A DNA stretch of 64,000 nucleotides from Candidatus Dojkabacteria bacterium (lineage in GTDB: Bacteria; Patescibacteriota; Dojkabacteria; SC72). Position numbers and translations under genes: made by a program. A model generated the notes under the pieces. That model was given only the letters and a program-made list of their open reading frames with translations, did not search any database and was not told where the DNA came from. The stretch's first letter is position 1, and every line of letters starts with the position of its first letter. The DNA lies in assembly GCA_034005145.1 (NCBI GenBank), contig JAVEVH010000001.1, positions 1,899-65,898 on the forward strand, given 5' to 3'. Of this stretch, positions 1 to 64,000 are shown piece by piece.

Positions 1-234
1 AGAGAGGCTTGGTTAGAAGCTTTAAAAGAGAACTGTAAGGAAGATATATACAAACTTTCTAAAGATATATCAGAGAGTATTGTAGAGAGTGTAGAGAGTA
101 TAAAATGGTACAATAAAGATATTAAGAATGAAGTTAAAAGGATATTAGAATTAAATCCAGAGGTTCTATATGTATTCGAATATATGTACGGAGAAAGGTT
201 TTTAGTTAAATTCCTTAACTCTTTAAATGACTAA
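1..234 (+). CDS. 3' end of an upstream gene (partial, no start in window); product unknown
   Basis: Frame 1 is open from nt 1 to a TAA at 232-234 (77 codons). Its stop overlaps the nth start in an ATGACTAA arrangement. No recognisable motif. Confidence 0.3.
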   Translation, partial: REAWLEALKENCKEDIYKLSKDISESIVESVESIKWYNKDIKNEVKRILELNPEVLYVFEYMYGERFLVKFLNSLND

Positions 235-838
235 AAAGGAAAGGGCAATTAGATTACTTAGGATACTAGAAGATATGTATCCTAATGCTGATACTGAGCT
301 TAAAAATTGGAACACACCTTTCCAATTTCTTGTTTGTATAATGTTGAGTGCTCAAACTACTGATAAACAGGTAAATAAGATAACTGAACAGCTATTTACT
401 ATATACCCCGATACGTATACGATGGCATTGGCAGAAATAGAAGATATTGAGAAATATATATCCTCTGTTAATTACTTTCATACTAAGGCTAAACATATTA
501 AACAGACAGCTACAATATTACTAAAAAAGTACAACGGTGAGGTACCAATTACATTAGAGGAGTTACTAGAGCTTCCAGGAGTAGGGTATAAAACTGCTAA
601 TGTGTTTCTAAATGATCTTTACAAGGCTAATTTAGGTATAGCGGTAGATACTCATGTTAAAAAGACCGCTATTAAGTACCGTTTAACTAAAAATACAGAC
701 CCTAACAAAATATCTAAAGATTTAGAAAAGATATATCCCAAAGAGCAGTGGTGGAAGATTAATAGGTATTTTGTATTATATGGTAGATATGATTTTAAAA
801 TTGATTTAGACTTGGAAATAGATATAGTCAAAGAGTAA
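227..838 (+). CDS. nth: Endonuclease III-like HhH-GPD DNA glycosylase (no C-terminal 4Fe-4S Cys cluster)
   Basis: Helix-hairpin-helix motif LPGVGYKTANVFL followed by the catalytic D in DTHV. The C-terminus has no Cys residues. Confidence 0.8.
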   Translation: MTKKERAIRLLRILEDMYPNADTELKNWNTPFQFLVCIMLSAQTTDKQVNKITEQLFTIYPDTYTMALAEIEDIEKYISSVNYFHTKAKHIKQTATILLKKYNGEVPITLEELLELPGVGYKTANVFLNDLYKANLGIAVDTHVKKTAIKYRLTKNTDPNKISKDLEKIYPKEQWWKINRYFVLYGRYDFKIDLDLEIDIVKE

Positions 839-926
839 AGTAGGTGGTATAATCCTACTCGCAGTACTATTATTTTAGTGTATGTATGTAATACTGCTAA
901 TTCATACATCGCCATAGGATATATAT

Positions 927-2168
927 ATGGTAAATACAAAAGTTAAGAATACAGATGCTAAAGATAAGGCAATGTATTCAGAGTTAGATACATTTCTTTC
1001 AGATGATTCTCATAAGATTAAGCAATTAAGCAAAGGTGAGATTGTTGAGGGAGAAATCGTAAGTATTAATAACGGAGTTATCGTTGTTGATATAGGTTTC
1101 AAATCAGAGGGTATTATAGCTGGTAAAGAGCTTAAATCTGACATACTTGATTGGACAAAATTAAGTGTTGGAGACAAGATCTTGGTATATGTTGTAAAAC
1201 CTGAAGATGAGAAAGGACAGTTAGTACTTTCAATTAGAAGAACACAGCAAGCAAGTGCATGGTTAGCATTAGAGAATGCTAAAAAGAGCAATGAGGTAGT
1301 AGAGGCTACAGTTGTAGAGTCTAATAATGGAGGATTAATTGTTGAGATTGGTAAAGGTATTAGAGGCTTTATACCTACTTCTCAATTAGATGCAACTAGA
1401 GTGTATGCTAATGGAGTTAGACAGGTTGGTAAAGATATTTCATCTAGAGTACAAAAGAGATTAAATACCTTAATTGGTGAGAGTATTAAGACAAGAATTA
1501 TTGAGCTAGATAGAGAGAAGAATAGAATTATTCTTTCTGAAAAGATGGTTACCCAAGCTAGAGATTTAGAGAAGAGAGCACAAACTCTTAAGAAAGTTAA
1601 AGAGAGTGATGTACTTAAGGGTACAGTAAGTGGTATTACACCTTTTGGTATATTTGTTAATGCTCAAGGATTAGAAGGGTTAGTACATCTTTCGGAGCTC
1701 TCATGGGATAAGGTTGAAGATATTGGAGCTATATACAAAGTAGGAGATACTGTTGACGTTATGGTCATTGGTCTTTCTGATGGTGGTAAGAGAGTAGCTT
1801 ACAGTGTTAAGAGATTACAGCAAGATCCATGGTCTCAAGCTATTTCCCAATTTAAGGTTGGCGATGTAGTAGAGGGAGAGATTCAAAAGGTTGTTCCTTA
1901 CGGTGCATTTGTAAGAATAGGGGAAGGATTAAATGGGTTAATACATATCTCAGAGCTTTCTGATAAGTTGGTAAAAAATCCAGAAGATATAGTTAAGGTA
2001 GGGCAGGAAGTAAAGGTTAAAATCCTTTCTATATCATCTACTGAAAGACACTTAGGCTTAAGCCTTAAATCTGGTAGCACAACTACTGTGTCTACACCAT
2101 CTCCAAAGCTAAATGATGAGGAGTTGGCAGAGGCATTAGATGCTGCTATAGATTCAGAGATTAAGTAA
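927..2168 (+). CDS. rpsA: 30S ribosomal protein S1 (four S1 domains)
   Basis: Repeated S1 RNA-binding domains (GEIVEGEIV..., GTVSGITPFGIFV..., GDVVEGEIQKVVPYGAFV...). Length 413 aa is typical of the short S1 of low-GC/CPR lineages. Confidence 0.85.
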   Translation: MVNTKVKNTDAKDKAMYSELDTFLSDDSHKIKQLSKGEIVEGEIVSINNGVIVVDIGFKSEGIIAGKELKSDILDWTKLSVGDKILVYVVKPEDEKGQLVLSIRRTQQASAWLALENAKKSNEVVEATVVESNNGGLIVEIGKGIRGFIPTSQLDATRVYANGVRQVGKDISSRVQKRLNTLIGESIKTRIIELDREKNRIILSEKMVTQARDLEKRAQTLKKVKESDVLKGTVSGITPFGIFVNAQGLEGLVHLSELSWDKVEDIGAIYKVGDTVDVMVIGLSDGGKRVAYSVKRLQQDPWSQAISQFKVGDVVEGEIQKVVPYGAFVRIGEGLNGLIHISELSDKLVKNPEDIVKVGQEVKVKILSISSTERHLGLSLKSGSTTTVSTPSPKLNDEELAEALDAAIDSEIK

Positions 2169-2186
2169 TTTCTATTAAATAGAATA

Positions 2187-2215
2187 AAAAGAGGGTATTA
2201 ATACCCTCTTTTTTG
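2187..2215 (+). terminator. Rho-independent terminator after rpsA
   Basis: Hairpin aagagggtat-taa-taccctctt followed by tttttgg. Confidence 0.6.
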
Positions 2216-2222
2216 GTATAAT
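2214..2222 (+). promoter_or_regulatory. Extended -10 element TGGTATAAT 5 nt upstream of the clpC ATG (putative leaderless transcript)
   Basis: Exact TGnTATAAT match. The same 9-mer recurs at 845, 7841, 48368 and 51700. Confidence 0.4.
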
Positions 2223-2227
2223 GAGAT

Positions 2228-4699
2228 ATGGAGAAGGTTACTAAAAAACATATATTCACAAGACTATCTAAAAACTCTCGTATAGGGATAAGGAATGCAT
2301 CATTAATATCAGAGCATTTAAAAAGTAAAACAATAGAGCCAGAACATCTCTTAGTAGGAATACTTCTTAATGAGAATGCCCTTGCTACTAAGGTTATCAT
2401 TAGTATGGGGTTTAATGTAAAGGAGTTGATTACTAAGGTTTTAGGTAGTAAGAGTGTAGATGTAATTGTAGATGTTAATAAGCCAAAAGAGGTTAAATTT
2501 TCCTCTACTAGTAGGGAGATATTAAGAAGAGCTTTTGATTGGTCTCAAAGACTTGCTCATGTATATGTTGGTTCTGAGCATCTAATGTTGGGAATATTAG
2601 AATCTAAGGATTCCTTTATCGTTGATTTAGTTAATCAGGGTATTACCTCAAGAAGATTCCAAAAACATCTTTCAGAAATAGCGACATATCCTCTAGGTGT
2701 ATTAGCTAAGCCTGATATACAGGGTATGGGTCCTGATCAGGGTAGGATATTAGAGAGTATTGGTAAAGATTTAGTAGAGCTAGCTAGAACAGGGGATTTA
2801 GATCCTTTAGTAGGTAGGGAGGATGAGCTTTCTAACGTTATTAAAATTCTAAGTAGAAGGAAAAAGAATAACCCTATTATCGTTGGTGATGCTGGAGTAG
2901 GTAAGACTGTATTAATAGAGGGTTTAGCACAAAAGATTGCAGATGATAGAGTACCTCCATCTCTAAGAGATATGAAAATTGTAGAGTTAGATGTAGCTAG
3001 TATTATGGCAGGTAGTAGGATGAGGGGTGATGTAGAGGAGAAGGTTTTAGATATTGTAAATGAGGTAGTAGAGTCAAATAACACGATTCTTTTCATAGAT
3101 GAAATACATACCATTCTTAGCTCTGGCATCCCAGGAGGTGGTTCTGAGATTGCCTCTATACTTAAACCTGCATTACTTAAGGATGATTTTAGGTGTATTG
3201 GTGCTACTACTACAGATGAATATTCTGCATATTTTGAAAATGATAATGCTCTTGCTAGAAGGTTCCAACCAATATTTCTTAAAGAGCCTAGTATAGAGGA
3301 GAGTGTTCAAATATTAAAGAACTTAAAACCCATACTCGAAGCACATCACAATATTAGTATAGATGAGGAGGCTGTACAGTTAGCTGTTAGCTTGTCAGAT
3401 AGATATATTAGTGATAGGTATTTACCTGATAAGGCAATAGATTTGTTAGATGAAGCTAGTGCTACTAAGAGATTGAGTGTAGAGGGTGAGTATGAAAATA
3501 TCTCTTCTTTAATGGCAAAGTTAAGAAGTCTTCAAAATGCTAAAAAGGAGTATATATTACAGGGTAAGATGGAGAGAGCAGAGAAGTATAAGAAAAGTGA
3601 AGAGTCCATTATGAGAAAGATTAAGGTTTTAGAGAAAGAGAGAGAGGAGAGTAAAAAGAAAAGAGATAGTATTGTTAATACTGAGGATATTAGAAAGGTT
3701 GTTTCTAATTGGACAGGTATTCCTCTTAATACATTAGGTAGTAAAGAGAAAACAGCTTTGCTTAAATTAGATAGTAAGATTAATCTCTCCGTTATTGGTC
3801 AGAAAGAGGCTGTAGAGGGAGTAGTTTCTGCAATCAAGAGAGCAAGAACAGGTATTTCTGATGTTAGTAGGCCATGGGCATCATTTCTTTTTTTGGGTCC
3901 TACAGGAGTAGGTAAGACACAGTTAGCTAAGGTTTTAGCTCAAGAGCTTTTTGGTAAGGAAGAAAGATTAATACAAATAGATATGAGTGAGATGATGGAG
4001 ATGCATAGTGTATCTAAATTAATAGGTTCCCCTCCTGGTTATGTAGGGTATCAAGAGGGTGGTTGGTTAACAGAGAGTGTTAGAAGAAATCCACATAGTG
4101 TAATACTTTTTGATGAGATTGAAAAAGCACATCCTGATGTTTTAAATATACTTTTACAGATATTAGAGTATGGGCATCTTACTGATGGTAGGGGTAGGAG
4201 AGTTAATTTTAAAAATACCATAGTTATACTAACCTCAAATATTGGTGCAGAGGAAATTAGTAGAGATAAAGTGTTAGGGTTTTCTACCTCTAAAACTACA
4301 GGACGAAATGGTGGTAAGTCGGAACAAGCCTATAATTCTATGAAGTCTGAATTAATGAGTGAGTTAAGAAAAACATTGAGGCCAGAGCTATTAAATAGGT
4401 TAGATGATATTGTAATATTTAGAGCATTGAATACCAGAGATGCTAAAAAGATTGTAGAGTTACTTTTGGAGGAATTAAATGGTAGATTAAGTAATCAGAA
4501 TATTAAGATATCTTTAAGCAAGGAGTTACTTACTCATATTGTTAAGGAAGGGTTTAGTGAAGAGTATGGTGCTAGACCTCTTAGAAGAGTTCTTCAAGAT
4601 TTAGTAGAGAGTACTGTTGCAGATCGTATATTAAAAAATGATAGTGAGGGAGAGATATCTTTGGGAATAGAGAAGGGTAAGATTAAGATTTTAAACTAA
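2228..4699 (+). CDS. clpC: ATP-dependent Clp protease ATP-binding subunit ClpC-like (two AAA+ modules, Clp_N repeats)
   Basis: Clp N-domain repeats, Walker A GDAGVGKT and second GPTGVGKT, sensor/arginine-finger regions. 823 aa. Confidence 0.85.
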   Translation: MEKVTKKHIFTRLSKNSRIGIRNASLISEHLKSKTIEPEHLLVGILLNENALATKVIISMGFNVKELITKVLGSKSVDVIVDVNKPKEVKFSSTSREILRRAFDWSQRLAHVYVGSEHLMLGILESKDSFIVDLVNQGITSRRFQKHLSEIATYPLGVLAKPDIQGMGPDQGRILESIGKDLVELARTGDLDPLVGREDELSNVIKILSRRKKNNPIIVGDAGVGKTVLIEGLAQKIADDRVPPSLRDMKIVELDVASIMAGSRMRGDVEEKVLDIVNEVVESNNTILFIDEIHTILSSGIPGGGSEIASILKPALLKDDFRCIGATTTDEYSAYFENDNALARRFQPIFLKEPSIEESVQILKNLKPILEAHHNISIDEEAVQLAVSLSDRYISDRYLPDKAIDLLDEASATKRLSVEGEYENISSLMAKLRSLQNAKKEYILQGKMERAEKYKKSEESIMRKIKVLEKEREESKKKRDSIVNTEDIRKVVSNWTGIPLNTLGSKEKTALLKLDSKINLSVIGQKEAVEGVVSAIKRARTGISDVSRPWASFLFLGPTGVGKTQLAKVLAQELFGKEERLIQIDMSEMMEMHSVSKLIGSPPGYVGYQEGGWLTESVRRNPHSVILFDEIEKAHPDVLNILLQILEYGHLTDGRGRRVNFKNTIVILTSNIGAEEISRDKVLGFSTSKTTGRNGGKSEQAYNSMKSELMSELRKTLRPELLNRLDDIVIFRALNTRDAKKIVELLLEELNGRLSNQNIKISLSKELLTHIVKEGFSEEYGARPLRRVLQDLVESTVADRILKNDSEGEISLGIEKGKIKILN

Positions 4700-4716
4700 A
4701 TTATTTTCATATCTAG

Positions 4717-6063
4717 ATGAAATATATCTGTAGTTCATGTGGTAGTGAGTCACTTAGATGGTCTGGTAAGTGTAGTGTTTGTAATGAGTGGGGTACTTTA
4801 GAGGAACTAAGTGAGGAAATTGTAAATACCAATGGAAAAGCAGGTAGTAGTACAAAGGCTTCCTATAGGGCTATTACAGAATATAGAAGTGGTACCGATA
4901 GTAAAAAGGTCGCTAAGAATAGATTGAGTACGGGATATAAGGAGTTTGATAGGGTATTGGGTGGTGGATTAATATCTGGAGAGGTTGTATTAATGAGTGG
5001 AGAGCCAGGTGTAGGTAAATCTACCATTCTTTTACAAGTAGCTTTAAATATATCTTCTAAACTTCGTGTTTTGTATGTATGTGGAGAGGAATCTCCATCT
5101 CAGTTAGTATCTAGGTTAGATAGGTTAGCAAAAGAAAAAGACAATGTAGAGAATATATTTGTAACTAATGATGTAGTAGTCGAAAATATTTACAATCTTG
5201 TTTCAGAAGAGGAATTTGGATTAGTAATAGTAGATTCTGTACAGAGTGTAAGCTCTTTAACCTCTAAAGGATATCCTGGAAGCATCAGTCAGGTTCGAGC
5301 TTCAGGAGCTCTTTTAACACGTCTTTCTAAAGTAACTGGTGTACCATCTATACTTGTAGGACAAATAAATAAAGGGGGAGATATTGCTGGTCCAAAGATA
5401 TTAGAGCATATTGTAGACTGTGTTTTGTACATAGAGGGGGGAGAATTTAATCAGTACAGGATATTAAGGGGTATGAAAAACAGGTTTGGTTCCACGAATG
5501 AAATAGGGGTATTTGAGATGACATCCATGGGTTTGCAAGAGGTTGGTAATCCATCTCTAATATTTTTAGATTCTAAATCAGCTGTTTCAGGTAGCGCTAT
5601 TGGTGCAATACTTCAGGGTTCTCGTGTAGTTTTTGTAGAGGTACAGGCATTGGTTGTAGAAAGGGGTGCTGAGGTAGGTCCTTTGAGAAGGGTTGCTAAT
5701 GGTATTAAAAAACCAAGATTAGATATGCTTTGTGCTGTTTTATCTAGGAGAGCAGGTGTATTTTTAGGAGATAAGGATGTGTTTGTTAATATAGTTGGTG
5801 GTGTAACTGTATCAGATCCTGCTGTAGATTTAGCTGTTTGTGCTGCTATTAAGTCAGCAGTAAAGGATACTGTGTTGGAGAAAGAATCTATATATTTTGG
5901 TGAGGTAGGTTTAACTGGTGAGATTCGTGGTACATGGGGTTTAGATTCAGTTCTGTCTGAAGCTGCAAGAGTAGGGTATAAGAGTGCATATATAGGCAAT
6001 ACTTCTGTTAAAAGGAAGAGGGATTTAAAGGTTACTGTAGTAAAGAGTATAAAGACCCTCTAG
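4717..6063 (+). CDS. radA: DNA repair protein RadA/Sms
   Basis: N-terminal C4 zinc finger CSSCGSESLRWSGKCSVCNEWG, RecA-like Walker A GEPGVGKST, C-terminal Lon-protease-like domain. Confidence 0.9.
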   Translation: MKYICSSCGSESLRWSGKCSVCNEWGTLEELSEEIVNTNGKAGSSTKASYRAITEYRSGTDSKKVAKNRLSTGYKEFDRVLGGGLISGEVVLMSGEPGVGKSTILLQVALNISSKLRVLYVCGEESPSQLVSRLDRLAKEKDNVENIFVTNDVVVENIYNLVSEEEFGLVIVDSVQSVSSLTSKGYPGSISQVRASGALLTRLSKVTGVPSILVGQINKGGDIAGPKILEHIVDCVLYIEGGEFNQYRILRGMKNRFGSTNEIGVFEMTSMGLQEVGNPSLIFLDSKSAVSGSAIGAILQGSRVVFVEVQALVVERGAEVGPLRRVANGIKKPRLDMLCAVLSRRAGVFLGDKDVFVNIVGGVTVSDPAVDLAVCAAIKSAVKDTVLEKESIYFGEVGLTGEIRGTWGLDSVLSEAARVGYKSAYIGNTSVKRKRDLKVTVVKSIKTL

Positions 6064-6205
6064 TTATTGCAAATATCCGTTCACATTTTTCGTAACACTT
6101 AGTTCTATTATATATTTCCGTAACATCGATACCGTTTATAAGCCTAAAAGCCTTGGTATGTAATAACTTATATATTTATCCTCAGTGTGAATACTTCTTA
6201 TAGGG

Positions 6206-6235
6206 TTGACATATTACATACAAAGGGATTATAAT
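6206..6235 (+). promoter_or_regulatory. Sigma70-type promoter TTGACA-17-TATAAT
   Basis: ttgaca(6206-6211), 17-nt spacer, tataat(6230-6235). Lies in a 508-nt non-coding gap. Confidence 0.5.
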
Positions 6236-6241
6236 ATGTTG

Positions 6242-6482
6242 TTCATTTAATAACTGTGTGGATATCTTAATTTTCTCCCTTTGTCTGGGGTGCCACAAAC
6301 ACATCTGGGCAAAAGGAAAAGATTAAGATATTTCAAGTCTCTCTTTAGTATGAGTTTAGGGTAAACTCAAATAAAGGAAGATTTGGGAAGCACAGTGTGC
6401 TCTCCGATTTTATATTATTAGTTTCGCTAATAGTATGATACCGGGGTCGGTTGGGGCAGTACCGATCCCATCTTTCTTTTTT
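6242..6482 (+). ncRNA. Candidate ~240-nt structured small RNA of unknown class (own promoter and terminator)
   Basis: Bounded by the promoter at 6206-6235 and an intrinsic terminator at 6443-6482. No ORF above 20 codons. Internal complementary segments: atatcttaat/attaagatat, gggaagcaca...tgtgctctcc. Confidence 0.4.
6443..6482 (+). terminator. Rho-independent terminator (ggggtcggt-loop-accgatccc + U-run)
   Basis: 9-bp stem with one G-U pair, 9-nt loop, followed by atctttcttttttcat. Confidence 0.6.
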
Positions 6483-6487
6483 CATAG

Positions 6488-6516
6488 TTGACTTCTAATA
6501 TTTGATTGAATATACT
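6488..6516 (+). promoter_or_regulatory. Promoter for rho (TTGACT-17-TATACT)
   Basis: ttgact(6488-6493), 17-nt spacer, tatact(6511-6516), about 55 nt upstream of the rho ATG. Confidence 0.45.
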
Positions 6517-6571
6517 AAGAAAGATTGAAAGGCTTATTGCCCAAAATTATTAATTTCCCTGTTATATATAT

Positions 6572-7837
6572 ATGGTTAACAAAACAAAGAGTATTAAAGA
6601 GTATGAACAGATGACTCTCGCTATGCTTCGTGCTGAAGCAAAGAAATTAGGTATGGAGGACTTTATGGAACTCCAGAAAAGAGAGCTTATGATTGAAATA
6701 TTAAAGAAATCTACCTCCGATGAGGGGTATGTTTTTGTTGAAGGTATCCTAGAGGTACAAAAAGATGGCTCACATGGTGTATTAAGAACTGATGGAGTAC
6801 TTCCTGGAGATAATGATGTATATATAGGGGGGTCTCAGATTAAGAAGTTTAGTCTTAGAACAGGAGATGTAGTATCTGGTCCTGCTAGATTACCTAAAGA
6901 GAAAGAGAAGTATCTTAGTTTACTAAGAGTAGATACTGTATATGGTAAGCCTGCTGCAGAGGCAGCAAATAGACCTGTTTTTATGAAAATGACACCTATA
7001 TTTCCTAATAGACAGATTAAATTAGAAAGTAAACCAGAGGTTCTTTCTACTAGAATGATAGATTTACTCTCTCCAATTGGTTTTGGTCAAAGAGCTATGG
7101 TAGTTTCTCCTCCTAAGGCTGGTAAAACATGGTTACTCAAAGATATTGCAGATGGTATTGCAGCTAATAATCCTAAGGCTAAATTAATAGTAGTATTGGT
7201 TGGTGAGAGACCTGAAGAGGTTACTGATATGAAAAGATTTGTAAAAGGAGAGGTATATGCTTCTAACTTTGATGAGCTTCCTGAGCATAACTGTAGAGTT
7301 GCTGAGATGGCACTTCAAAAGGCTATGTGTATGGTAGAGTGGGGAGAGGATGTCATTATCTTAATGGATAGTATTACTAGATTAGCTAGAGCATACAATA
7401 TTACTATGCCTACATCAGGTAAGACTCTCTCTGGAGGTTTTGATCCTGTAGCTTTATATCCACCTAAGAGATTCTTTGGTGCTGCTAGAAACTTCGAAGA
7501 GGGTGGTAGTTTAACAATTATCGCTACTGCTTTAGTAGAAACTGGTAGTAGAATGGATGACTTAGTATATGAGGAGTTCAAAGGTACAGGTAATATGGAG
7601 CTACATTTAGATAGATCTTTGGCTAACAAGAGAATATATCCATCTATAGATGTAACTAAATCAGGTACTAGAAATGAAGAGCTACTTTTAGGTAAAGAGG
7701 TTTTGAATCAATCATGGAGAATTAGAAGGATGATAGAGATATTAGATCAAAACGAGAATCCTACTGAAGTGCTCGTAAGTCAGCTTAGAAAGACAAAATC
7801 TAACGAGGAATTCCTCGCAACACTACATGAGGCCTAA
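6572..7837 (+). CDS. rho: Transcription termination factor Rho
   Basis: Rho N-terminal domain, OB-fold/CSD-like RNA-binding region, Walker A PPKAGKT, Q- and R-loops. 421 aa. Confidence 0.9.
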   Translation: MVNKTKSIKEYEQMTLAMLRAEAKKLGMEDFMELQKRELMIEILKKSTSDEGYVFVEGILEVQKDGSHGVLRTDGVLPGDNDVYIGGSQIKKFSLRTGDVVSGPARLPKEKEKYLSLLRVDTVYGKPAAEAANRPVFMKMTPIFPNRQIKLESKPEVLSTRMIDLLSPIGFGQRAMVVSPPKAGKTWLLKDIADGIAANNPKAKLIVVLVGERPEEVTDMKRFVKGEVYASNFDELPEHNCRVAEMALQKAMCMVEWGEDVIILMDSITRLARAYNITMPTSGKTLSGGFDPVALYPPKRFFGAARNFEEGGSLTIIATALVETGSRMDDLVYEEFKGTGNMELHLDRSLANKRIYPSIDVTKSGTRNEELLLGKEVLNQSWRIRRMIEILDQNENPTEVLVSQLRKTKSNEEFLATLHEA

Positions 7838-7863
7838 TTTTGGTATAATGTGTAGTATTTCAA

Positions 7864-9219
7864 ATGGAAAGAAAAGATTCGCAACACAACATATCGGGTT
7901 TAAGCTTTAGGGACCTTTCTATAGATTCTCCGGAATCTAATCAAGAGGGTGATTTTATATTCTTAGATACTGATATTTCAAATGATTCTGATTTAAGTAG
8001 AGCAAGGAAAGTATTCCAGTTTATTGCTAAAAAGTTTAACCCTAGAAAAGGGTTTTTAGCATTTTTAATAGACTTTATTGAATACAACCTTTCTAGATTA
8101 AGAATAGTGTGGGTATTAACCTCTGTACTTTTCGATATATTCTTTAAGAGTTTTGAATCTGTAAAAAATAGTATTGTAAGAAGGATGTTCTGGGGTAGAG
8201 GAGCTTTTCTTAAGTATGTTATACAGATAGCTAGTATTGTATTAGCCTTTATATTAAGTATTTCATATATCTATAGGACACCAACTATAATAAATGCTAA
8301 TGAGGAAGAGTTAGACTATATATCTGTAGCAGAGAGTGATTTACTTGCTATGAATGCTACTCTTAATACCGCTATTCCAAAAGATAGGGAGAGAAGAGGT
8401 ACTGATACATATATAGTTATGAATGGTGATACCTTAAGTACCATAGCCAGCAAATATAATATTTCTGTTGCTACAATCAAATGGGCTAACAGTTTAGGTT
8501 CTGATTTAGTAAAGCCTGGGCAAGAGTTAGAGATTCCTCCTGCAGATGGTGTATTAATTAAGGTTAAGAGTGGTGATACACTCGCATCTTTAGCTAAGAA
8601 GTATGCTGGTAATGAACAATCTATTGCTGACTTTAACTGGTTAGATTACCCATTTACCTTAGTAGCAGGACAAGAGCTATTTATTCCTGATGGTAGAATG
8701 CCTGAGGCTCCAAAGCCTGTATATGCCGCTACACCTAAGTCATATTCCTCTGGTTCAAGTAATCCAACAAAATATACAACTTCATATGTAGATCCTAATG
8801 TAGGAAGATTTTTGGGATGGCCTGTTGCTGGAGGTAGTGCAAGGATATCACAATATTACAAAGGTACACTTCACAGAGGTGTAGATATTGCTGATAGGAG
8901 TTTACCAAATCTTAAGGCTGCTGCTGGTGGTACCATTATCTTTGCAGGTTGTGCAGGTTACTGTCCTCCTTTAGGTTCTACATATGGTGGCTCTGGATAC
9001 GCATGGTCTATACAAATTGATCACGGTAATGGATATACCACATGGTATGCTCACTTAAAGAATATCTATGTAAGGACTGGTCAGAAGGTAAGTAAGGGTC
9101 AAACTATTGGTCAGATGGGTTCTACTGGTAGATCTACTGGTCCTCACGTACACTTCGAGTTAAGAAGGGGTGCAGCATACGGTACTCAAATCAACCCCAT
9201 GCTATATACCAGTTGGTAA
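7864..9219 (+). CDS. Membrane-anchored peptidoglycan endopeptidase: 2x LysM + M23 (LytM) peptidase domain
   Basis: N-terminal TM segment. LysM repeats (GDTLSTIASKYNISVATIKWAN; GDTLASLAKKYAGNEQSIADFN). M23 motifs HRGVDIA ... HGNGYTTWYAHL ... GSTGRSTGPHVHFE. Confidence 0.85.
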   Translation: MERKDSQHNISGLSFRDLSIDSPESNQEGDFIFLDTDISNDSDLSRARKVFQFIAKKFNPRKGFLAFLIDFIEYNLSRLRIVWVLTSVLFDIFFKSFESVKNSIVRRMFWGRGAFLKYVIQIASIVLAFILSISYIYRTPTIINANEEELDYISVAESDLLAMNATLNTAIPKDRERRGTDTYIVMNGDTLSTIASKYNISVATIKWANSLGSDLVKPGQELEIPPADGVLIKVKSGDTLASLAKKYAGNEQSIADFNWLDYPFTLVAGQELFIPDGRMPEAPKPVYAATPKSYSSGSSNPTKYTTSYVDPNVGRFLGWPVAGGSARISQYYKGTLHRGVDIADRSLPNLKAAAGGTIIFAGCAGYCPPLGSTYGGSGYAWSIQIDHGNGYTTWYAHLKNIYVRTGQKVSKGQTIGQMGSTGRSTGPHVHFELRRGAAYGTQINPMLYTSW

Positions 9220-9243
9220 TATTTCAGGTATAATTCTCAGGTA

Positions 9244-9316
9244 GGGCTCATAGTTTAGTTGGGAGAACATCGCATTCGCATTGCGAAGGTCGCCGGTTCA
9301 ACTCCGGCTGAGTCCA
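9244..9316 (+). tRNA. tRNA-Ala (anticodon CGC)
   Basis: Cloverleaf folded by hand: acceptor GGGCUCA/UGAGUCC with G3:U70 (Ala identity), anticodon loop UUCGCAU, T-loop TTCAACT. 73 nt, no encoded CCA. Confidence 0.8.
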
Positions 9317-9325
9317 TATACATGT

Positions 9326-9399
9326 GGGCCTGTAGCTCAGTTGGCTAGAGCACATCGCTGGCAGCGATGGGGTCAGGGGTTCGAACCCCCTCAGGTCCA
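9326..9399 (+). tRNA. tRNA-Ala (anticodon GGC)
   Basis: Acceptor GGGCCUG/CAGGUCC with G3:U70, anticodon loop CUGGCAG, T-arm AGGGGTTCGAACCCCCT. 74 nt. Confidence 0.8.
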
Positions 9400-9536
9400 T
9401 TTTGTTTACATATGTACATCAGAAGGTTAGGGGGATTGAATACTTTTCACAGCTATGTAAAACGGCTTGTTAATGGGAACTTTTCAAATCACAATATTTA
9501 AAGTAAAATACTCACATAACTAATACACACATATAT

Positions 9537-11972
9537 ATGAGTAAGGAGTACAATCCAAAAGAGTTTGAGAAGAAGTGGCAAGACAAATGGTTTGAAGATC
9601 TTGCATATGAGGGTAAGGATTTCGATAGTAGGCCTAAGTACTACCTTTTAGTAGAATTTCCATATCCATCTGGTCCTGGTACACATATTGGTCATGCTAG
9701 AAACTACTCTATGATGGATGCTGTAGCAAGGCTTCGAAGAATGATGGGTTACAACGTTATGTACCCAATTGGTTGGGATGCTTTTGGTTTACCTACAGAA
9801 AACTACGCTATTAAAGTAAAAAGACCTCCTCAAGATATCACTACAGAAAATATTGATAACTTTAGAAGGCAGCTTAAGAGCTTAGGTCTTTCATTTGATT
9901 GGAGTAGGGAGATTAATACCTCTGATCCGTCATATTATAAATGGACACAGTGGATTTTCTTAAAGCTTTTTGAGAAAGGGCTAGCGTATAAGTCCGAATT
10001 ACCAATTAACTGGTGTCCGAAATGTAGAGTAGGATGTGCAAATGAGGAAGTAATTAACTCAGTACATGAAAGATGTGGTACTAAGGTAGAAGACAGAAAT
10101 ATTAGTCAGTGGGTACTAAAAATAACGGAGTATGCAGATAGATTAGATGATGATTTGGATATGGTAGACTTCCCAGACTCTGTAAAAGCATTACAAAAGA
10201 ATTGGATAGGGAGAAAGACTTGGTATGATATCAACTATAAAGTCGAAAATAGTGATACTGTAATTACTGTTTCTACTACTAGACCAGATACTCAATTTGG
10301 ATCTACCTTTGTAGTTATAGCACCTGACAGCGAGATTCTAGAGGGCCTAATGAGTGATATCCCTAAGGAAAATATTCAGGAGGTAAAGAGATATGTATCA
10401 GAGTGTAAAGAAAGCAGTGAAGAGGAGAGGCAAAGCTCTGATAGCGAGAAGAGTGGCGTCTTCACAGGGTTATACTGCGTCAATAGCATCACTAGTCAAA
10501 GACTGCCAATATGGGTTGCTAACTTCGTATTAACAAGCGTTGGTACAGGAGCAGTAGTGGGAGTCCCAGCTCATGATAAGAGAGATTTCGAATTCGCATC
10601 TAGGTATGGTATTCCAGTGGTTAGAGTGATTGAAGGTAATAATGGAGATAGATCGGATATATCTAAAGCAGAAGAAGTGTATGAAGACGAGGGAAGGGTT
10701 TTTAGCTCTGGCTTTTTAGATGGGATTAGCAGTGAGGAAGCTAGAGTGAAAGTAGGAGAATTCCTTAAGAAAAATAATGTGGGGGACGTTGTTACTAGAT
10801 ATCACCTACATGATTGGATATTTTCTAGGCAACATTACTGGGGTGAGCCCATTCCAATAGTTCATTGCCCTAAGTGTGGTATGGTTCCTGTACCTGAGGA
10901 TGAACTTCCAATAGAATTACCAAAAGTAGATAGCTATGAACCAACTCAAACGGGTGAATCTCCACTAGCTCAAATGACAGAGTGGGTAAATACTAAATGT
11001 CCGAAATGTGGAGGCTTAGCTAAACGAGAAACAGATACGATGCCTAACTGGGCAGGCTCTAGTTGGTACTACCTAAGATACTGTGATCCTAAAAATGAGA
11101 AAGAATTTGTTAAAAAGGAGTTAAGTGATTACTGGATGCAAGTAGACCACTATGAGGGTGGAGAGGAGCATATTACTCTTCACTTGCTTTATTCTAGGTT
11201 CTGGCACAAGGTTTTGTATGATTTAGGCTTAGTAAGAGACCCAGAGCCATACAAAGCTAGATCTATACATGGGATAGTGTTAGGAGAGGGTGGTGTTAAG
11301 ATGTCTAAGTCTCTTGGTAATGTAATTGGTCCTGATGATTTAGTAAAACAGTACGGTGTAGATGTTTCTAGAGGTTACCTAATGTTCATGGGTCCATATG
11401 ATGGCAATGTAGAGTGGAGTACTAGAACTATACAGGGAGTAAAGAGATTTGTGTCTAAATACTATACCTTCCTAAACGATTCTTATGAGAAAAAAGTACC
11501 TGAGAGTACTCATGAAGTGAAAGTAGGGGTAGAAAGATTGTTAGAGAGGGTAGAAAACAATATCTTAGACTTCAAATTTAATACCGCTATTGCTGCTTTA
11601 ATGGAATTTTATAATAGTTTTTCAAAATCTAGCTTTGATAGTAAAGACCTAGAGAAAATTATTTTAATTACAGCACCCATATTTCCTCATATTGCTGAGG
11701 AAATATGGTCAACAACTATGGGGAAGAGCTATTCCGTGCATAGCCAAAAATGGCCTAAGATTGATAAAAGTTTGTTAGTCGAAGATAATATTGAGATTCC
11801 TGTTCAAATTAATGGGAAAGTAAGGGGTACTATCACTATTCCTAAAAATAGTACTCAGGATCAAGTACAAGAATTAGTCCTTAAATCAGATACTCTAGGT
11901 CACCACTTATCTGGTGTATATATAGAGAAGTTTATCTATGTTCCCCAAAGGATAGTAAGTATCATTTTGTAG
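9537..11972 (+). CDS. leuS: Leucyl-tRNA synthetase
   Basis: HIGH motif (GTHIGHARNY) and KMSKS (VKMSKSLGN). Editing (CP1) domain and Leu-specific regions present. 811 aa. Confidence 0.9.
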   Translation: MSKEYNPKEFEKKWQDKWFEDLAYEGKDFDSRPKYYLLVEFPYPSGPGTHIGHARNYSMMDAVARLRRMMGYNVMYPIGWDAFGLPTENYAIKVKRPPQDITTENIDNFRRQLKSLGLSFDWSREINTSDPSYYKWTQWIFLKLFEKGLAYKSELPINWCPKCRVGCANEEVINSVHERCGTKVEDRNISQWVLKITEYADRLDDDLDMVDFPDSVKALQKNWIGRKTWYDINYKVENSDTVITVSTTRPDTQFGSTFVVIAPDSEILEGLMSDIPKENIQEVKRYVSECKESSEEERQSSDSEKSGVFTGLYCVNSITSQRLPIWVANFVLTSVGTGAVVGVPAHDKRDFEFASRYGIPVVRVIEGNNGDRSDISKAEEVYEDEGRVFSSGFLDGISSEEARVKVGEFLKKNNVGDVVTRYHLHDWIFSRQHYWGEPIPIVHCPKCGMVPVPEDELPIELPKVDSYEPTQTGESPLAQMTEWVNTKCPKCGGLAKRETDTMPNWAGSSWYYLRYCDPKNEKEFVKKELSDYWMQVDHYEGGEEHITLHLLYSRFWHKVLYDLGLVRDPEPYKARSIHGIVLGEGGVKMSKSLGNVIGPDDLVKQYGVDVSRGYLMFMGPYDGNVEWSTRTIQGVKRFVSKYYTFLNDSYEKKVPESTHEVKVGVERLLERVENNILDFKFNTAIAALMEFYNSFSKSSFDSKDLEKIILITAPIFPHIAEEIWSTTMGKSYSVHSQKWPKIDKSLLVEDNIEIPVQINGKVRGTITIPKNSTQDQVQELVLKSDTLGHHLSGVYIEKFIYVPQRIVSIIL

Positions 11973-11995
11973 GGTGTAAATATAGTCAAAAAGCT

Positions 11996-12024
11996 TTGAC
12001 AAACGTACACATTTCTACTATTAT
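11996..12024 (+). promoter_or_regulatory. Sigma70-type promoter upstream of the giant gene (TTGACA-17-TATTAT)
   Basis: ttgaca at 11996-12001, 17-nt spacer, tattat at 12019-12024, about 64 nt upstream of ATG 12088. AAAGG SD-like about 12 nt before the ATG. Confidence 0.5.
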
Positions 12025-12087
12025 TTTATCACAGATCATATAGCTCGAAAACACTGTCATATTAAAGAAAATAAAGGTCTGTGAAAT

Positions 12088-15000
12088 ATGATAAAAACTA
12101 ACTGCCCAAATATAGCAAAAAACTTATTCATTTTGCTGATAGTATCCTTTATTTTTGCTAGCTTAATCCTTACTCCAACATATGCTTTAACATCCGACAC
12201 TATTAACTTCCAAGGGAAGATAGTAAGAAATGATACAGGCTATGAGGGACTCAATGTCATACCAGGTACTCCAGCGTGTGTAGTAAGTGGTGCAAGTAAT
12301 GATACCTGTGACTTCCAAGTAGCATATTACACAGCATCAACAGGAGGTACCCTTCTTCTTACAGAAACATTCTTAAACAGAGAGATAGGGGAATATGAGG
12401 GTATATTTGAGCTTTCCTTAGGCAGTGGATCTGTGACTACTACTGGGCAGTGTAGGGATGGTACCTGTAATACCGTAGGTGAGGTAATTTCAGAGTATGG
12501 TGATATATATCTTGAATTAAAATTTGCTCCTGATGGTACAAACTTAACAGAGACCTTTAACAGGATGCCTTTAGAAGCAAGTGCATATTCAATTTTTTCT
12601 AAATATGCAGAGGGTGCACACGATGCTTTTAAACTAAGTACTTCCATTAGTTCTCAAACACAATCATCTCCTACAACAGGTATGGTGTATTACAATACCA
12701 CTGCAGGAGAGGTACAAGTCTACAATGGGAGTGGATGGGAGAACATTAGTGGTGAGTCCTTGTGGACAGATGCAGGAACATTTACCTACCTTACCTCGGC
12801 AAGTGATGATTTAGTACTTGGTGCTAATACTGTAGCTGGTTCTACATTTTTCTTTGATATGGATGGGAGTAGTGGAAGCTACTTTGAGATAGATAATGGT
12901 GCTAATACAGAAAGGCTTTTTACAATATTAGCTAATGGAAATGTTGGAATAGGTACAGCATCTCCCGGAGCTAAGTTGGAAGTGGCTGGGGCAAGTTCCA
13001 CGATTACAAATTCTACTGGTAACCTCACTATTTCGACTGGTGGGTTAAATGGAAATATCATATTTTCACCACATGGGACTGGTACTGTTCTAGTTGAGTC
13101 TACATTTGGGATTAAAGAGACGGGTACAACTCCAACCTACTACACATATTTTCAAGGTGGAGATCAGGGGGGTAACATTACTTATACATTACCAGTAAAT
13201 GATGGTGATGCTTCCCAAGTACTTACTTCAAATGGTAGTGGTGTTCTTAGTTGGAGTACAGTCCTAACAGGTGCTTCTAGATGGAATGAGATAGCGGCTC
13301 CTAATGGTAATACTTCAATGAGTCATGGTACATATACAACATCTTTTACATTTACAAATACAACAACATCATCATTTAGTTTAACGGGTAATAGTATATC
13401 TTCTGGTAAATTATTTTCTTTAGCTTCTTCTTCAGTAGGGTTAACAGGTTCAGTAGCGGATATTACATTGTCTGGTAGTAATGCAGCTAATACAGGGAGT
13501 TTGCTTAGTTTAAATAATACGGGGACTTTAAATACAGGTACTACAATGGTAATAAATCATTATGCTACTGGTACTAATAACTTAGCATTTAGAGTAAATG
13601 ATGTATCAGCAGATACTACACCATTTGTAATAGATGGGAATGGGAATGTGGGAATTGGGACAACTACCCCAGAAGGGTCACTGACTGTAAATGGTAGTGT
13701 TGGTATTGGTGATAATGCGAGTATAACGCAAGCCAGCCATTTTGTTGACATATATTCGACAACAGATTACGGTGGATCAAATGAATCTACTTTAAGAGTA
13801 AGAACAGCAGTAGAAGGTAATTTGACAGGTACTGAGATGGCTGCACTTGCATATAGAAATTCAAATTGGCGAGTTCTTTATGCTCAGCAGGGCAGTGCAG
13901 GTTCAGCACTCTATACAGATGGAAATGTCCATTTTATGAATGGAAGTGTTGGTCTTGGTACGACAAGTCCTCAGAGTATCTTTAACATATATCACGCAAC
14001 GGATCCTAAAATAACACTTCAGAACAGTACTACAGGAGTAACAAGTACAGATGGGTTCTATATTTCAGAAATTGGCTCCAATGCATATTTGTGGAATAGA
14101 GAAGACGGAGAGATGTATTTTGCAGTCAATAATGGCACTGCCTTGACTATTCAAGCGGATAAAGATGTAATTGTAAATTCCGGTAACGTAGGAATAGGTG
14201 ACACCACCCCCGCCTCTCTCTTCACAGTAGGTAACAATGATGTGTTCCAAGTAAGCAGTACAGGAGATTTAGTAAGTATAAAGGGAGTCTCTTATGTATG
14301 GCCAAGTGCTAATGCAACAGGAATGTTAACAAACAATGGAAGTGGAACATTATCATGGACAGATTTAAATGCAGGAGATGAATTATTACCAACAGGAACA
14401 GAAGGACAGATGTTATATAACAATGCAGGAGTATGGACAGCATATAGTGGAATGTATTGGGATGATGTAAATAGTAGATTGGGGATAGGGACTACGAGTC
14501 CAAGTACAAAGTTTGATTTGGTAGGAAATATGAAGACCTCAGGTTCAATATTTTCGGATGAGTCTGGTCCTCAACAAATAATCAAATTCCCAAATGTATA
14601 TGAGCCTGTGAATTTCGGTGCAAGTACTGGTGCAATAAAAATCAAGTTGCCAGCAAGAGCAGACAATGCAATGGTTAAAATAATAGTTGATATATATTCT
14701 TATAGCGGCAGTCAGTTAGCGGCTACATATGAGATAGGTGGGTATAATATTGGTGGGTCTTTTACTGCTAGCTATGCTTATACTCTTACTGGAAAGAGTT
14801 TCTTCCTCAATCTCCCAGTTAGATTTGGTGATGATTCTACCAATCTTATGTCATATATAATTATAGGGAATACTGATACCGCATGGGGGTCTTATTCTCC
14901 ATCTGTGGTTATTAGAGAAGTTCAGATTACAGGCTGGGGTGCTAGTACAAGTACAAATTGGCAAGATCCAAATAGTTATGAAATTACTATGACTACGGAT

Positions 15001-18000
15001 ACAACAGGTTTAACACTTTCAACGATAGCATCAACAACATCTCCAGCAGTGTTAGCGGGTAGTGTATCTGGTCTTACCGCTGGATCAATTCCGTATGCTT
15101 CTTCAGCAGGATCCCTTACTCAGAATAATGCGAATCTCTTCTGGGATGCTACCAATGCTAGAATAGGATTAGGAACAAATACTACAACAGCGAGAATTAC
15201 CTTAGGAGCCTCAACTGCTGCTACGGGAGGAATAGATTTTGGTGGAGATACTCCGTTATATAGATCCGCTGCAAGTATTCTTAAGACAAGACATTTATAT
15301 CCAGAAACGACAGGGACATATAATTTAGGTAATTCTTCCTTAGAGTGGCAATATATCTACGCTACAAGGATAATTGGTTCTGCGTATATAAATTCTGATT
15401 ATTTTGCTAGATATTCAGTAAATAATACTGCTTTTTTTGACTCGACTGCAGGAAATCCAGAATTGAGGGTTTATGGAAATGATGGTGCATTTAAATATGG
15501 ATATATGAAAGTTGATACTAACGGTGCATTTAATATTCTTTCTCAAACAGGTGAGGAGGTGAAATTGGGAGCTAATAATACTGTAGGTTTAACAATCGCG
15601 ACTTCAAATAACGTAGGAATAGGTGACACCTCCCCCGCCTCCCTCTTCACAGTAGGTAACAATGATGTGTTCCAAGTAAGCAGTACAGGAGATTTAGTAA
15701 GTATAAAGGGAGTCTCTTATGTATGGCCAAGTGCTAATGCAACAGGAATGTTAACAAACAATGGAAGTGGAACATTATCATGGACAGATTTAAATGCAGG
15801 AGATGAATTATTACCAACAGGAACAGAAGGACAGATGTTATATAACAATGCAGGGGCATGGACAGCATATAGTGGAATGTATTGGGATGATACAAATAGT
15901 AGGTTAGGGATAGGGACTACGAGTCCTGGAGCAAAATTACAAATAAATACAGGTGCAGACGCTACGAAGGGGTTAATAATAAGAGGGAATACCTCTCAAT
16001 CTGCCAATTTAACAGAATGGCAGAATAGTGGAGGGACAATTCTTGCAAGTGTAGATAGGATTGGTCATTTATCTGTTAATAATATACAGGCTTTATATGG
16101 AGGTTCTGCACAAGTAGATTCTATTGGAGGAACTTCATATTTGCCATATATGACGGATGCCTATTCAGATCAATTTATATTTAAACCTGTAACATCCTTA
16201 GAATATGACACAACAGGTTCTGGAAACTGGGTATCTCAAACAGCAAGCAATGCAAATGTTCTATTGGATAATTCTCAGAGTACATCATTAGCTATTCCAA
16301 CTGCTACTGCAAAAGGATTTAGGGTAGTTATCAATACAGGAGCTTGGTTGGCCCCTCAACTATTTGTTTTGGAGCAATCTTGGGCAAGCGGGAGCCCAAG
16401 TGGATCAGCACCACTTGAAATCACCCTTGAATCATCTCCCAATGGAACTGATACTTGGACTGTAAGAAAAGCTACTACAGCATTTGATTACCATGGTAGT
16501 AGTACAAATAAATATGTTTGGTTAACCGGTCATACAAGTGATCCTTATTGGAGAGTTACTGTTGTAAGGACAGATACTGGTACACAGGATCTTAGAGTTC
16601 AAAATATAAAGCTTTTGGCTTCATCAAATATGAGTTTTGGTTATACAAGGAGTTTACCATATGAATTTAACTATGATAAAAGTTTCAATTTCTACAATGA
16701 TAGTATGAAGATTAAATTAGCTAGTGGCCAAACAGCTAATGCGATTGAAATAAAGAATAGTTCAGGAACAGACCTTGCACTCATCTCCTCTGCTGGAGGT
16801 GCTTATTTTGCTAGCAACGTAGGAATAGGTGATACTACCCCCGCCTCTCTGTTTACAGTAGGTAATGGAGATCTATTCCAAGTAAACAGTAGTGGAGATT
16901 TAATAAAAATAAAAAATGTAACATACTCATGGCCAAGTGCTAATGCAAGTGGAGTATTAACAAACAATGGAAGTGGAACATTATCATGGACAGATTTAAA
17001 TGGAGGAGATGAATTATTACCAACAGGAACAGAAGGACAGATGTTATATAACAATGCAGGAACATGGACAGCATTTAATGGAATGTATTGGGAGGATGTA
17101 AATAGTAGGTTAGGGATAGGGACTACGAGTCCATTAAGCAGCTTAGACCTTAATAACGGAATTCTTTCTAGATATAACTCAAGTTGGACTGGTCTTAACA
17201 ATTCTGTAATAATTCCAACTCAAAACATTCTAGCTTTTGCAGATAAAAATTCTAATTATACAGTAACATTATCATCTCAGCCTGACTCAGGAAGTGTATC
17301 AAGTTTATTTGATGGTAATACGGGTACTACAGCTCTTTGGTATGATGCGAAATTGCCACTAACGATTCAGATAGATTTAGATAAACAGTACAATCTTAAT
17401 CATTTGTTTGGTGTAGGTTTTTATGGCCAATATTTTGCAAAGGATATAAAAATTGAAGTCTACAATGGAAATACTTCTACTTGGTATACAATTGTAGATA
17501 CTACTTCGAATGCTGATGATAGTTTTTCTTTCTACCAATATTATAACTACGTAACCAAGGTAAAGTTTACGTTCAATACATCAAATTCAAGTGGACGTAT
17601 AAATATCTCTACCCTCGTAGATGGTAATACCATGGATAGGAAGGGATATTATGTAAACAAGGGAGGGGATACTATGTATGGTGCTCTTACTATCAAGGGT
17701 ACAACCTCAGATAGTAGTGCTTTTGGACTTAACGTTACTGATTCAGCTAATGCTAGTAACTTTTATGTCAGAAATGATGGAAATGTTGGTATAGGGACTA
17801 CCACTCCTGGTTCAAGATTAGATGTTACAGCAAGTACCTCAAATGCTCTTGTAAATATTAATCAAACAAATACTTGGTCAGGATCGGAATGGGCATTATC
17901 GGTAACAGGGTATACAAATCTTAACGGGTTTAGAATAAATGCTGCAGATGGTATTAGGGCTCTTCATAAAGTGACTGCGGGTGGTGTAATGGGATTCTCA

Positions 18001-21000
18001 ACTCAAGGAGATGATCCTATCACATTCACGCAGTCTTCTAGCACTGAGAGAATGCGTATTGCTACTGGAGGTAATGTAGGAATCGGTGACACAACCCCCG
18101 CCTCTCTCTTTACAGTAGGTAGTGGAGACCTATTCCAAGTAAATAGTAGTGGAGATTTAATAAAGATTAAAAATGTAACATACTCCTGGCCAAGTAGTAA
18201 TAGTAGTGGAGTATTAACAAACAATGGAAGTGGAACATTAACATGGACAAACATAAGTAGTAGCTTATTACCAACAGGAACAGAAGGACAAATGTTGTAT
18301 AACAATGCAGGGACATGGACAGCATTTAATGGAATGTATTGGGATGATGTGAATAGTAGGTTAGGGATAGGGACTACGAGTCCTACTGCATATTTAGACA
18401 TAGAGTCTCCTGATGCAACTAGTTTACATCAAGAATGGAAAAGAGTAGATACAGGGAAAAGCTTTAATATTAGCCTTGCAGGTAGTGATTGGAGATTATC
18501 AGGTAGTGCAGGAGAAAACATCCTTCTAGCAGTTGATGCAAGCAGTTTAAATACAACAAACCTTGTAGGTATTGGAAGTAGTAACCCTGGTGCGAAATTA
18601 CAAATAGATACAGGAGCAGATGCTACTAAGGGTTTAATAGTCAAGGCGAATTCCGCAACTCAATCTGCAAATCTTACAGAATGGCAGAATAGTGCGGGTA
18701 CTGTATTAGGAGCAGTGACACCAACTGGAGCTTATTATATTGGTTCAAGCTCAAACTATACAACAGCTTTTACGGTTAAGGGCTCTTGGAGTGCTTCTAC
18801 TTACGGTATGATTTTAGACTTAGAACCAAGTGTAACTATTAGTGGATATGGTGGGTATGGCATATATTCAAATCCTTCAGTTACCCTTACAAACAGTAGT
18901 TGGAAAACAATTGAGAGTTCAATTAACAATCTCGTTGTTACAGGTACAAATGATTATAGAGGTTTCCATTTTAGTCAACCTGCGAATCTCACTGGAACAT
19001 TGACCAGCCAATACGGTATATATATTAACAGCTTAGACAAAGCAACCTCTAACTATGCTATTTATACAAACACAGGATTAAATAGGCTAGGTGATCAATT
19101 ATCTATTCTTGGTAGTGCAGATAGAACACAGTTAATAGTTAAGGCCAATTCTACACAAACTGTTAATCTTCAAGAATGGCAAAATAGTAGTGGAGTTGGA
19201 CTTTCTGTAATTAGTGGAAGCGGTTATTTAGGAGTAGGAGATTCAACCCCTGCCTCTCTCTTTACAGTAGGTAGTGGAGACCTATTCCAAGTAAATAGTA
19301 GTGGAGATTTAATAAAGATTAAAAATGTAACATACTCCTGGCCAAGTAGTAATAGTAGTGGAGTATTAACAAACAATGGAAGTGGAACATTAACATGGAC
19401 AAACATAAGTAGTAGCTTATTACCAACAGGAACAGAAGGACAGATGTTATACAACAATGCAGGAACCTGGACAGCATACAGTGGAATGTATTGGGATGAT
19501 GTGAATAGTAGGTTAGGGATAGGGACTACCAGTCCTCAGAGTACTGCACATGTATATGGAGCTTCCTCTATCAATACTATTTCAGGTATTTTTGGTAGGG
19601 GTTACCAAGTAGACAGTACAAACTATGGGTCCTTTGGTGCGAATTCTAGAGTAGGTCTTGTTGGAGCAACATACTATTCTAGCGTACCTAATTTACCCAT
19701 TAACCCCCTTGGTACACAGTATGCATCTGCTGGTTTGGTTGGTATAGGAGGGGGTACTAGTGGAGGTGGCTCGGGAATAGGAGTTTTTGGTTATGGACAA
19801 ACAGTTGATGCGAGAACTGGATTTACTGCAGGTGGTAGATTTATTGCTGAGACAAACGGAGATATCACAGCATATGAAGATTTGTATGGTGTTTATGCTA
19901 AAGCTAACGGTATTACTAATACTGTTGGGGCAGATAATTTATATGGTGTATATGGAGTTGCAACTGGGCAAGGTACGGATATTGCTTACGCAGGATATTT
20001 TTCAGCTACCGGGGGTGCTACTAATTATGGAATATATTCTGTAGCCGGTAACAACTATTTTAATGGTAGTGTTGGGATCGGCACAACCTCCCCAGACTAT
20101 ACCCTTCAAGTAAACGGAACCATAGCACCAGAGACAACAGATCAAGATCTAGGTACATCATCTTTAAGATGGGATGTATATGGTAATACAATAAATGCAG
20201 ACAGTACAGTAACCTTAACAGGCTTAGGAACAGGAACAGATAACTCAGTAGTAATATTAAACTCATCAAATCAATTAACAACAGATGAGATAGACAGTAG
20301 AGTATGGGGAACAAGCTTAGTAGATGGAAGTGGAACAACAGGTCAGTTATCCTACTGGGTAGATGCAAATACATTAGGCTCCCTAAGTTACTCAGGTTGG
20401 GATACAAATGCTAGTGATGATGTAACAGCATTCTTAGGTCTAACAGATACCCCAAGTGCATATACAGGCAATGGAGGATACTTAGTAAGAGTAAATTCAG
20501 GAGGAACAGCATTAGAGTTTGTAGCAGCTAGTACATATACAGATACCAATGACTATGTAGACTCAGTAGGATTTAATACAAGTAACGGAGTATTAACCCT
20601 AGGTAGAACAGGAGCATTACCAGACCTAACAACAGACTTAGATGGAAGATATTTACAATCAGAAGCAGATACCCTAGCTACAGTAACCGGTAGAGGAGCA
20701 AGTACAGCAACAGCACTCTCTCTAACCGGAGGAGCTACAGTAAGAGGTTTAACAGTAGATAATGCAACAGCAACCCATGACTTAATATCCATAACCGCAG
20801 CAGCAACAGGTGCCGCAAGATATACAGGAACCATAACTAATGCAGACCTAACAGCAGCACGTACATGGACATTCCCAAATAATACAGGTACTGTAGCACT
20901 AACTACTGATATACCAGCAGGAGCAACATATTGGACTAAGAATGCAGCAACCTTGTATCCTACAACCTCAGGAGATAGTGTAATACCTAATGGAACAGCA

Positions 21001-24000
21001 AGTATAGGAGCAAGTGGAACTAGATGGCAGTATGTATACGGTACATATGGAAACTTTAGTACAAGTACCACAACTCCATTGATAGTAGGTAGTACATCCT
21101 TAGCTTTAAGACCAAGTAGTAATGGAACAACAGCAATACAATTACAGAATGCAGCAGGCACAAGTATCTTAAACGTAGATACAACTAACAGTAGAGTAGG
21201 GATTGGTAAAAATGATCCAACAGTAGCTTTAGATGTAGTAGGTGATATTAAAGCAAGTGGCGTAATTAGAAATGTAACAGTTAGTGGTACTACTGATACC
21301 GCTGCAGCTACAGCAGCTAAAACTGCCACTATTTCTAACTATACATTAACTACTGGAGACTTACTCTCTATTACATTTACAAATGGTAACTCTGTCTCTA
21401 CACCAACCTTAAATATCAACTCTGTTGGAGCTGTTAATATTAGATTAGGAAATACTGATGTTAATACAACAAATATGACATTAGCAGCAGGCTCTACAGT
21501 ACTCATGTATTACGATGGTACATATTTCCAAATTATGGGTTCTCAAAGAACAGCAGATTCTAATACATATGATAGGACATATTGGGGTAATAATATTAGA
21601 GCAGGTGCAGCTATATATGATTACAAATTGTTAATGCAAAAAGCAGATGGTAAATGGTATCCATTAACATTAGAAGAAGGTACTGGAACTACTAAAACCG
21701 TATCTACAGAAGCATTTACAATTAATTCTCCAATTCTTTACTATGCAACAACTACGAATATAGCTGCTAATGGAACATTAAGTAATGTGTATAGTGAGAT
21801 ACCAACTACATATCTTAACTATACAGCTAACCAAGCTTCATGGACCACAGAGCTTCCTATATATCTTGTAGGTACGATAGATAGTAGTGGTAATTTTGTA
21901 TTAGACAACACCTCGTATACCAGCTTTATGACACAAACCTTACCTTCAACAGAAGATGGGAAGGTATATATACTCTTAGGACAGATGTACTCTACTACAG
22001 GGCTAAGACTATTCCAATATCACCCTATATATGAGTATAGGAATGGGGGAGTAAGACCGTATGCACCAGAAGCATCAGTAAAATGGAGTAGCCTATTTGC
22101 ACCAACTGATAACACCTCTATAGATCATTCTACATATACAACAGCATTCTCATTTGGAGCTACTAATACAACAGCATTTAGTATGACAGGTAATAGTTTA
22201 ACTACAGGGAAATTACTATCCCTCACCTCATCATATGCTGATGCAGGAAATGTCTTCTATGTAGGTGCTACAGGGGCACACACAGGTGCTGCAGCAGCAA
22301 TTGTTTCTGCTACAGCTACAGGAAATGCTTTAAATGTAACAGGAGACTCTATTACAAGTGGAGTAGTAACAAACATATCATCAACATCAACAGAGGGAAC
22401 AACAAGTGGTTCTTCAATAGTATTAAATATTGCAAGATCGGGAGTTAATACTTACGCAGATCATACTGCATACGGAGTATATTCAACAGTATCAAATACA
22501 AACGTTACTAGTGGTACTAATATTGCAGGTTACTTTAGTGCATCAGGAGCAACAACAGCCAACTACGGATTATTAGTCCCAGAAGGTTATGTAGGAATTG
22601 GAACTGGAACTCCAAGTAGGCTATTAGATATTGATGGAGATATGAGACTAAGAGGCTTTATATATGACGTCAATGATGAATCTGGTACCTCAGGACAAAT
22701 CCTTTCTAGATCTAGTTCTGGAGTAGATTGGATAGATGCAAGCGCTCTTAGTGGAGTAGATTGGGATGAAATAGGGGACCCTTCATCATCTTCTCAAATA
22801 GATCATGGAGCTACAAATACAATCTTTACCTTCAATGGATTAACAAGTGGAGCAGGATTCCAACTCTCTTCTAACTCTACTGCTGGAACAGCCAGCAGCT
22901 ATAGCAGGGTATTAGATATTACTAGGTCAGGGGTTAATGCTAATGCATCTCACACTGCCTACGGTGTATATTCTGCAGTAACAAATAGTGGGTCTTCATC
23001 AACTAATGTCGGTGGATATTTCTCTGCATCAGGTGGTACTAGTAACTTTGGATTAATTGTAGGAAATGGAAATGTAGGAATAGGAACAACCAATCCATCA
23101 ACATCTAAATTGGTAGTTAATACCTCCTCATACTCTACAATACAGTTACAGTATGGAGGAACAGCAGTAGTAGATATATATAGTAATGTATCAAGTAACA
23201 TCTTTATGGGATTAGCTTCTGGTCAAGCAGTTACTAGTGGTATTGAAAATGTAGCATATGGATTTAACGCATTAACTGCAAATACAACAGGTACAAGAAA
23301 TGTAGCAATTGGACACCAAACAATGACTACCAATGTAGCAAAGCAGGGTAGTACAGCAATTGGATACCAAGCTATGATGTATGCACATAATACTACAACA
23401 GGATCATTAACATACAATACCGCAATTGGATACCAAGCATTAGTAGGTAGTGCAACAGCAGCAAATAATACGGGAACAGGTAATACAGCAGTAGGACATC
23501 AAAGTTTAACATCAAATACCTCTGGTTCAAGTAATACAGCATTAGGTGTAAATGCATTGAATAGTAATGCTACAGGAGGTTCTAATGTAGCATTAGGATA
23601 CAATGCTGCATTTACAAATGTAGCTAAGGGAGGGATAGTAGCAATTGGTTATGAAGCTATGAGATATGCATATAGTAATAGTACAGTAGCAAGTACATAT
23701 AACATAGGTATTGGATATCAAGCATTAATGGGTAGTACAACAGCTGCAAATAACTCAGGAGTAGGTAATACTGCATTAGGATATCAAGCTGGTATGGATG
23801 TAACCTCTGGTAACTATAATACATTGATAGGATATATAGCAGGTGATGATTTAACAACTGGTATTAACAATACAATAATTGGATATAACGCTGGACAGAA
23901 TCTAACAACAGGAGGTAGTAATATCTTAATTGGTAATGGAACTTCTACTACAACTCCTGCAGCTGGTACAAGTAACTGGATGAATATTGGTAATGCAATA

Positions 24001-27000
24001 TATGCAAACCTTAGTACAGGTAATGTAGGAATAGATACAGGCTCTGCAGTTCCTGGAGCTAAATTACAAATAGGAGCAGGAACGTATGGACCAGGTGCTA
24101 ATCTGTCAGGTAATAGATTACAGATAAGCTCTAGCTCTGGTTGGGCATATATGACAATAGGTAATGCAGATGGTGCTAATACCCACAGATATATTGGTGG
24201 AGCAAGTGGAATACAGGCATTTGGTGTAGTATCTGATGCAGGATCTACTACAGAACATATGAGAATTACTTCTACAGGTAATGTAGGAATAGGGGATAGT
24301 AACCCTCTCTCACTACTTTCTGTAGGTACTGGTGGACTCTTTAGAGTAGATAGTGCAGGAGATTTAACTAGAGTAAAGGGAGTAACATACTCATGGCCAA
24401 GTGCAAATGCTACTGGTATATTAGCAAACAATGGTAGTGGTACACTCTCATGGTCATCACTAACAAGCTTAGGTGGAGCATTAGGTACAGGTGCAGCAGG
24501 TAGAGCAGCATTCTGGACAGATACCAATACCCTATCTAGTGATAGTAATTTTGCTTGGGATAATGTAAATAAGAGATTAGGTATTGGTACTAGTACACCA
24601 CAATATTCATTAGATATAGCTGGTTCTACATCAGAAATAGGTAATACAGCAGGAGATATTACTATTAATCCTACAGGTAATTTAATATTATCTGATGGTA
24701 GATTTGGTATAGGTACTACTAATCCTCAAGCCTCTATAGATATAGCAGGAGCTACATCAGAGATAAGTAATGTTAGTGGGGATATAACTATTAATCCTGC
24801 TGCTAACCTTATTATTACTGATGGAAATGTAGGGATAGGTGAGAGTACTCCTACAGGCGTTATAGATGCTATATATTCCACTTCTGCAGGTACTAGGAAA
24901 ATGGTTTTAACTAGTTCAGGACTTCGTTTTAGGAGGACTGGGGACACGGCTGCTTGGGCAATAAATGGCTATGGATTTAGTTCAAACAATGGTACGGATC
25001 TTGGTGGATTTGGGGCTTATGGTACAGAGACATCTCTTAATTATTACTATATAGGAACTACTTATTCCTCTCCTCTTATGTCTATTTCCAGTGGGGGAGC
25101 TGTTGGTATTGGAGTTGCTTCTGCTACCAAAACTCTTGAAGTAGCTGGTAATATGAAAATGTCCTACACAAACACAGGTACAGGTAGTACAGATATCTTT
25201 GATACTACATATACACAATCTGTAGCAGCTCCTGCAGGTACTATTAATGGTGGTATGTTTAAAGCTATCTTTAATACCACTGGTACTATGTATGATATGG
25301 CTGCTTTAAAAACAGATATTCAAAATACTAGTAGTGGTACAGTAAGTAGAATGTTTGGATTTAGAAATGAAATACATAATGAAAGTACAGGAACTGTTAC
25401 ATTAGCATCCTCTATATATGGTAGAGGATACCAAGCAGATGCAGCAGGTACTATCTCTGGATTACATACATTCTGGGCTGAGGGAGCATATAAAGGGGCC
25501 GCAGGTACTATCACTGGTCAAACAGGTTTAACAGTAAGTGGTTTAACTACTGCTACTAACAATACGCACATCTTATTAGGTACAGCATCTATACCTACAG
25601 GTAACTACGCTATATATAGTAGTACTTCCTCTGCTAGTTACTTCGCAGGGGATCTTACTACATCCAGAGCATTTGTAACAGGTTTATCTTCGAGCTGGGG
25701 TGTTACAAGTGGTGTAAATACAGGTGGTGTAAATGTGACTATGGGAACATCTTCAGCTGCAACATGGCTAATCTCTGGAACAAGTGGTGGGACTTTCCGT
25801 GCAGGTTTACAGGCACTTGATAGTAGTGGAATATTAAGAATATATTCTAATAGTAGTTATGTTTCTTTTGATGGAGGAGCTATCTCCGCTACAGGTGCAG
25901 TAAATGTAGGATCTTTACAAATTAATAGTACTACTCCAACATTAACATTCAATGAAACAGATCAAGTAGCTTGGACATACTCTATAGATGGAGATCAGTG
26001 GTTAGTTAAGAGAAGTGGTGTAGATAAGTTGGTAGTAAATAATGCAGGATCTTTAATTATTAAGGGAGATTTATCAAATAATGAGGATTCGACAGTATAT
26101 ATGGGTGCTACAGCTTCAAGCTCATCCTTAAGGCTTAAGAGTAATAATTCAGATACTCTTACTCTATACTCCAATGGTAATGTAGGTGTGGGTAATACTG
26201 CTCCTGCAGCTAAATTAACTGTAGGATCAAATATAACGGGAAGTGCTGCTAGTACAACCTTCCAGACTAATGCAGGATCTTTAGGGACAGCAATTTACAG
26301 CTCATTAAAATTAGCATCTATAGGGTTTACTTCCTCAAATCAATCATCTTTGACTATCTTGGGATATAGGCATACTGCTGGTACAAACTGGGACACAACC
26401 TCTATTGGTATAGGAATGAGTGTAGATTCGTCAACCTATGTAAATGATGCTGCATTATGGATTAGTCATCATGGGCACGTTGGAATAGGCGCTGGTGCTA
26501 TGTCATATAAATTTGAGGTAACTGATAACGATGCTGCATATACTACAATGTCCCAAAATACTTATACAGGAGCTAATAAGAAAAACTTATTAATAAGAAA
26601 TTATAGCTCTAATGGTAGTTTTGCTACCTCTGACTATCTCGTCGTATTCTCTAATACATATAACTGGGGTGTTAATGGAAGAATAAATGGTAATGGTACT
26701 GGAATTCAATATACGACATCATCAGATGCAAGACTTAAAACAAACGTTAGTTCCATTTCTAACGCACTTGATACTTTAATGAAGATGGATGCAGTCACCT
26801 ATAATTGGATTAATGGTGGGGCTAAAGATGCAGGTTTCTTAGCTCAAGACTTACAGCCACTCTATCCATTTGCAGTTAGTGGGAGTCCTGATGGAGATCC
26901 AATAATGGATCCAATGACTATTGATTACGGTAAATTAACACCAATAATTGTTGCTGCAATAAAGGATTTAAATAAGAAGGTGGATTCTAATGTATTAGGA

Positions 27001-28161
27001 ATCCAAAACCAGATAGAAGAAATAGAGGATTCCTTAGGCTTACTTCCAACTCCTACTTACAATATCTCTACCTCAGGTTGGTACCGTATATCTCAACTAA
27101 ACGGTCCTGATGATTACGCTAAGATAAAGGTAAATAATAGTACATTAGGATCATCACAAAACCTCATACTAAGTGTAGATACAGTAGGGGGAAATAATAA
27201 TGTAAATATAATATCTAACTTTACTACTGGAGGATATGACATTAGTAAAGCAAGAATAAATGAAGTAAGTGGTATTAAATACTTAGAAATATACTTAGAA
27301 AATGTAAATAATAATAGTATTAAGGTAGATATAGATGGAGATATAACTAACTGGATATCTACAAACATTACTAAAGTAGATGACACTCTAATAGTTGAAA
27401 AAGAGTATGAATTCAGTGGATTACTCTTTGGAGTAAGTGATACCCTAGAAGTAGAAGAAGGAAGTATGAGAGTAAAAGGAAATCTCTTAACAAACTCCGA
27501 TGAATTAAATAACATTGGAGAAGATACAAACAGATGGAATGATATATATGCTAAAGGTGCAATAAGGTTAGGAAGTGGAGTAGGAAATGAGGGAGCAATT
27601 AGATTTAATGTAGAAAATCAAGTATTAGAATTTAGTAATGACGGTACTACATGGGTACAACTAGGAGACCTAAGCTCTCAAACAGTAATATCTCCAGAAT
27701 ATCCAGGAGCCATACTCTTTGCAGACGGAAGTGATAACTTTGGAAATATGACATCTGATGCAGAAGAGAGTACAGGCTCATTCAGAAACTACTACGAATG
27801 GATATCAGACAGAGAAACACTTCAAGATTACGATATCTTAGTAAGAGTAACACTACCATCTGACTTTGTAAGTTGGAAAGATGATGCAATATATCTAGAC
27901 TTCATGACCGAAAACTCAGCCTCTATTAACAACAACAAAGTAGATATGTATTTAATGGGAAGTAACGGAATTGACGCTCAAGTAAATGATGGAATTAGTA
28001 AATTACCAGGAGCATGGGAAAGAGTAAGTATTAAAGCAATAGATATAAATGATTGTAATAACGCAGGAGATACATGTACTCTAAGAATCTCTCTAAGCTC
28101 TCTACAATCATACTTCGTAAGAGTAGGAGACATTACATTAAATTACAACAGAGGATTGTAA
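12088..28161 (+). CDS. Giant (5357 aa) secreted/membrane-anchored modular surface protein: tail-fibre-like Gly/Thr/Ser/Asn-rich repeats, Hep_Hag-like block, internal S74 intramolecular-chaperone autoprotease domain
   Basis: Single uninterrupted ORF with an N-terminal hydrophobic signal/anchor (LFILLIVSFIFASLILTPTYA). Repeated modules ...NVGIGDTTPASLFTVG...SWPSANATG.LTNNGSGTLSWT...LPTGTEGQMLYNNAG.WTA..GMYWDD.NSRLGIGTTSP. Hep_Hag-like N.A.G..AL repeats (aa ~3715-3950). S74-like motif TSSDARLKTNV...TIDYGKLTPIIVAAIKDL (aa ~4875-4985). Confidence 0.8.
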   Translation: MIKTNCPNIAKNLFILLIVSFIFASLILTPTYALTSDTINFQGKIVRNDTGYEGLNVIPGTPACVVSGASNDTCDFQVAYYTASTGGTLLLTETFLNREIGEYEGIFELSLGSGSVTTTGQCRDGTCNTVGEVISEYGDIYLELKFAPDGTNLTETFNRMPLEASAYSIFSKYAEGAHDAFKLSTSISSQTQSSPTTGMVYYNTTAGEVQVYNGSGWENISGESLWTDAGTFTYLTSASDDLVLGANTVAGSTFFFDMDGSSGSYFEIDNGANTERLFTILANGNVGIGTASPGAKLEVAGASSTITNSTGNLTISTGGLNGNIIFSPHGTGTVLVESTFGIKETGTTPTYYTYFQGGDQGGNITYTLPVNDGDASQVLTSNGSGVLSWSTVLTGASRWNEIAAPNGNTSMSHGTYTTSFTFTNTTTSSFSLTGNSISSGKLFSLASSSVGLTGSVADITLSGSNAANTGSLLSLNNTGTLNTGTTMVINHYATGTNNLAFRVNDVSADTTPFVIDGNGNVGIGTTTPEGSLTVNGSVGIGDNASITQASHFVDIYSTTDYGGSNESTLRVRTAVEGNLTGTEMAALAYRNSNWRVLYAQQGSAGSALYTDGNVHFMNGSVGLGTTSPQSIFNIYHATDPKITLQNSTTGVTSTDGFYISEIGSNAYLWNREDGEMYFAVNNGTALTIQADKDVIVNSGNVGIGDTTPASLFTVGNNDVFQVSSTGDLVSIKGVSYVWPSANATGMLTNNGSGTLSWTDLNAGDELLPTGTEGQMLYNNAGVWTAYSGMYWDDVNSRLGIGTTSPSTKFDLVGNMKTSGSIFSDESGPQQIIKFPNVYEPVNFGASTGAIKIKLPARADNAMVKIIVDIYSYSGSQLAATYEIGGYNIGGSFTASYAYTLTGKSFFLNLPVRFGDDSTNLMSYIIIGNTDTAWGSYSPSVVIREVQITGWGASTSTNWQDPNSYEITMTTDTTGLTLSTIASTTSPAVLAGSVSGLTAGSIPYASSAGSLTQNNANLFWDATNARIGLGTNTTTARITLGASTAATGGIDFGGDTPLYRSAASILKTRHLYPETTGTYNLGNSSLEWQYIYATRIIGSAYINSDYFARYSVNNTAFFDSTAGNPELRVYGNDGAFKYGYMKVDTNGAFNILSQTGEEVKLGANNTVGLTIATSNNVGIGDTSPASLFTVGNNDVFQVSSTGDLVSIKGVSYVWPSANATGMLTNNGSGTLSWTDLNAGDELLPTGTEGQMLYNNAGAWTAYSGMYWDDTNSRLGIGTTSPGAKLQINTGADATKGLIIRGNTSQSANLTEWQNSGGTILASVDRIGHLSVNNIQALYGGSAQVDSIGGTSYLPYMTDAYSDQFIFKPVTSLEYDTTGSGNWVSQTASNANVLLDNSQSTSLAIPTATAKGFRVVINTGAWLAPQLFVLEQSWASGSPSGSAPLEITLESSPNGTDTWTVRKATTAFDYHGSSTNKYVWLTGHTSDPYWRVTVVRTDTGTQDLRVQNIKLLASSNMSFGYTRSLPYEFNYDKSFNFYNDSMKIKLASGQTANAIEIKNSSGTDLALISSAGGAYFASNVGIGDTTPASLFTVGNGDLFQVNSSGDLIKIKNVTYSWPSANASGVLTNNGSGTLSWTDLNGGDELLPTGTEGQMLYNNAGTWTAFNGMYWEDVNSRLGIGTTSPLSSLDLNNGILSRYNSSWTGLNNSVIIPTQNILAFADKNSNYTVTLSSQPDSGSVSSLFDGNTGTTALWYDAKLPLTIQIDLDKQYNLNHLFGVGFYGQYFAKDIKIEVYNGNTSTWYTIVDTTSNADDSFSFYQYYNYVTKVKFTFNTSNSSGRINISTLVDGNTMDRKGYYVNKGGDTMYGALTIKGTTSDSSAFGLNVTDSANASNFYVRNDGNVGIGTTTPGSRLDVTASTSNALVNINQTNTWSGSEWALSVTGYTNLNGFRINAADGIRALHKVTAGGVMGFSTQGDDPITFTQSSSTERMRIATGGNVGIGDTTPASLFTVGSGDLFQVNSSGDLIKIKNVTYSWPSSNSSGVLTNNGSGTLTWTNISSSLLPTGTEGQMLYNNAGTWTAFNGMYWDDVNSRLGIGTTSPTAYLDIESPDATSLHQEWKRVDTGKSFNISLAGSDWRLSGSAGENILLAVDASSLNTTNLVGIGSSNPGAKLQIDTGADATKGLIVKANSATQSANLTEWQNSAGTVLGAVTPTGAYYIGSSSNYTTAFTVKGSWSASTYGMILDLEPSVTISGYGGYGIYSNPSVTLTNSSWKTIESSINNLVVTGTNDYRGFHFSQPANLTGTLTSQYGIYINSLDKATSNYAIYTNTGLNRLGDQLSILGSADRTQLIVKANSTQTVNLQEWQNSSGVGLSVISGSGYLGVGDSTPASLFTVGSGDLFQVNSSGDLIKIKNVTYSWPSSNSSGVLTNNGSGTLTWTNISSSLLPTGTEGQMLYNNAGTWTAYSGMYWDDVNSRLGIGTTSPQSTAHVYGASSINTISGIFGRGYQVDSTNYGSFGANSRVGLVGATYYSSVPNLPINPLGTQYASAGLVGIGGGTSGGGSGIGVFGYGQTVDARTGFTAGGRFIAETNGDITAYEDLYGVYAKANGITNTVGADNLYGVYGVATGQGTDIAYAGYFSATGGATNYGIYSVAGNNYFNGSVGIGTTSPDYTLQVNGTIAPETTDQDLGTSSLRWDVYGNTINADSTVTLTGLGTGTDNSVVILNSSNQLTTDEIDSRVWGTSLVDGSGTTGQLSYWVDANTLGSLSYSGWDTNASDDVTAFLGLTDTPSAYTGNGGYLVRVNSGGTALEFVAASTYTDTNDYVDSVGFNTSNGVLTLGRTGALPDLTTDLDGRYLQSEADTLATVTGRGASTATALSLTGGATVRGLTVDNATATHDLISITAAATGAARYTGTITNADLTAARTWTFPNNTGTVALTTDIPAGATYWTKNAATLYPTTSGDSVIPNGTASIGASGTRWQYVYGTYGNFSTSTTTPLIVGSTSLALRPSSNGTTAIQLQNAAGTSILNVDTTNSRVGIGKNDPTVALDVVGDIKASGVIRNVTVSGTTDTAAATAAKTATISNYTLTTGDLLSITFTNGNSVSTPTLNINSVGAVNIRLGNTDVNTTNMTLAAGSTVLMYYDGTYFQIMGSQRTADSNTYDRTYWGNNIRAGAAIYDYKLLMQKADGKWYPLTLEEGTGTTKTVSTEAFTINSPILYYATTTNIAANGTLSNVYSEIPTTYLNYTANQASWTTELPIYLVGTIDSSGNFVLDNTSYTSFMTQTLPSTEDGKVYILLGQMYSTTGLRLFQYHPIYEYRNGGVRPYAPEASVKWSSLFAPTDNTSIDHSTYTTAFSFGATNTTAFSMTGNSLTTGKLLSLTSSYADAGNVFYVGATGAHTGAAAAIVSATATGNALNVTGDSITSGVVTNISSTSTEGTTSGSSIVLNIARSGVNTYADHTAYGVYSTVSNTNVTSGTNIAGYFSASGATTANYGLLVPEGYVGIGTGTPSRLLDIDGDMRLRGFIYDVNDESGTSGQILSRSSSGVDWIDASALSGVDWDEIGDPSSSSQIDHGATNTIFTFNGLTSGAGFQLSSNSTAGTASSYSRVLDITRSGVNANASHTAYGVYSAVTNSGSSSTNVGGYFSASGGTSNFGLIVGNGNVGIGTTNPSTSKLVVNTSSYSTIQLQYGGTAVVDIYSNVSSNIFMGLASGQAVTSGIENVAYGFNALTANTTGTRNVAIGHQTMTTNVAKQGSTAIGYQAMMYAHNTTTGSLTYNTAIGYQALVGSATAANNTGTGNTAVGHQSLTSNTSGSSNTALGVNALNSNATGGSNVALGYNAAFTNVAKGGIVAIGYEAMRYAYSNSTVASTYNIGIGYQALMGSTTAANNSGVGNTALGYQAGMDVTSGNYNTLIGYIAGDDLTTGINNTIIGYNAGQNLTTGGSNILIGNGTSTTTPAAGTSNWMNIGNAIYANLSTGNVGIDTGSAVPGAKLQIGAGTYGPGANLSGNRLQISSSSGWAYMTIGNADGANTHRYIGGASGIQAFGVVSDAGSTTEHMRITSTGNVGIGDSNPLSLLSVGTGGLFRVDSAGDLTRVKGVTYSWPSANATGILANNGSGTLSWSSLTSLGGALGTGAAGRAAFWTDTNTLSSDSNFAWDNVNKRLGIGTSTPQYSLDIAGSTSEIGNTAGDITINPTGNLILSDGRFGIGTTNPQASIDIAGATSEISNVSGDITINPAANLIITDGNVGIGESTPTGVIDAIYSTSAGTRKMVLTSSGLRFRRTGDTAAWAINGYGFSSNNGTDLGGFGAYGTETSLNYYYIGTTYSSPLMSISSGGAVGIGVASATKTLEVAGNMKMSYTNTGTGSTDIFDTTYTQSVAAPAGTINGGMFKAIFNTTGTMYDMAALKTDIQNTSSGTVSRMFGFRNEIHNESTGTVTLASSIYGRGYQADAAGTISGLHTFWAEGAYKGAAGTITGQTGLTVSGLTTATNNTHILLGTASIPTGNYAIYSSTSSASYFAGDLTTSRAFVTGLSSSWGVTSGVNTGGVNVTMGTSSAATWLISGTSGGTFRAGLQALDSSGILRIYSNSSYVSFDGGAISATGAVNVGSLQINSTTPTLTFNETDQVAWTYSIDGDQWLVKRSGVDKLVVNNAGSLIIKGDLSNNEDSTVYMGATASSSSLRLKSNNSDTLTLYSNGNVGVGNTAPAAKLTVGSNITGSAASTTFQTNAGSLGTAIYSSLKLASIGFTSSNQSSLTILGYRHTAGTNWDTTSIGIGMSVDSSTYVNDAALWISHHGHVGIGAGAMSYKFEVTDNDAAYTTMSQNTYTGANKKNLLIRNYSSNGSFATSDYLVVFSNTYNWGVNGRINGNGTGIQYTTSSDARLKTNVSSISNALDTLMKMDAVTYNWINGGAKDAGFLAQDLQPLYPFAVSGSPDGDPIMDPMTIDYGKLTPIIVAAIKDLNKKVDSNVLGIQNQIEEIEDSLGLLPTPTYNISTSGWYRISQLNGPDDYAKIKVNNSTLGSSQNLILSVDTVGGNNNVNIISNFTTGGYDISKARINEVSGIKYLEIYLENVNNNSIKVDIDGDITNWISTNITKVDDTLIVEKEYEFSGLLFGVSDTLEVEEGSMRVKGNLLTNSDELNNIGEDTNRWNDIYAKGAIRLGSGVGNEGAIRFNVENQVLEFSNDGTTWVQLGDLSSQTVISPEYPGAILFADGSDNFGNMTSDAEESTGSFRNYYEWISDRETLQDYDILVRVTLPSDFVSWKDDAIYLDFMTENSASINNNKVDMYLMGSNGIDAQVNDGISKLPGAWERVSIKAIDINDCNNAGDTCTLRISLSSLQSYFVRVGDITLNYNRGL
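14185..19535 (+). repeat. Five near-identical ~311-317-bp direct repeats inside the giant gene (starts ~14185, 15610, 16816, 18073, 19236; spacing 1.16-1.43 kb)
   Basis: Copies 1/2 and 4/5 are about 97-99% identical at DNA level. They encode the conserved linker NVGIGDTTPASLFTVG...RLGIGTTSP between divergent ~300-aa modules. A sixth, diverged copy lies near 24290-24600. Confidence 0.8.
26701..27030 (+). other. Region encoding a peptidase-S74 / C-terminal intramolecular chaperone-like autoproteolytic domain (internal, about 480 aa from the C-terminus)
   Basis: Conserved S-D-x-R-L-K (SSDARLKTNVSS) followed by the ...DYGKLTPIIVAAIKDL... helix characteristic of phage endosialidase/tail-spike CIMCD domains. 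Confidence 0.6.
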
Positions 28162-31058
28162 TGAAGAAAGAAAATACCTTTAAAAAGATATTAGTATGTA
28201 CTACATACTTAGTACTAGCAATAGTATGTATCTTCGGTGTGTTCTTTTTAATATATAAAAGTAGTAATAGAGAAAATGACAATATTGTAAGAGCACAAGA
28301 TAGTGGTACATATTTAAGGAGTGTTAATCCTAAATTTCTAGTTGATTTTGTTAACGATGAATATATTAGGTTTGAAACAGTATCATCATACAGTAACCCA
28401 TTTGAAGGAACTAAGGGTAATATATGGCAAAAAATCCAATATATGCTTGGCATTAGACAACAGAGGAAAGGAATTGAGATATCACTAATAGATGTATCAT
28501 ATGACACAGAACTAAGAAATATACTAGAAGAAAGAGATATTAATATATCCGAATTTAATATTAACAGAAGCTTTGAATTAATATCTAGTGGGAGAGTAAT
28601 AGGGGAGGAAGGAGAAGAACCAGTATCTAAAGATACCGTAATATCAAGAAATATATATAGAGGGGTAGATTTAGAATATCAGATAATTGAAGGTAAGGGA
28701 TTAAAGGAAGAGATTGTACTAAGAGAAATACCCCAGTATGTAACAGAGTGTAGTAGTGGAGAGTGTACACTACCGGTAAATAGGTTTCTGTTTAAATTAG
28801 ACTTAGATGAAGGCCTAGAGATTAAAAGAAGTATAGAGGGCAATGACCAATATCCTTCTGGAGCTTTGTATATAGTGGATGGGGAGGGTAACTACTACGC
28901 ACATTTCTTACCTGAATACGCAGTTGATGCCGTTGGTAATAAAACGAGTAATGTTGTTTCAAATATATCTGTATCTGATAAAGGTGGATATATATTTGAA
29001 GTAATATTAGATTCAGAGTGGTTACTTAGTGAGGAAAGAGTCTTTCCCATTAGAATAGATCCAAGTATTGTACATGATAGTGAGATATCTTTTAACGAAG
29101 GGAAATATGACAGGGTATCTACTAATGAAGCTGTAATGCTCTCTCTAAATGAAGGGTACAAATCAGGATCATATACATCTGGTATTTTAGATTTAGGCTC
29201 TAATAGCAGGTTAAATGGAATCTCATGGGATGGTTACTCCCAAGCCACTGGAGATGGAGAAATCTCTTACTCTGTAGTAGGGTTGATACACCAAGAGGAT
29301 TTTAATGATTTAATCTCCTCTAAAACCAAATGGGGTAGTGGAGCATTACAACTAGATACCCTTACTGATACCCATACTGTACCAATTACTCCTAACGAAA
29401 CAGATTACTTTACCTTAGAGCTTTGGTCTAATAGTAGATATATACAAAATGAACAGTATATCCTTAAATCCAATCTAATTAATCTAAAGGTTAAAGAGGG
29501 TCTGTATATATTAGAAGATAGTGGGGGTATAGAGTATCCAACAGAATTACCTGCTAAGTACAACGATTGGGAATATATAGCGGTAATAATGGATATGCAA
29601 GGCTCAAGTATATCTTTGTATGTAAACGAATTAGAGTATGAAGTTGAGGTAATATATACAGATACACTGCTTAATACCTTAACCTTTACTCAAAGTATTG
29701 GATATATTGACTCTGTTAGAGTGTATGATAGGTTGGTACCTAGAAATGAGCTCTTAGGAAACTCACAATACAGTAATATATATCTACAATACTCACTTAG
29801 TGATGATGGTTTAACATGGTCAGATTGGTATACAAAAAATAAATATCTTCCAGAGAGTGTTGTAGGAGAGGGTAATATATCTCTTACCTCTGAAGTAGAA
29901 GATATGAGTATTTTTGATATCCTTACCTTTAAATATTTTACAGACACAGAACAAGAAATTACCCTTGGGATTAATAACTTTGTTAATGGTGTAGATGAAC
30001 AAGATATTACTAGGTTAGAAGAAATAGAGGGCATAATAGAGCTTACAGAAGACATTAAATATATGGATGTACTCTTTACTCCAGATGAGGTACAGAATGG
30101 CTGTATATTGGCTCTAGAGGGCTTAGAAATATATACATTAACCTCAGGTGAAGTAGGAATATATCTTAATGATGAAAACCTCTTAACAGAGGATATGTAT
30201 ATACCAAATACAACCAATATACTCTCCATTTCTCTTACCCCAACTAATACAGATATATATCTAAATGGAAATGTATTACAAAGTAGTACAATACATACAC
30301 TTACACCCCAAACATATACCGTAGGGGATGGATGTACTACGAGTTTGAGTACTCCTTTTGTAGGTGATATTAAGGGTGTAAGGCTCTCTACACAGGAAAA
30401 AAGTAGTATAGATATTCTAGAGTACAGTAATATATTAAATAGGACATATATATTAAAACCTGTGTTTAAAGCAGTATTACAATCTGATACACAGATTGTA
30501 GATATTAATGATACAACCTTCTCAATTGCTGAGATAGATTCCTCTCAATTAATATCTAATCTGTATGTAGGAGATACTGTGGTAATCTCTGAGGATGAAG
30601 AGTTCGTACAAGGTATTGTTTCTTCTTTAGACAGTGATACAGGTTTAGTTACTGTAGATGGTTGGCAAGAGGGTAGTACTGTCCCAGAGTTAGGCTTCTC
30701 TACCCTTGCCTCTATTGTAAAGTGGGAAGAGGAACATATATTTGTTAATACATTCTTAGAAAGAAATACCCCTATAAATACCCTGACTTTAGCTTCCGAT
30801 ATAGTAGGTAATATTAAAGATATTACTCTATTTAGTACGCAGGATATGGGTGATGAAGTACTCTTTGAGAATACAAATTCTAGATATCTTAAATACAAAT
30901 TCATATACATTACCTCTAGGCAGGGTATGTCTTCATACCTCTCTTCTGTTAATATTGATTTTGAGAGTGGGGGACCAGAGATGGATCAGATATTGCGACA
31001 TGGACAGTGGTTTAATGAGGGTAGTAAACAAGGTTTTTGGTGGGTAGAACAACAGTAA
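28161..31058 (+). CDS. Membrane-anchored (N-terminal TM) large protein of unknown function, translationally coupled to the giant gene
   Basis: ATG overlaps the giant gene's stop as TAATG (start taken at the internal Met of the listed ORF). TM helix KKILVCTTYLVLAIVCIFGVFFLIY. 965 aa, no recognised motif. Confidence 0.55.
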   Translation: MKKENTFKKILVCTTYLVLAIVCIFGVFFLIYKSSNRENDNIVRAQDSGTYLRSVNPKFLVDFVNDEYIRFETVSSYSNPFEGTKGNIWQKIQYMLGIRQQRKGIEISLIDVSYDTELRNILEERDINISEFNINRSFELISSGRVIGEEGEEPVSKDTVISRNIYRGVDLEYQIIEGKGLKEEIVLREIPQYVTECSSGECTLPVNRFLFKLDLDEGLEIKRSIEGNDQYPSGALYIVDGEGNYYAHFLPEYAVDAVGNKTSNVVSNISVSDKGGYIFEVILDSEWLLSEERVFPIRIDPSIVHDSEISFNEGKYDRVSTNEAVMLSLNEGYKSGSYTSGILDLGSNSRLNGISWDGYSQATGDGEISYSVVGLIHQEDFNDLISSKTKWGSGALQLDTLTDTHTVPITPNETDYFTLELWSNSRYIQNEQYILKSNLINLKVKEGLYILEDSGGIEYPTELPAKYNDWEYIAVIMDMQGSSISLYVNELEYEVEVIYTDTLLNTLTFTQSIGYIDSVRVYDRLVPRNELLGNSQYSNIYLQYSLSDDGLTWSDWYTKNKYLPESVVGEGNISLTSEVEDMSIFDILTFKYFTDTEQEITLGINNFVNGVDEQDITRLEEIEGIIELTEDIKYMDVLFTPDEVQNGCILALEGLEIYTLTSGEVGIYLNDENLLTEDMYIPNTTNILSISLTPTNTDIYLNGNVLQSSTIHTLTPQTYTVGDGCTTSLSTPFVGDIKGVRLSTQEKSSIDILEYSNILNRTYILKPVFKAVLQSDTQIVDINDTTFSIAEIDSSQLISNLYVGDTVVISEDEEFVQGIVSSLDSDTGLVTVDGWQEGSTVPELGFSTLASIVKWEEEHIFVNTFLERNTPINTLTLASDIVGNIKDITLFSTQDMGDEVLFENTNSRYLKYKFIYITSRQGMSSYLSSVNIDFESGGPEMDQILRHGQWFNEGSKQGFWWVEQQ

Positions 31059-31082
31059 TTAAATTAATAAATTTTAATATAT

Positions 31083-31709
31083 ATGGGAGTTAAAGATAGT
31101 TTAGGTAGTGATAACGGGAAGTTTCTACTACTAGCATTTGCACTACTACTGGTATCCATAGTAATTGTTTTTGTAATGAATTCTGGTATGTACGGTCTCT
31201 CTGGAGACCTTCTAAATGGTAAAAGTACATACAGTGAACCTAAAGATGTACTTGAGCAGGAGTATGATTACTCAATATTGATAAGTACCATATATGGTGA
31301 TATCCAGATAGATTTGTATGAGGAATTAGCTCCTAACAATGTAAATAGTTTGTTGTTTTTAATGGGAGAACGATACTATGAAGGTCTTACAATACATAAG
31401 GTAGTAAAGGATTTTGTAATACAAATGGGAGATGCTAAAGGAGATGGTACAGGTGATCCTGGATATACAGTAGAGCAGGAGAACTTAGTTTCTTTTGAGG
31501 ATTTTGAGGTAGGTATGGCAAACTCTTCTCAATTTTTCATAGTGTTAGAGGGAGCAGACAAGAGTACCTTAGATGGGAATTACAGTGTAGTTGGAAGAGT
31601 AACCCAAGGGTTTGCAGTATTAGAATCAATAGGGAAGGTAGAAGTCAATGGAGACTACAGGCCACTTAATGATATCGTAATTAAGAGTATTCAAATCCAA
31701 GAGAATTAA
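31083..31709 (+). CDS. ppiB: Peptidyl-prolyl cis-trans isomerase, cyclophilin type, N-terminal membrane anchor
   Basis: Cyclophilin core motifs (YEGLTIHKVVKDFVIQMGD, NSSQFFIV, GRV.QG..VL..I) after an N-terminal TM segment. Confidence 0.85.
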   Translation: MGVKDSLGSDNGKFLLLAFALLLVSIVIVFVMNSGMYGLSGDLLNGKSTYSEPKDVLEQEYDYSILISTIYGDIQIDLYEELAPNNVNSLLFLMGERYYEGLTIHKVVKDFVIQMGDAKGDGTGDPGYTVEQENLVSFEDFEVGMANSSQFFIVLEGADKSTLDGNYSVVGRVTQGFAVLESIGKVEVNGDYRPLNDIVIKSIQIQEN

Positions 31710-31747
31710 TACTACAGGATTTCTTACTTAAGATATATTTAATACCT

Positions 31748-31770
31748 CCCATTTAAAATATTTAAATGGG
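31748..31770 (+). promoter_or_regulatory. Perfect 10-bp-arm palindrome (cccatttaaa-ata-tttaaatggg) spanning the comEA start codon
   Basis: Arms at 31748-31757 and 31761-31770. The ATG (31766) lies in the 3' arm. Candidate operator or translation-occluding hairpin. Confidence 0.35.
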
Positions 31771-32467
31771 AAGTAAGGTAAAAGTAAAAAATATTTCAAT
31801 CCTTTTCCTCTTTTTTTGTTTAGGATATATCTCTAATATCCTTGTACTTAATTGGGGTGAAATAGATATATATCAATATATATCTAAATTAAGAGAGGAG
31901 AGTGTAATAACTGAGATAGAGGAAAATATTGTTGTAGAGAAAGAAATATGTGAACCAGAGGTAGTAATCGAAGAGGAGATAGATACATGCCCAATACTAG
32001 TTGATATTAGTGGGGCTGTTAAAACTCCGGGTGTTTACTGTTTTGAGAAAGGATCTAGTGTTGTAGATGCTGTTAAAAAGGCAAAAGGTTTTACATTAGA
32101 TGCTGGTTTTAAATATATATCAATGAGAATTAATCTAGCTACAGTAATGATAGATAACTCGAAGATATATATACCCTTTGAAATAGATTACGATTGTAAA
32201 CTCTTAACATTTAATCTCCCTAAAGATGTAATTGATATTACAATACCTGATATTGAGGATGATGAGGAAGATACTCAGCAACCCTCTGAGTGTATTAGTA
32301 TTAATACTGCTACACAACAAGAGTTAGAAACTCTAAGTGGTGTAGGGCCCTCTACAGCATTAAAGATAGTGGGGGGTAGGCCATATACTGTTTTAGAGGA
32401 TTTGTTGAATGTAAGCGGTATAGGGGATGCTACATTCAATGCTTTTAAGGATAGTATATGTCTTTAA
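31766..32467 (+). CDS. comEA: Competence protein ComEA-like (TM anchor, SLBB domain, tandem HhH DNA-binding motif)
   Basis: C-terminal ISINTATQQELETLSGVGPSTALKIV...LLNVSGIGDATF (HhH x2). Central SLBB-like VDISGAVKTPGVY. Confidence 0.75.
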   Translation: MGSKVKVKNISILFLFFCLGYISNILVLNWGEIDIYQYISKLREESVITEIEENIVVEKEICEPEVVIEEEIDTCPILVDISGAVKTPGVYCFEKGSSVVDAVKKAKGFTLDAGFKYISMRINLATVMIDNSKIYIPFEIDYDCKLLTFNLPKDVIDITIPDIEDDEEDTQQPSECISINTATQQELETLSGVGPSTALKIVGGRPYTVLEDLLNVSGIGDATFNAFKDSICL

Positions 32468-33975
32468 AAACATTAAAGGAGAGATATAGGGGGATATTAC
32501 TGTTTTTCATTGATTACAAAGCATTACTTTACTGTTTTACAATTTTAAGCACACTAATCTCGGGTAGTAATATCCTAGAAAGGATCATCTTTGAGGGAGA
32601 GATTTTAAGTTTAGGATTACTTTTCGATTTTTTACTACCCTCCTTAATTCTTCTTTTCTTCTTCACTGTTTCATACAAGCATTTTTGTGATGTGTATCTT
32701 TTTGGTACATTGCTAAAAGTCTTTCTAATATCATATCTTTTAACACTACCGTTACTCTCCCTTAAATTTGAGAATATTACTTCCCAGCTACAAAATGTCC
32801 AAAGTTTCACTGGCAAAAATGTGTGGATATCTGGGGTAGTGACCTCCCAAGAGAAGGAGAACACATTCCTGTTTCACTCTGATAGGGGAGGGTTGGGTAA
32901 TTCTTTAATACGTTTTAAACAGTATCCTGTTTTACATACAGGTCAAAGGTGTAAATTAGGTGTAAAAGTAGTGGAACCTAAGAGTTTTGAAGAGTTTGAT
33001 TACAAAAGATATCTCTTTAGAAAAGGAATATATTCAATATTAGAGGTAAATGAATATGAATGTAGTAATGGAGGTAATATGTTTTTAGAAATGAGATATG
33101 TATTAGAGAGAGTAGTAGAAAAGTCTCTTTCAGAACCAGAGGCTTCTCTTTTGATAGGGATAATGTTTGGTAGTAAGAGAGTATTTAGATCTGATTTTAA
33201 TACTGCATTAAATAGCTCTGGTGTATCTCATGTCATCGCAGCATCAGGATATAACGTAGCATTGGTTGGAGAGGGGGTAGAGAAGCTAACAAAGGGTATT
33301 AGGGGTAAGGGTGTAGTACTTTTTAAAATACTTTGTATATGGGGGTTCTCAGTATTCTCAGGCCTATCATCATCCTTAGTAAGAGCATCTAGTATGAGTA
33401 CTCTTTCTCTCTTTGCTCTTTTACTTGGTAGAGAGAGTAACAAGGGTGCTACATTAATCCTTTGTGCTACTGTATTAATATCTCTTAACCCATTCTTAAT
33501 ACATGATTTAGGTTTTCTTTTCTCTTTTGCATCAGTAACTGGTTTAATATTTCTTCCTAAATGTTTTGAAAATATTAAATCTAAATTCCTAAAAGAGAGT
33601 GTATTAACAACATTAACATGTATACTATTCACACTCCCAATCTCTGTAATATTCTTTGGTAAGGTTTCGGTGATATCGTTGGTGAGCAATATAATAGTGG
33701 TCCCTATAATTAACAGTACGATATTTTGGGGATTAGGGGTTACATTGATAAATATGTTGGTATCAATACCCATATTGTATCTAATACCATATATACAATT
33801 AAAAATATTTAAATATTTTGTATCAATATCCTCTAATATACAAATGGTAGAGATAGGGGTGAATAAGTATGTATTTGGAGTAGGCATATATTTACTTCTT
33901 TTCCTTTTCTGTTTATACAAATATCCTGTATCATCTAAAAACCACTATTTAAAAATATCTAAAAGGTATGAGTAA
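32458..33975 (+). CDS. comEC: ComEC/Rec2 DNA-uptake channel, membrane (competence) domain only
   Basis: Polytopic membrane protein with a DUF4131-like N-terminus and the ComEC competence domain (LLIGIMFGSKR...GVSHVIAASGYNVALV). Lacks the MBL domain, which is encoded by the next ORF. Confidence 0.75.
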   Translation: MSLKTLKERYRGILLFFIDYKALLYCFTILSTLISGSNILERIIFEGEILSLGLLFDFLLPSLILLFFFTVSYKHFCDVYLFGTLLKVFLISYLLTLPLLSLKFENITSQLQNVQSFTGKNVWISGVVTSQEKENTFLFHSDRGGLGNSLIRFKQYPVLHTGQRCKLGVKVVEPKSFEEFDYKRYLFRKGIYSILEVNEYECSNGGNMFLEMRYVLERVVEKSLSEPEASLLIGIMFGSKRVFRSDFNTALNSSGVSHVIAASGYNVALVGEGVEKLTKGIRGKGVVLFKILCIWGFSVFSGLSSSLVRASSMSTLSLFALLLGRESNKGATLILCATVLISLNPFLIHDLGFLFSFASVTGLIFLPKCFENIKSKFLKESVLTTLTCILFTLPISVIFFGKVSVISLVSNIIVVPIINSTIFWGLGVTLINMLVSIPILYLIPYIQLKIFKYFVSISSNIQMVEIGVNKYVFGVGIYLLLFLFCLYKYPVSSKNHYLKISKRYE

Positions 33976-34777
33976 CAATATATTAGAGAATTTAATATGG
34001 TTAATATTTGGATTAATATATTTAATTACGGTTAAGTATGAAGATACCGTTGTGTTTTTAGATGTAGGGCAGGGTGATTCCATATTAATACAGGAGGGTA
34101 ATATTCAAGTTTTAGTTGATGGAGGGCCAGATTCTTCAGTCCTTTACGAATTACAGAAATATATCCCTATGTATGATAGAGAGATTGAGTATGTAGTGCT
34201 TACTCATCCTCATGATGATCATCTTGTGGGTCTTTTAAAAGTGCTTGAGAGGTATGAAGTAGGTGAGATATTGTACTACCCTGTATGCTACGAGAATGAA
34301 AACTATGAGTTGCTCCTACAGCAATATCCTAACGCAAAAAAGTTAGGTCAAGGTGACACTATTAGGCTAAAAAATATTGACATCGATATACTTTGGCCTG
34401 TACTTAATAGTGGGGCAGAAGGGTGTGTAGCTCAGTATAACTCGGATGTAAACAATGACTCCTTAGTTTTAAGTTTTGAATTTTTAAAGAAAAAATTTCT
34501 TCTAATGGGAGACATTGAAAGTGACGTGGAGGAGGTGATGGTTAGGGAGGGTATCATAGGTAGTGAGTACGATGTACTCAAGGCTGGTCATCACTGTTCT
34601 AACTCCTCTAGTAGTGAAATATTTTTAGAAATTGTAAAACCAGATATCGCTGTATGTAGTGTGGGAGAAAGGAATTCCTTTGGTCATCCAGGGAGTGAAA
34701 CATTACAATCTTTTTTAAATTACAATGTTCAATATTTAATCACCTATGAGGAGGGAAATATACAGATAAAGGAGTGA
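33968..34777 (+). CDS. Metallo-beta-lactamase-fold protein = detached ComEC C-terminal nuclease-like domain
   Basis: HxHxDH motif LTHPHDDHLVGL and downstream His/Asp ligands. Start overlaps the comEC stop (ATGAGTAA). Ends with TGA, the only TGA stop noticed in the window. Confidence 0.7.
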   Translation: MSNNILENLIWLIFGLIYLITVKYEDTVVFLDVGQGDSILIQEGNIQVLVDGGPDSSVLYELQKYIPMYDREIEYVVLTHPHDDHLVGLLKVLERYEVGEILYYPVCYENENYELLLQQYPNAKKLGQGDTIRLKNIDIDILWPVLNSGAEGCVAQYNSDVNNDSLVLSFEFLKKKFLLMGDIESDVEEVMVREGIIGSEYDVLKAGHHCSNSSSSEIFLEIVKPDIAVCSVGERNSFGHPGSETLQSFLNYNVQYLITYEEGNIQIKE

Positions 34778-34802
34778 AATTGTGATAAAATCGATATATA
34801 AT

Positions 34803-34876
34803 GTACTTGTAGCTCAATTGGATAGAGCATTGGTTTGCGGAACCAAAGGTTGACAGTTCGATTCTGTCCAAGTACA
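34803..34876 (+). tRNA. tRNA-Arg (anticodon GCG)
   Basis: Acceptor GUACUUG/CAAGUAC, D-arm GCTCAATTGGATAGAGC, anticodon stem TTGGT/ACCAA with loop UUGCGGA (U33, G37), T-arm GACAGTTCGATTCTGTC. 74 nt. Confidence 0.7.
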
Positions 34877-34879
34877 TAC

Positions 34880-34953
<74 letters not shown>

Positions 34954-34977
34954 AATTTAATATATACTTAAATATAT

Positions 34978-36765
34978 ATGATAGAGGTTAAGGAAAAGAT
35001 TGCTGAGAATTTACATTCAATTGTTAAAGAAATGGGTGTAGATATACAGGATATTGTTGTTCAAGAACCTACAGATATTGCTCATGGGGACTTAACATCT
35101 AATATCGCTATGCAGCTTTCAAAAGCTCTTAAATCTAACCCTATGGATATTGCAAGTAAGATTGTAGAAGCTTTTCCTAAAGATGAGGATATTGAGAGAG
35201 TGGAGGTTGTTAAACCTGGCTTTATCAATTTCTTCCTTTCAAATGGATATCTTTTAAATATGCTTAAGAGTATTAATACTCAAAAAGAGCAATATTTTGA
35301 ATTAGATATTAAAAAGGGTAAGAGGTATGTAATAGAGTATACAGATCCAAACCCTTTTAAAACACTTCATATTGGTCATCTATATACCAACATAGTAGGT
35401 GAATCATTCGCACGTCTTGTAGAGGCTCTAGGAGCTTGCGTCACTAGAGCAAACTATCAAGGAGACGTTGGCTTACATGTTGCTAAAACTATGTGGGGAT
35501 TACTTAAGATGTTTGAAGATGAGGGTATTACTTTTGAAGATTTAAAGAGTAAAACCTTAGTAGAAAGGGTAAGATACCTAGGTGATGCATATATGTTAGG
35601 TTTTAAAATGTATGATGATCAAAAGGATGAGAGCGTAATTAAGGATGTAAAAGATATTAACTACTACATATTTTCATTGTATATACCCTCTTTAGAAAAG
35701 AAAGAATATTTTAAGGATTTAGAGAGTAAAAAGCTTAAAGATATATATTTTGAGGGTAGGGATTGGTGTTTAGAGTATTTTGAAAGGATATATGAAAGAA
35801 CAGATACTAAGTTTGATAAATACTATCTAGAGAGTGAGATGGGTGAGAAGGGAATGGAGATTGTAGATGGGAATATGAATGGAAAAGGAAAGAATATTTT
35901 TAAGGCAAGTGATGGAGCAGTAATATATGAGGGTGATGAGAGTAAGGGACTCCATACTCGTGTCTTTATTAACAGTGAGGGTCTTCCTACATATGAGGCA
36001 AAGGAGTTGGCATTGGCTTTTAAGAAATTTGAACAGCTCTCATTTGATGAGTCAGTAGTAATTACGGCAGACGAGCAAAGCTCCTACTTCAAGGTCGTTT
36101 TAGATGCTCTTTCGCACTTAAGGCCAGAGGTTGCCAGTATATACAAACACTTCTCTCATGGCTTAGTTAGACTCCCAGGTGCAGAAAAAATGTCTAGTAG
36201 GAAGGGAAAGATATTGGAGGGAGAGTGGTTACTAGATGAAACTAAAAAAAGAGTTGAGGAGATGATGAGATCTAATCAGAAGTGGAGTGAGGAACAAATT
36301 TTAGAAGTAAGTGATTTAATAGCGGTTGCATCTATTAAGTACTCTTTCTTAAAAGTAACAGTTGGTAAGGATGTAATCTTTGATTTTGATAAAGCTACAA
36401 GCTTTGATGGAGACACAGGACCATATCTTTTATATGTTTATGCTCGATGTAACTCCATATTAGAGAGTGGTAAGGATAAAATATCACCGGAGAGCAGTGC
36501 CGAGTTAAATGCTTATACTAAAGAACTTCTTAGGGCAATTAGCAGGTACGATACCATACTGCTATCATCTGCTCTAACATATTCACCTAGCACACTTTGT
36601 TCATATCTCTTTGATTTAGGTCAAACATTTAATACCTTCTATACCAATGTAAGAGTTTTGGATTCAGAGAACAAAGAGTTCCTCTTAGGAGTAGTAGATG
36701 CTACTGCACAAACAATGAAACATGGTTTAGATGTATTGGGTATTAAGGTAGTAGAGAGAATGTAA
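34978..36765 (+). CDS. argS: Arginyl-tRNA synthetase
   Basis: Class I HIGH motif (KTLHIGHLYTNIVGE), Arg_tRNA_synt_N-like N-terminus, DALR anticodon-binding C-terminus. 595 aa. Confidence 0.9.
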   Translation: MIEVKEKIAENLHSIVKEMGVDIQDIVVQEPTDIAHGDLTSNIAMQLSKALKSNPMDIASKIVEAFPKDEDIERVEVVKPGFINFFLSNGYLLNMLKSINTQKEQYFELDIKKGKRYVIEYTDPNPFKTLHIGHLYTNIVGESFARLVEALGACVTRANYQGDVGLHVAKTMWGLLKMFEDEGITFEDLKSKTLVERVRYLGDAYMLGFKMYDDQKDESVIKDVKDINYYIFSLYIPSLEKKEYFKDLESKKLKDIYFEGRDWCLEYFERIYERTDTKFDKYYLESEMGEKGMEIVDGNMNGKGKNIFKASDGAVIYEGDESKGLHTRVFINSEGLPTYEAKELALAFKKFEQLSFDESVVITADEQSSYFKVVLDALSHLRPEVASIYKHFSHGLVRLPGAEKMSSRKGKILEGEWLLDETKKRVEEMMRSNQKWSEEQILEVSDLIAVASIKYSFLKVTVGKDVIFDFDKATSFDGDTGPYLLYVYARCNSILESGKDKISPESSAELNAYTKELLRAISRYDTILLSSALTYSPSTLCSYLFDLGQTFNTFYTNVRVLDSENKEFLLGVVDATAQTMKHGLDVLGIKVVERM

Positions 36766-36788
36766 TTAATTTCTCAATATATTTATAT

Positions 36789-36968
36789 ATGTTTTTTAAA
36801 AAATATTGGATATTCTTTGTAGCCATTGTATATATTCTTCTTCCAACAGATCTAATACCAGATGTAATTCCTCTTTTTGGAGGAGTAGATGATTCCTTAC
36901 TCTTAGTATTAGGATTAATTAAGAGATATATTGATTACAAAAAAGAGAGAAAGAGTAACGGGGTGTAG
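36789..36968 (+). CDS. Small (59 aa) DUF1232/YkvA-like membrane protein (below ORF-track cutoff)
   Basis: ATG at 36789 to TAG at 36966-68. Translation MFFKKYWIFFVAIVYILLPTDLIPDVIPLFGGVDDSLLLVLGLIKRYIDYKKERKSNGV contains the DUF1232 signature DLIPD.IP..G..DD. The 3' 10 nt overlap tRNA-Pro. Confidence 0.45.
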   Translation: MFFKKYWIFFVAIVYILLPTDLIPDVIPLFGGVDDSLLLVLGLIKRYIDYKKERKSNGV

Positions 36969-37032
36969 TTCAGATGGCTAGAACGCTACGTTCGGGACGT
37001 AGAGGTCGTCCGTTCAAGTCGGATCACCCCGA
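36959..37032 (+). tRNA. tRNA-Pro (anticodon CGG)
   Basis: C1:G72 pair (CGGGGUG/CACCCCG) and A73 typical of bacterial tRNA-Pro. Anticodon loop UUCGGGA, T-arm GTCCGTTCAAGTCGGAT. 74 nt. Confidence 0.75.
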
Positions 37033-37091
37033 TATTGGACTGTAGGCCTTTTTAAATTAAGTAAGCAGACTTTAAATTAGGTTGCTAATAT

Positions 37092-37691
37092 ATGAACGAG
37101 ATGGTTAATCAGAAAGAAAAAACAACCAAAGAAGAAAAAGAGCTTTCTGATTTAGAGATTGTAGAAAGGGTAAGGGAAGATCTAAATGCGTATAGATATA
37201 TAATAGAGAGGTATGAATCTAAACTCCTTAGATATATTCAAAGGATACTATATATCTCTACAGAGGATGCAGAAGATATATTACAAGAGGTATTTTTAAA
37301 AGCATATAGGAATATTAATAGCTTTAATAGTAAATACTCATTCTCAAACTGGATATACAGGATAGCTCATAATGAGGCTATTTCTTTTCTAAGAAAGAAA
37401 AAGATTAGTATATCTAATACAGAAGATGAGGATATATTTGATAGAATACCATCAGAAGAAGATATAGAGGATGATTTTTTGGAGAGTATAAAAAGTAGTG
37501 AAGTAAGAGATATACTTTCTAAATTAGATAGGAAGTATAGGGAGGTGCTTGTACTAAGGTTTTTTGAAGAGAAAGAGTATAATGAGATAGCAGAGATATT
37601 ACATATATCTAGTGGAACAGTAGCTTCATTAATAAGTAGAGGTAAAGAAAAGTTTAAAATATTAATACAAAGATATGGGAAAAATATCTAA
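37092..37691 (+). CDS. ECF-family RNA polymerase sigma factor (sigma-70 regions 2 and 4)
   Basis: Region 2 (DILQEVFLKAYRNINSF...FSNWIYRIAHNEAISFLRKKK) and region 4 HTH (EKEYNEIAEILHISSGTVASLISRGKEKF). Confidence 0.8.
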   Translation: MNEMVNQKEKTTKEEKELSDLEIVERVREDLNAYRYIIERYESKLLRYIQRILYISTEDAEDILQEVFLKAYRNINSFNSKYSFSNWIYRIAHNEAISFLRKKKISISNTEDEDIFDRIPSEEDIEDDFLESIKSSEVRDILSKLDRKYREVLVLRFFEEKEYNEIAEILHISSGTVASLISRGKEKFKILIQRYGKNI

Positions 37692-38394
37692 AAAGGTATT
37701 AGAAAAGATAGAGAAAGAGAATATTAAACCAATAGGGAGATGGTCTTTTGTATTAAAGAACTCCGTTTTGTGGTCTCTTTTTGGATTAAATATACTGTTT
37801 GGATCAGTAGGTTTTGCAATATCAATATATCTTTTTGAATCAACAGATGTATTTGATTTAATACTTTCTGTAAATGACCTATTAGAAGCAGCTATCCTCG
37901 CTATACCAACCATTTGGATACTACTTACAATACTTTTTCTCTTAGTAGCATATCTTAACTTTAGATATACAGATAGAGGATATATACTCTCTTTTAGAAA
38001 GATATTTGTAATAAATACATTAGCAATATTAATACTTGGTGGTATATTACATCTCTCAGGAGTATCAGAGAGGCTTAATAGGGTGTTTTCTGAAAGCTTT
38101 TCTACATATGATATAACGCTAGATCCGAGATATAGGATATGGAGTAGTCCAGAGACAGGATATCTAGCAGGTACAATACTTTTGGTAAATAAGGAGAGTA
38201 TTGAGATAGAGGATTTAGATGGTGATATATGGAGTATAGACATCTTTGATGCTAAGGTAAGGAGAGCTGTAGGGTTGCTTAAAGGAGAGAAGGTAAAGAT
38301 AGTGGGGAATGTAGTAGATGAGAGTACATTTCAAGCCTTGGAGATACTTCCTTGGGAGGGTAGAGGAAGAAATATGCAAGAAAAACATTTCTAA
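37675..38394 (+). CDS. Putative anti-sigma factor / membrane protein (overlaps sigma gene 3' end)
   Basis: 17-nt overlap with the ECF sigma gene and three predicted TM helices. Position-based call only. Confidence 0.4.
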   Translation: MGKISKKVLEKIEKENIKPIGRWSFVLKNSVLWSLFGLNILFGSVGFAISIYLFESTDVFDLILSVNDLLEAAILAIPTIWILLTILFLLVAYLNFRYTDRGYILSFRKIFVINTLAILILGGILHLSGVSERLNRVFSESFSTYDITLDPRYRIWSSPETGYLAGTILLVNKESIEIEDLDGDIWSIDIFDAKVRRAVGLLKGEKVKIVGNVVDESTFQALEILPWEGRGRNMQEKHF

Positions 38395-38499
38395 TTTCGT
38401 AATACTTAGTAGAGAGGTAATTTATTCTCTTTGTAGATATATTTGTAGAGATATATATCTACTGTTCTCTACATATTTAACTTGTTAAATACTAGACAT

Positions 38500-38889
38500 A
38501 TGAAAAACACAGTATTAGCAATAGGGGTATTAGCAGTAGCACTTTTAGGAGTAATTGCTTTTACAACTAACGATGCAGATGCATACCAAGGAGAGTATAC
38601 TCAAGTAGGTCCAAATCATACAGCAGAAAGAGAAGCTGAGATGGAGCAAATCTTTGAATCAAAAGATTACGAAGCTTGGGTAGAGATAATGACTCAGGAT
38701 GGTAGAAAACCTGGTGTATTAAACAAAATAGATACACAAGCAGAGTTTGAACTATTCGTAGAGGCAAGAGAATTAGCACTAGAGGGTGATACCGATGGAG
38801 CTAATAAAATTAGAGCAGAATTAGGTCTTGGTCAAGGAAGTAGAAATGGAAATGGCCAAGGTAGAGGAATGGGTAATTGTAATAGATAA
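38500..38889 (+). CDS. Small secreted protein with Gly/Asn/Arg-rich C-terminal tail
   Basis: ATG at 38500 is preferred over the upstream TTG. Signal peptide MKNTVLAIGVLAVALLGVIAFTTNDADA. Tail GQGSRNGNGQGRGMGNCNR. Confidence 0.5.
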   Translation: MKNTVLAIGVLAVALLGVIAFTTNDADAYQGEYTQVGPNHTAEREAEMEQIFESKDYEAWVEIMTQDGRKPGVLNKIDTQAEFELFVEARELALEGDTDGANKIRAELGLGQGSRNGNGQGRGMGNCNR

Positions 38890-38912
38890 TTAGATTACAA
38901 TTTACTAAGTTA

Positions 38913-38940
38913 AACCCCCATATGGGGGTTTTTCTTTTTT
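38913..38940 (+). terminator. Rho-independent terminator (aaccccc-atat-gggggtt + T9)
   Basis: Perfect 7-bp GC-rich stem followed by tttttcttttttt. Confidence 0.7.
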
Positions 38941-38955
38941 AATGTATAATTAGGT

Positions 38956-39690
38956 ATGAGATATAACAGAGATTTTTTCAAATTGATATATAAATATTCC
39001 TTAAGGTACTCTAAGATTACAGGGGAGGGTATAGAGGATGTTTTACTTACTCAGACACCATTTTATTACGCTATTGGCAATCATACATGGGAGAGTGATA
39101 AGAAATCAAAACTGTGGTTACAGTACATAGATGGTATTAAGGGAGGTCAATCTCCAGATGACTTAGCATATGAGATGTATATTAAGCATTTAGAAAAAAC
39201 TAAACTAAAATGGTTTGGATGTTTTAGGTATAAAAATACTGTAGATAAAGAAGGAATACCCATTATTAAAATACATTTTGAAAACTATGATACCTCTCCA
39301 TACGGTCCTCTCTCTAAAGAAAGAAAAGAGGTAAGAGTAAAGGAATTAAAAGAGATGTTTACTGAGATAAAGAGTTTGTATCCTGATGTTAAGTTCGTAC
39401 AGGGAGGTAGTTGGCTTTATAACTACGAATCATATAGGCGTCTATTTCCCGAGTCATATACAAAAGATATGCAATCACAACCAGTTAAAGATACTCGTAT
39501 GTTTGTACCATGGGGTCCATTTGTAAGTAGTGAGGGAGGATTAAAAGAAGATTTAGTAGAAGAATTTTTAAAAAAGATTGAAGTAGCTAAAACAGTAGAT
39601 CAATTAAAAGAATCTTTTCCATTAAAAGGATATTTCCCTAGGGGTAGAATAGAGGAATTCTATGAATTTTATGATATTTCTAAGCTGTAA
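38956..39690 (+). CDS. Hypothetical protein (244 aa)
   Basis: Long ORF with local codon usage. TGTATAAT extended -10 ends 5 nt before the ATG (leaderless candidate). No recognised motif. Confidence 0.5.
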   Translation: MRYNRDFFKLIYKYSLRYSKITGEGIEDVLLTQTPFYYAIGNHTWESDKKSKLWLQYIDGIKGGQSPDDLAYEMYIKHLEKTKLKWFGCFRYKNTVDKEGIPIIKIHFENYDTSPYGPLSKERKEVRVKELKEMFTEIKSLYPDVKFVQGGSWLYNYESYRRLFPESYTKDMQSQPVKDTRMFVPWGPFVSSEGGLKEDLVEEFLKKIEVAKTVDQLKESFPLKGYFPRGRIEEFYEFYDISKL

Positions 39691-39740
39691 AGATACTTGA
39701 ATTCAAGATTATTTAATAATAGGTATGTACAATAGTATAT

Positions 39741-40280
39741 ATGCCTATTAGTAATAAAAACTTAAAGGATGTTGTTTACGCTTTCTTGGATAGTCAGAAT
39801 CTTAATCTTGGTACATTGAAGAATTTATATAAGGGAAGAAAGTTAATCTATAAAGGTTGGAAGCTAGATTTTAGGAAGTTTCGAATATATTTAAAAGAGA
39901 AATTGGGTGTAGATAGGGCGTTTTTATTTATTGGTTTCATTGAAGAGAATAAGTCTCTTTATAACAGATTAAGAGGATATGGATATGAGCTTGTTTTTAA
40001 AAAGATCATTAAAGGGGAGAAAGGGGAATTAAAAGGTAATATTGATGCAGATTTAGTCCTAAAGGTGCTACTTGAGATTGATAATTATGATAAAGCAATT
40101 ATTGTTTCGGGTGATGGAGACTTCTATAGCCTTTACAAATATTTGATTGAGGAGAACAAACTTAAGGGTATTGTTATTCCAAATAATAAATCAGAATCAT
40201 CACTACTTAAAGATTTTCAAAAATATAAGATATATTTGTGGAGGCATAGGGAGAGATTAGAAAAAAAATGGAGGGCGTAG
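39741..40280 (+). CDS. NYN-domain (LabA/PIN-like) putative ribonuclease
   Basis: NYN core: VVYAFLDSQNL..., DADLVLKVLLEIDNYDKAIIVSGDGDF. Confidence 0.65.
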   Translation: MPISNKNLKDVVYAFLDSQNLNLGTLKNLYKGRKLIYKGWKLDFRKFRIYLKEKLGVDRAFLFIGFIEENKSLYNRLRGYGYELVFKKIIKGEKGELKGNIDADLVLKVLLEIDNYDKAIIVSGDGDFYSLYKYLIEENKLKGIVIPNNKSESSLLKDFQKYKIYLWRHRERLEKKWRA

Positions 40281-40370
40281 CTCAGTACCACTAGGGTAAA
40301 GGGTCGTATTCCTCCTCATGATTAACCAAATTATATATCTTCCCAGCTACCAATGTAAAGAAGAAAAATA

Positions 40371-41360
40371 TTAACTAGCTAATTGCCCACAAGCACCCTT
40401 AATATCCTCTCCTAAAGATTTTCTAATAGTGCATGTAATACCTCTTTCCTGTAATATCCTTTGGAATAGGGGGGTATTTTTGGATTTCTTAAAAGGTAAA
40501 CACTCATTCTCATTGTAATTAATTAGGTTTACTAAGGCTAATCTATCCTTTAATAGGTTTGCTAACTCTTTAGCATGTTCTACACTATCATTTATATTTC
40601 TAAGTAATACATACTCATATGTTATCCTCTTGTTACTCTTTTTTGTGTATGAATCTAACGTCTCTAAAAGGTCTTTTAAAGAATTACTATTAGATACAGT
40701 AGGCATTAGCATATTTCTTAACTTTTGATTAGGTGCATGTAAACTAATCGCAATCTTAACTCCTAAGTTTTTGGCTAAAAAGGTCCTTAAATTTTGAACA
40801 TAGCCTGAAGTAGACAATGTTACACGCCTTTTAGAAAAGGCTAACATATCCTTAGCTGTTATAGCGATAATTGAGAGTGAAACATTCTCTAAATTGAGTA
40901 GGGGCTCTCCCATACCCATGTATACAATGTTTGTTACTCTCTCATTTTGAGATTTTAAAATTCTACAAAAGTACAGTATCTGATCTAATATCTGTTGAGA
41001 ATCTAGATTCTCATTTAAACCCATCTGACCAGTAGCACAGAATATACATCCTACAGGGCACCCACTCATACAGCTTACACATACAGTATTTCTACCTTTC
41101 TCTTTCATTAATACACTTTCAATATGATTCCCTTTTTCTGTTTTAAAAAGTACTTTTTGAGTATTACCATCTTTAGAGGTATTAGAGGATATATATATCA
41201 GTTTTGAGAAGGGTATTTCCTCTTTAAGTTGCTCTCTTAAATCCTTTGGTAGAGTAGACATTTCATCCCATGAAGACACAAAATCTTTGTAGTAATGGCT
41301 ATTAATTTGTGATATCCTATAGGTAGGTAAATTGTGTTTTTTAACAAAGGTTTTAAACAT
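40371..41360 (-). CDS. rlmN: 23S rRNA (adenine2503-C2)-methyltransferase RlmN (radical SAM)
   Basis: Radical-SAM CxxxCxxC in VSCMSGCPVGCIFCATGQMG plus the downstream conserved Cys. RlmN/Cfr family architecture. Confidence 0.85.
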   Translation of the reverse strand: MFKTFVKKHNLPTYRISQINSHYYKDFVSSWDEMSTLPKDLREQLKEEIPFSKLIYISSNTSKDGNTQKVLFKTEKGNHIESVLMKEKGRNTVCVSCMSGCPVGCIFCATGQMGLNENLDSQQILDQILYFCRILKSQNERVTNIVYMGMGEPLLNLENVSLSIIAITAKDMLAFSKRRVTLSTSGYVQNLRTFLAKNLGVKIAISLHAPNQKLRNMLMPTVSNSNSLKDLLETLDSYTKKSNKRITYEYVLLRNINDSVEHAKELANLLKDRLALVNLINYNENECLPFKKSKNTPLFQRILQERGITCTIRKSLGEDIKGACGQLAS

Positions 41361-41378
41361 ACTAAATTATATTTCAAT

Positions 41379-41876
41379 ATGAAAATGAAAGATAGTGGAG
41401 AGATATTAGAGAACTATGAATTTATAATAGTGGATGACTCCAGAGATAAAATAGATAATATTAGAAAAGAATTAACATCTTTAGAAGTGTTACCAAGAAT
41501 AGTAACGGGTGATGATGATTATATGGCAAGGACATTTCGGATTGTTAAAGAGGCATACAAAGAGGATAAAATACCCTTTTTGTTTTTAGATGAATATTTG
41601 GATATTCATTTCTCAGAATATGGTAGCAGTATCGCAGAAACCCTTATTGAATTCTTCGGAGAGAAGGGTGGAGTAATATTCCCGACTTCGGAATCTTTAA
41701 ACCATCAGCTTTGGAAGATTGATTTTTTAGTAAAAGATAGTAAAGATTGGTATATTGAAAGAGATTCTCATAGGGTAAAAGGAGAGAATCTCTCTAGTAA
41801 TATAAATGAGATTTGTAAAGAATATTTTTTCAAAAAAGATAAAGAAGAGAATAATTCAGAAATAAAGAATGGATAA
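41379..41876 (+). CDS. Hypothetical protein (start uncertain; the track's GTG at 41334 would overlap the divergent rlmN start)
   Basis: ORF only. First in-frame ATGs at 41379 and 41385. Confidence 0.3.
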   Translation: MKMKDSGEILENYEFIIVDDSRDKIDNIRKELTSLEVLPRIVTGDDDYMARTFRIVKEAYKEDKIPFLFLDEYLDIHFSEYGSSIAETLIEFFGEKGGVIFPTSESLNHQLWKIDFLVKDSKDWYIERDSHRVKGENLSSNINEICKEYFFKKDKEENNSEIKNG

Positions 41877-42369
41877 GAACAAGATTTCAAAATTTAGACC
41901 AATAATACCTGCTAGACTTCATACTGCTGCGTATATTGATTGGAGAAAGTATTTCTTTGCTCTTGGTACTGACTACCCTGTTTCTTACTTTGAGAGATTG
42001 GATCTTACTGCTGGGAATTTCGTAATATATTCCTGTTTAGAGAGTTGTGAAGAGAACAAAATACCCTTAATTGTAATGAATAGGGAGATTACTCTTAAGC
42101 CGTCATTGTATTTTAATACTACTTGGTTTAGAGATTTCTTTGGTACTTTAAAGCAGTTAAAAATAGCAGGAGTAATAGTCACAGATACAAGTGACGAGGG
42201 AAAGGAGCTAAATAGTGATATTAAAAGGATATTAGAGGAGGAAAAGAATAGGGATTGGATGGTAGAGAGTGTAGATAGGTTGGAAGATATAGAGGGTGTG
42301 TGTGAGAAATATATAGAAAAGATTGAATATATTAATCCAATCAGTATAGAATATAGGGAGAAGAAATAA
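41869..42369 (+). CDS. Hypothetical protein (166 aa), overlaps the previous ORF by 8 nt
   Basis: ORF only. Confidence 0.35.
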   Translation: MDKNKISKFRPIIPARLHTAAYIDWRKYFFALGTDYPVSYFERLDLTAGNFVIYSCLESCEENKIPLIVMNREITLKPSLYFNTTWFRDFFGTLKQLKIAGVIVTDTSDEGKELNSDIKRILEEEKNRDWMVESVDRLEDIEGVCEKYIEKIEYINPISIEYREKK

Positions 42370-42387
42370 ATTAAGTATTTACTGCCC

Positions 42388-43758
42388 ATGGCTGTTCAGT
42401 TTAATTACGTTGCCCCTAAGGGGTGGAGTCCTCCTAATGCAGATAAAGACTATTTAATCACATACCTAGATATTGAGTTAGCAGATGGGATATCAGATGA
42501 TAACTTTGAAGATGCTGCAGGTAGTTGTGCAGCTGAGAGTTCTACTGGTACATGGACTAAGGTAGATGAGGGAAAACACTCTGGTACTAAGTTAGCGGAT
42601 AAACTTAAGGCAGTAGCGTATGACTTAGATCCTAAGACAAAGACTTTTAAGATTGCATACAAGAAAGAGATCTTTGAAGAGGGTAATATGGCCGGATTGT
42701 TTGCTGGTATTGCGGGTAATATCGATAGTATGAAGATGTTAAAGGCATTTAGATTAATCGATGTCCGATTCCCTGAGAGTCTTGTTAAGAGCTTTCCTGG
42801 TCCTCAATTTGGTATTACTGGTGTAAGAGATTTTATGCAAATAGAAAGAGGTCCTTTAATGTGTACTGTACCTAAGCCTAAGGTAGGTAGAACTGCTAAA
42901 GAGCAGGCATATTTAGCTAAAATCCTCTTTACTGCAGCTAAGGGTGAGTTCCAGGGTATTAAGGATGATGAGAATCTAACTAGTTTGTATTTTAATAAGT
43001 TTGAAGATAGGTGTAAGTTAGTACATGAAGTACAAAGAGATATTGAGAAGAAGAGTGGTAAGAAGAAGTTGTATCTATGTAATACTACACACTCAGACTT
43101 AGACATTATGCTTGATAGGGCAGACCTAATCAAAAAGCATGGTGGTAGATGGATGATGATTGATGTTGTTACTACTGGGTTTACTGCAGTTCAAACAGTA
43201 AGAAAGCATAACCCTGGTTTAGCTATACATGCACATAGGGCTATGCACGGTCTTTTAGATAGAGAGTCAGGCCCTGGAGTACATGATAAAGGGGAGATAT
43301 TAGACTTCTCTATGTCTATGGTCGTAATTGCTAAAATCATGCGTTTACTAGGCGTAGATTCACTACATGGTGGAGCTCCTAAGACAAAGATGGAGAATTA
43401 CAATGAACCTAAATTAATACAGGAAGCCTTACAGGCAGATATTACACCAGAGAGTGATATGACACTTGGTCAAAATTGGTTTGGTATGAAAGGAGTTTGG
43501 CATACAGCTTCAGGTGGTTTACACTCTGGAACAATAGGGGACTCTATCCTTAAATTGGGTGAAGATATAATACTGCAAGCAGGTGGAGGAGTATTGGGTC
43601 ATCCATGGGGTATTGAAGCTGGTGTAGAAGCAATGGTTGAAGCTAGAGATATCGCTATGGAAAGGAAAGATTTAAAGCAATGGATATTAGATAATCCACA
43701 GAGTGCTCTTGCTAAGGCAGCCTCGCATTGGGGATTTGATCCTAGAATTGTATATTAG
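42388..43758 (+). CDS. rbcL: RuBisCO large-subunit, form II/III (archaeal/CPR) type
   Basis: Catalytic motifs: KPK.G (VPKPKVGRTAKE), carbamylated-Lys motif GIKDDENL, HAHRAMHG, and C-terminal SGGLHSGT...LQAGGGVLGHPWG. 456 aa, no small-subunit gene nearby. Confidence 0.85.
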   Translation: MAVQFNYVAPKGWSPPNADKDYLITYLDIELADGISDDNFEDAAGSCAAESSTGTWTKVDEGKHSGTKLADKLKAVAYDLDPKTKTFKIAYKKEIFEEGNMAGLFAGIAGNIDSMKMLKAFRLIDVRFPESLVKSFPGPQFGITGVRDFMQIERGPLMCTVPKPKVGRTAKEQAYLAKILFTAAKGEFQGIKDDENLTSLYFNKFEDRCKLVHEVQRDIEKKSGKKKLYLCNTTHSDLDIMLDRADLIKKHGGRWMMIDVVTTGFTAVQTVRKHNPGLAIHAHRAMHGLLDRESGPGVHDKGEILDFSMSMVVIAKIMRLLGVDSLHGGAPKTKMENYNEPKLIQEALQADITPESDMTLGQNWFGMKGVWHTASGGLHSGTIGDSILKLGEDIILQAGGGVLGHPWGIEAGVEAMVEARDIAMERKDLKQWILDNPQSALAKAASHWGFDPRIVY

Positions 43759-43783
43759 TAAAAAAGTATTGTACAATACCGCT

Positions 43784-45250
43784 ATGACAAACAAAGGTAT
43801 AACACCAAGAGAGAAAGATTACTCACAGTGGTATTTAGATATCATTGAAAGAGCAGAGTTAGCAGAAAACTCCTCAGTAAGAGGATGTATGGTGATAAAG
43901 CCATATGGTTTTGCAATATGGGAAAAGATTCAAGCTGAATTAAACAGAAGGATTAAGAGTATGGGAGTTAGTAATGCATACTTCCCCCTCTTTATCCCTA
44001 AATCATTCTTTTCTAAAGAGGCCCAACATATTAAGGGTTTTGCTAAAGAGTGTGCTGTAGTAACACATTACAGACTAAAAGAAACAGAGGATGGTAAGGG
44101 TGTAGAGGTAGATCCTGAGGCTAAATTAGAAGAAGAATTAATAGTTAGGCCTACCTCAGAAACCATTATGTATGATACCTTTTCAAGATGGGTTACCTCA
44201 TGGAGAGATTTACCTTTAAAGATTAATCAGTGGGCTAATATTGTTAGATGGGAAAAAAGAACGAGACCGTTTTTAAGAACTACTGAGTTTCTTTGGCAAG
44301 AGGGTCATACAGTTCATATGAGTCATGAGGAGTCCCAAAAGCAGGTTCTAGATGCACTAGAGATGTACAAAAGCTTTGCAAGAGAGGTCTTAGCGCTAGA
44401 TACATATACTGGTAAAAAGTCAGAGTCAGAGAAGTTTGCAGGGGCTTTAGATACCTATGGTGTAGAAGCACTCATGCAGGACGGTAAGGCTCTGCAGTTT
44501 GGAACCTCACATGACCTTGGTCAGAATTTTTCTAAATCTTTTGAAATTAAATATGCAGACAAAGATGGAGAGGTTAAATATCCTTGGCAAACAAGCTGGG
44601 GTGTAAGTACAAGAATGATGGGAGCTGTAATCATGTCTCATAGTGATGATTTAGGGTTAGTATTACCTCCAATAATAGCGCCTATAAAAGTAGTAGTGAT
44701 TCCTATATTTAAGGATGAAAATAAAGATGAGGTTATGAAATTCACTCAAAATATTACAGGTCAGATTACTAAAAAAATAGAGGATACTCACATAGATGAT
44801 AGGGAGTATCTATCTCCTGGCTTTAAATTTAATGAGTGGGAGAAGAAGGGAGTACCAATTAGAATAGAGATTGGGAAAAGAGATATAGAAAAAGATTCCG
44901 TTACTATAGTGAGAAGAGATATTAATGAGAAAAAAGAGATTAAAGTGGATGATATAGTAGGGGAGATTGAGAGAGTATTAATAGATATACAGGAATCTTT
45001 ACTAAGAAGATCTACAGAGATATTAAAGAAGGGTACACATACAGTAGAGTCATATGATGAGTTTAAAAAGATATTATTAGGAGATAAAGGTTTTATTAAA
45101 TCATACTGGTGTGGTAGTAAGGAGTGTGAAGATGGTATTAAATATGACAGTAAGGCTACGACTAGATGTTTTTCTAAGGAGGGTAGTGGCAAGTGTATAT
45201 ACTGTGGTAAAGAGAGTAAAAAGGAGTGGGTATTTGCCATTCCATATTAG
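43784..45250 (+). CDS. proS: Prolyl-tRNA synthetase, archaeal/eukaryote-like type (C-terminal Zn-binding domain)
   Basis: Class II core (motif 2/3 regions) and C-terminal Cys-rich tail CGSKECEDG...CIYCGKES...FAIPY. In-frame ATG at 43784 preferred over the track's GTG at 43703. Confidence 0.85.
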   Translation: MTNKGITPREKDYSQWYLDIIERAELAENSSVRGCMVIKPYGFAIWEKIQAELNRRIKSMGVSNAYFPLFIPKSFFSKEAQHIKGFAKECAVVTHYRLKETEDGKGVEVDPEAKLEEELIVRPTSETIMYDTFSRWVTSWRDLPLKINQWANIVRWEKRTRPFLRTTEFLWQEGHTVHMSHEESQKQVLDALEMYKSFAREVLALDTYTGKKSESEKFAGALDTYGVEALMQDGKALQFGTSHDLGQNFSKSFEIKYADKDGEVKYPWQTSWGVSTRMMGAVIMSHSDDLGLVLPPIIAPIKVVVIPIFKDENKDEVMKFTQNITGQITKKIEDTHIDDREYLSPGFKFNEWEKKGVPIRIEIGKRDIEKDSVTIVRRDINEKKEIKVDDIVGEIERVLIDIQESLLRRSTEILKKGTHTVESYDEFKKILLGDKGFIKSYWCGSKECEDGIKYDSKATTRCFSKEGSGKCIYCGKESKKEWVFAIPY

Positions 45251-45448
45251 TGAAACGTGGAGAAATTTCAAATGTTACACAATCCTAATTCTGTTCCAAT
45301 GGCATGAACATCAGTGTCAATATTTTTGAACACACCTATACAAATTAGTACCTTTAATAGGCATTTTTAAGAGGTGAGCTATTTTACACAAGGGGTTGTC
45401 ATAGAAAGTGGAAGGGGTCTCTCAATTACTGCTTACGGAATTTTCACT

Positions 45449-48307
45449 CTAAAAACCATTTCTCCTTAACCATTCTCCAGTGTAACTTTGAGTACCATTT
45501 TTTACATCATCGAGTGTACCTTGGGCTACAATCTCTCCACCCTTGTCTCCACCATCTGGTCCGAGGTCTATAATCCAATCTGAGAATTTTATAATGTCTA
45601 AGTTATGCTCAATAACCAGTACTGTGTTACCCTTGGTTACTAATTTTTTAAGTAAGTTTAATAGCTTATCAGTATCGTAGAAGTGAAGACCTGTAGTGGG
45701 TTCGTCTAATATATATATTGTATGACCTCTAGTTTGTTTAGAGAGCTCTTTAGCTAACTTAATTCTTTGAGATTCTCCTCCAGAGAGTGTTAGTGCTGAT
45801 TGACCTAGTTTAATATATCCTAAACCAACGTCTTGTAGTATGGAGAGTTTATTTTTTAATGATGGTATATCTTTAAATATATTAAGGGCCTGGTCTACAG
45901 TCATATCTAATATCTCTGCTATATTCTTACCCTTATAGTCGATACTTAATGCTTCCTCATTGTATCTTTTACCATTACATTCATCACATGTAATATACAT
46001 ATCTGGAAGAAATTGCATCTCTACTTTAATCTCTCCATCTCCCTTACACTTCTCACATCTGCCACCTTTTACATTGAAACTAAATCTTCCACTCTTATAC
46101 CCCCTTGCTCTAGCTTCCTGTGTCTGAGAAAACATATCTCTAATGTAAGTGAATATTCCTGTATATGTTGCGGGGTTAGATCTAGGTGTTCTTCCTATTG
46201 GTTTTTGGTCTATACCAATTACCTTATCAATATGTTCTAAACCAGTTATATCCTCATATTTACCCTCTATCTGTTTACCATTCATTTTTCTATTCATTAG
46301 TACAGGGTAGAGAGTATCGTTTATTAATGAAGACTTACCACTTCCTGATACACCTGTTATACATGTAAATGTATTAAGTGGTATATCGAGGTTAATATTT
46401 TTCAGATTGTTTGTAGTAATACCCTTTAGAGAGATATATTTAGGCTTTGTATTTAACTCTAGGCCCTTATTTATATCCTCTCCAATATTTAATCTCTTAG
46501 AAAGGTACTTACCAGTTAGTGAATCAGATTTTTTAATATCATCTATCTTACCTTGTGCTACAACCTCACCACCATGCTCTCCTGCCTTAGGACCTATATC
46601 TATTATCCAATCAGCTCTCTCCATCGTTTCTTGGTCATGCTCTACTATTACAACACTATTACCGGTATCTCTAAGAGACTCTATTGATGTTAGTAATTTA
46701 TCAATATCTTTAGGATGGAGACCAATGGAGGGTTCATCTAGTACATACAGTACTCCTGTTAACCCTGTTCCTATCTGTGATGCTAACCTAATTCTTTGTG
46801 ATTCACCTCCAGAGAGTGTATTTGCTTTTCTAGAGAGAGTTATATAGTTGAGTCCTACATTAACTAGAAACTGTAATCTACTACTAACTTCTTTAAGTAT
46901 TGGTTGTGCTATCTGTTTTTTGTTTCCATCTAATGAGAGTGTTTCTATATATCCTTTTAATGTATCTATTGGTAAGTTGCTCATCTCAATGATATTGTAC
47001 TTACCTATGGTTACAGCTAGTGAGTACGGTTTTAATCTATCTCCATTACAGCTATCACATACTCTTTCTGCCATATATTTCTCAATATCAACCTTCCTAT
47101 ACTCTGAATCAGTCTCTTTATACAATCTTTCTAACTCATTAGTAACTCCCTCATACTGTACATCATATATTCTCTCTTTACCGAAACGATTTGTATATTG
47201 AATTCTATATGACTCTTTAGCATTACTTCCAAAGAGTATTAGATCTAATATCTCTTTAGGATATTTGCCTAACTGAGTTTGTAAATCAAAGTTATGTTCC
47301 TTAGCTACGCTTTCTAATATTCTTCTTGTCCAGGAGTCTTTAGTAGTCCTATTACCCCAAGGAAAGATTCCTCCCTCTGATATTGTTAAGTTAGGATTAT
47401 ATATCTTAGTTATATCTATCTCATTTATAATACCCAAGCCAGAGCACTTAGGACATGCTCCTTCTGGTGCATTGAATGAGAAAGAGGCAGGTGTAATTTT
47501 AGGGTATGAGATTTGACACTTAAAACATGTATTCTTTTCAGAGAAGAAATATTCTTTTTTATCTATTAATACCTTTATCTCACCATCTGAAAGAGATGTA
47601 GCTAACTCTAAGGAGTCTATTAATCTCTTCTTAAATGACTCTTTATCATCCTCTAGCATCTTGTAAGTTAACCTATCTACTACTAAATCTATTGTATGTT
47701 TAATATTGGAATCTAGATTTAAATCCTCTATATCATCTAAATGATATGTATCTCCATCTATTATCACTCTAGAAAAACCTTTACTATGCAATTTTGAGAG
47801 TAGGGCAGTATATTCTCCTTTTCTACTTTTTACTAAGGGAGAGAGTAGTTGGATATTCTCTTTATCTTTTTTAATTAGGTTTAATATTCTCTGTGATATC
47901 TGTTGAATACTCTGAGATGATATTTCACTACCACATGTAGGACAGTGGGGTTGCCCTATATGCCCGTACAGTAATCTTAAATATCCATATATCTCTGTAA
48001 TGGTACCTACAGTGGATCTAGGGTTACTACTTGTTGTTTTTTGGTCTATTGATATTGCTGGAGAAAGACCTGTAATGGAATCTACATCAGGCTTATGCAT
48101 TAGTCCTAGAAACTGTCTAGCGTATGAAGAGAGAGACTCTACATATCTTCTCTGTCCTTCTGCATACAGTGTATCGAATGCTAGAGATGATTTACCACTT
48201 CCAGATACTCCTGTTAATACAACTAACTTATTTTTAGGTATATCTAAAGAAATATCCTTAAGATTATGCTCTTTAGCTCCCTTTATTTCTATATATTCTT
48301 TGTTCAT
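45449..48307 (-). CDS. uvrA: Excinuclease ABC subunit A
   Basis: Two ABC ATPase modules (GVSGSGKSSL x2, signature LSGGESQRI x2) and zinc-finger Cys pairs. 952 aa. Confidence 0.9.
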   Translation of the reverse strand: MNKEYIEIKGAKEHNLKDISLDIPKNKLVVLTGVSGSGKSSLAFDTLYAEGQRRYVESLSSYARQFLGLMHKPDVDSITGLSPAISIDQKTTSSNPRSTVGTITEIYGYLRLLYGHIGQPHCPTCGSEISSQSIQQISQRILNLIKKDKENIQLLSPLVKSRKGEYTALLSKLHSKGFSRVIIDGDTYHLDDIEDLNLDSNIKHTIDLVVDRLTYKMLEDDKESFKKRLIDSLELATSLSDGEIKVLIDKKEYFFSEKNTCFKCQISYPKITPASFSFNAPEGACPKCSGLGIINEIDITKIYNPNLTISEGGIFPWGNRTTKDSWTRRILESVAKEHNFDLQTQLGKYPKEILDLILFGSNAKESYRIQYTNRFGKERIYDVQYEGVTNELERLYKETDSEYRKVDIEKYMAERVCDSCNGDRLKPYSLAVTIGKYNIIEMSNLPIDTLKGYIETLSLDGNKKQIAQPILKEVSSRLQFLVNVGLNYITLSRKANTLSGGESQRIRLASQIGTGLTGVLYVLDEPSIGLHPKDIDKLLTSIESLRDTGNSVVIVEHDQETMERADWIIDIGPKAGEHGGEVVAQGKIDDIKKSDSLTGKYLSKRLNIGEDINKGLELNTKPKYISLKGITTNNLKNINLDIPLNTFTCITGVSGSGKSSLINDTLYPVLMNRKMNGKQIEGKYEDITGLEHIDKVIGIDQKPIGRTPRSNPATYTGIFTYIRDMFSQTQEARARGYKSGRFSFNVKGGRCEKCKGDGEIKVEMQFLPDMYITCDECNGKRYNEEALSIDYKGKNIAEILDMTVDQALNIFKDIPSLKNKLSILQDVGLGYIKLGQSALTLSGGESQRIKLAKELSKQTRGHTIYILDEPTTGLHFYDTDKLLNLLKKLVTKGNTVLVIEHNLDIIKFSDWIIDLGPDGGDKGGEIVAQGTLDDVKNGTQSYTGEWLRRNGF

Positions 48308-48386
48308 GACAACTTACATTATATCATGATTTTCTTAATCTATTACCTTAAATTAGAGGTATGGAGATGGTATAATAACGGGGATT

Positions 48387-48460
48387 GCACCCGTAGCTCA
48401 ATTGGATAGAGCAACGCACTCCTAACGCGTAGGTTACTGGTTCGATTCCGGTCGGGTGCA
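48387..48460 (+). tRNA. tRNA-Arg (anticodon CCU)
   Basis: Acceptor GCACCCG/CGGGUGC, D-arm identical to the other two tRNA-Arg genes, anticodon loop CUCCUAA (one A-C mismatch closing the anticodon stem), T-arm ACTGGTTCGATTCCGGT. TGGTATAAT -10 lies 10 nt upstream. Confidence 0.65.
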
Positions 48461-48491
48461 TACCGTTAATATTTCTTACATATATACATAT

Positions 48492-50102
48492 ATGAATATG
48501 ACAGTAGATGAGCTTAAACCACCAGATAGGAAGGATGGATATCCATCTCAAACACCTATATGGTTAAGAAGAGTATTAGAGATATTACCAGGTAGTTTAA
48601 TATGGTTCTTTGTTCTATCTCCACTAATCTTTGCAATTTTTGGTTGGGAAGAGGTATTCGTATTCTATATTTCATACCTTATAATATATTGGGTTTATAG
48701 GGGGATTAAGTTTGTAGTAGGTATCGCTATTGGAGTAAAAAGAATGGAAAGGGACCTTAAGACAGACTTTCTTAAGTTAATAAAAGAAACAGATCAGAAG
48801 AGATTTGATGAACTTAAATATATATATTTATGTCCTGTATACAAAGAGGGTTTAGATGTTTTAGAGCCATCCTTTGAGGCATGGAGTAAGAGTGATGTAG
48901 GAGCTAAAAAGATACACGTTATTGTTGCAATGGAAGAGAGAAGTGCTAAGGATATTCAGATTCCTAATTTTGAAGTATTAAAGAAAAAATATGGTCATCT
49001 ATTCGCTAGTATGGAGTATTTTGTACATCCTACTGGTATTGAGGGAGAGGCTGCTGGTGTTAAGGGAGCCAATATTAATTGGGCTATGAGGAAGTATGTA
49101 AAGAGGTTAGAAGAGGAGGGGGAGGATATTCATAACTATATGCTAATTACATGTGATTGTGATTTAAGACCTAATCCTAAATATCTATCGGGTATTACTT
49201 ATAAATATCTTACTGTAGAAGATCCAGATCATAGGTACTATACAAGTGCTGTATATACACTGAATAATAATATATGGAGAGTACCAATATTAATAAGGGT
49301 ACAATCTACTATGTTAACTTTAGTTACATTACATAACTGGACTACAGAAAAGTATGAGACTATACCTTTCTCAAGTAGTGTATTTAGTTCTAAAGCCACA
49401 TTTTCTTCATATGTAGTTAATCTAAAGACATTAAAAGAGGTACATTACTGGGATCCACAGTTAGGTATAGATGATACGACATTTTTCTGGAATGCAGTAG
49501 TAAGGTATAAAGGGAACTTTAGAGGTGAAGAGGTATATTTGCCTAGTAATAGTGATGCAGTAGAGAATGAAACTATGCTTAAGTCGTATAAATCATTTTA
49601 TAAGCAGCAACATAGATGGGGGTGGGGTATTATTATATTCCCAACGACATTAGCAGCATTGATATATGAGAAGAATATGTCTATTGCATGGAAATTACAT
49701 ATGGTATTTGCCATTATTAAAAATTACATACTCTTTTTTACAGTAGTGTATCTCATGACTATCGGTTTAGATTTATTGGGAGTATTTAGTAATGACTATG
49801 CTTATAGCTCTGCTGCTTACAATCTACCTACTGCTATGAGTTTCCTTTTGAGCTTACTAATTATATGTAACCTATTCCTTATCTACTTTAGAAGAAAGTT
49901 AATCCCTATACCAAAGGAGTGGCCTCTATGGAGGAATATATTAGACTTTGGAGAGGTGGCATTAATTGCGGTACAGATGCTTACATTTGGTTTTATTCCT
50001 TACCTTCAAGCACATACAGAAATGATGTTTGGTAGAGGTTTTAAAAAGAATTTCTATGCTACAGAGAAAGTAAAAATGAAGAAGAGTAGGTTATCTAAAT
50101 AG
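48492..50102 (+). CDS. Family-2 glycosyltransferase, polytopic membrane (processive synthase-like, QxxRW motif)
   Basis: DxD-like TCDCD and Q(Q)HRWGWG motif, multiple TM helices at both ends. ATG at 48492 preferred over the upstream GTG, which would overlap the tRNA. Confidence 0.6.
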   Translation: MNMTVDELKPPDRKDGYPSQTPIWLRRVLEILPGSLIWFFVLSPLIFAIFGWEEVFVFYISYLIIYWVYRGIKFVVGIAIGVKRMERDLKTDFLKLIKETDQKRFDELKYIYLCPVYKEGLDVLEPSFEAWSKSDVGAKKIHVIVAMEERSAKDIQIPNFEVLKKKYGHLFASMEYFVHPTGIEGEAAGVKGANINWAMRKYVKRLEEEGEDIHNYMLITCDCDLRPNPKYLSGITYKYLTVEDPDHRYYTSAVYTLNNNIWRVPILIRVQSTMLTLVTLHNWTTEKYETIPFSSSVFSSKATFSSYVVNLKTLKEVHYWDPQLGIDDTTFFWNAVVRYKGNFRGEEVYLPSNSDAVENETMLKSYKSFYKQQHRWGWGIIIFPTTLAALIYEKNMSIAWKLHMVFAIIKNYILFFTVVYLMTIGLDLLGVFSNDYAYSSAAYNLPTAMSFLLSLLIICNLFLIYFRRKLIPIPKEWPLWRNILDFGEVALIAVQMLTFGFIPYLQAHTEMMFGRGFKKNFYATEKVKMKKSRLSK

Positions 50103-51662
50103 GTAGGAATCTATATATATGTCATCAGAAGTATCCTTATTTTCGGAGTAGAAAGTATATACCTTATCACTAGATATTGTTATTACAAAATATTTAAGTG
50201 TATCTAACTCTTTAAGTATCTCTACTTGGTTATCTCCATCCTTATCTGCAATATACAGTACATTATCCTTCTCGTACCATATATATGAGGAGTTAGATAT
50301 CCAATTTACATTTGTACTATCAGTATCCAAACCTTTGATATTTTTTGAACCTAACTCAACAGTATGATCACCATCTTGTTTATTAAATGTAAATACGTTG
50401 TATCCCTGTGTATCTTTAAATATTAATTTATAGTTATCTGGTGAGAATTGTACAAACTGTGAAGGGTAGGGGGATATTAAATAGTATTTCTGGTTATCCA
50501 TACTATACCAGTATGCAGAGGTTTCAGTTCTTAGATATATACCTTTAGCTCCTTGGTGTATTCTAATACTTTGTAATTTGCCTACACTCTTAGTACTTTG
50601 AGGAGAGTTAGTAAATGGAGCATACTTTCCTTCCTTACTATCATCTTTATACTGATCTATATATCCTTTATCTTTTTGAAAATACAAATCATCTACTAAT
50701 ACCTTACTATTAGATCCATCCATTTGTTGTTGTATTAAGAGATATGCATATACATCCTCATTTTGATTCTCGGTATTTTCATCCACCTTATAGAAGTATC
50801 CCTGTTCATCTGTACTCCATATATAGCTTTTGTCTTCCTCTTTCTTTATTAAAAGATATCTAGTTTGTCTAGAGATATCATATGAGATTAAGTCTGTATT
50901 AGAATCAAACATAAGGTACTGATTGTTTAGAGACCAACTCATTTTGTATGAAGAGAGTGCAGAGATATTTAGTTCGTCCATACTAGCTAAATTACTACTT
51001 TGAGTAGAATCAAGGAGGTAGCTTTTTGTAGAGGTTGCGTCTGTAATCTGTAATACTGCTAATATACCATTAGGAGAGAGATCTAAACCTATTTCACTCT
51101 CTTGGGGTAAGTCTAGTGTAAGTACTATCTTAGGATTAGAGCCTAGGTCCCAGAATGTTGTATTAATATCAAACCTATACAGTTCATACCTGTATAGTAG
51201 GCCCGTAGTAAGTGGTTGCTTAGTTAAGAAATATATATAGTTTTGGGATTCATTTATCCAGCTATTAACATATGTCTTTTGTGAGAGAGAGAACATATTA
51301 GATTCCAAAATCTTCTCCTTTATCAACCAAGGATGTACTGGAGTAGATTTCTCTTCCTTAATCTCAATATTCTTTTCCCATTGTACATACCCACTTCTGT
51401 AAGCAGAGATATTGTATGTGCCTACAGGTAAACTAACACTTTTAGGAGTTCTACCTTCCTGCTTACCCTCAATATATATGTTAGCAAGAGAGGGGTCGGA
51501 TTGTACTGTGAGTACACCTGTTTTGATAAAGATTTCTCCTTGTGGGTCTAATCTCCACCCATTTGCATAGAAATATATAGCTACTGCTCCTGTATATACG
51601 AATATGGAGGCGAGTATAGAGATCAATGTAAACAATCTTTTGTTGTATCCTGTGCTTTTCAT
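50091..51662 (-). CDS. Membrane-anchored PEGA-domain protein with large beta-rich extracytoplasmic domain
   Basis: N-terminal TM, PEGA motif (VQSDPSLANIYIEGKQEGRTPKSVSLPVGTYNISAYRSGY). The rest is unassigned. Confidence 0.5.
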   Translation of the reverse strand: MKSTGYNKRLFTLISILASIFVYTGAVAIYFYANGWRLDPQGEIFIKTGVLTVQSDPSLANIYIEGKQEGRTPKSVSLPVGTYNISAYRSGYVQWEKNIEIKEEKSTPVHPWLIKEKILESNMFSLSQKTYVNSWINESQNYIYFLTKQPLTTGLLYRYELYRFDINTTFWDLGSNPKIVLTLDLPQESEIGLDLSPNGILAVLQITDATSTKSYLLDSTQSSNLASMDELNISALSSYKMSWSLNNQYLMFDSNTDLISYDISRQTRYLLIKKEEDKSYIWSTDEQGYFYKVDENTENQNEDVYAYLLIQQQMDGSNSKVLVDDLYFQKDKGYIDQYKDDSKEGKYAPFTNSPQSTKSVGKLQSIRIHQGAKGIYLRTETSAYWYSMDNQKYYLISPYPSQFVQFSPDNYKLIFKDTQGYNVFTFNKQDGDHTVELGSKNIKGLDTDSTNVNWISNSSYIWYEKDNVLYIADKDGDNQVEILKELDTLKYFVITISSDKVYTFYSENKDTSDDIYIDSYLFR

Positions 51663-51714
51663 TTCTGTCTAGTATATCATATCCCAATCACCATATAATT
51701 GGTATAATCTGGTC

Positions 51715-52731
51715 ATGTTAGGAAAGAAAATAGGTATCGATTTAGGTACTGCCAATTCAATAGTTTTTGTACAAGGAGAAGGTATTTCTTTTGTAGAACC
51801 TACTGTTGTTGCAATAGATGTAAATACATACAAAGTAATATCTGTTGGATCAGAGGCTAAGAAAATGATTGGTAAGACTCCAGACAATATAATTGCTAAA
51901 AGACCTCTTAAAAATGGTGTAATAGCGGATAGTAGAGTAACAGAGGCTTTACTCAAATATTTTTTAAATAAAGCATTAGGTAAATCTAGATTTTTAAAAC
52001 CAGATGTAGTAATTAGTGTACCTGCTGGTATAACTACGGTAGAACAAAGAGCTGTAGTAAAGGCAGCTACTAATGCTGGTGCTAGGCAAATCACTATGTT
52101 ACCAGAGCCGTTACTAGCAGCCTTAGGGGCAGGTCTCCCTATAGAAACCTCTTCAGGTAATATGATTGTTAACTTAGGTGGTGGTACTGCAGAGATAGCT
52201 GTAATGTCTTTGGATGGGATAGTGGAGTATGATTCTTTAAGGATAGCTGGTGACGCTATTAACGAAGCCATTATCAACTATATGAAAAAGAAAAAGGGTG
52301 TATTAATTGGAGAACAGACTGCAGAAAATATTAAGATTAGGATAGGGTCTGCAATAGAAACTAAAAATCCTAAGAGTATGGAAGTGAGAGGTAGAGATTT
52401 TGGAGCAGGGTTACCTAAAGCTATTACTGTAGATTCTAACGATATAGCTGCTGCGGTCAAGAGGCCTTTACTAAGTATAATTAATAGTATAAAAGGAGTA
52501 CTTGAGAGAACTCCTCCTGAGCTTTCTGCAGATATAATGGATAGGGGAATAGCTATGAGTGGTGGTACATCTAAATTAAGGAATTTAGATAAGCTTTTTG
52601 CAAAGGCAATAGGGGTACCTGCGTACGTTGCTGATGAACCTATGTATTGTGTTGTAAAGGGTACTGGTATTGCATTAGAATTAATGGCAACTGGTGAGCG
52701 TACGTTTACATTTAATAAATCAATTACATAA
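51715..52731 (+). CDS. mreB: Actin-like rod-shape protein MreB
   Basis: KIGIDLGTANS phosphate-1 motif and actin/Hsp70 fold motifs throughout. 338 aa. TGGTATAAT -10 ends 6 nt before the ATG. Confidence 0.85.
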   Translation: MLGKKIGIDLGTANSIVFVQGEGISFVEPTVVAIDVNTYKVISVGSEAKKMIGKTPDNIIAKRPLKNGVIADSRVTEALLKYFLNKALGKSRFLKPDVVISVPAGITTVEQRAVVKAATNAGARQITMLPEPLLAALGAGLPIETSSGNMIVNLGGGTAEIAVMSLDGIVEYDSLRIAGDAINEAIINYMKKKKGVLIGEQTAENIKIRIGSAIETKNPKSMEVRGRDFGAGLPKAITVDSNDIAAAVKRPLLSIINSIKGVLERTPPELSADIMDRGIAMSGGTSKLRNLDKLFAKAIGVPAYVADEPMYCVVKGTGIALELMATGERTFTFNKSIT

Positions 52732-52733
52732 AT

Positions 52734-53897
52734 ATGGGTATTTTTACTAAATCAGGAAAGTCATCTATGAAACTAAGTGAGGTTACTACCTTACTTTCTA
52801 AACTTAAGATACCTACTAGTTTAGTATTTACACCAATAAATCTTACTCAAGAGAAAGAGAAATTCTTAAACTCTGATACATATGAGCCTCAGTTTGAGTA
52901 CAAGATTGTTAAAAATAGGAATAGTGAGATATTAAAAGAGCTTTCATCAGTAAGAGAGATTACTGATGTAGATCCAAGAATCTCCTCCTTCTACCTCCAA
53001 TTAATAGAGTCTAAAAAAGATACAAACGATTTAATGCATGCTGTTGGTAATAATGAGTTAGTAACAGAGATATCCTTAAAGAAATATGGTAAACCATCTG
53101 CATTACTTTTTAGAAATGCTTCTAGAGTACTAAGGGGTGTAGTAGATGGATACAATCTTACTAAATATCCTAAGTTAGAGAAGGGGGATATTTTAGGATA
53201 TGAAGAGATAGTAGAGGTATTCAATACTGTCTTTGAGGAGCTTAATTTAGATGGATGGAGTGTAGCTAAGTCACAAAATATTGCTAAAAATGGTGTTAAG
53301 GTGGGTATTAAAAGAAAACAGATATTAGTAGACGCAGGTATAGAGAGGAGTAAATTCAAATTAAAGAAAACATTAGTACATGAGGTAGGTACACATGTAC
53401 TTAGGTCTGTTAATGGAGTTAAGAGTGGGTTCGAGGCCCTTAGTAAGGCTAACCTTCCAGAGTATTTAGATATTGAAGAGGGTTTAGCTACTTGGAATGA
53501 ATCTAATATGGATCTTTTAACATTGGGATGGTTAAAAGAGAAAGCTGCTTTAACATGGGCTATATATATTGGAGAGAAGCTTACCTTTAGGCAGCTGTAT
53601 AATAGTGTGTTAGGGGTATTGCCTCCTAAATCAGCATTTAGTGTTACATATAGGGTTAAGAGAGGACTAGGGGATACTAGTTATCCAGGTATATACTGTA
53701 AAGATATAGTGTACTTCAGGGGTTTTAGAAAGGTAAAAAAACAGTTAGAGAAAGACAAATCTATATATGAGAAACTATATGCTGGTAAAATAGATTTTAA
53801 GCAGTGTGAATGGGTAGATGAGGGATTAATTCCTAAAGCAGGATTAGTTCCTTCTAAAGAATTATGGAAGGGTATATTTAAAAAGGCTGGTATCTAA
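52734..53897 (+). CDS. DUF1704 / QEGLA-motif family putative zinc (tyrosine-type) carboxypeptidase
   Basis: HExxH (LVHEVGTHV) followed about 30 aa later by IEEGLA (QEGLA-like). Starts 2 nt after the mreB stop. Confidence 0.55.
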   Translation: MGIFTKSGKSSMKLSEVTTLLSKLKIPTSLVFTPINLTQEKEKFLNSDTYEPQFEYKIVKNRNSEILKELSSVREITDVDPRISSFYLQLIESKKDTNDLMHAVGNNELVTEISLKKYGKPSALLFRNASRVLRGVVDGYNLTKYPKLEKGDILGYEEIVEVFNTVFEELNLDGWSVAKSQNIAKNGVKVGIKRKQILVDAGIERSKFKLKKTLVHEVGTHVLRSVNGVKSGFEALSKANLPEYLDIEEGLATWNESNMDLLTLGWLKEKAALTWAIYIGEKLTFRQLYNSVLGVLPPKSAFSVTYRVKRGLGDTSYPGIYCKDIVYFRGFRKVKKQLEKDKSIYEKLYAGKIDFKQCEWVDEGLIPKAGLVPSKELWKGIFKKAGI

Positions 53898-54847
53898 TTA
53901 TCCTTAAATGCAGTAATAATTTCTTGAGCTATATTAATAGGATTTTCTGTTTTATTCTCGTATGCCTTAAATCCAGGATGTAAACTTATTTCCTGTAGTA
54001 ATGGTTTGTCTTTCATCATCATAATATCTACTGCTAAAAAGTCTGCCTCAAGGATTCGTGAAACATTTTGGGCCAAGGCTTTTAATTTTCCCTCAGGATT
54101 ATTGTAAGCATGGTATTCCCCCTTGCTCACTGTCATGAAACTATCCGTTGCTTCTCGTCTCCATCCTGCTATTACTTTGCCTAACTTAATAAATATACGT
54201 ATATCCTGGGCACTATCCGAGAACTCCTGTATAAACATCCTAGAGTGATCTAAATCTTTTAAATACTCCTGCCTATATCCATCTTCATTATCAATTTTAA
54301 ATACATTCTTTTTTACTTTCTCTTCACCATTTATATTTTCTAATCTATTAGCTCCAGAGTAATCTTTAATTATTAATGGGAATGCATTTAATATATCTCT
54401 GTGTGCAGAGTAATTACCATCTGTTCTAAAGTATGAGTCAAAGTAGGGGATATTATGTTTGGAGCAAAATAGAGCTAGCTCTATTTTATTGTAATATGGT
54501 AATTTTTTAATAGCTTGAGAATTTTGTACCAATATTTTGTTATCTGGATTGTCTGAGTTATGTTGATCAATGTAATCTACTATATATTTTTTAAATTGGT
54601 ACTGTATTGGATTATGTAAATCATGTCCTCTAAGTAGTATATGACTATATTTTCTAATATCCATACCTTTCGCTTTTATCACTGTTTCACCATTTATGAA
54701 CTCAAATTCGAGCTCATCAAAGTATGCTAAGGAGTGGGGTATATCTTTTTTGTCCAGTTCCTCAGTTAGTCGTAAATTGGTAGTGGCAATATTGTTCTCA
54801 TTTTCTGTTTTTACCCTCTGTTTTTTATCGATTATTAAGTAATTCAT
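53894..54847 (-). CDS. RimK-like ATP-grasp amino-acid ligase
   Basis: C-terminal half aligns to RimK: DIRIFIKLGKVIAGWRRE...VDIMMMKDKPLLQEISLHPGF vs DIRCLVVGDEVVAAIERR...[21 protein letters not shown]. Confidence 0.6.
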   Translation of the reverse strand: MNYLIIDKKQRVKTENENNIATTNLRLTEELDKKDIPHSLAYFDELEFEFINGETVIKAKGMDIRKYSHILLRGHDLHNPIQYQFKKYIVDYIDQHNSDNPDNKILVQNSQAIKKLPYYNKIELALFCSKHNIPYFDSYFRTDGNYSAHRDILNAFPLIIKDYSGANRLENINGEEKVKKNVFKIDNEDGYRQEYLKDLDHSRMFIQEFSDSAQDIRIFIKLGKVIAGWRREATDSFMTVSKGEYHAYNNPEGKLKALAQNVSRILEADFLAVDIMMMKDKPLLQEISLHPGFKAYENKTENPINIAQEIITAFKDN

Positions 54848-54851
54848 ATGT

Positions 54852-56540
54852 TTATATTTTCCTTATATTATCTATTAATTTCATCCTTTTATACCTCTTT
54901 AATATTTTCATATACTCTTTGTTTGTACTCATATCTTTTGTAATGAATACGGTATTAATATGATCAAAGCCCAGTCCGTACTCCTTTACATCATCCCAAT
55001 CTCTATGATGTATTACTATTACATCAAGTAGAGCATTACATTTTATAGATTCAAAGGATCTCCATCTTTGGGATTGTTCATTCATTAACATACCGTTAAT
55101 GTAATATCTTTCCTGTACGATTTCTCCTACAGTATCTTCCTTTTTAATCATCCATTTCCTTCTTAGTAGAGTAGGTAGGTCATCTTTACTTTGTCCAATT
55201 ACTACGAATTTCTTACATACATTTTCTTTAAGTAAAGCCTTTATATATGTTTCTGCTACATAGCTTCTCTGTTTACCAAGTATTGGATAGAAGTTAAGGT
55301 ATGATTCTGGCATTGTATTTACTTCTAGGATAGCGCCATTCTCTTTGGTTAATGGTTTAGAGAGATCTAGACACATTACATCTACACCTAAGGTAAAGGC
55401 GTGTAATGAGTTAGCTAGGCTCTCTACAATGGTTTTAATTTCCTTACTAACGGAATCTGTAAAGTCTTCTGTTATACCTCCCTGACTCATACTAGCGATC
55501 TTTCTTACCTGTATCTTTTCTTCCTTGCTAGGCACAGAGCTAAGTGTAAGCCCTTGTTCTTTAATGTAATCTTTAAGGGGTTCATCTATGTCTATGGGCT
55601 TTAATATATGGGCTGGGTTTGTAGTATCTCTTCTTGGATCTTTATTTTCTTTCTCTATTAATTCTTTAATAGTTAATTTACCATCACCGATTATAAAGGC
55701 AGGTATTCTTTTAGTAGCTATTTCTAACTTACCGTTAATAACTAGAAGCCTGTAATCTTCTCCCTGGACCTGTTCCTGTATCATTACTTTTGTTTGCCAT
55801 GTAGCTTTACCCTCTCCTGCCTCTTTAGCAAATTTAAATGCTTTTTTAGCCTCCTCTAATGTATTAATACCTACTACAACACCATGTCCACCTGTTAAAC
55901 CAGTAGGTTTAATTACGACTGGTTTCTCATACTCTGAAAATACTTCTTCTAAATGATTTAGGCTATCTATAACTTCCCACTTAGGAAGAGGAAGATTTAA
56001 TCTCTTAATCATTGTATTCGTAGACCATTTATCTCTTTGAAGATTTTGGGATATATATGCATCCTTAGAGGAAGCTATTGAACCTGTAATCTGAGAGCCC
56101 TTACCACATCCTAGAAGGTAGTATCTATTAAATATCCTCCTATATCCCTGTTTAAGATCTTTAATCATTAAATCGTCTAATACAGCTGGTGTAGTTTCAA
56201 TATTTTGATTATGTGCAGACTCTAGTACTGGGATTGTAGACATTGATTTAATTCTTCTTCCTATTACTTCTTCTATTACATACTGTTGTGCTTTTTCTAA
56301 TGTAATTTTACTTTTAGAAAGATTTACAAAGCTTTCTGCAGACTCTCTCCAAAGAAATGGTAATTTAGACCTTATAGTGAGGAGAGTGGGGGATATTGAG
56401 TATTCTTTAATAAAAAGAGGGTGGAAAGTAACAATTTTGTCTAGTATGGTAGTAATATCTCCAATATTATCTCCTTCTAAGGATATCTTTACTGTTGTAA
56501 ACTGTGATTCTAGATTTAGACCCTGTACTGTTTGTACCAT
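54852..56540 (-). CDS. Cyanophycin-synthetase-N-terminal-like ATP-grasp ligase (no Mur-ligase domain), with unique N- and C-terminal extensions
   Basis: YRLLVINGKLEIATKRIPAFIIGDGKLTIKELIEKENKDPRR ... SQGGI ... GVDVMCLDLSKPL...ILEVNTMP closely parallels the CphA ATP-grasp core. Confidence 0.65.
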   Translation of the reverse strand: MVQTVQGLNLESQFTTVKISLEGDNIGDITTILDKIVTFHPLFIKEYSISPTLLTIRSKLPFLWRESAESFVNLSKSKITLEKAQQYVIEEVIGRRIKSMSTIPVLESAHNQNIETTPAVLDDLMIKDLKQGYRRIFNRYYLLGCGKGSQITGSIASSKDAYISQNLQRDKWSTNTMIKRLNLPLPKWEVIDSLNHLEEVFSEYEKPVVIKPTGLTGGHGVVVGINTLEEAKKAFKFAKEAGEGKATWQTKVMIQEQVQGEDYRLLVINGKLEIATKRIPAFIIGDGKLTIKELIEKENKDPRRDTTNPAHILKPIDIDEPLKDYIKEQGLTLSSVPSKEEKIQVRKIASMSQGGITEDFTDSVSKEIKTIVESLANSLHAFTLGVDVMCLDLSKPLTKENGAILEVNTMPESYLNFYPILGKQRSYVAETYIKALLKENVCKKFVVIGQSKDDLPTLLRRKWMIKKEDTVGEIVQERYYINGMLMNEQSQRWRSFESIKCNALLDVIVIHHRDWDDVKEYGLGFDHINTVFITKDMSTNKEYMKILKRYKRMKLIDNIRKI

Positions 56541-56546
56541 GTTTTT

Positions 56547-57527
56547 TTATATTATCTTAGATATATACTCTATTATTGGAATTGCTACTTTAACTGTTTC
56601 TCCCTCATCTACTTTGTAGTGTACTCTTAATCCTGGATTGTAATTTATTTCATTTATTGCACACTTAGCAGGTTTAGTAATATCAGGAGTAATTATATCT
56701 ACGCCTCCAAACTGTGTCCCTATTGCTTTAACTGCTTTAACAGCAATATCTTTGTAGTATTGGTGTGTCTGTTTAGAACACTCCTGTGTAGTTCCTCCTG
56801 TAGAAAGATTACAGTTATATCTTAATATTACCTCTTCATTTACTTTGGGTATATAGCTAAGAGAGATATTTAAATTTTGGAGTCTCTGTTTAACCTCATT
56901 ATCTATTGTAATTGGTTTTAATATTTCTTTCTTTCTATCAATATTTTTATTCTCAATTAACTTCTTTATACTATCTTTACCATTACCTATTACATATGCT
57001 GATTTTCTTCTCACAATACCTATGACTTTATCTCCTAGAACTAAGAGCCTGTAGTTTTCTCCCTCTATGAATTCTTCTCCTATTACTTTGTAATCACTCT
57101 TAGCTTTAGATTCCTTTAATGCATATTTATATGCCTTTAGTACCTGTCCCTTATCTTTGGGTAATAGTGTTACTCCCTTTCCTCCTAACTGTTGAGAGGG
57201 TTTTATTACGATGTTTGTATACTGTTTAAAGAACTCTAATGCATCCTGTTTGTTTAATAGTGGTGTTTGCTTTGGTACAGGTATATCAAAATCAGAAAGT
57301 ACCATATTAGTAAGATTCTTTCTCTTAGCTATGGTTGTACTTGTTGTATTGGTTAATGGTGTTGCAGTATTAATTATGTACCAATGCTTACCATTACTTT
57401 CAAATTTAGCCATTAAAGATGGTACTACAATATTATATTTAATATTTAATATATCTGCTGCCTCAATGTAGTAGGCTAGATGTACATTACCAGCTATTTT
57501 TAAGTACTCTTCATATGTTTTAGACAT
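56547..57527 (-). CDS. Cyanophycin-synthetase-N-terminal-like ATP-grasp ligase (stand-alone, 326 aa)
   Basis: NYRLLVLGDKVIGIVRRKSAYVIGNGKDSIKKLIE ... NLSTGGT ... GVDIITPDITKP...INEINYNPG matches the CphA ATP-grasp signature blocks. Confidence 0.65.
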   Translation of the reverse strand: MSKTYEEYLKIAGNVHLAYYIEAADILNIKYNIVVPSLMAKFESNGKHWYIINTATPLTNTTSTTIAKRKNLTNMVLSDFDIPVPKQTPLLNKQDALEFFKQYTNIVIKPSQQLGGKGVTLLPKDKGQVLKAYKYALKESKAKSDYKVIGEEFIEGENYRLLVLGDKVIGIVRRKSAYVIGNGKDSIKKLIENKNIDRKKEILKPITIDNEVKQRLQNLNISLSYIPKVNEEVILRYNCNLSTGGTTQECSKQTHQYYKDIAVKAVKAIGTQFGGVDIITPDITKPAKCAINEINYNPGLRVHYKVDEGETVKVAIPIIEYISKII

Positions 57528-57546
57528 ATATTGATATATTTAAATA

Positions 57547-59022
57547 TTAAAAAGTATTACTTGTATCTATTAGATATCCTGTTAGATCGCTCCTACCAAT
57601 TGTAACTTGGTAAGGAGTATCAGAGTATTGAGTAGATACAAACTCAGTTATCTTTACTTTATCTAATATCTTTATTGGTATCTCAAATACTGGTCTAACG
57701 GTTATATCTCCATCTTCTACTATCTTTGCTAACCTCTTTATATCCTTACTTTCAGATATTTTTTCTTCATACTTATCTATGTACTCTTGTGCCTGTTTAA
57801 AACTTTCGAACTTCTTGGGTACCTCTAACTTAGTAAACTCTTTATGAGCATTAATATATCCAATACGGTTGGCTAGCTTAGAATCTATTCTAGATGTAAG
57901 TACACCTGTATCCATGAATGCTTTTACTAACTCTTTTTTAATTTTTTGAGACTTACCAATCTTACTTATATCTGTACTCTTGTCATACAGAGATATTTTC
58001 TCTGTAATATTGAGTACCTGTCTACCGCTAATAGCTTCTATACTTTCTTCAATTTCACCACCAAAGAGGTTTTTAGAGACTCTCATACCGTGTCTAATAC
58101 CCTTAATCTTTAGATCTTTTACTTTCTCTAATCTCCATCTTAAACCTGCTTGATTAGCTACTTGAATACCTAGTCCTGGTCTAGCATTTATTTCAAATAC
58201 AACAGGTCCTTTATCTATATCTAATGCAATATCTACACCTATATATCCTAAACCACTTACTTTCTGACACTTCAAAGCTATTTCTAATATCTTATCCCAG
58301 TTAGGAATTTGAATACCACTTAATGGTTTATTATCTTTTAAATCAACAGTAGAGTCTATTAATTCGTATGTATCACTTAAAAAGATATTCTTTTTCATTT
58401 GCATAGAGTAGGTAGTAATACCTGTACCAATATCTATACCGGTACATATGGCTCCTGAGTGTAAATTGGCAGTACCATTACTTCTTCTTGTTGGAAGTCT
58501 TAGCATAGCCATAACGGGGACTGAATTAAAACATATTATTCTAATATCAGGTACCCCTCTATATGAATACTGTTTAAGTAGAGGGTCTGTTTTAATCCTT
58601 TCTTCAATGATAGCGGTGTCTGTTTTAGATCCCATTGAGAATCTACCCTCTAGTATATTTTCTATATGCAATATTATATCCCTTTGGTTCATAGTTGTAC
58701 CGTTAGGTCTAATCCATTCTAATTCTCCCTTCTTCTTACCGTAAAAAACGATAATACCGTTACCACCTGTACCTTGGTTAGGTTTGATTACGAAACTTTT
58801 AGGAAGGCTCTCCCAATCTAGAAACTGTAACTGTTTCTTACTCCTTATTAATTTGTATACCTCTGGAGTTTGTATTAACTCCTTTCTAAGAACCCTTTTA
58901 GTTAATATCTTGTTATCAGCAATAGCTTTGGATGAGGGAGGGTTATAAGGTCTTACATACTCTTGGTTTCTCCTGTTTAGACCTAATACCTCCTTATTTA
59001 GTTTTAATATACTACTTGTCAT
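57547..59022 (-). CDS. Alpha-L-glutamate-ligase-related (RimK-related) ATP-grasp protein with ~190-aa C-terminal extension
   Basis: N-terminal signature LGLNRRNQEYVRPYNPP...DNKILTKRVL typical of this RimK-related family. ATP-grasp core follows, then a C-terminal region of unknown fold. Confidence 0.6.
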   Translation of the reverse strand: MTSSILKLNKEVLGLNRRNQEYVRPYNPPSSKAIADNKILTKRVLRKELIQTPEVYKLIRSKKQLQFLDWESLPKSFVIKPNQGTGGNGIIVFYGKKKGELEWIRPNGTTMNQRDIILHIENILEGRFSMGSKTDTAIIEERIKTDPLLKQYSYRGVPDIRIICFNSVPVMAMLRLPTRRSNGTANLHSGAICTGIDIGTGITTYSMQMKKNIFLSDTYELIDSTVDLKDNKPLSGIQIPNWDKILEIALKCQKVSGLGYIGVDIALDIDKGPVVFEINARPGLGIQVANQAGLRWRLEKVKDLKIKGIRHGMRVSKNLFGGEIEESIEAISGRQVLNITEKISLYDKSTDISKIGKSQKIKKELVKAFMDTGVLTSRIDSKLANRIGYINAHKEFTKLEVPKKFESFKQAQEYIDKYEEKISESKDIKRLAKIVEDGDITVRPVFEIPIKILDKVKITEFVSTQYSDTPYQVTIGRSDLTGYLIDTSNTF

Positions 59023-59689
59023 CGTCTCTACCAGTAAATCTAAATCTAAAGTAATCCTTTATCCTCAAACCTTTAAACATACCAATTAAGATATTTAAGA
59101 TTGCAAGTAGAGGTATTAACCATAGATTGTTTAGGAAGTAGTCAGAGATTATCTCTCTAGTTATTACAAACCATCCAAATACTGCTACTAAGATTGTAGT
59201 AAGTAGAGTCATTACAGATGATTGTAGGGACTTTTTGACATACTGCTTTGTAAAAAAGTCAGAGAGAGCCGCTATTGATATGAAAGCGAGTGGGGGGATA
59301 TTAGACATATTCTCTAAACCTAATCCTAAGGTATCTATTAATACAAAGAAAAGAACTAATACCATTGAGAGGACAATATAGTTGGTAGCAATACGAGTAA
59401 TGTAATGTATTCTTACCTTTTTAAGTACAGAGTAGGAGAGTAAAGAGGTTAATATTACAATCAATGTTACTGCTAAACCGTATTTTAATCCTGTATATGA
59501 GTATGCAATTGAAAGAAGTACTGGAGCATATATACCGTATGTCTTACCTCCTACAAGATATCTAGAGATACTTACAATGGTTGCTACAATACACATAGCT
59601 ATGAGTATTTCTAATACCATTTGTGATATACCATGATCAATTATCCACTCTGTTAACTTGGATGTTTCAAACATATATATATTGATCAA
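59012..59689 (-). CDS. Polytopic membrane protein (6-7 TM), first gene of the ATP-grasp operon
   Basis: Hydrophobic helices throughout. Stop overlaps the next gene's start by 11 nt. The start is more likely the ATG at 59674 than the TTG at 59689. Confidence 0.5.
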   Translation of the reverse strand: MINIYMFETSKLTEWIIDHGISQMVLEILIAMCIVATIVSISRYLVGGKTYGIYAPVLLSIAYSYTGLKYGLAVTLIVILTSLLSYSVLKKVRIHYITRIATNYIVLSMVLVLFFVLIDTLGLGLENMSNIPPLAFISIAALSDFFTKQYVKKSLQSSVMTLLTTILVAVFGWFVITREIISDYFLNNLWLIPLLAILNILIGMFKGLRIKDYFRFRFTGRDDDK

Positions 59690-59740
59690 AAATTAGAATA
59701 TTTAACCCTCCATTATACTTTGTATATGTATATTTTGTCG

Positions 59741-59771
59741 ATGAAAAGAAAAGAGAGCCTTTCGGCTCTCT
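59741..59771 (-). terminator. Rho-independent terminator after rplL (minus strand)
   Basis: Hairpin agagagcc-tttc-ggctctct preceded on the + strand by an A-run (U-run on the minus-strand transcript). Confidence 0.6.
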
Positions 59772-59796
59772 TTAAGATACTTTTTAAAGATTTAGA

Positions 59797-60204
59797 TTAC
59801 TCTAATTCTACTTTTGCACCAGCTTCCTCAAATTTTGCTTTGAAAGCCTCTGCATCTTCTTTCTTTACTCCCTCTTTTACTGTCTGAGGAGCTGCTTCTA
59901 CAAGATCCTTAGCCTCTTTAAGACCAAGTTCTGTAATCTCTCTTACTACCTTGATTACACCAATCTTGTTACTACCTGCCTCCTTTAAAACAATATTGAA
60001 GACTGATTTCTCTACTACTTCTTCAGCTGCTGCTGCTGGAGCTGCTGCTACTGCCATAGGGGCTGCTGCACTTACTCCAAACTTGTCTTCCATTACCTTA
60101 ACAAGATCAGCTAGTTCTAAAACGGTCATTTTCTCAACCATTTCGATAACTTTTTGAGCATTGTCAGATAACTTTGGAAGCTCTTTGTTTACTTCGTCTG
60201 CCAT
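59797..60204 (-). CDS. rplL: 50S ribosomal protein L7/L12
   Basis: N-terminal dimerisation helix, Ala/Pro-rich hinge ([17 protein letters not shown]), conserved C-terminal domain. 135 aa. Confidence 0.9.
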
Positions 60205-60238
60205 TGTATGTATATATTAAATAATTTAATTATTAATG

Positions 60239-60757
60239 TTATTTCTTTTCAGAAATTCCTTTTAATACCATTGTTAAACCTCTTACGTTCCCAGTTACTG
60301 CGTTCATAAAGCCTGTTAGAGGTGCATTCATAGTACCAACAAGTCTAGATAGTAATACTTCCTTAGATGGTATGTCTGCTAATTGCATTACTCGCTCTGC
60401 TGTTAAGAATTCTCCTTCATATACTCCACTTCTTGGTTCTAAGAGTTCTGCATCTTTTTGAATCTTTTTTACTAATTTTGCTGGTTCTGTTGGATCTTGT
60501 TCAAATGCTATTAATGCTGTTGGTCCATCAAAATCTTGTGTTTGTAATGGTTGTTTTGTATCTTGTAATGCTACTTTAAATATACTGTTTTTAAGTACAG
60601 TAAAATTAGCACCTACATCCTTTAATTGGATTTTAAGTGTAGTTACAGTAGCTGTATCTATCTTATCTGAGTTAACTAAAAGGTATCCTGATTTACTTTC
60701 TATTAAATCTTTATACTTTTTAAGCAACTCTTCTTTCTGAGTACGACTTTTAGACAT
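60239..60757 (-). CDS. rplJ: 50S ribosomal protein L10
   Basis: L10 family N-terminus MSKSRTQKEELLKKYKDLIESKSGYLLV... 172 aa, immediately upstream of rplL. Confidence 0.9.
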   Translation of the reverse strand: MSKSRTQKEELLKKYKDLIESKSGYLLVNSDKIDTATVTTLKIQLKDVGANFTVLKNSIFKVALQDTKQPLQTQDFDGPTALIAFEQDPTEPAKLVKKIQKDAELLEPRSGVYEGEFLTAERVMQLADIPSKEVLLSRLVGTMNAPLTGFMNAVTGNVRGLTMVLKGISEKK

Positions 60758-60884
60758 CTCTATGTTTATTTAATTAATATTGAATTACTATTTACCTCGT
60801 ATGGATTTATTTATATACCATACTTCTTCGGTTAAATACTAAAGGTGATTATATACAAAGTAAGAGTAGGGGTCAAGGGCTTTA

Positions 60885-60945
60885 CAGAAGGGAACTATTT
60901 ATATACTCATACGAGATATATTTTGAACTACATAGTTCCCTTCTG
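60885..60945 (-). promoter_or_regulatory. Perfect 14-bp inverted repeat (cagaagggaactat ... atagttcccttctg, 33-nt spacer) in the rplJ 5' leader: candidate L10(L12)4 autoregulatory leader structure
   Basis: Located between the inserted gene (ends 60975) and the rplJ start (60757). No U-run on the transcribed strand, so not an intrinsic terminator. Confidence 0.35.
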
Positions 60946-60974
60946 TTGTTTAAGCCTACCGAGTTTTTAAAATT

Positions 60975-61355
60975 TTACCAATTGGGGTCTGCTATAAGTT
61001 TTGGGGGGAGTTTACCAATAAAAATTTTAATACATTCCTGACAATCAGGCCTCCCTTCTTTCTGGGGCCTTGTTTTAACAATCTTTGTTAAAACAATTGT
61101 CTTATCTTTCAATTCTCTGACGTGGAAGCGAAAACCCTCTTTGGTTTCTATTATTGATTTTTGTGGCATTCCCTTACCTTCGATAACGTCTGAAATTTGA
61201 AAGGATCGACCTTTATGGTGCAAATGTTCGTCAGAAATGTAAACGCAATTGTTTTTTTGAGACCTACAATTGTAATCAGAAGCAATTACCTCTGGTGGTT
61301 CTTGCTCTTCTTTACAATCCTTGCAATATTGCTTAAACTCGCAAAAGTCACACAT
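60975..61355 (-). CDS. Cys-rich hypothetical protein (126 aa; CxxC...CxxC at both termini), inserted in the rplKAJL cluster
   Basis: Four CxxC-type pairs (CDFCEF, CKDC, CQEC...). Codon third positions visibly more G/C-rich than neighbouring genes. Confidence 0.45.
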   Translation of the reverse strand: MCDFCEFKQYCKDCKEEQEPPEVIASDYNCRSQKNNCVYISDEHLHHKGRSFQISDVIEGKGMPQKSIIETKEGFRFHVRELKDKTIVLTKIVKTRPQKEGRPDCQECIKIFIGKLPPKLIADPNW

Positions 61356-61466
61356 TTTGTTCTCCCTTTTTAACTACTGACACTTTTTTAATGAACAACG
61401 ATGGTCTCGGTAGACCTATTAACAAGCCACATTATATGCCTATAGGGTTAAAAATATCAAGTGTAA

Positions 61467-62786
61467 TTATATTCCCCAATCATCAAGATGTTTATATCTA
61501 TTAGATATCCTGTAAGTATCTTTCCCATTATGTGTAACTTTTTGTATGACCTCTGGCTTCTCTTTCCATATATTTCGCAACCTCTCTTGGTTGTATGTAA
61601 TAAGATTATTGTATATCTCTACAAGTTTTCTTAAGTTATTGGCAAAGACTGAGTCTTTTTCAGTTAATTCATACATATCCGCACGAAATTCAAAAGTATG
61701 TATGTCACTAAGATAGGGGGGCTCTCGTAGTGCTTGCGGATTCTCTTTAAGAATAGATGCAAATTTTGTAAGTTCATGTAAATCATCTAGGTAATCTTTT
61801 TTATGTTCGGCTTTTACATAAGGAGAACCGAGTAGAGTGTTTTCTAATAGTTTTGATTCTCCTAAATCACCCTTATTGGCGGTTTTTTCTGAAATAAAGG
61901 TCTCTCTCATACCCACTGCACTTATTTTTTCTTGTAGTTCTGGAACTATTGTTGGGTGATATTTAACGTCTTTTGAGGGCTCTATTGAAGCTTTTACTAC
62001 TTTCCAAAAAATATCTTGATCTTTGAAGTTACCAGGTAAAATTCTGAAATGCATATTTAAATACTCTGCGAGATCAATATTTAACATCTCTGCTCTTGCC
62101 TTTATATCTGGAAGTAAATCTCTGAGATCATATTCATTAAGGAAAATAATACCTTTCTCTAGTGGGATACTTACTCCTTCCTCATTGTATGCTGCCATAG
62201 CACTACCACTAGAAGCAATATCATTAGAGATTCTAGTACCTTCTAGGCCTGATACAGGTATTGCAAAAAATGCTCCAAATATGTAACTACCTCCACCTTC
62301 TCCATCTGTTTCTCTACCAGTTCTTGCTTCAAAACATACTCTATCTACATCAAAATAGGCTTCTCCATATCGAATCAGTTCTTGGCGAGTAAGCTCTCTT
62401 TTGCTTGGTGAGACTACTGCTCCCTGTTTAATTATTTTTCTTAGTACATCTTTATCCCAAGATATACCAAGTTCTCTTTTGTCAGAAGCTGGTAGGTTAC
62501 TATCGAAACCATGGATAAGGATGGATCCTTCTAATGGATTTCTAAGCCGTTCTGCATGTACCTTTTCTAATAGATCAGAGTAGGTGGGGTAATTATTTCT
62601 GAAATCGGAGGAATTTTCATAGTATCTTTTATATCTGTCTTTATCGGGAATATGGTAATGTTCCAGTTCTAACTCTTTAACCTTGGTAAATAGTTCTTCT
62701 CTAATCTTTTCTTCCTCTGGAGTGTATAGGTTCTCTGTTGTAATAGTTTCCATATTATTTATTCTATACATATTTAGTATAAACAA
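61467..62786 (-). CDS. Hypothetical protein (439 aa), inserted between rplA and rplJ
   Basis: Long ORF, no recognised motif, slightly elevated GC. Confidence 0.45.
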   Translation of the reverse strand: MFILNMYRINNMETITTENLYTPEEEKIREELFTKVKELELEHYHIPDKDRYKRYYENSSDFRNNYPTYSDLLEKVHAERLRNPLEGSILIHGFDSNLPASDKRELGISWDKDVLRKIIKQGAVVSPSKRELTRQELIRYGEAYFDVDRVCFEARTGRETDGEGGGSYIFGAFFAIPVSGLEGTRISNDIASSGSAMAAYNEEGVSIPLEKGIIFLNEYDLRDLLPDIKARAEMLNIDLAEYLNMHFRILPGNFKDQDIFWKVVKASIEPSKDVKYHPTIVPELQEKISAVGMRETFISEKTANKGDLGESKLLENTLLGSPYVKAEHKKDYLDDLHELTKFASILKENPQALREPPYLSDIHTFEFRADMYELTEKDSVFANNLRKLVEIYNNLITYNQERLRNIWKEKPEVIQKVTHNGKDTYRISNRYKHLDDWGI

Positions 62787-62831
62787 AAAGACCTCTTTTC
62801 AGAGGTCTTAATTATTGCTATTTATGATTAT

Positions 62832-63521
62832 TTACTCAGCTTTTTTATAATCTATCTTAAAGCTAGGACCCATTGTAGGAGCTATATGCATTCTCTCTAC
62901 AACCTGGTTATATGGTTTGCCTAATACATCTTCTACTGCTGAAATAGCTACTGAGATATTCTCTAATAGTTTTTCATCATCTAAATCTAATCTACCTGCT
63001 TTAATATGTATTACACCAGAGGTATCACAAGCAAATGTTTGTTTACCTTTCTTGTATTCCTCTATTGCAGATTTAAAATCATCAGTTACTGTTCCATTCT
63101 TAGGATTAGGCATTAATCCCTTAGGACCTAACTCTTTACCAAGTACAGCTATCTTAGCCATTACAGAAGGCATAGCTATAGCTACATCAAATGTAATTTT
63201 GTTTGCCTTAATATCTTTTATTAATGTATCTAAACCTACAAAGTCTGCACCTGCTTCCTTTGCTTCTTTCTCTTTCTCTGGTGTTGTAAATACTGCTATA
63301 GTAACACTCTTTACATCTGTAGAGTGGGGGAGTGATACTGCACCCTTAATAGATTTAGGATCTTTATCCTTAGATACTTTAATATCAAAATGTAACTCTA
63401 AACTACCTACAAAAGAGCTATATGAGGTCTTCTTAGCCTCTTTAATACCATCTTGTATAGAGTATGTCTTACTCCTATCTAAATCTTTTACTATCTTGTT
63501 ATATTTCTTTCCTCTTTTCAT
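62832..63521 (-). CDS. rplA: 50S ribosomal protein L1
   Basis: L1 family throughout (MKRGKKYNK...GAVSLPHSTDVKSVTIAVF...GLMPNPKNGTVT). 229 aa. Confidence 0.9.
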   Translation of the reverse strand: MKRGKKYNKIVKDLDRSKTYSIQDGIKEAKKTSYSSFVGSLELHFDIKVSKDKDPKSIKGAVSLPHSTDVKSVTIAVFTTPEKEKEAKEAGADFVGLDTLIKDIKANKITFDVAIAMPSVMAKIAVLGKELGPKGLMPNPKNGTVTDDFKSAIEEYKKGKQTFACDTSGVIHIKAGRLDLDDEKLLENISVAISAVEDVLGKPYNQVVERMHIAPTMGPSFKIDYKKAE

Positions 63522-63541
63522 TCTGTATTATTTTTTAAACA

Positions 63542-63967
63542 TTATATTTCAGTCTCTATACCCATCTGTCTTGCTGTACCAGCAATTATCTTTGCTGCTT
63601 GATCAGGATCTGATGTGTTTAGGTCTGGCATCTTAATTTCTACAATCTTTTTAATCTGCTCTTTAGAAAGTTTTCCTACTTTATCTAAGTTAGGTCTAGC
63701 AGAACCCTTCTTAATCTTTAACTCTCTCCTAATTAATTCTGATGTTGGAGGAGTCTTAGTTATGAAGTCAAAAGATCTATCATCATATATTGTAATGATT
63801 ACTGGTGTTAATATGCCTCCTGCTTCTCTAGTTTTTTCGTTAAACTGAGCACAGAACTCCTGTGTAGAGATACCGTATGGTGCTAATGTAGGACCAATTG
63901 GAGGTGCAGGTGTTGCTTGTCCTGCTGGTATTGTTATCTTAATTATTGCTTTTACTGGTTTTGCCAT
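63542..63967 (-). CDS. rplK: 50S ribosomal protein L11
   Basis: L11 N-terminal domain PAGQATPAPPIGPTLAPYGI and C-terminal RNA-binding domain. 141 aa. Confidence 0.9.
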   Translation of the reverse strand: MAKPVKAIIKITIPAGQATPAPPIGPTLAPYGISTQEFCAQFNEKTREAGGILTPVIITIYDDRSFDFITKTPPTSELIRRELKIKKGSARPNLDKVGKLSKEQIKKIVEIKMPDLNTSDPDQAAKIIAGTARQMGIETEI

Positions 63968-64000
63968 ATTAATATCTCAAATATTTTAAAGTTTACTTAC

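Follow-up and report, generated by a model that had tools for sequence, protein, structure and literature searches.

The interval between rplA and rplJ in this member of Candidatus Dojkabacteria (WS6, Patescibacteria) is, in our judgement, likely to be an accessory-gene hotspot between two operons, holding two independent modules that are shuffled by recombination. The modules, which we call ORF-A and ORF-B, lie in the spacer separating the rplKA and rplJL operons, in a window of 64 kb (the whole stretch of DNA analysed). The content of this spacer differs between close relatives, which argues for such a hotspot and not for a foreign toxin cassette expressed via the ribosomal operon, as an earlier note had proposed. 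The rplA-rplJ spacer locus was not mentioned in the literature that we surveyed on ribosomal proteins of Dojkabacteria and on insertions at rplA/rplJ. The features of the region are as follows.

62832 to 63521, minus strand: rplA (ribosomal protein L1), the upstream boundary of the spacer; a 229-aa ORF, with PF00687 found on orthologues
62788 to 62809, minus strand: intrinsic terminator of the rplK-rplA operon, from a terminator scan; 9-bp stem, GAAA loop, tail TTTTTGTTT
62776 to 62782, minus strand: left 7-bp direct repeat (TTATACT), bordering the ORF-A segment upstream, from DNA alignments between ORF-A-positive and ORF-A-negative loci
61467 to 62753, minus strand: ORF-A, encoding an acidic, cytoplasmic protein of 428 aa (pI 5.4) in an uncharacterised family, from the ORF and its homologues
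61460 to 61466, minus strand: right direct repeat, TTACACT here and TTATACT in relatives, from the same alignments
61431 to 61460, minus strand: ORF-B promoter, TTGATA-18-TATAAT (11/12 match)
61403 to 61430, minus strand: ORF-B 5ʹ leader, GTGGCTTGTTAATAGGTCTACCGAGACC, 100% identical in the window and L001–L006
60975 to 61355, minus strand: ORF-B, a 126-aa basic protein (pI 8.1) with a strain-hypervariable coding block, from the ORF and its family
60884 to 60946, minus strand: long hairpin 3ʹ of ORF-B with 15-bp arms, ACAGAAGGGAACTAT and ATAGTTCCCTTCTGT, from self-complementarity
60848 to 60876, minus strand: rplJ promoter, TTGACC-17-TATAAT (11/12 match)
60758 to 60847, minus strand: rplJ 5ʹ leader, a conserved, L10-leader-like two-helix structure, from RNAalifold
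60239 to 60757, minus strand: rplJ (L10), the downstream boundary of the spacer, from the ORF list and locus comparison

Several observations of the earlier note stand. Two co-directional minus-strand ORFs are present between rplA and rplJ (61467–62786 and 60975–61355). There is no integrase or transposase; ORF-A and ORF-B are without such Pfam domains, and their neighbours are housekeeping genes, ribosomal and ATP-grasp genes among them. The spacing check that the note suggested also bears it out: the rplA-rplJ gap is 2075 bp in the window and in L001, far longer than the 170–270 bp of more distant Dojkabacteria (many other bacteria have 36–400 bp). The layout is not ancestral, as claimed, and both genes are accessory. 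Orthologues occupy the same site in some close relatives but are absent from others, with ORF-A lacking in some close relatives and the spacer holding other content, or none, further out.

The variety of spacer content is considerable among loci of one clade, in which rplA is 63–97% identical (17 loci). The 759-bp spacer of L005 contains ORF-B only, and ~155 bp separate rplA from ORF-B in L091–L094. That of L009 (1309 bp) has an unrelated 188-aa ORF and an ORF-B-like gene; those of L007, L008 and L010–L012 (~550 bp) have Cys-rich mini-ORFs of 50–65 aa; and L014, L016 (NAD-dependent epimerase), L017 and L020 carry different cargo. The spacer is empty (137–270 bp) in L015, L021 and the more distant Dojkabacteria. 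Haplotypes that have ORF-A and haplotypes that lack it are found together in the same metagenomes, and the same haplotypes were recovered in several independent assemblies. The locus combines the features of a core-flanked accessory-gene hotspot: (i) conserved flanks, (ii) content that differs among close relatives, and (iii) phylogenetic incongruence between insert and flanks. Some relatives have a second variable gap, from rplL to the next gene, and the hotspot may not be special to the rplA-rplJ site.

The two genes had been thought to ride on the ribosomal operon, but the transcription signals indicate otherwise. The terminator behind rplA is strong, and its stem is invariant in six loci; the loop is GAAA, GTTA or GTAA in loci with ORF-A, and TCAC or TAAC in loci without. 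ORF-B has its own promoter, which is kept in every ORF-B-bearing locus and directly follows the rplA terminator in genomes that lack ORF-A, and the gene is preceded by a Shine-Dalgarno sequence. Its leader includes a hairpin, GGTCT-ACCG-AGACC, at 61403–61416. This leader has no Rfam match, and is invariant in the window and L001–L006 even though the ORF-B proteins are 25–40% identical; it is also found in L009, and the L013 variant, GGTCTGCTGAGACC, retains the stem. The hairpin 3ʹ of ORF-B lies just upstream of the rplJ -35 box, with compensatory changes that preserve pairing in L004 and L009, and is probably a terminator or stabiliser for ORF-B.

The rplJ gene likewise has its own signals. 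Its promoter is conserved across the clade irrespective of what lies upstream, and RNAalifold analysis of its leader in 16 loci revealed compensatory double changes in six of nine pairs. An Rfam scan of 59600–64000 in E-value mode gave no credible family and no L10_leader. Both promoter and leader are downstream of ORF-B and its 3ʹ hairpin, which places ORF-A and ORF-B outside the rplJL transcript. In the case of ORF-A, the best candidate promoter matches at no more than 9/12 positions and no Shine-Dalgarno sequence was found; its expression probably relies on read-through of the rplA terminator.

ORF-A had been described as 439 aa long (61467–62786). That reading begins at a TTG, whereas homologues start from the ATG at 62753, giving 428 aa. 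Homologues P0001–P0004 are called as 428 aa and P0005, five codons longer, as 433 aa; a 1-nt indel in L003 disrupts the extension upstream of the ATG. There are five homologous clusters (63–100% identity), and all four of those looked up directly follow rplA. A profile search recovered 21 remote homologues at E<1e-10. Residues H81, G82, N86, G111, P116, R119 and R128 are invariant or nearly so in this remote family, as are D135, R138, F141, Y157, P166 and G193. In total, the family comprises about 25 clusters with a conserved H/R/R/D/R/Y set. A metagenome scan for the family added one close locus, and a scan of viral contigs gave no match. The genomic context of five remote homologues consisted mostly of contigs <2 kb. 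The sole one with usable context, on a 10-kb contig (L089), has the non-ribosomal neighbours PcsB/M23, FtsEX and prfB, a neighbourhood of chromosomal housekeeping genes.

What kind of protein ORF-A might be is not indicated by known families. Searches of Pfam, NCBIfam, PADLOC and PHROGs with ORF-A and 26 family members gave noise only. The ORF-A profile matched nothing significant among PDB sequences; the C-terminal region weakly resembles coiled-coil or designed helical bundles, and a match to RSV F was spurious. A structure model built from five sequences (pLDDT 47) was too poor for structural search. We also considered the segment ILIHGF.GN as ADP-ribosyltransferase-like or alpha/beta-hydrolase-like, and rejected both assignments: a conserved catalytic Glu and GxSxG are both absent from the 26-sequence alignment.

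The presence or absence of ORF-A is a clean event. The gene forms a compact 1316-bp segment with no other gene inside and a 7-bp direct repeat on both sides. No flanking direct repeats had been noticed previously, but the TTATACT/TTACACT pair sits exactly on the indel boundaries; the right repeat directly adjoins the stop codon of ORF-A and shares one position, the first T, with the -35 box of ORF-B. We saw no terminal inverted repeats at the segment ends. ORF-A is missing from the close relatives L005, L006 and L090–L095, and the junctions are identical among the loci compared. Between L001, which has ORF-A, and L005, which does not, dS is only 0–0.009 in rplJ, rplL and ORF-B. The repeat may be a target-site duplication, but could equally be microhomology used in deletion. 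ORF-A is not recent, since its dS equals that of its neighbours (0.38 versus 0.18–0.42); its dN/dS is 0.33 versus 0.03–0.10. Judged by these rates, ORF-A has occupied the site from the common ancestor of the sub-clade onwards, co-diverging with the genome under relaxed purifying selection. The polymorphism may reflect an old insertion followed by loss, or retention of an ancestral polymorphism.

ORF-B begins 111 bp beyond ORF-A and behaves differently. Its N-terminus carries a C-x2-C-x5-C-x2-C motif, predicted to bind metal; a six-strand beta core is predicted, and a C-terminal CxxC is followed by ...ADPNW. Instead of the four CxxC pairs reported for it, ORF-B has three (residues 2–5, 11–14 and 105–108) plus C30-x6-C37, making 8 Cys in total. 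The four N-terminal Cys alone are invariant family-wide, and the invariant residues are C2, C5, Q9, Y10, C11, D13 and C14. The family consists of nine protein clusters, two of them named, both from Ca. Dojkabacteria/candidate division WS6. ORF-B has no family match in Pfam, NCBIfam, PADLOC or PHROGs, and nothing among PDB sequences; an AF2 model (pLDDT 65 overall, 76–86 in the core) gave no significant match in a structural search. Hence, the zinc-ribbon, HNH and nucleotidyltransferase folds suggested for the two proteins received no sequence-profile or structural match (the model was used for ORF-B, sequence for ORF-A).

The ORF-B coding block, from codon 2 to ~117, is swapped for deeply divergent alleles while its flanks are conserved. 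Allele classes are 25–45% identical at the amino acid level, in genomes whose L10 proteins are 95–99% identical. The window and L001 share 92% nucleotide identity over 9 kb and 98% amino acid identity in L10, but their ORF-B proteins are 39% identical with saturated dS, and there is no blastn alignment from 61352 to 61006. In comparison with L091, L10 is 95% and ORF-B 85% identical; ORF-B dS is 0.27, as in the flanks, and dN/dS is 0.32. The similarity of ORF-B in the window and L091 is, on these comparisons, incongruent with the flanking genes. Saturation of dS precludes an estimate of dN/dS between allele classes; members of a single class are under purifying selection. All four combinations of presence or absence of ORF-A with two ORF-B allele types were seen. 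This incongruence, together with abrupt drops in identity along MAG contigs, leads us to infer recombination, although some of the pattern could also arise if co-existing strains were assembled into chimeras.

Could ORF-B be the variable target of a diversity-generating retroelement? Such elements are common in Patescibacteria, and hypervariability limited to the coding block, with conserved ends, would fit. However, the 64-kb window contains no paralogue or template repeat of ORF-A or ORF-B and no second copy of an ORF-B segment, and there is no reverse transcriptase among the large window ORFs checked. Moreover, divergence is gene-wide and includes indels and all substitution types, unlike a ~100-bp adenine-directed region. 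We give this explanation almost no credence.

The independent assortment of ORF-A and ORF-B also bears on the original proposal, that a recent foreign two-gene cassette (toxin/antitoxin, or defence gene with partner) sits in, and is expressed from, the ribosomal operon. The two genes run in the same direction as the ribosomal genes and are missing from more distant Dojkabacteria, and an ORF-B-type gene follows ORF-A in every ORF-A locus that extends far enough. Nonetheless, at least eight contigs (L005, L006 and L090–L095) have ORF-B without ORF-A, and in L009 ORF-B lies behind a different gene. These ORF-B-only haplotypes largely refute a single cassette, and the separate transcription signals, the terminator behind rplA and the age of ORF-A all count against it. 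The toxin or defence identity finds no match in PADLOC, Pfam, PHROGs or NCBIfam, with no toxin or antitoxin family among the matches, and a scan of viral contigs was likewise negative.

Composition does little to rescue the cassette. The G/C-ending codons cited in its favour (ctgacgtgg and others) are plus-strand text and not codons, because they are the reverse complement of the coding strand. A deviation in GC3 exists for ORF-B (0.331, the highest of 40 window genes) but not for ORF-A, which is ordinary at 0.233 and matches the window in both GC (0.35) and GC3. Among 126-codon blocks of other genes, mean GC3 is 0.238 (sd 0.052) and 4.3% reach the ORF-B value (z ~1.8); other whole genes reach 0.30–0.32. 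The composition signal for foreign origin is weak and marginal. Foreign origin is further contradicted by the close homologues, which are all at the same locus in sister Dojkabacteria, and by the lack of viral matches; both families are lineage-confined or extremely rare. Together, these observations make a recent foreign cassette quite improbable.

At the opposite extreme, ORF-A and ORF-B might be reading frames open by chance, or pseudogenes undergoing decay, within a spacer that has expanded. ORF-A has no recognisable promoter or Shine-Dalgarno sequence, ORF-B of L006 contains a nonsense codon, and there are very few homologues among 5.8 billion proteins. However, the frames are intact across lineages at dS up to 1.1, the 21 remote ORF-A homologues share invariant residues, and ORF-B has a consensus promoter and Shine-Dalgarno sequence. 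dN/dS is well under 1 for both genes (0.22–0.33 for ORF-A versus three orthologues, 0.32 for ORF-B versus its nearest allele). This signal of selection in both genes refutes the idea, and we assign it next to no probability.

ORF-B and the Cys-rich mini-ORFs could instead be a lineage-specific ribosome-associated factor or rplJL regulator, for example a zinc protein acting on the L10/L12 stalk or the rplJ leader and kept beside rplJ for co-regulation. Most of the clade encodes a small protein with four N-terminal Cys immediately upstream of the rplJ promoter (ORF-B type in the window, L001–L006, L009 and L013; mini type in L007, L008 and L010–L013). The basic pI of ORF-B would suit such a role, and the invariant leader hairpin could be an autoregulatory site. 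However, binding of a conserved ribosomal surface is hard to reconcile with ORF-B proteins that are 25–45% identical between strains, while L10 and L12 are 95–99% identical. Moreover, L015, L021 and every more distant member of Dojkabacteria lack the gene although their rplJL layout is the same; the L006 copy is interrupted; and the mini-ORFs resemble ORF-B in Cys spacing only. We consider this role unlikely. Less likely still is a bolder version, in which the four-Cys proteins upstream of rplJ across the clade are new, fast-evolving metal-binding factors that act on the L10/L12 stalk or on translation factors, as a strain-specific means of protection or attack in conflicts with phages or between host and epibiont. 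If it were true, the leader hairpin would couple four-Cys protein expression to ribosome status, and ORF-A would be an auxiliary enzyme with a new fold.

We therefore return to the hotspot. The slot lies between the rplKA terminator and the rplJ promoter and leader. The ORF-B module is a self-contained, single-gene unit of consensus promoter, invariant hairpin leader, Shine-Dalgarno sequence, coding sequence and 3ʹ hairpin. We propose that homologous recombination shuffles ORF-B alleles and the presence or absence of ORF-A, with conserved flanks as anchors: the rplA 3ʹ end and the terminator behind it; the promoter and leader of ORF-B; and the 3ʹ end of ORF-B together with the rplJ promoter. 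The window includes a ComEC competence gene, which is consistent with DNA uptake.

What might the two modules do? ORF-B is predicted to be a small cytoplasmic metal-binding protein, with Zn or an Fe-S cluster. Its rapid allele turnover suggests a strain-specific, conflict-type interaction, in which the other party would be a phage, a rival strain, or a host or partner cell; the pattern of variation alone suggests this. ORF-A would be a dispensable, enzyme-like protein with its conserved His/Arg/Arg/Asp/Arg/Tyr set. Taken jointly, a metal-binding conflict-type ORF-B and a dispensable enzyme-like ORF-A, neither within the ribosomal regulatory units, is a tentative reading that we hold with considerable doubt.

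Our analysis reveals neither a new mechanism nor a defence system. It does define two unannotated protein families, and suggests that the boundary of two of the most conserved operons can be a recombination-driven accessory slot even in a reduced Patescibacteria genome. Near-identical, co-existing strains display both allele-level replacement of ORF-B and a clean single-gene indel of ORF-A. The spacer thus offers a useful marker for population genomics, and insight into how orphan genes are gained and shed in such genomes.

Comparison with known systems places the locus more precisely. In the L10 leader, rplJL is autoregulated by the L10-L12 complex. The rplJ leader described here is likewise structured, covarying and immediately upstream of rplJ, but scores against no Rfam model, L10_leader included, and ORF-A and ORF-B are upstream of the rplJ promoter, outside the leader. 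Type II toxin-antitoxin and two-gene defence cassettes share with our locus adjacent, co-directional, small-to-medium genes of patchy distribution; unlike them, ORF-A and ORF-B show no co-inheritance, have separate promoters, lie 111 bp apart and match no such family. The four invariant N-terminal Cys of ORF-B recall small Cys4 zinc-ribbon and zinc-knuckle proteins, and also Fe-S cluster loops, in which C-x2-C-x5-C spacing occurs (WhiB-like and EndoIII-type motifs). However, no sequence or structure match links ORF-B to these families, and its four Cys fall within 13 residues, unlike those of classical two-knuckle ribbons. The closest parallel is with accessory-gene “islets” between core genes, which are exchanged by homologous recombination in the flanks and are known in many bacteria. 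As in islets, the core flanks rplA and rplJ are fixed while the content (genes, alleles or none) varies between close strains, an integrase is lacking, identity drops abruptly at the anchors, and haplotypes co-exist in one habitat. In contrast to islets, the slot lies within the rplKA-rplJL cluster, which is otherwise very conserved, in a reduced Patescibacteria genome, is tiny (0.15–2 kb) with cargo that is nearly all orphan genes, and contains, in ORF-B, a module that retains an invariant promoter and leader while its coding sequence is swapped.

The spacer between rplA and rplJ is a variable slot and not a fixed insertion. In the window, a stretch of chromosome (35% GC) from Candidatus Dojkabacteria (candidate division WS6, Patescibacteria), it holds the two ORFs described in an earlier note. 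It is unusually large: 2075 bp, as against 170-270 bp in more distant Dojkabacteria and 36-400 bp in many other bacteria sampled.

Features of the locus in the window
63967-63542, minus: rplK
63521-62832, minus: rplA
62809-62788, minus: intrinsic terminator 3ʹ of rplA
62753-61467, minus: ORF-A
61460-61431, minus: ORF-B promoter (TTGATA-18-TATAAT, 11/12 match)
61416-61403, minus: ORF-B leader hairpin (GGTCT-ACCG-AGACC)
61355-60975, minus: ORF-B, with a GGGAG Shine-Dalgarno sequence ahead
60946-60884, minus: 3ʹ hairpin after ORF-B, 15-bp arms
60876-60848, minus: rplJ promoter (TTGACC-17-TATAAT, 11/12 match)
60847-60758, minus: rplJ leader, about 90 nt
60757-60239, minus: rplJ
60204-59797, minus: rplL
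59773-59750, minus: terminator after rplL

We took rplA loci from GTDB species representatives, mapped their neighbours by tblastn and extracted the gap ORFs of each locus; the loci nearest to the window are from Dojkabacteria MAGs. L1 is 63-97% identical in the clade compared for gap content.

Content of the rplA-rplJ gap in the window and in loci of relatives (L handles)
Window, L001, L003/L097-L099, L002, L004: ORF-A and an ORF-B-type gene
L005, L006, L090-L095: ORF-B only
L009: unrelated 188-aa ORF and an ORF-B-type gene
L013: 98-aa ORF-B-type gene and an 87-aa Cys-rich ORF
L007, L008, L010-L012: 50-65-aa Cys-rich mini-ORF only
L016: NAD-dependent epimerase
L014, L017, L020: other orphan ORFs
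L015, L021: empty, 137-173 bp

The rplJ promoter and leader are kept in all loci compared, whatever the gap contains. The leader (60758-60847) forms two helices with compensatory double changes in 6/9 pairs among 16 Dojkabacteria loci, and no Rfam model, L10_leader included, recognises it. Since the promoter is conserved and the leader covaries, the L10-type regulatory unit is intact, downstream of the variable genes. ORF-A and ORF-B lie outside the ribosomal transcripts and leave the ribosomal units of transcription and regulation on either side intact. Of the proposal that a foreign two-gene toxin/defence cassette rides on a highly expressed operon, the accessory nature of the genes stands; a cassette, foreignness and shared ribosomal transcripts do not.

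Foreign origin finds no support in composition or phylogeny for either gene. The “G/C-ending codons” quoted for ORF-B were plus-strand strings, antisense to the coding strand. ORF-B does have the highest GC3 of 40 genes (0.331), but 4.3% of 126-codon blocks from other genes reach that value (mean 0.238, sd 0.052) and ORF-A is typical (0.233); hence the compositional argument is weak. No integrase or transposase was seen in the window, and no viral homologues were found. A toxin or defence identity could not be demonstrated: ORF-A, ORF-B and 26 ORF-A family members gave no Pfam, NCBIfam, PADLOC or PHROGs match above noise, and PDB sequence-profile searches with both proteins returned coiled-coil-type noise only.

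Both ORFs are real genes. For ORF-A, dN/dS is 0.33 against L001 and 0.22 against both L003 and L002 (dS 0.38-1.13). Its previously reported length of 439 aa depends on a TTG start and not the conserved ATG; four of five homologous clusters are called from that ATG (428 aa; the fifth is 433 aa), and L003 carries a 1-nt indel inside the supposed upstream extension. A full search with a HMMER profile against 1.84 billion representative proteins gave 21 further homologues at E<1e-10; these remote homologues are mostly 300-410 aa and mostly 22-30% identical to the window protein. The family core of ~240 residues has R119, R128 and D135 invariant and H81, G82, N86, G111, P116, R138, F141, Y157, P166 and G193 at least 90% conserved; in ORF-A, long helices and a terminal beta-hairpin come after the core. 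The protein is acidic (pI 5.4), neither signal nor membrane features are predicted from its sequence, and an AlphaFold model from five sequences (pLDDT 47) is unusable for the core. ORF-A may be an enzyme-like accessory protein. One remote homologue (protein P0022, locus L089) neighbours PcsB/M23, FtsEX and prfB, not ribosomal genes.

ORF-A is a sharply bounded module that is either present or absent. In DNA alignments, the terminator tail of genomes without ORF-A (...TTTTTATTTATACT) joins the ORF-B promoter (TGATATTTTT...) directly; genomes with ORF-A have a 1316-bp segment between two TTATACT copies, the right copy in the window being TTACACT. L001, with ORF-A, and L005, without it, are otherwise almost identical (L10 dS 0.009, L12 identical, ORF-B 98% identical), so this change of state is very recent. 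ORF-A itself is old at the site, since its dS against L001 (0.38) lies among the values for its neighbours (0.18-0.42) and it has diverged in parallel with L1 through the sub-clade. ORF-A co-diverges with the genome yet is dispensable. Genomes that have ORF-A carry GAAA, GTTA or GTAA in the terminator loop, and those that lack it TCAC or TAAC. This consistent difference suggests that recombination, and not repeated deletion, accounts for the genomes without ORF-A, their state spreading as an allele. The promoter match of ORF-A never exceeds 9/12 and a Shine-Dalgarno sequence is absent; expression by terminator read-through is plausible.

ORF-B, identical to NCBI [quoted passage not shown], has a dN/dS of 0.32 against its nearest allele (dS 0.27). 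Among 5.8 billion proteins its family comprises nine clusters, with source names on two only, both Dojkabacteria/WS6. Instead of the four CxxC pairs reported earlier there are three (2-5, 11-14, 105-108), which with C30 and C37 make eight Cys; of these, the N-terminal four alone do not vary within the family. With their C-x2-C-x5-C-x2-C spacing they may coordinate Zn or an Fe-S cluster, and we infer a metal-binding cytoplasmic protein.

ORF-B, a single-gene unit, has undergone allele replacement. DNA identity between window and L001 is 92% along 9 kb downstream and 86% through ORF-A plus the ORF-B leader. From 61352 to 61006 (ORF-B codons 2 to ~117) blastn gives no alignment; the proteins share 39% identity over this block, with dN 0.57 and dS saturated. 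Across seven loci the 65 bp holding the ORF-B promoter and leader do not vary; conservation also covers the last ~30 nt of the coding sequence (...ADPNW) and the 3ʹ hairpin. ORF-B relationships are incongruent with those of flanking genes: the window L10 is 98% identical to L001 and 95% to L091, and the window ORF-B 39% and 85%, respectively. Allele classes are 25-45% identical to one another. ORF-A presence or absence occurs with two ORF-B allele types in all four combinations, and contrasting haplotypes share metagenomes JGI 3300025009 and 3300025121. The simplest reading is that haplotypes would be exchanged through homologous recombination that has its anchors in the conserved flanks; the ComEC competence channel in the window (32458-33975) is consistent with DNA uptake behind it. 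A diversity-generating retroelement is disfavoured, with neither template repeat nor paralogue of either gene in the window.

The ORF-B 5ʹ leader (61403-61430) shows 100% conservation between loci with ORF-B proteins of 25-40% identity; the constraint may act on the RNA, through its stability or a regulatory role, or may come from service as an anchor for recombination. The GTDB representative L006 has an ORF-B copy (2117-2497) whose codon 70 reads TAA, in frame, in place of GAA, so that the copy is a true pseudogene or has been missequenced; this allele is intact in six other contigs (protein P0007).

The Cys-rich mini-ORFs in the same slot (L007 1444-1635; L008 6839-6991; L011 6824-7009; L012 6857-7054; L013 7305-7568) encode 50-87 aa, and each has a TATAAT promoter of its own. 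Their N-terminus is CxxC-x4-6-CxxC-like, and their tail is acidic, with ...EGLxPI as its end (...CEEEE in L008). The Cys-rich proteins could possibly be ribosome-associated or rplJ-regulatory factors, but their extreme variability and patchy presence disfavour this. The turnover of ORF-B alleles suggests a strain-specific, conflict-type interaction.

In L014, L015, L018 and L019 a second variable gap (1.6-2.9 kb) lies between rplL and the 7TM gene; therefore, both boundaries of the rplJL operon take insertions in this lineage. After rplL, the window (51715-60204) has a 7TM_transglut membrane protein and four ATP-grasp genes (ATPgrasp_ST, RimK-like), with no rpoBC, as in L001 and all Dojkabacteria loci compared; a divergent MATCAP-family peptidase and MreB lie beyond. 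The order L12, 7TM, ATP-grasp is kept down to 24-40% identity, and the window L12 ends ...KVELE. A RimK/TTL-like ligase and MATCAP-like carboxypeptidase beside L7/L12 suggest a C-terminal tail modification system. Elsewhere, the window encodes housekeeping proteins: LeuRS, ArgRS, ProRS, ClpB-like, UvrA and a RuBisCO large-subunit homologue (42388-43758), presumably of form II/III. A single 5357-aa ORF (12088-28161) with unusually high second-position GC (0.51) probably encodes a giant surface protein; a 994-aa protein with a Laminin_G_3/concanavalin-like domain follows.

ORF-A and ORF-B, whose families are unannotated, are accessory modules independent of each other; the inter-operon spacer in which they lie varies across the clade. 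Accessory hotspots with orphan cargo between core genes are already known. What is notable here is that the hotspot lies within the rplKAJL cluster, in a reduced genome, and that an invariant promoter and leader surround a swapped ORF-B coding sequence.
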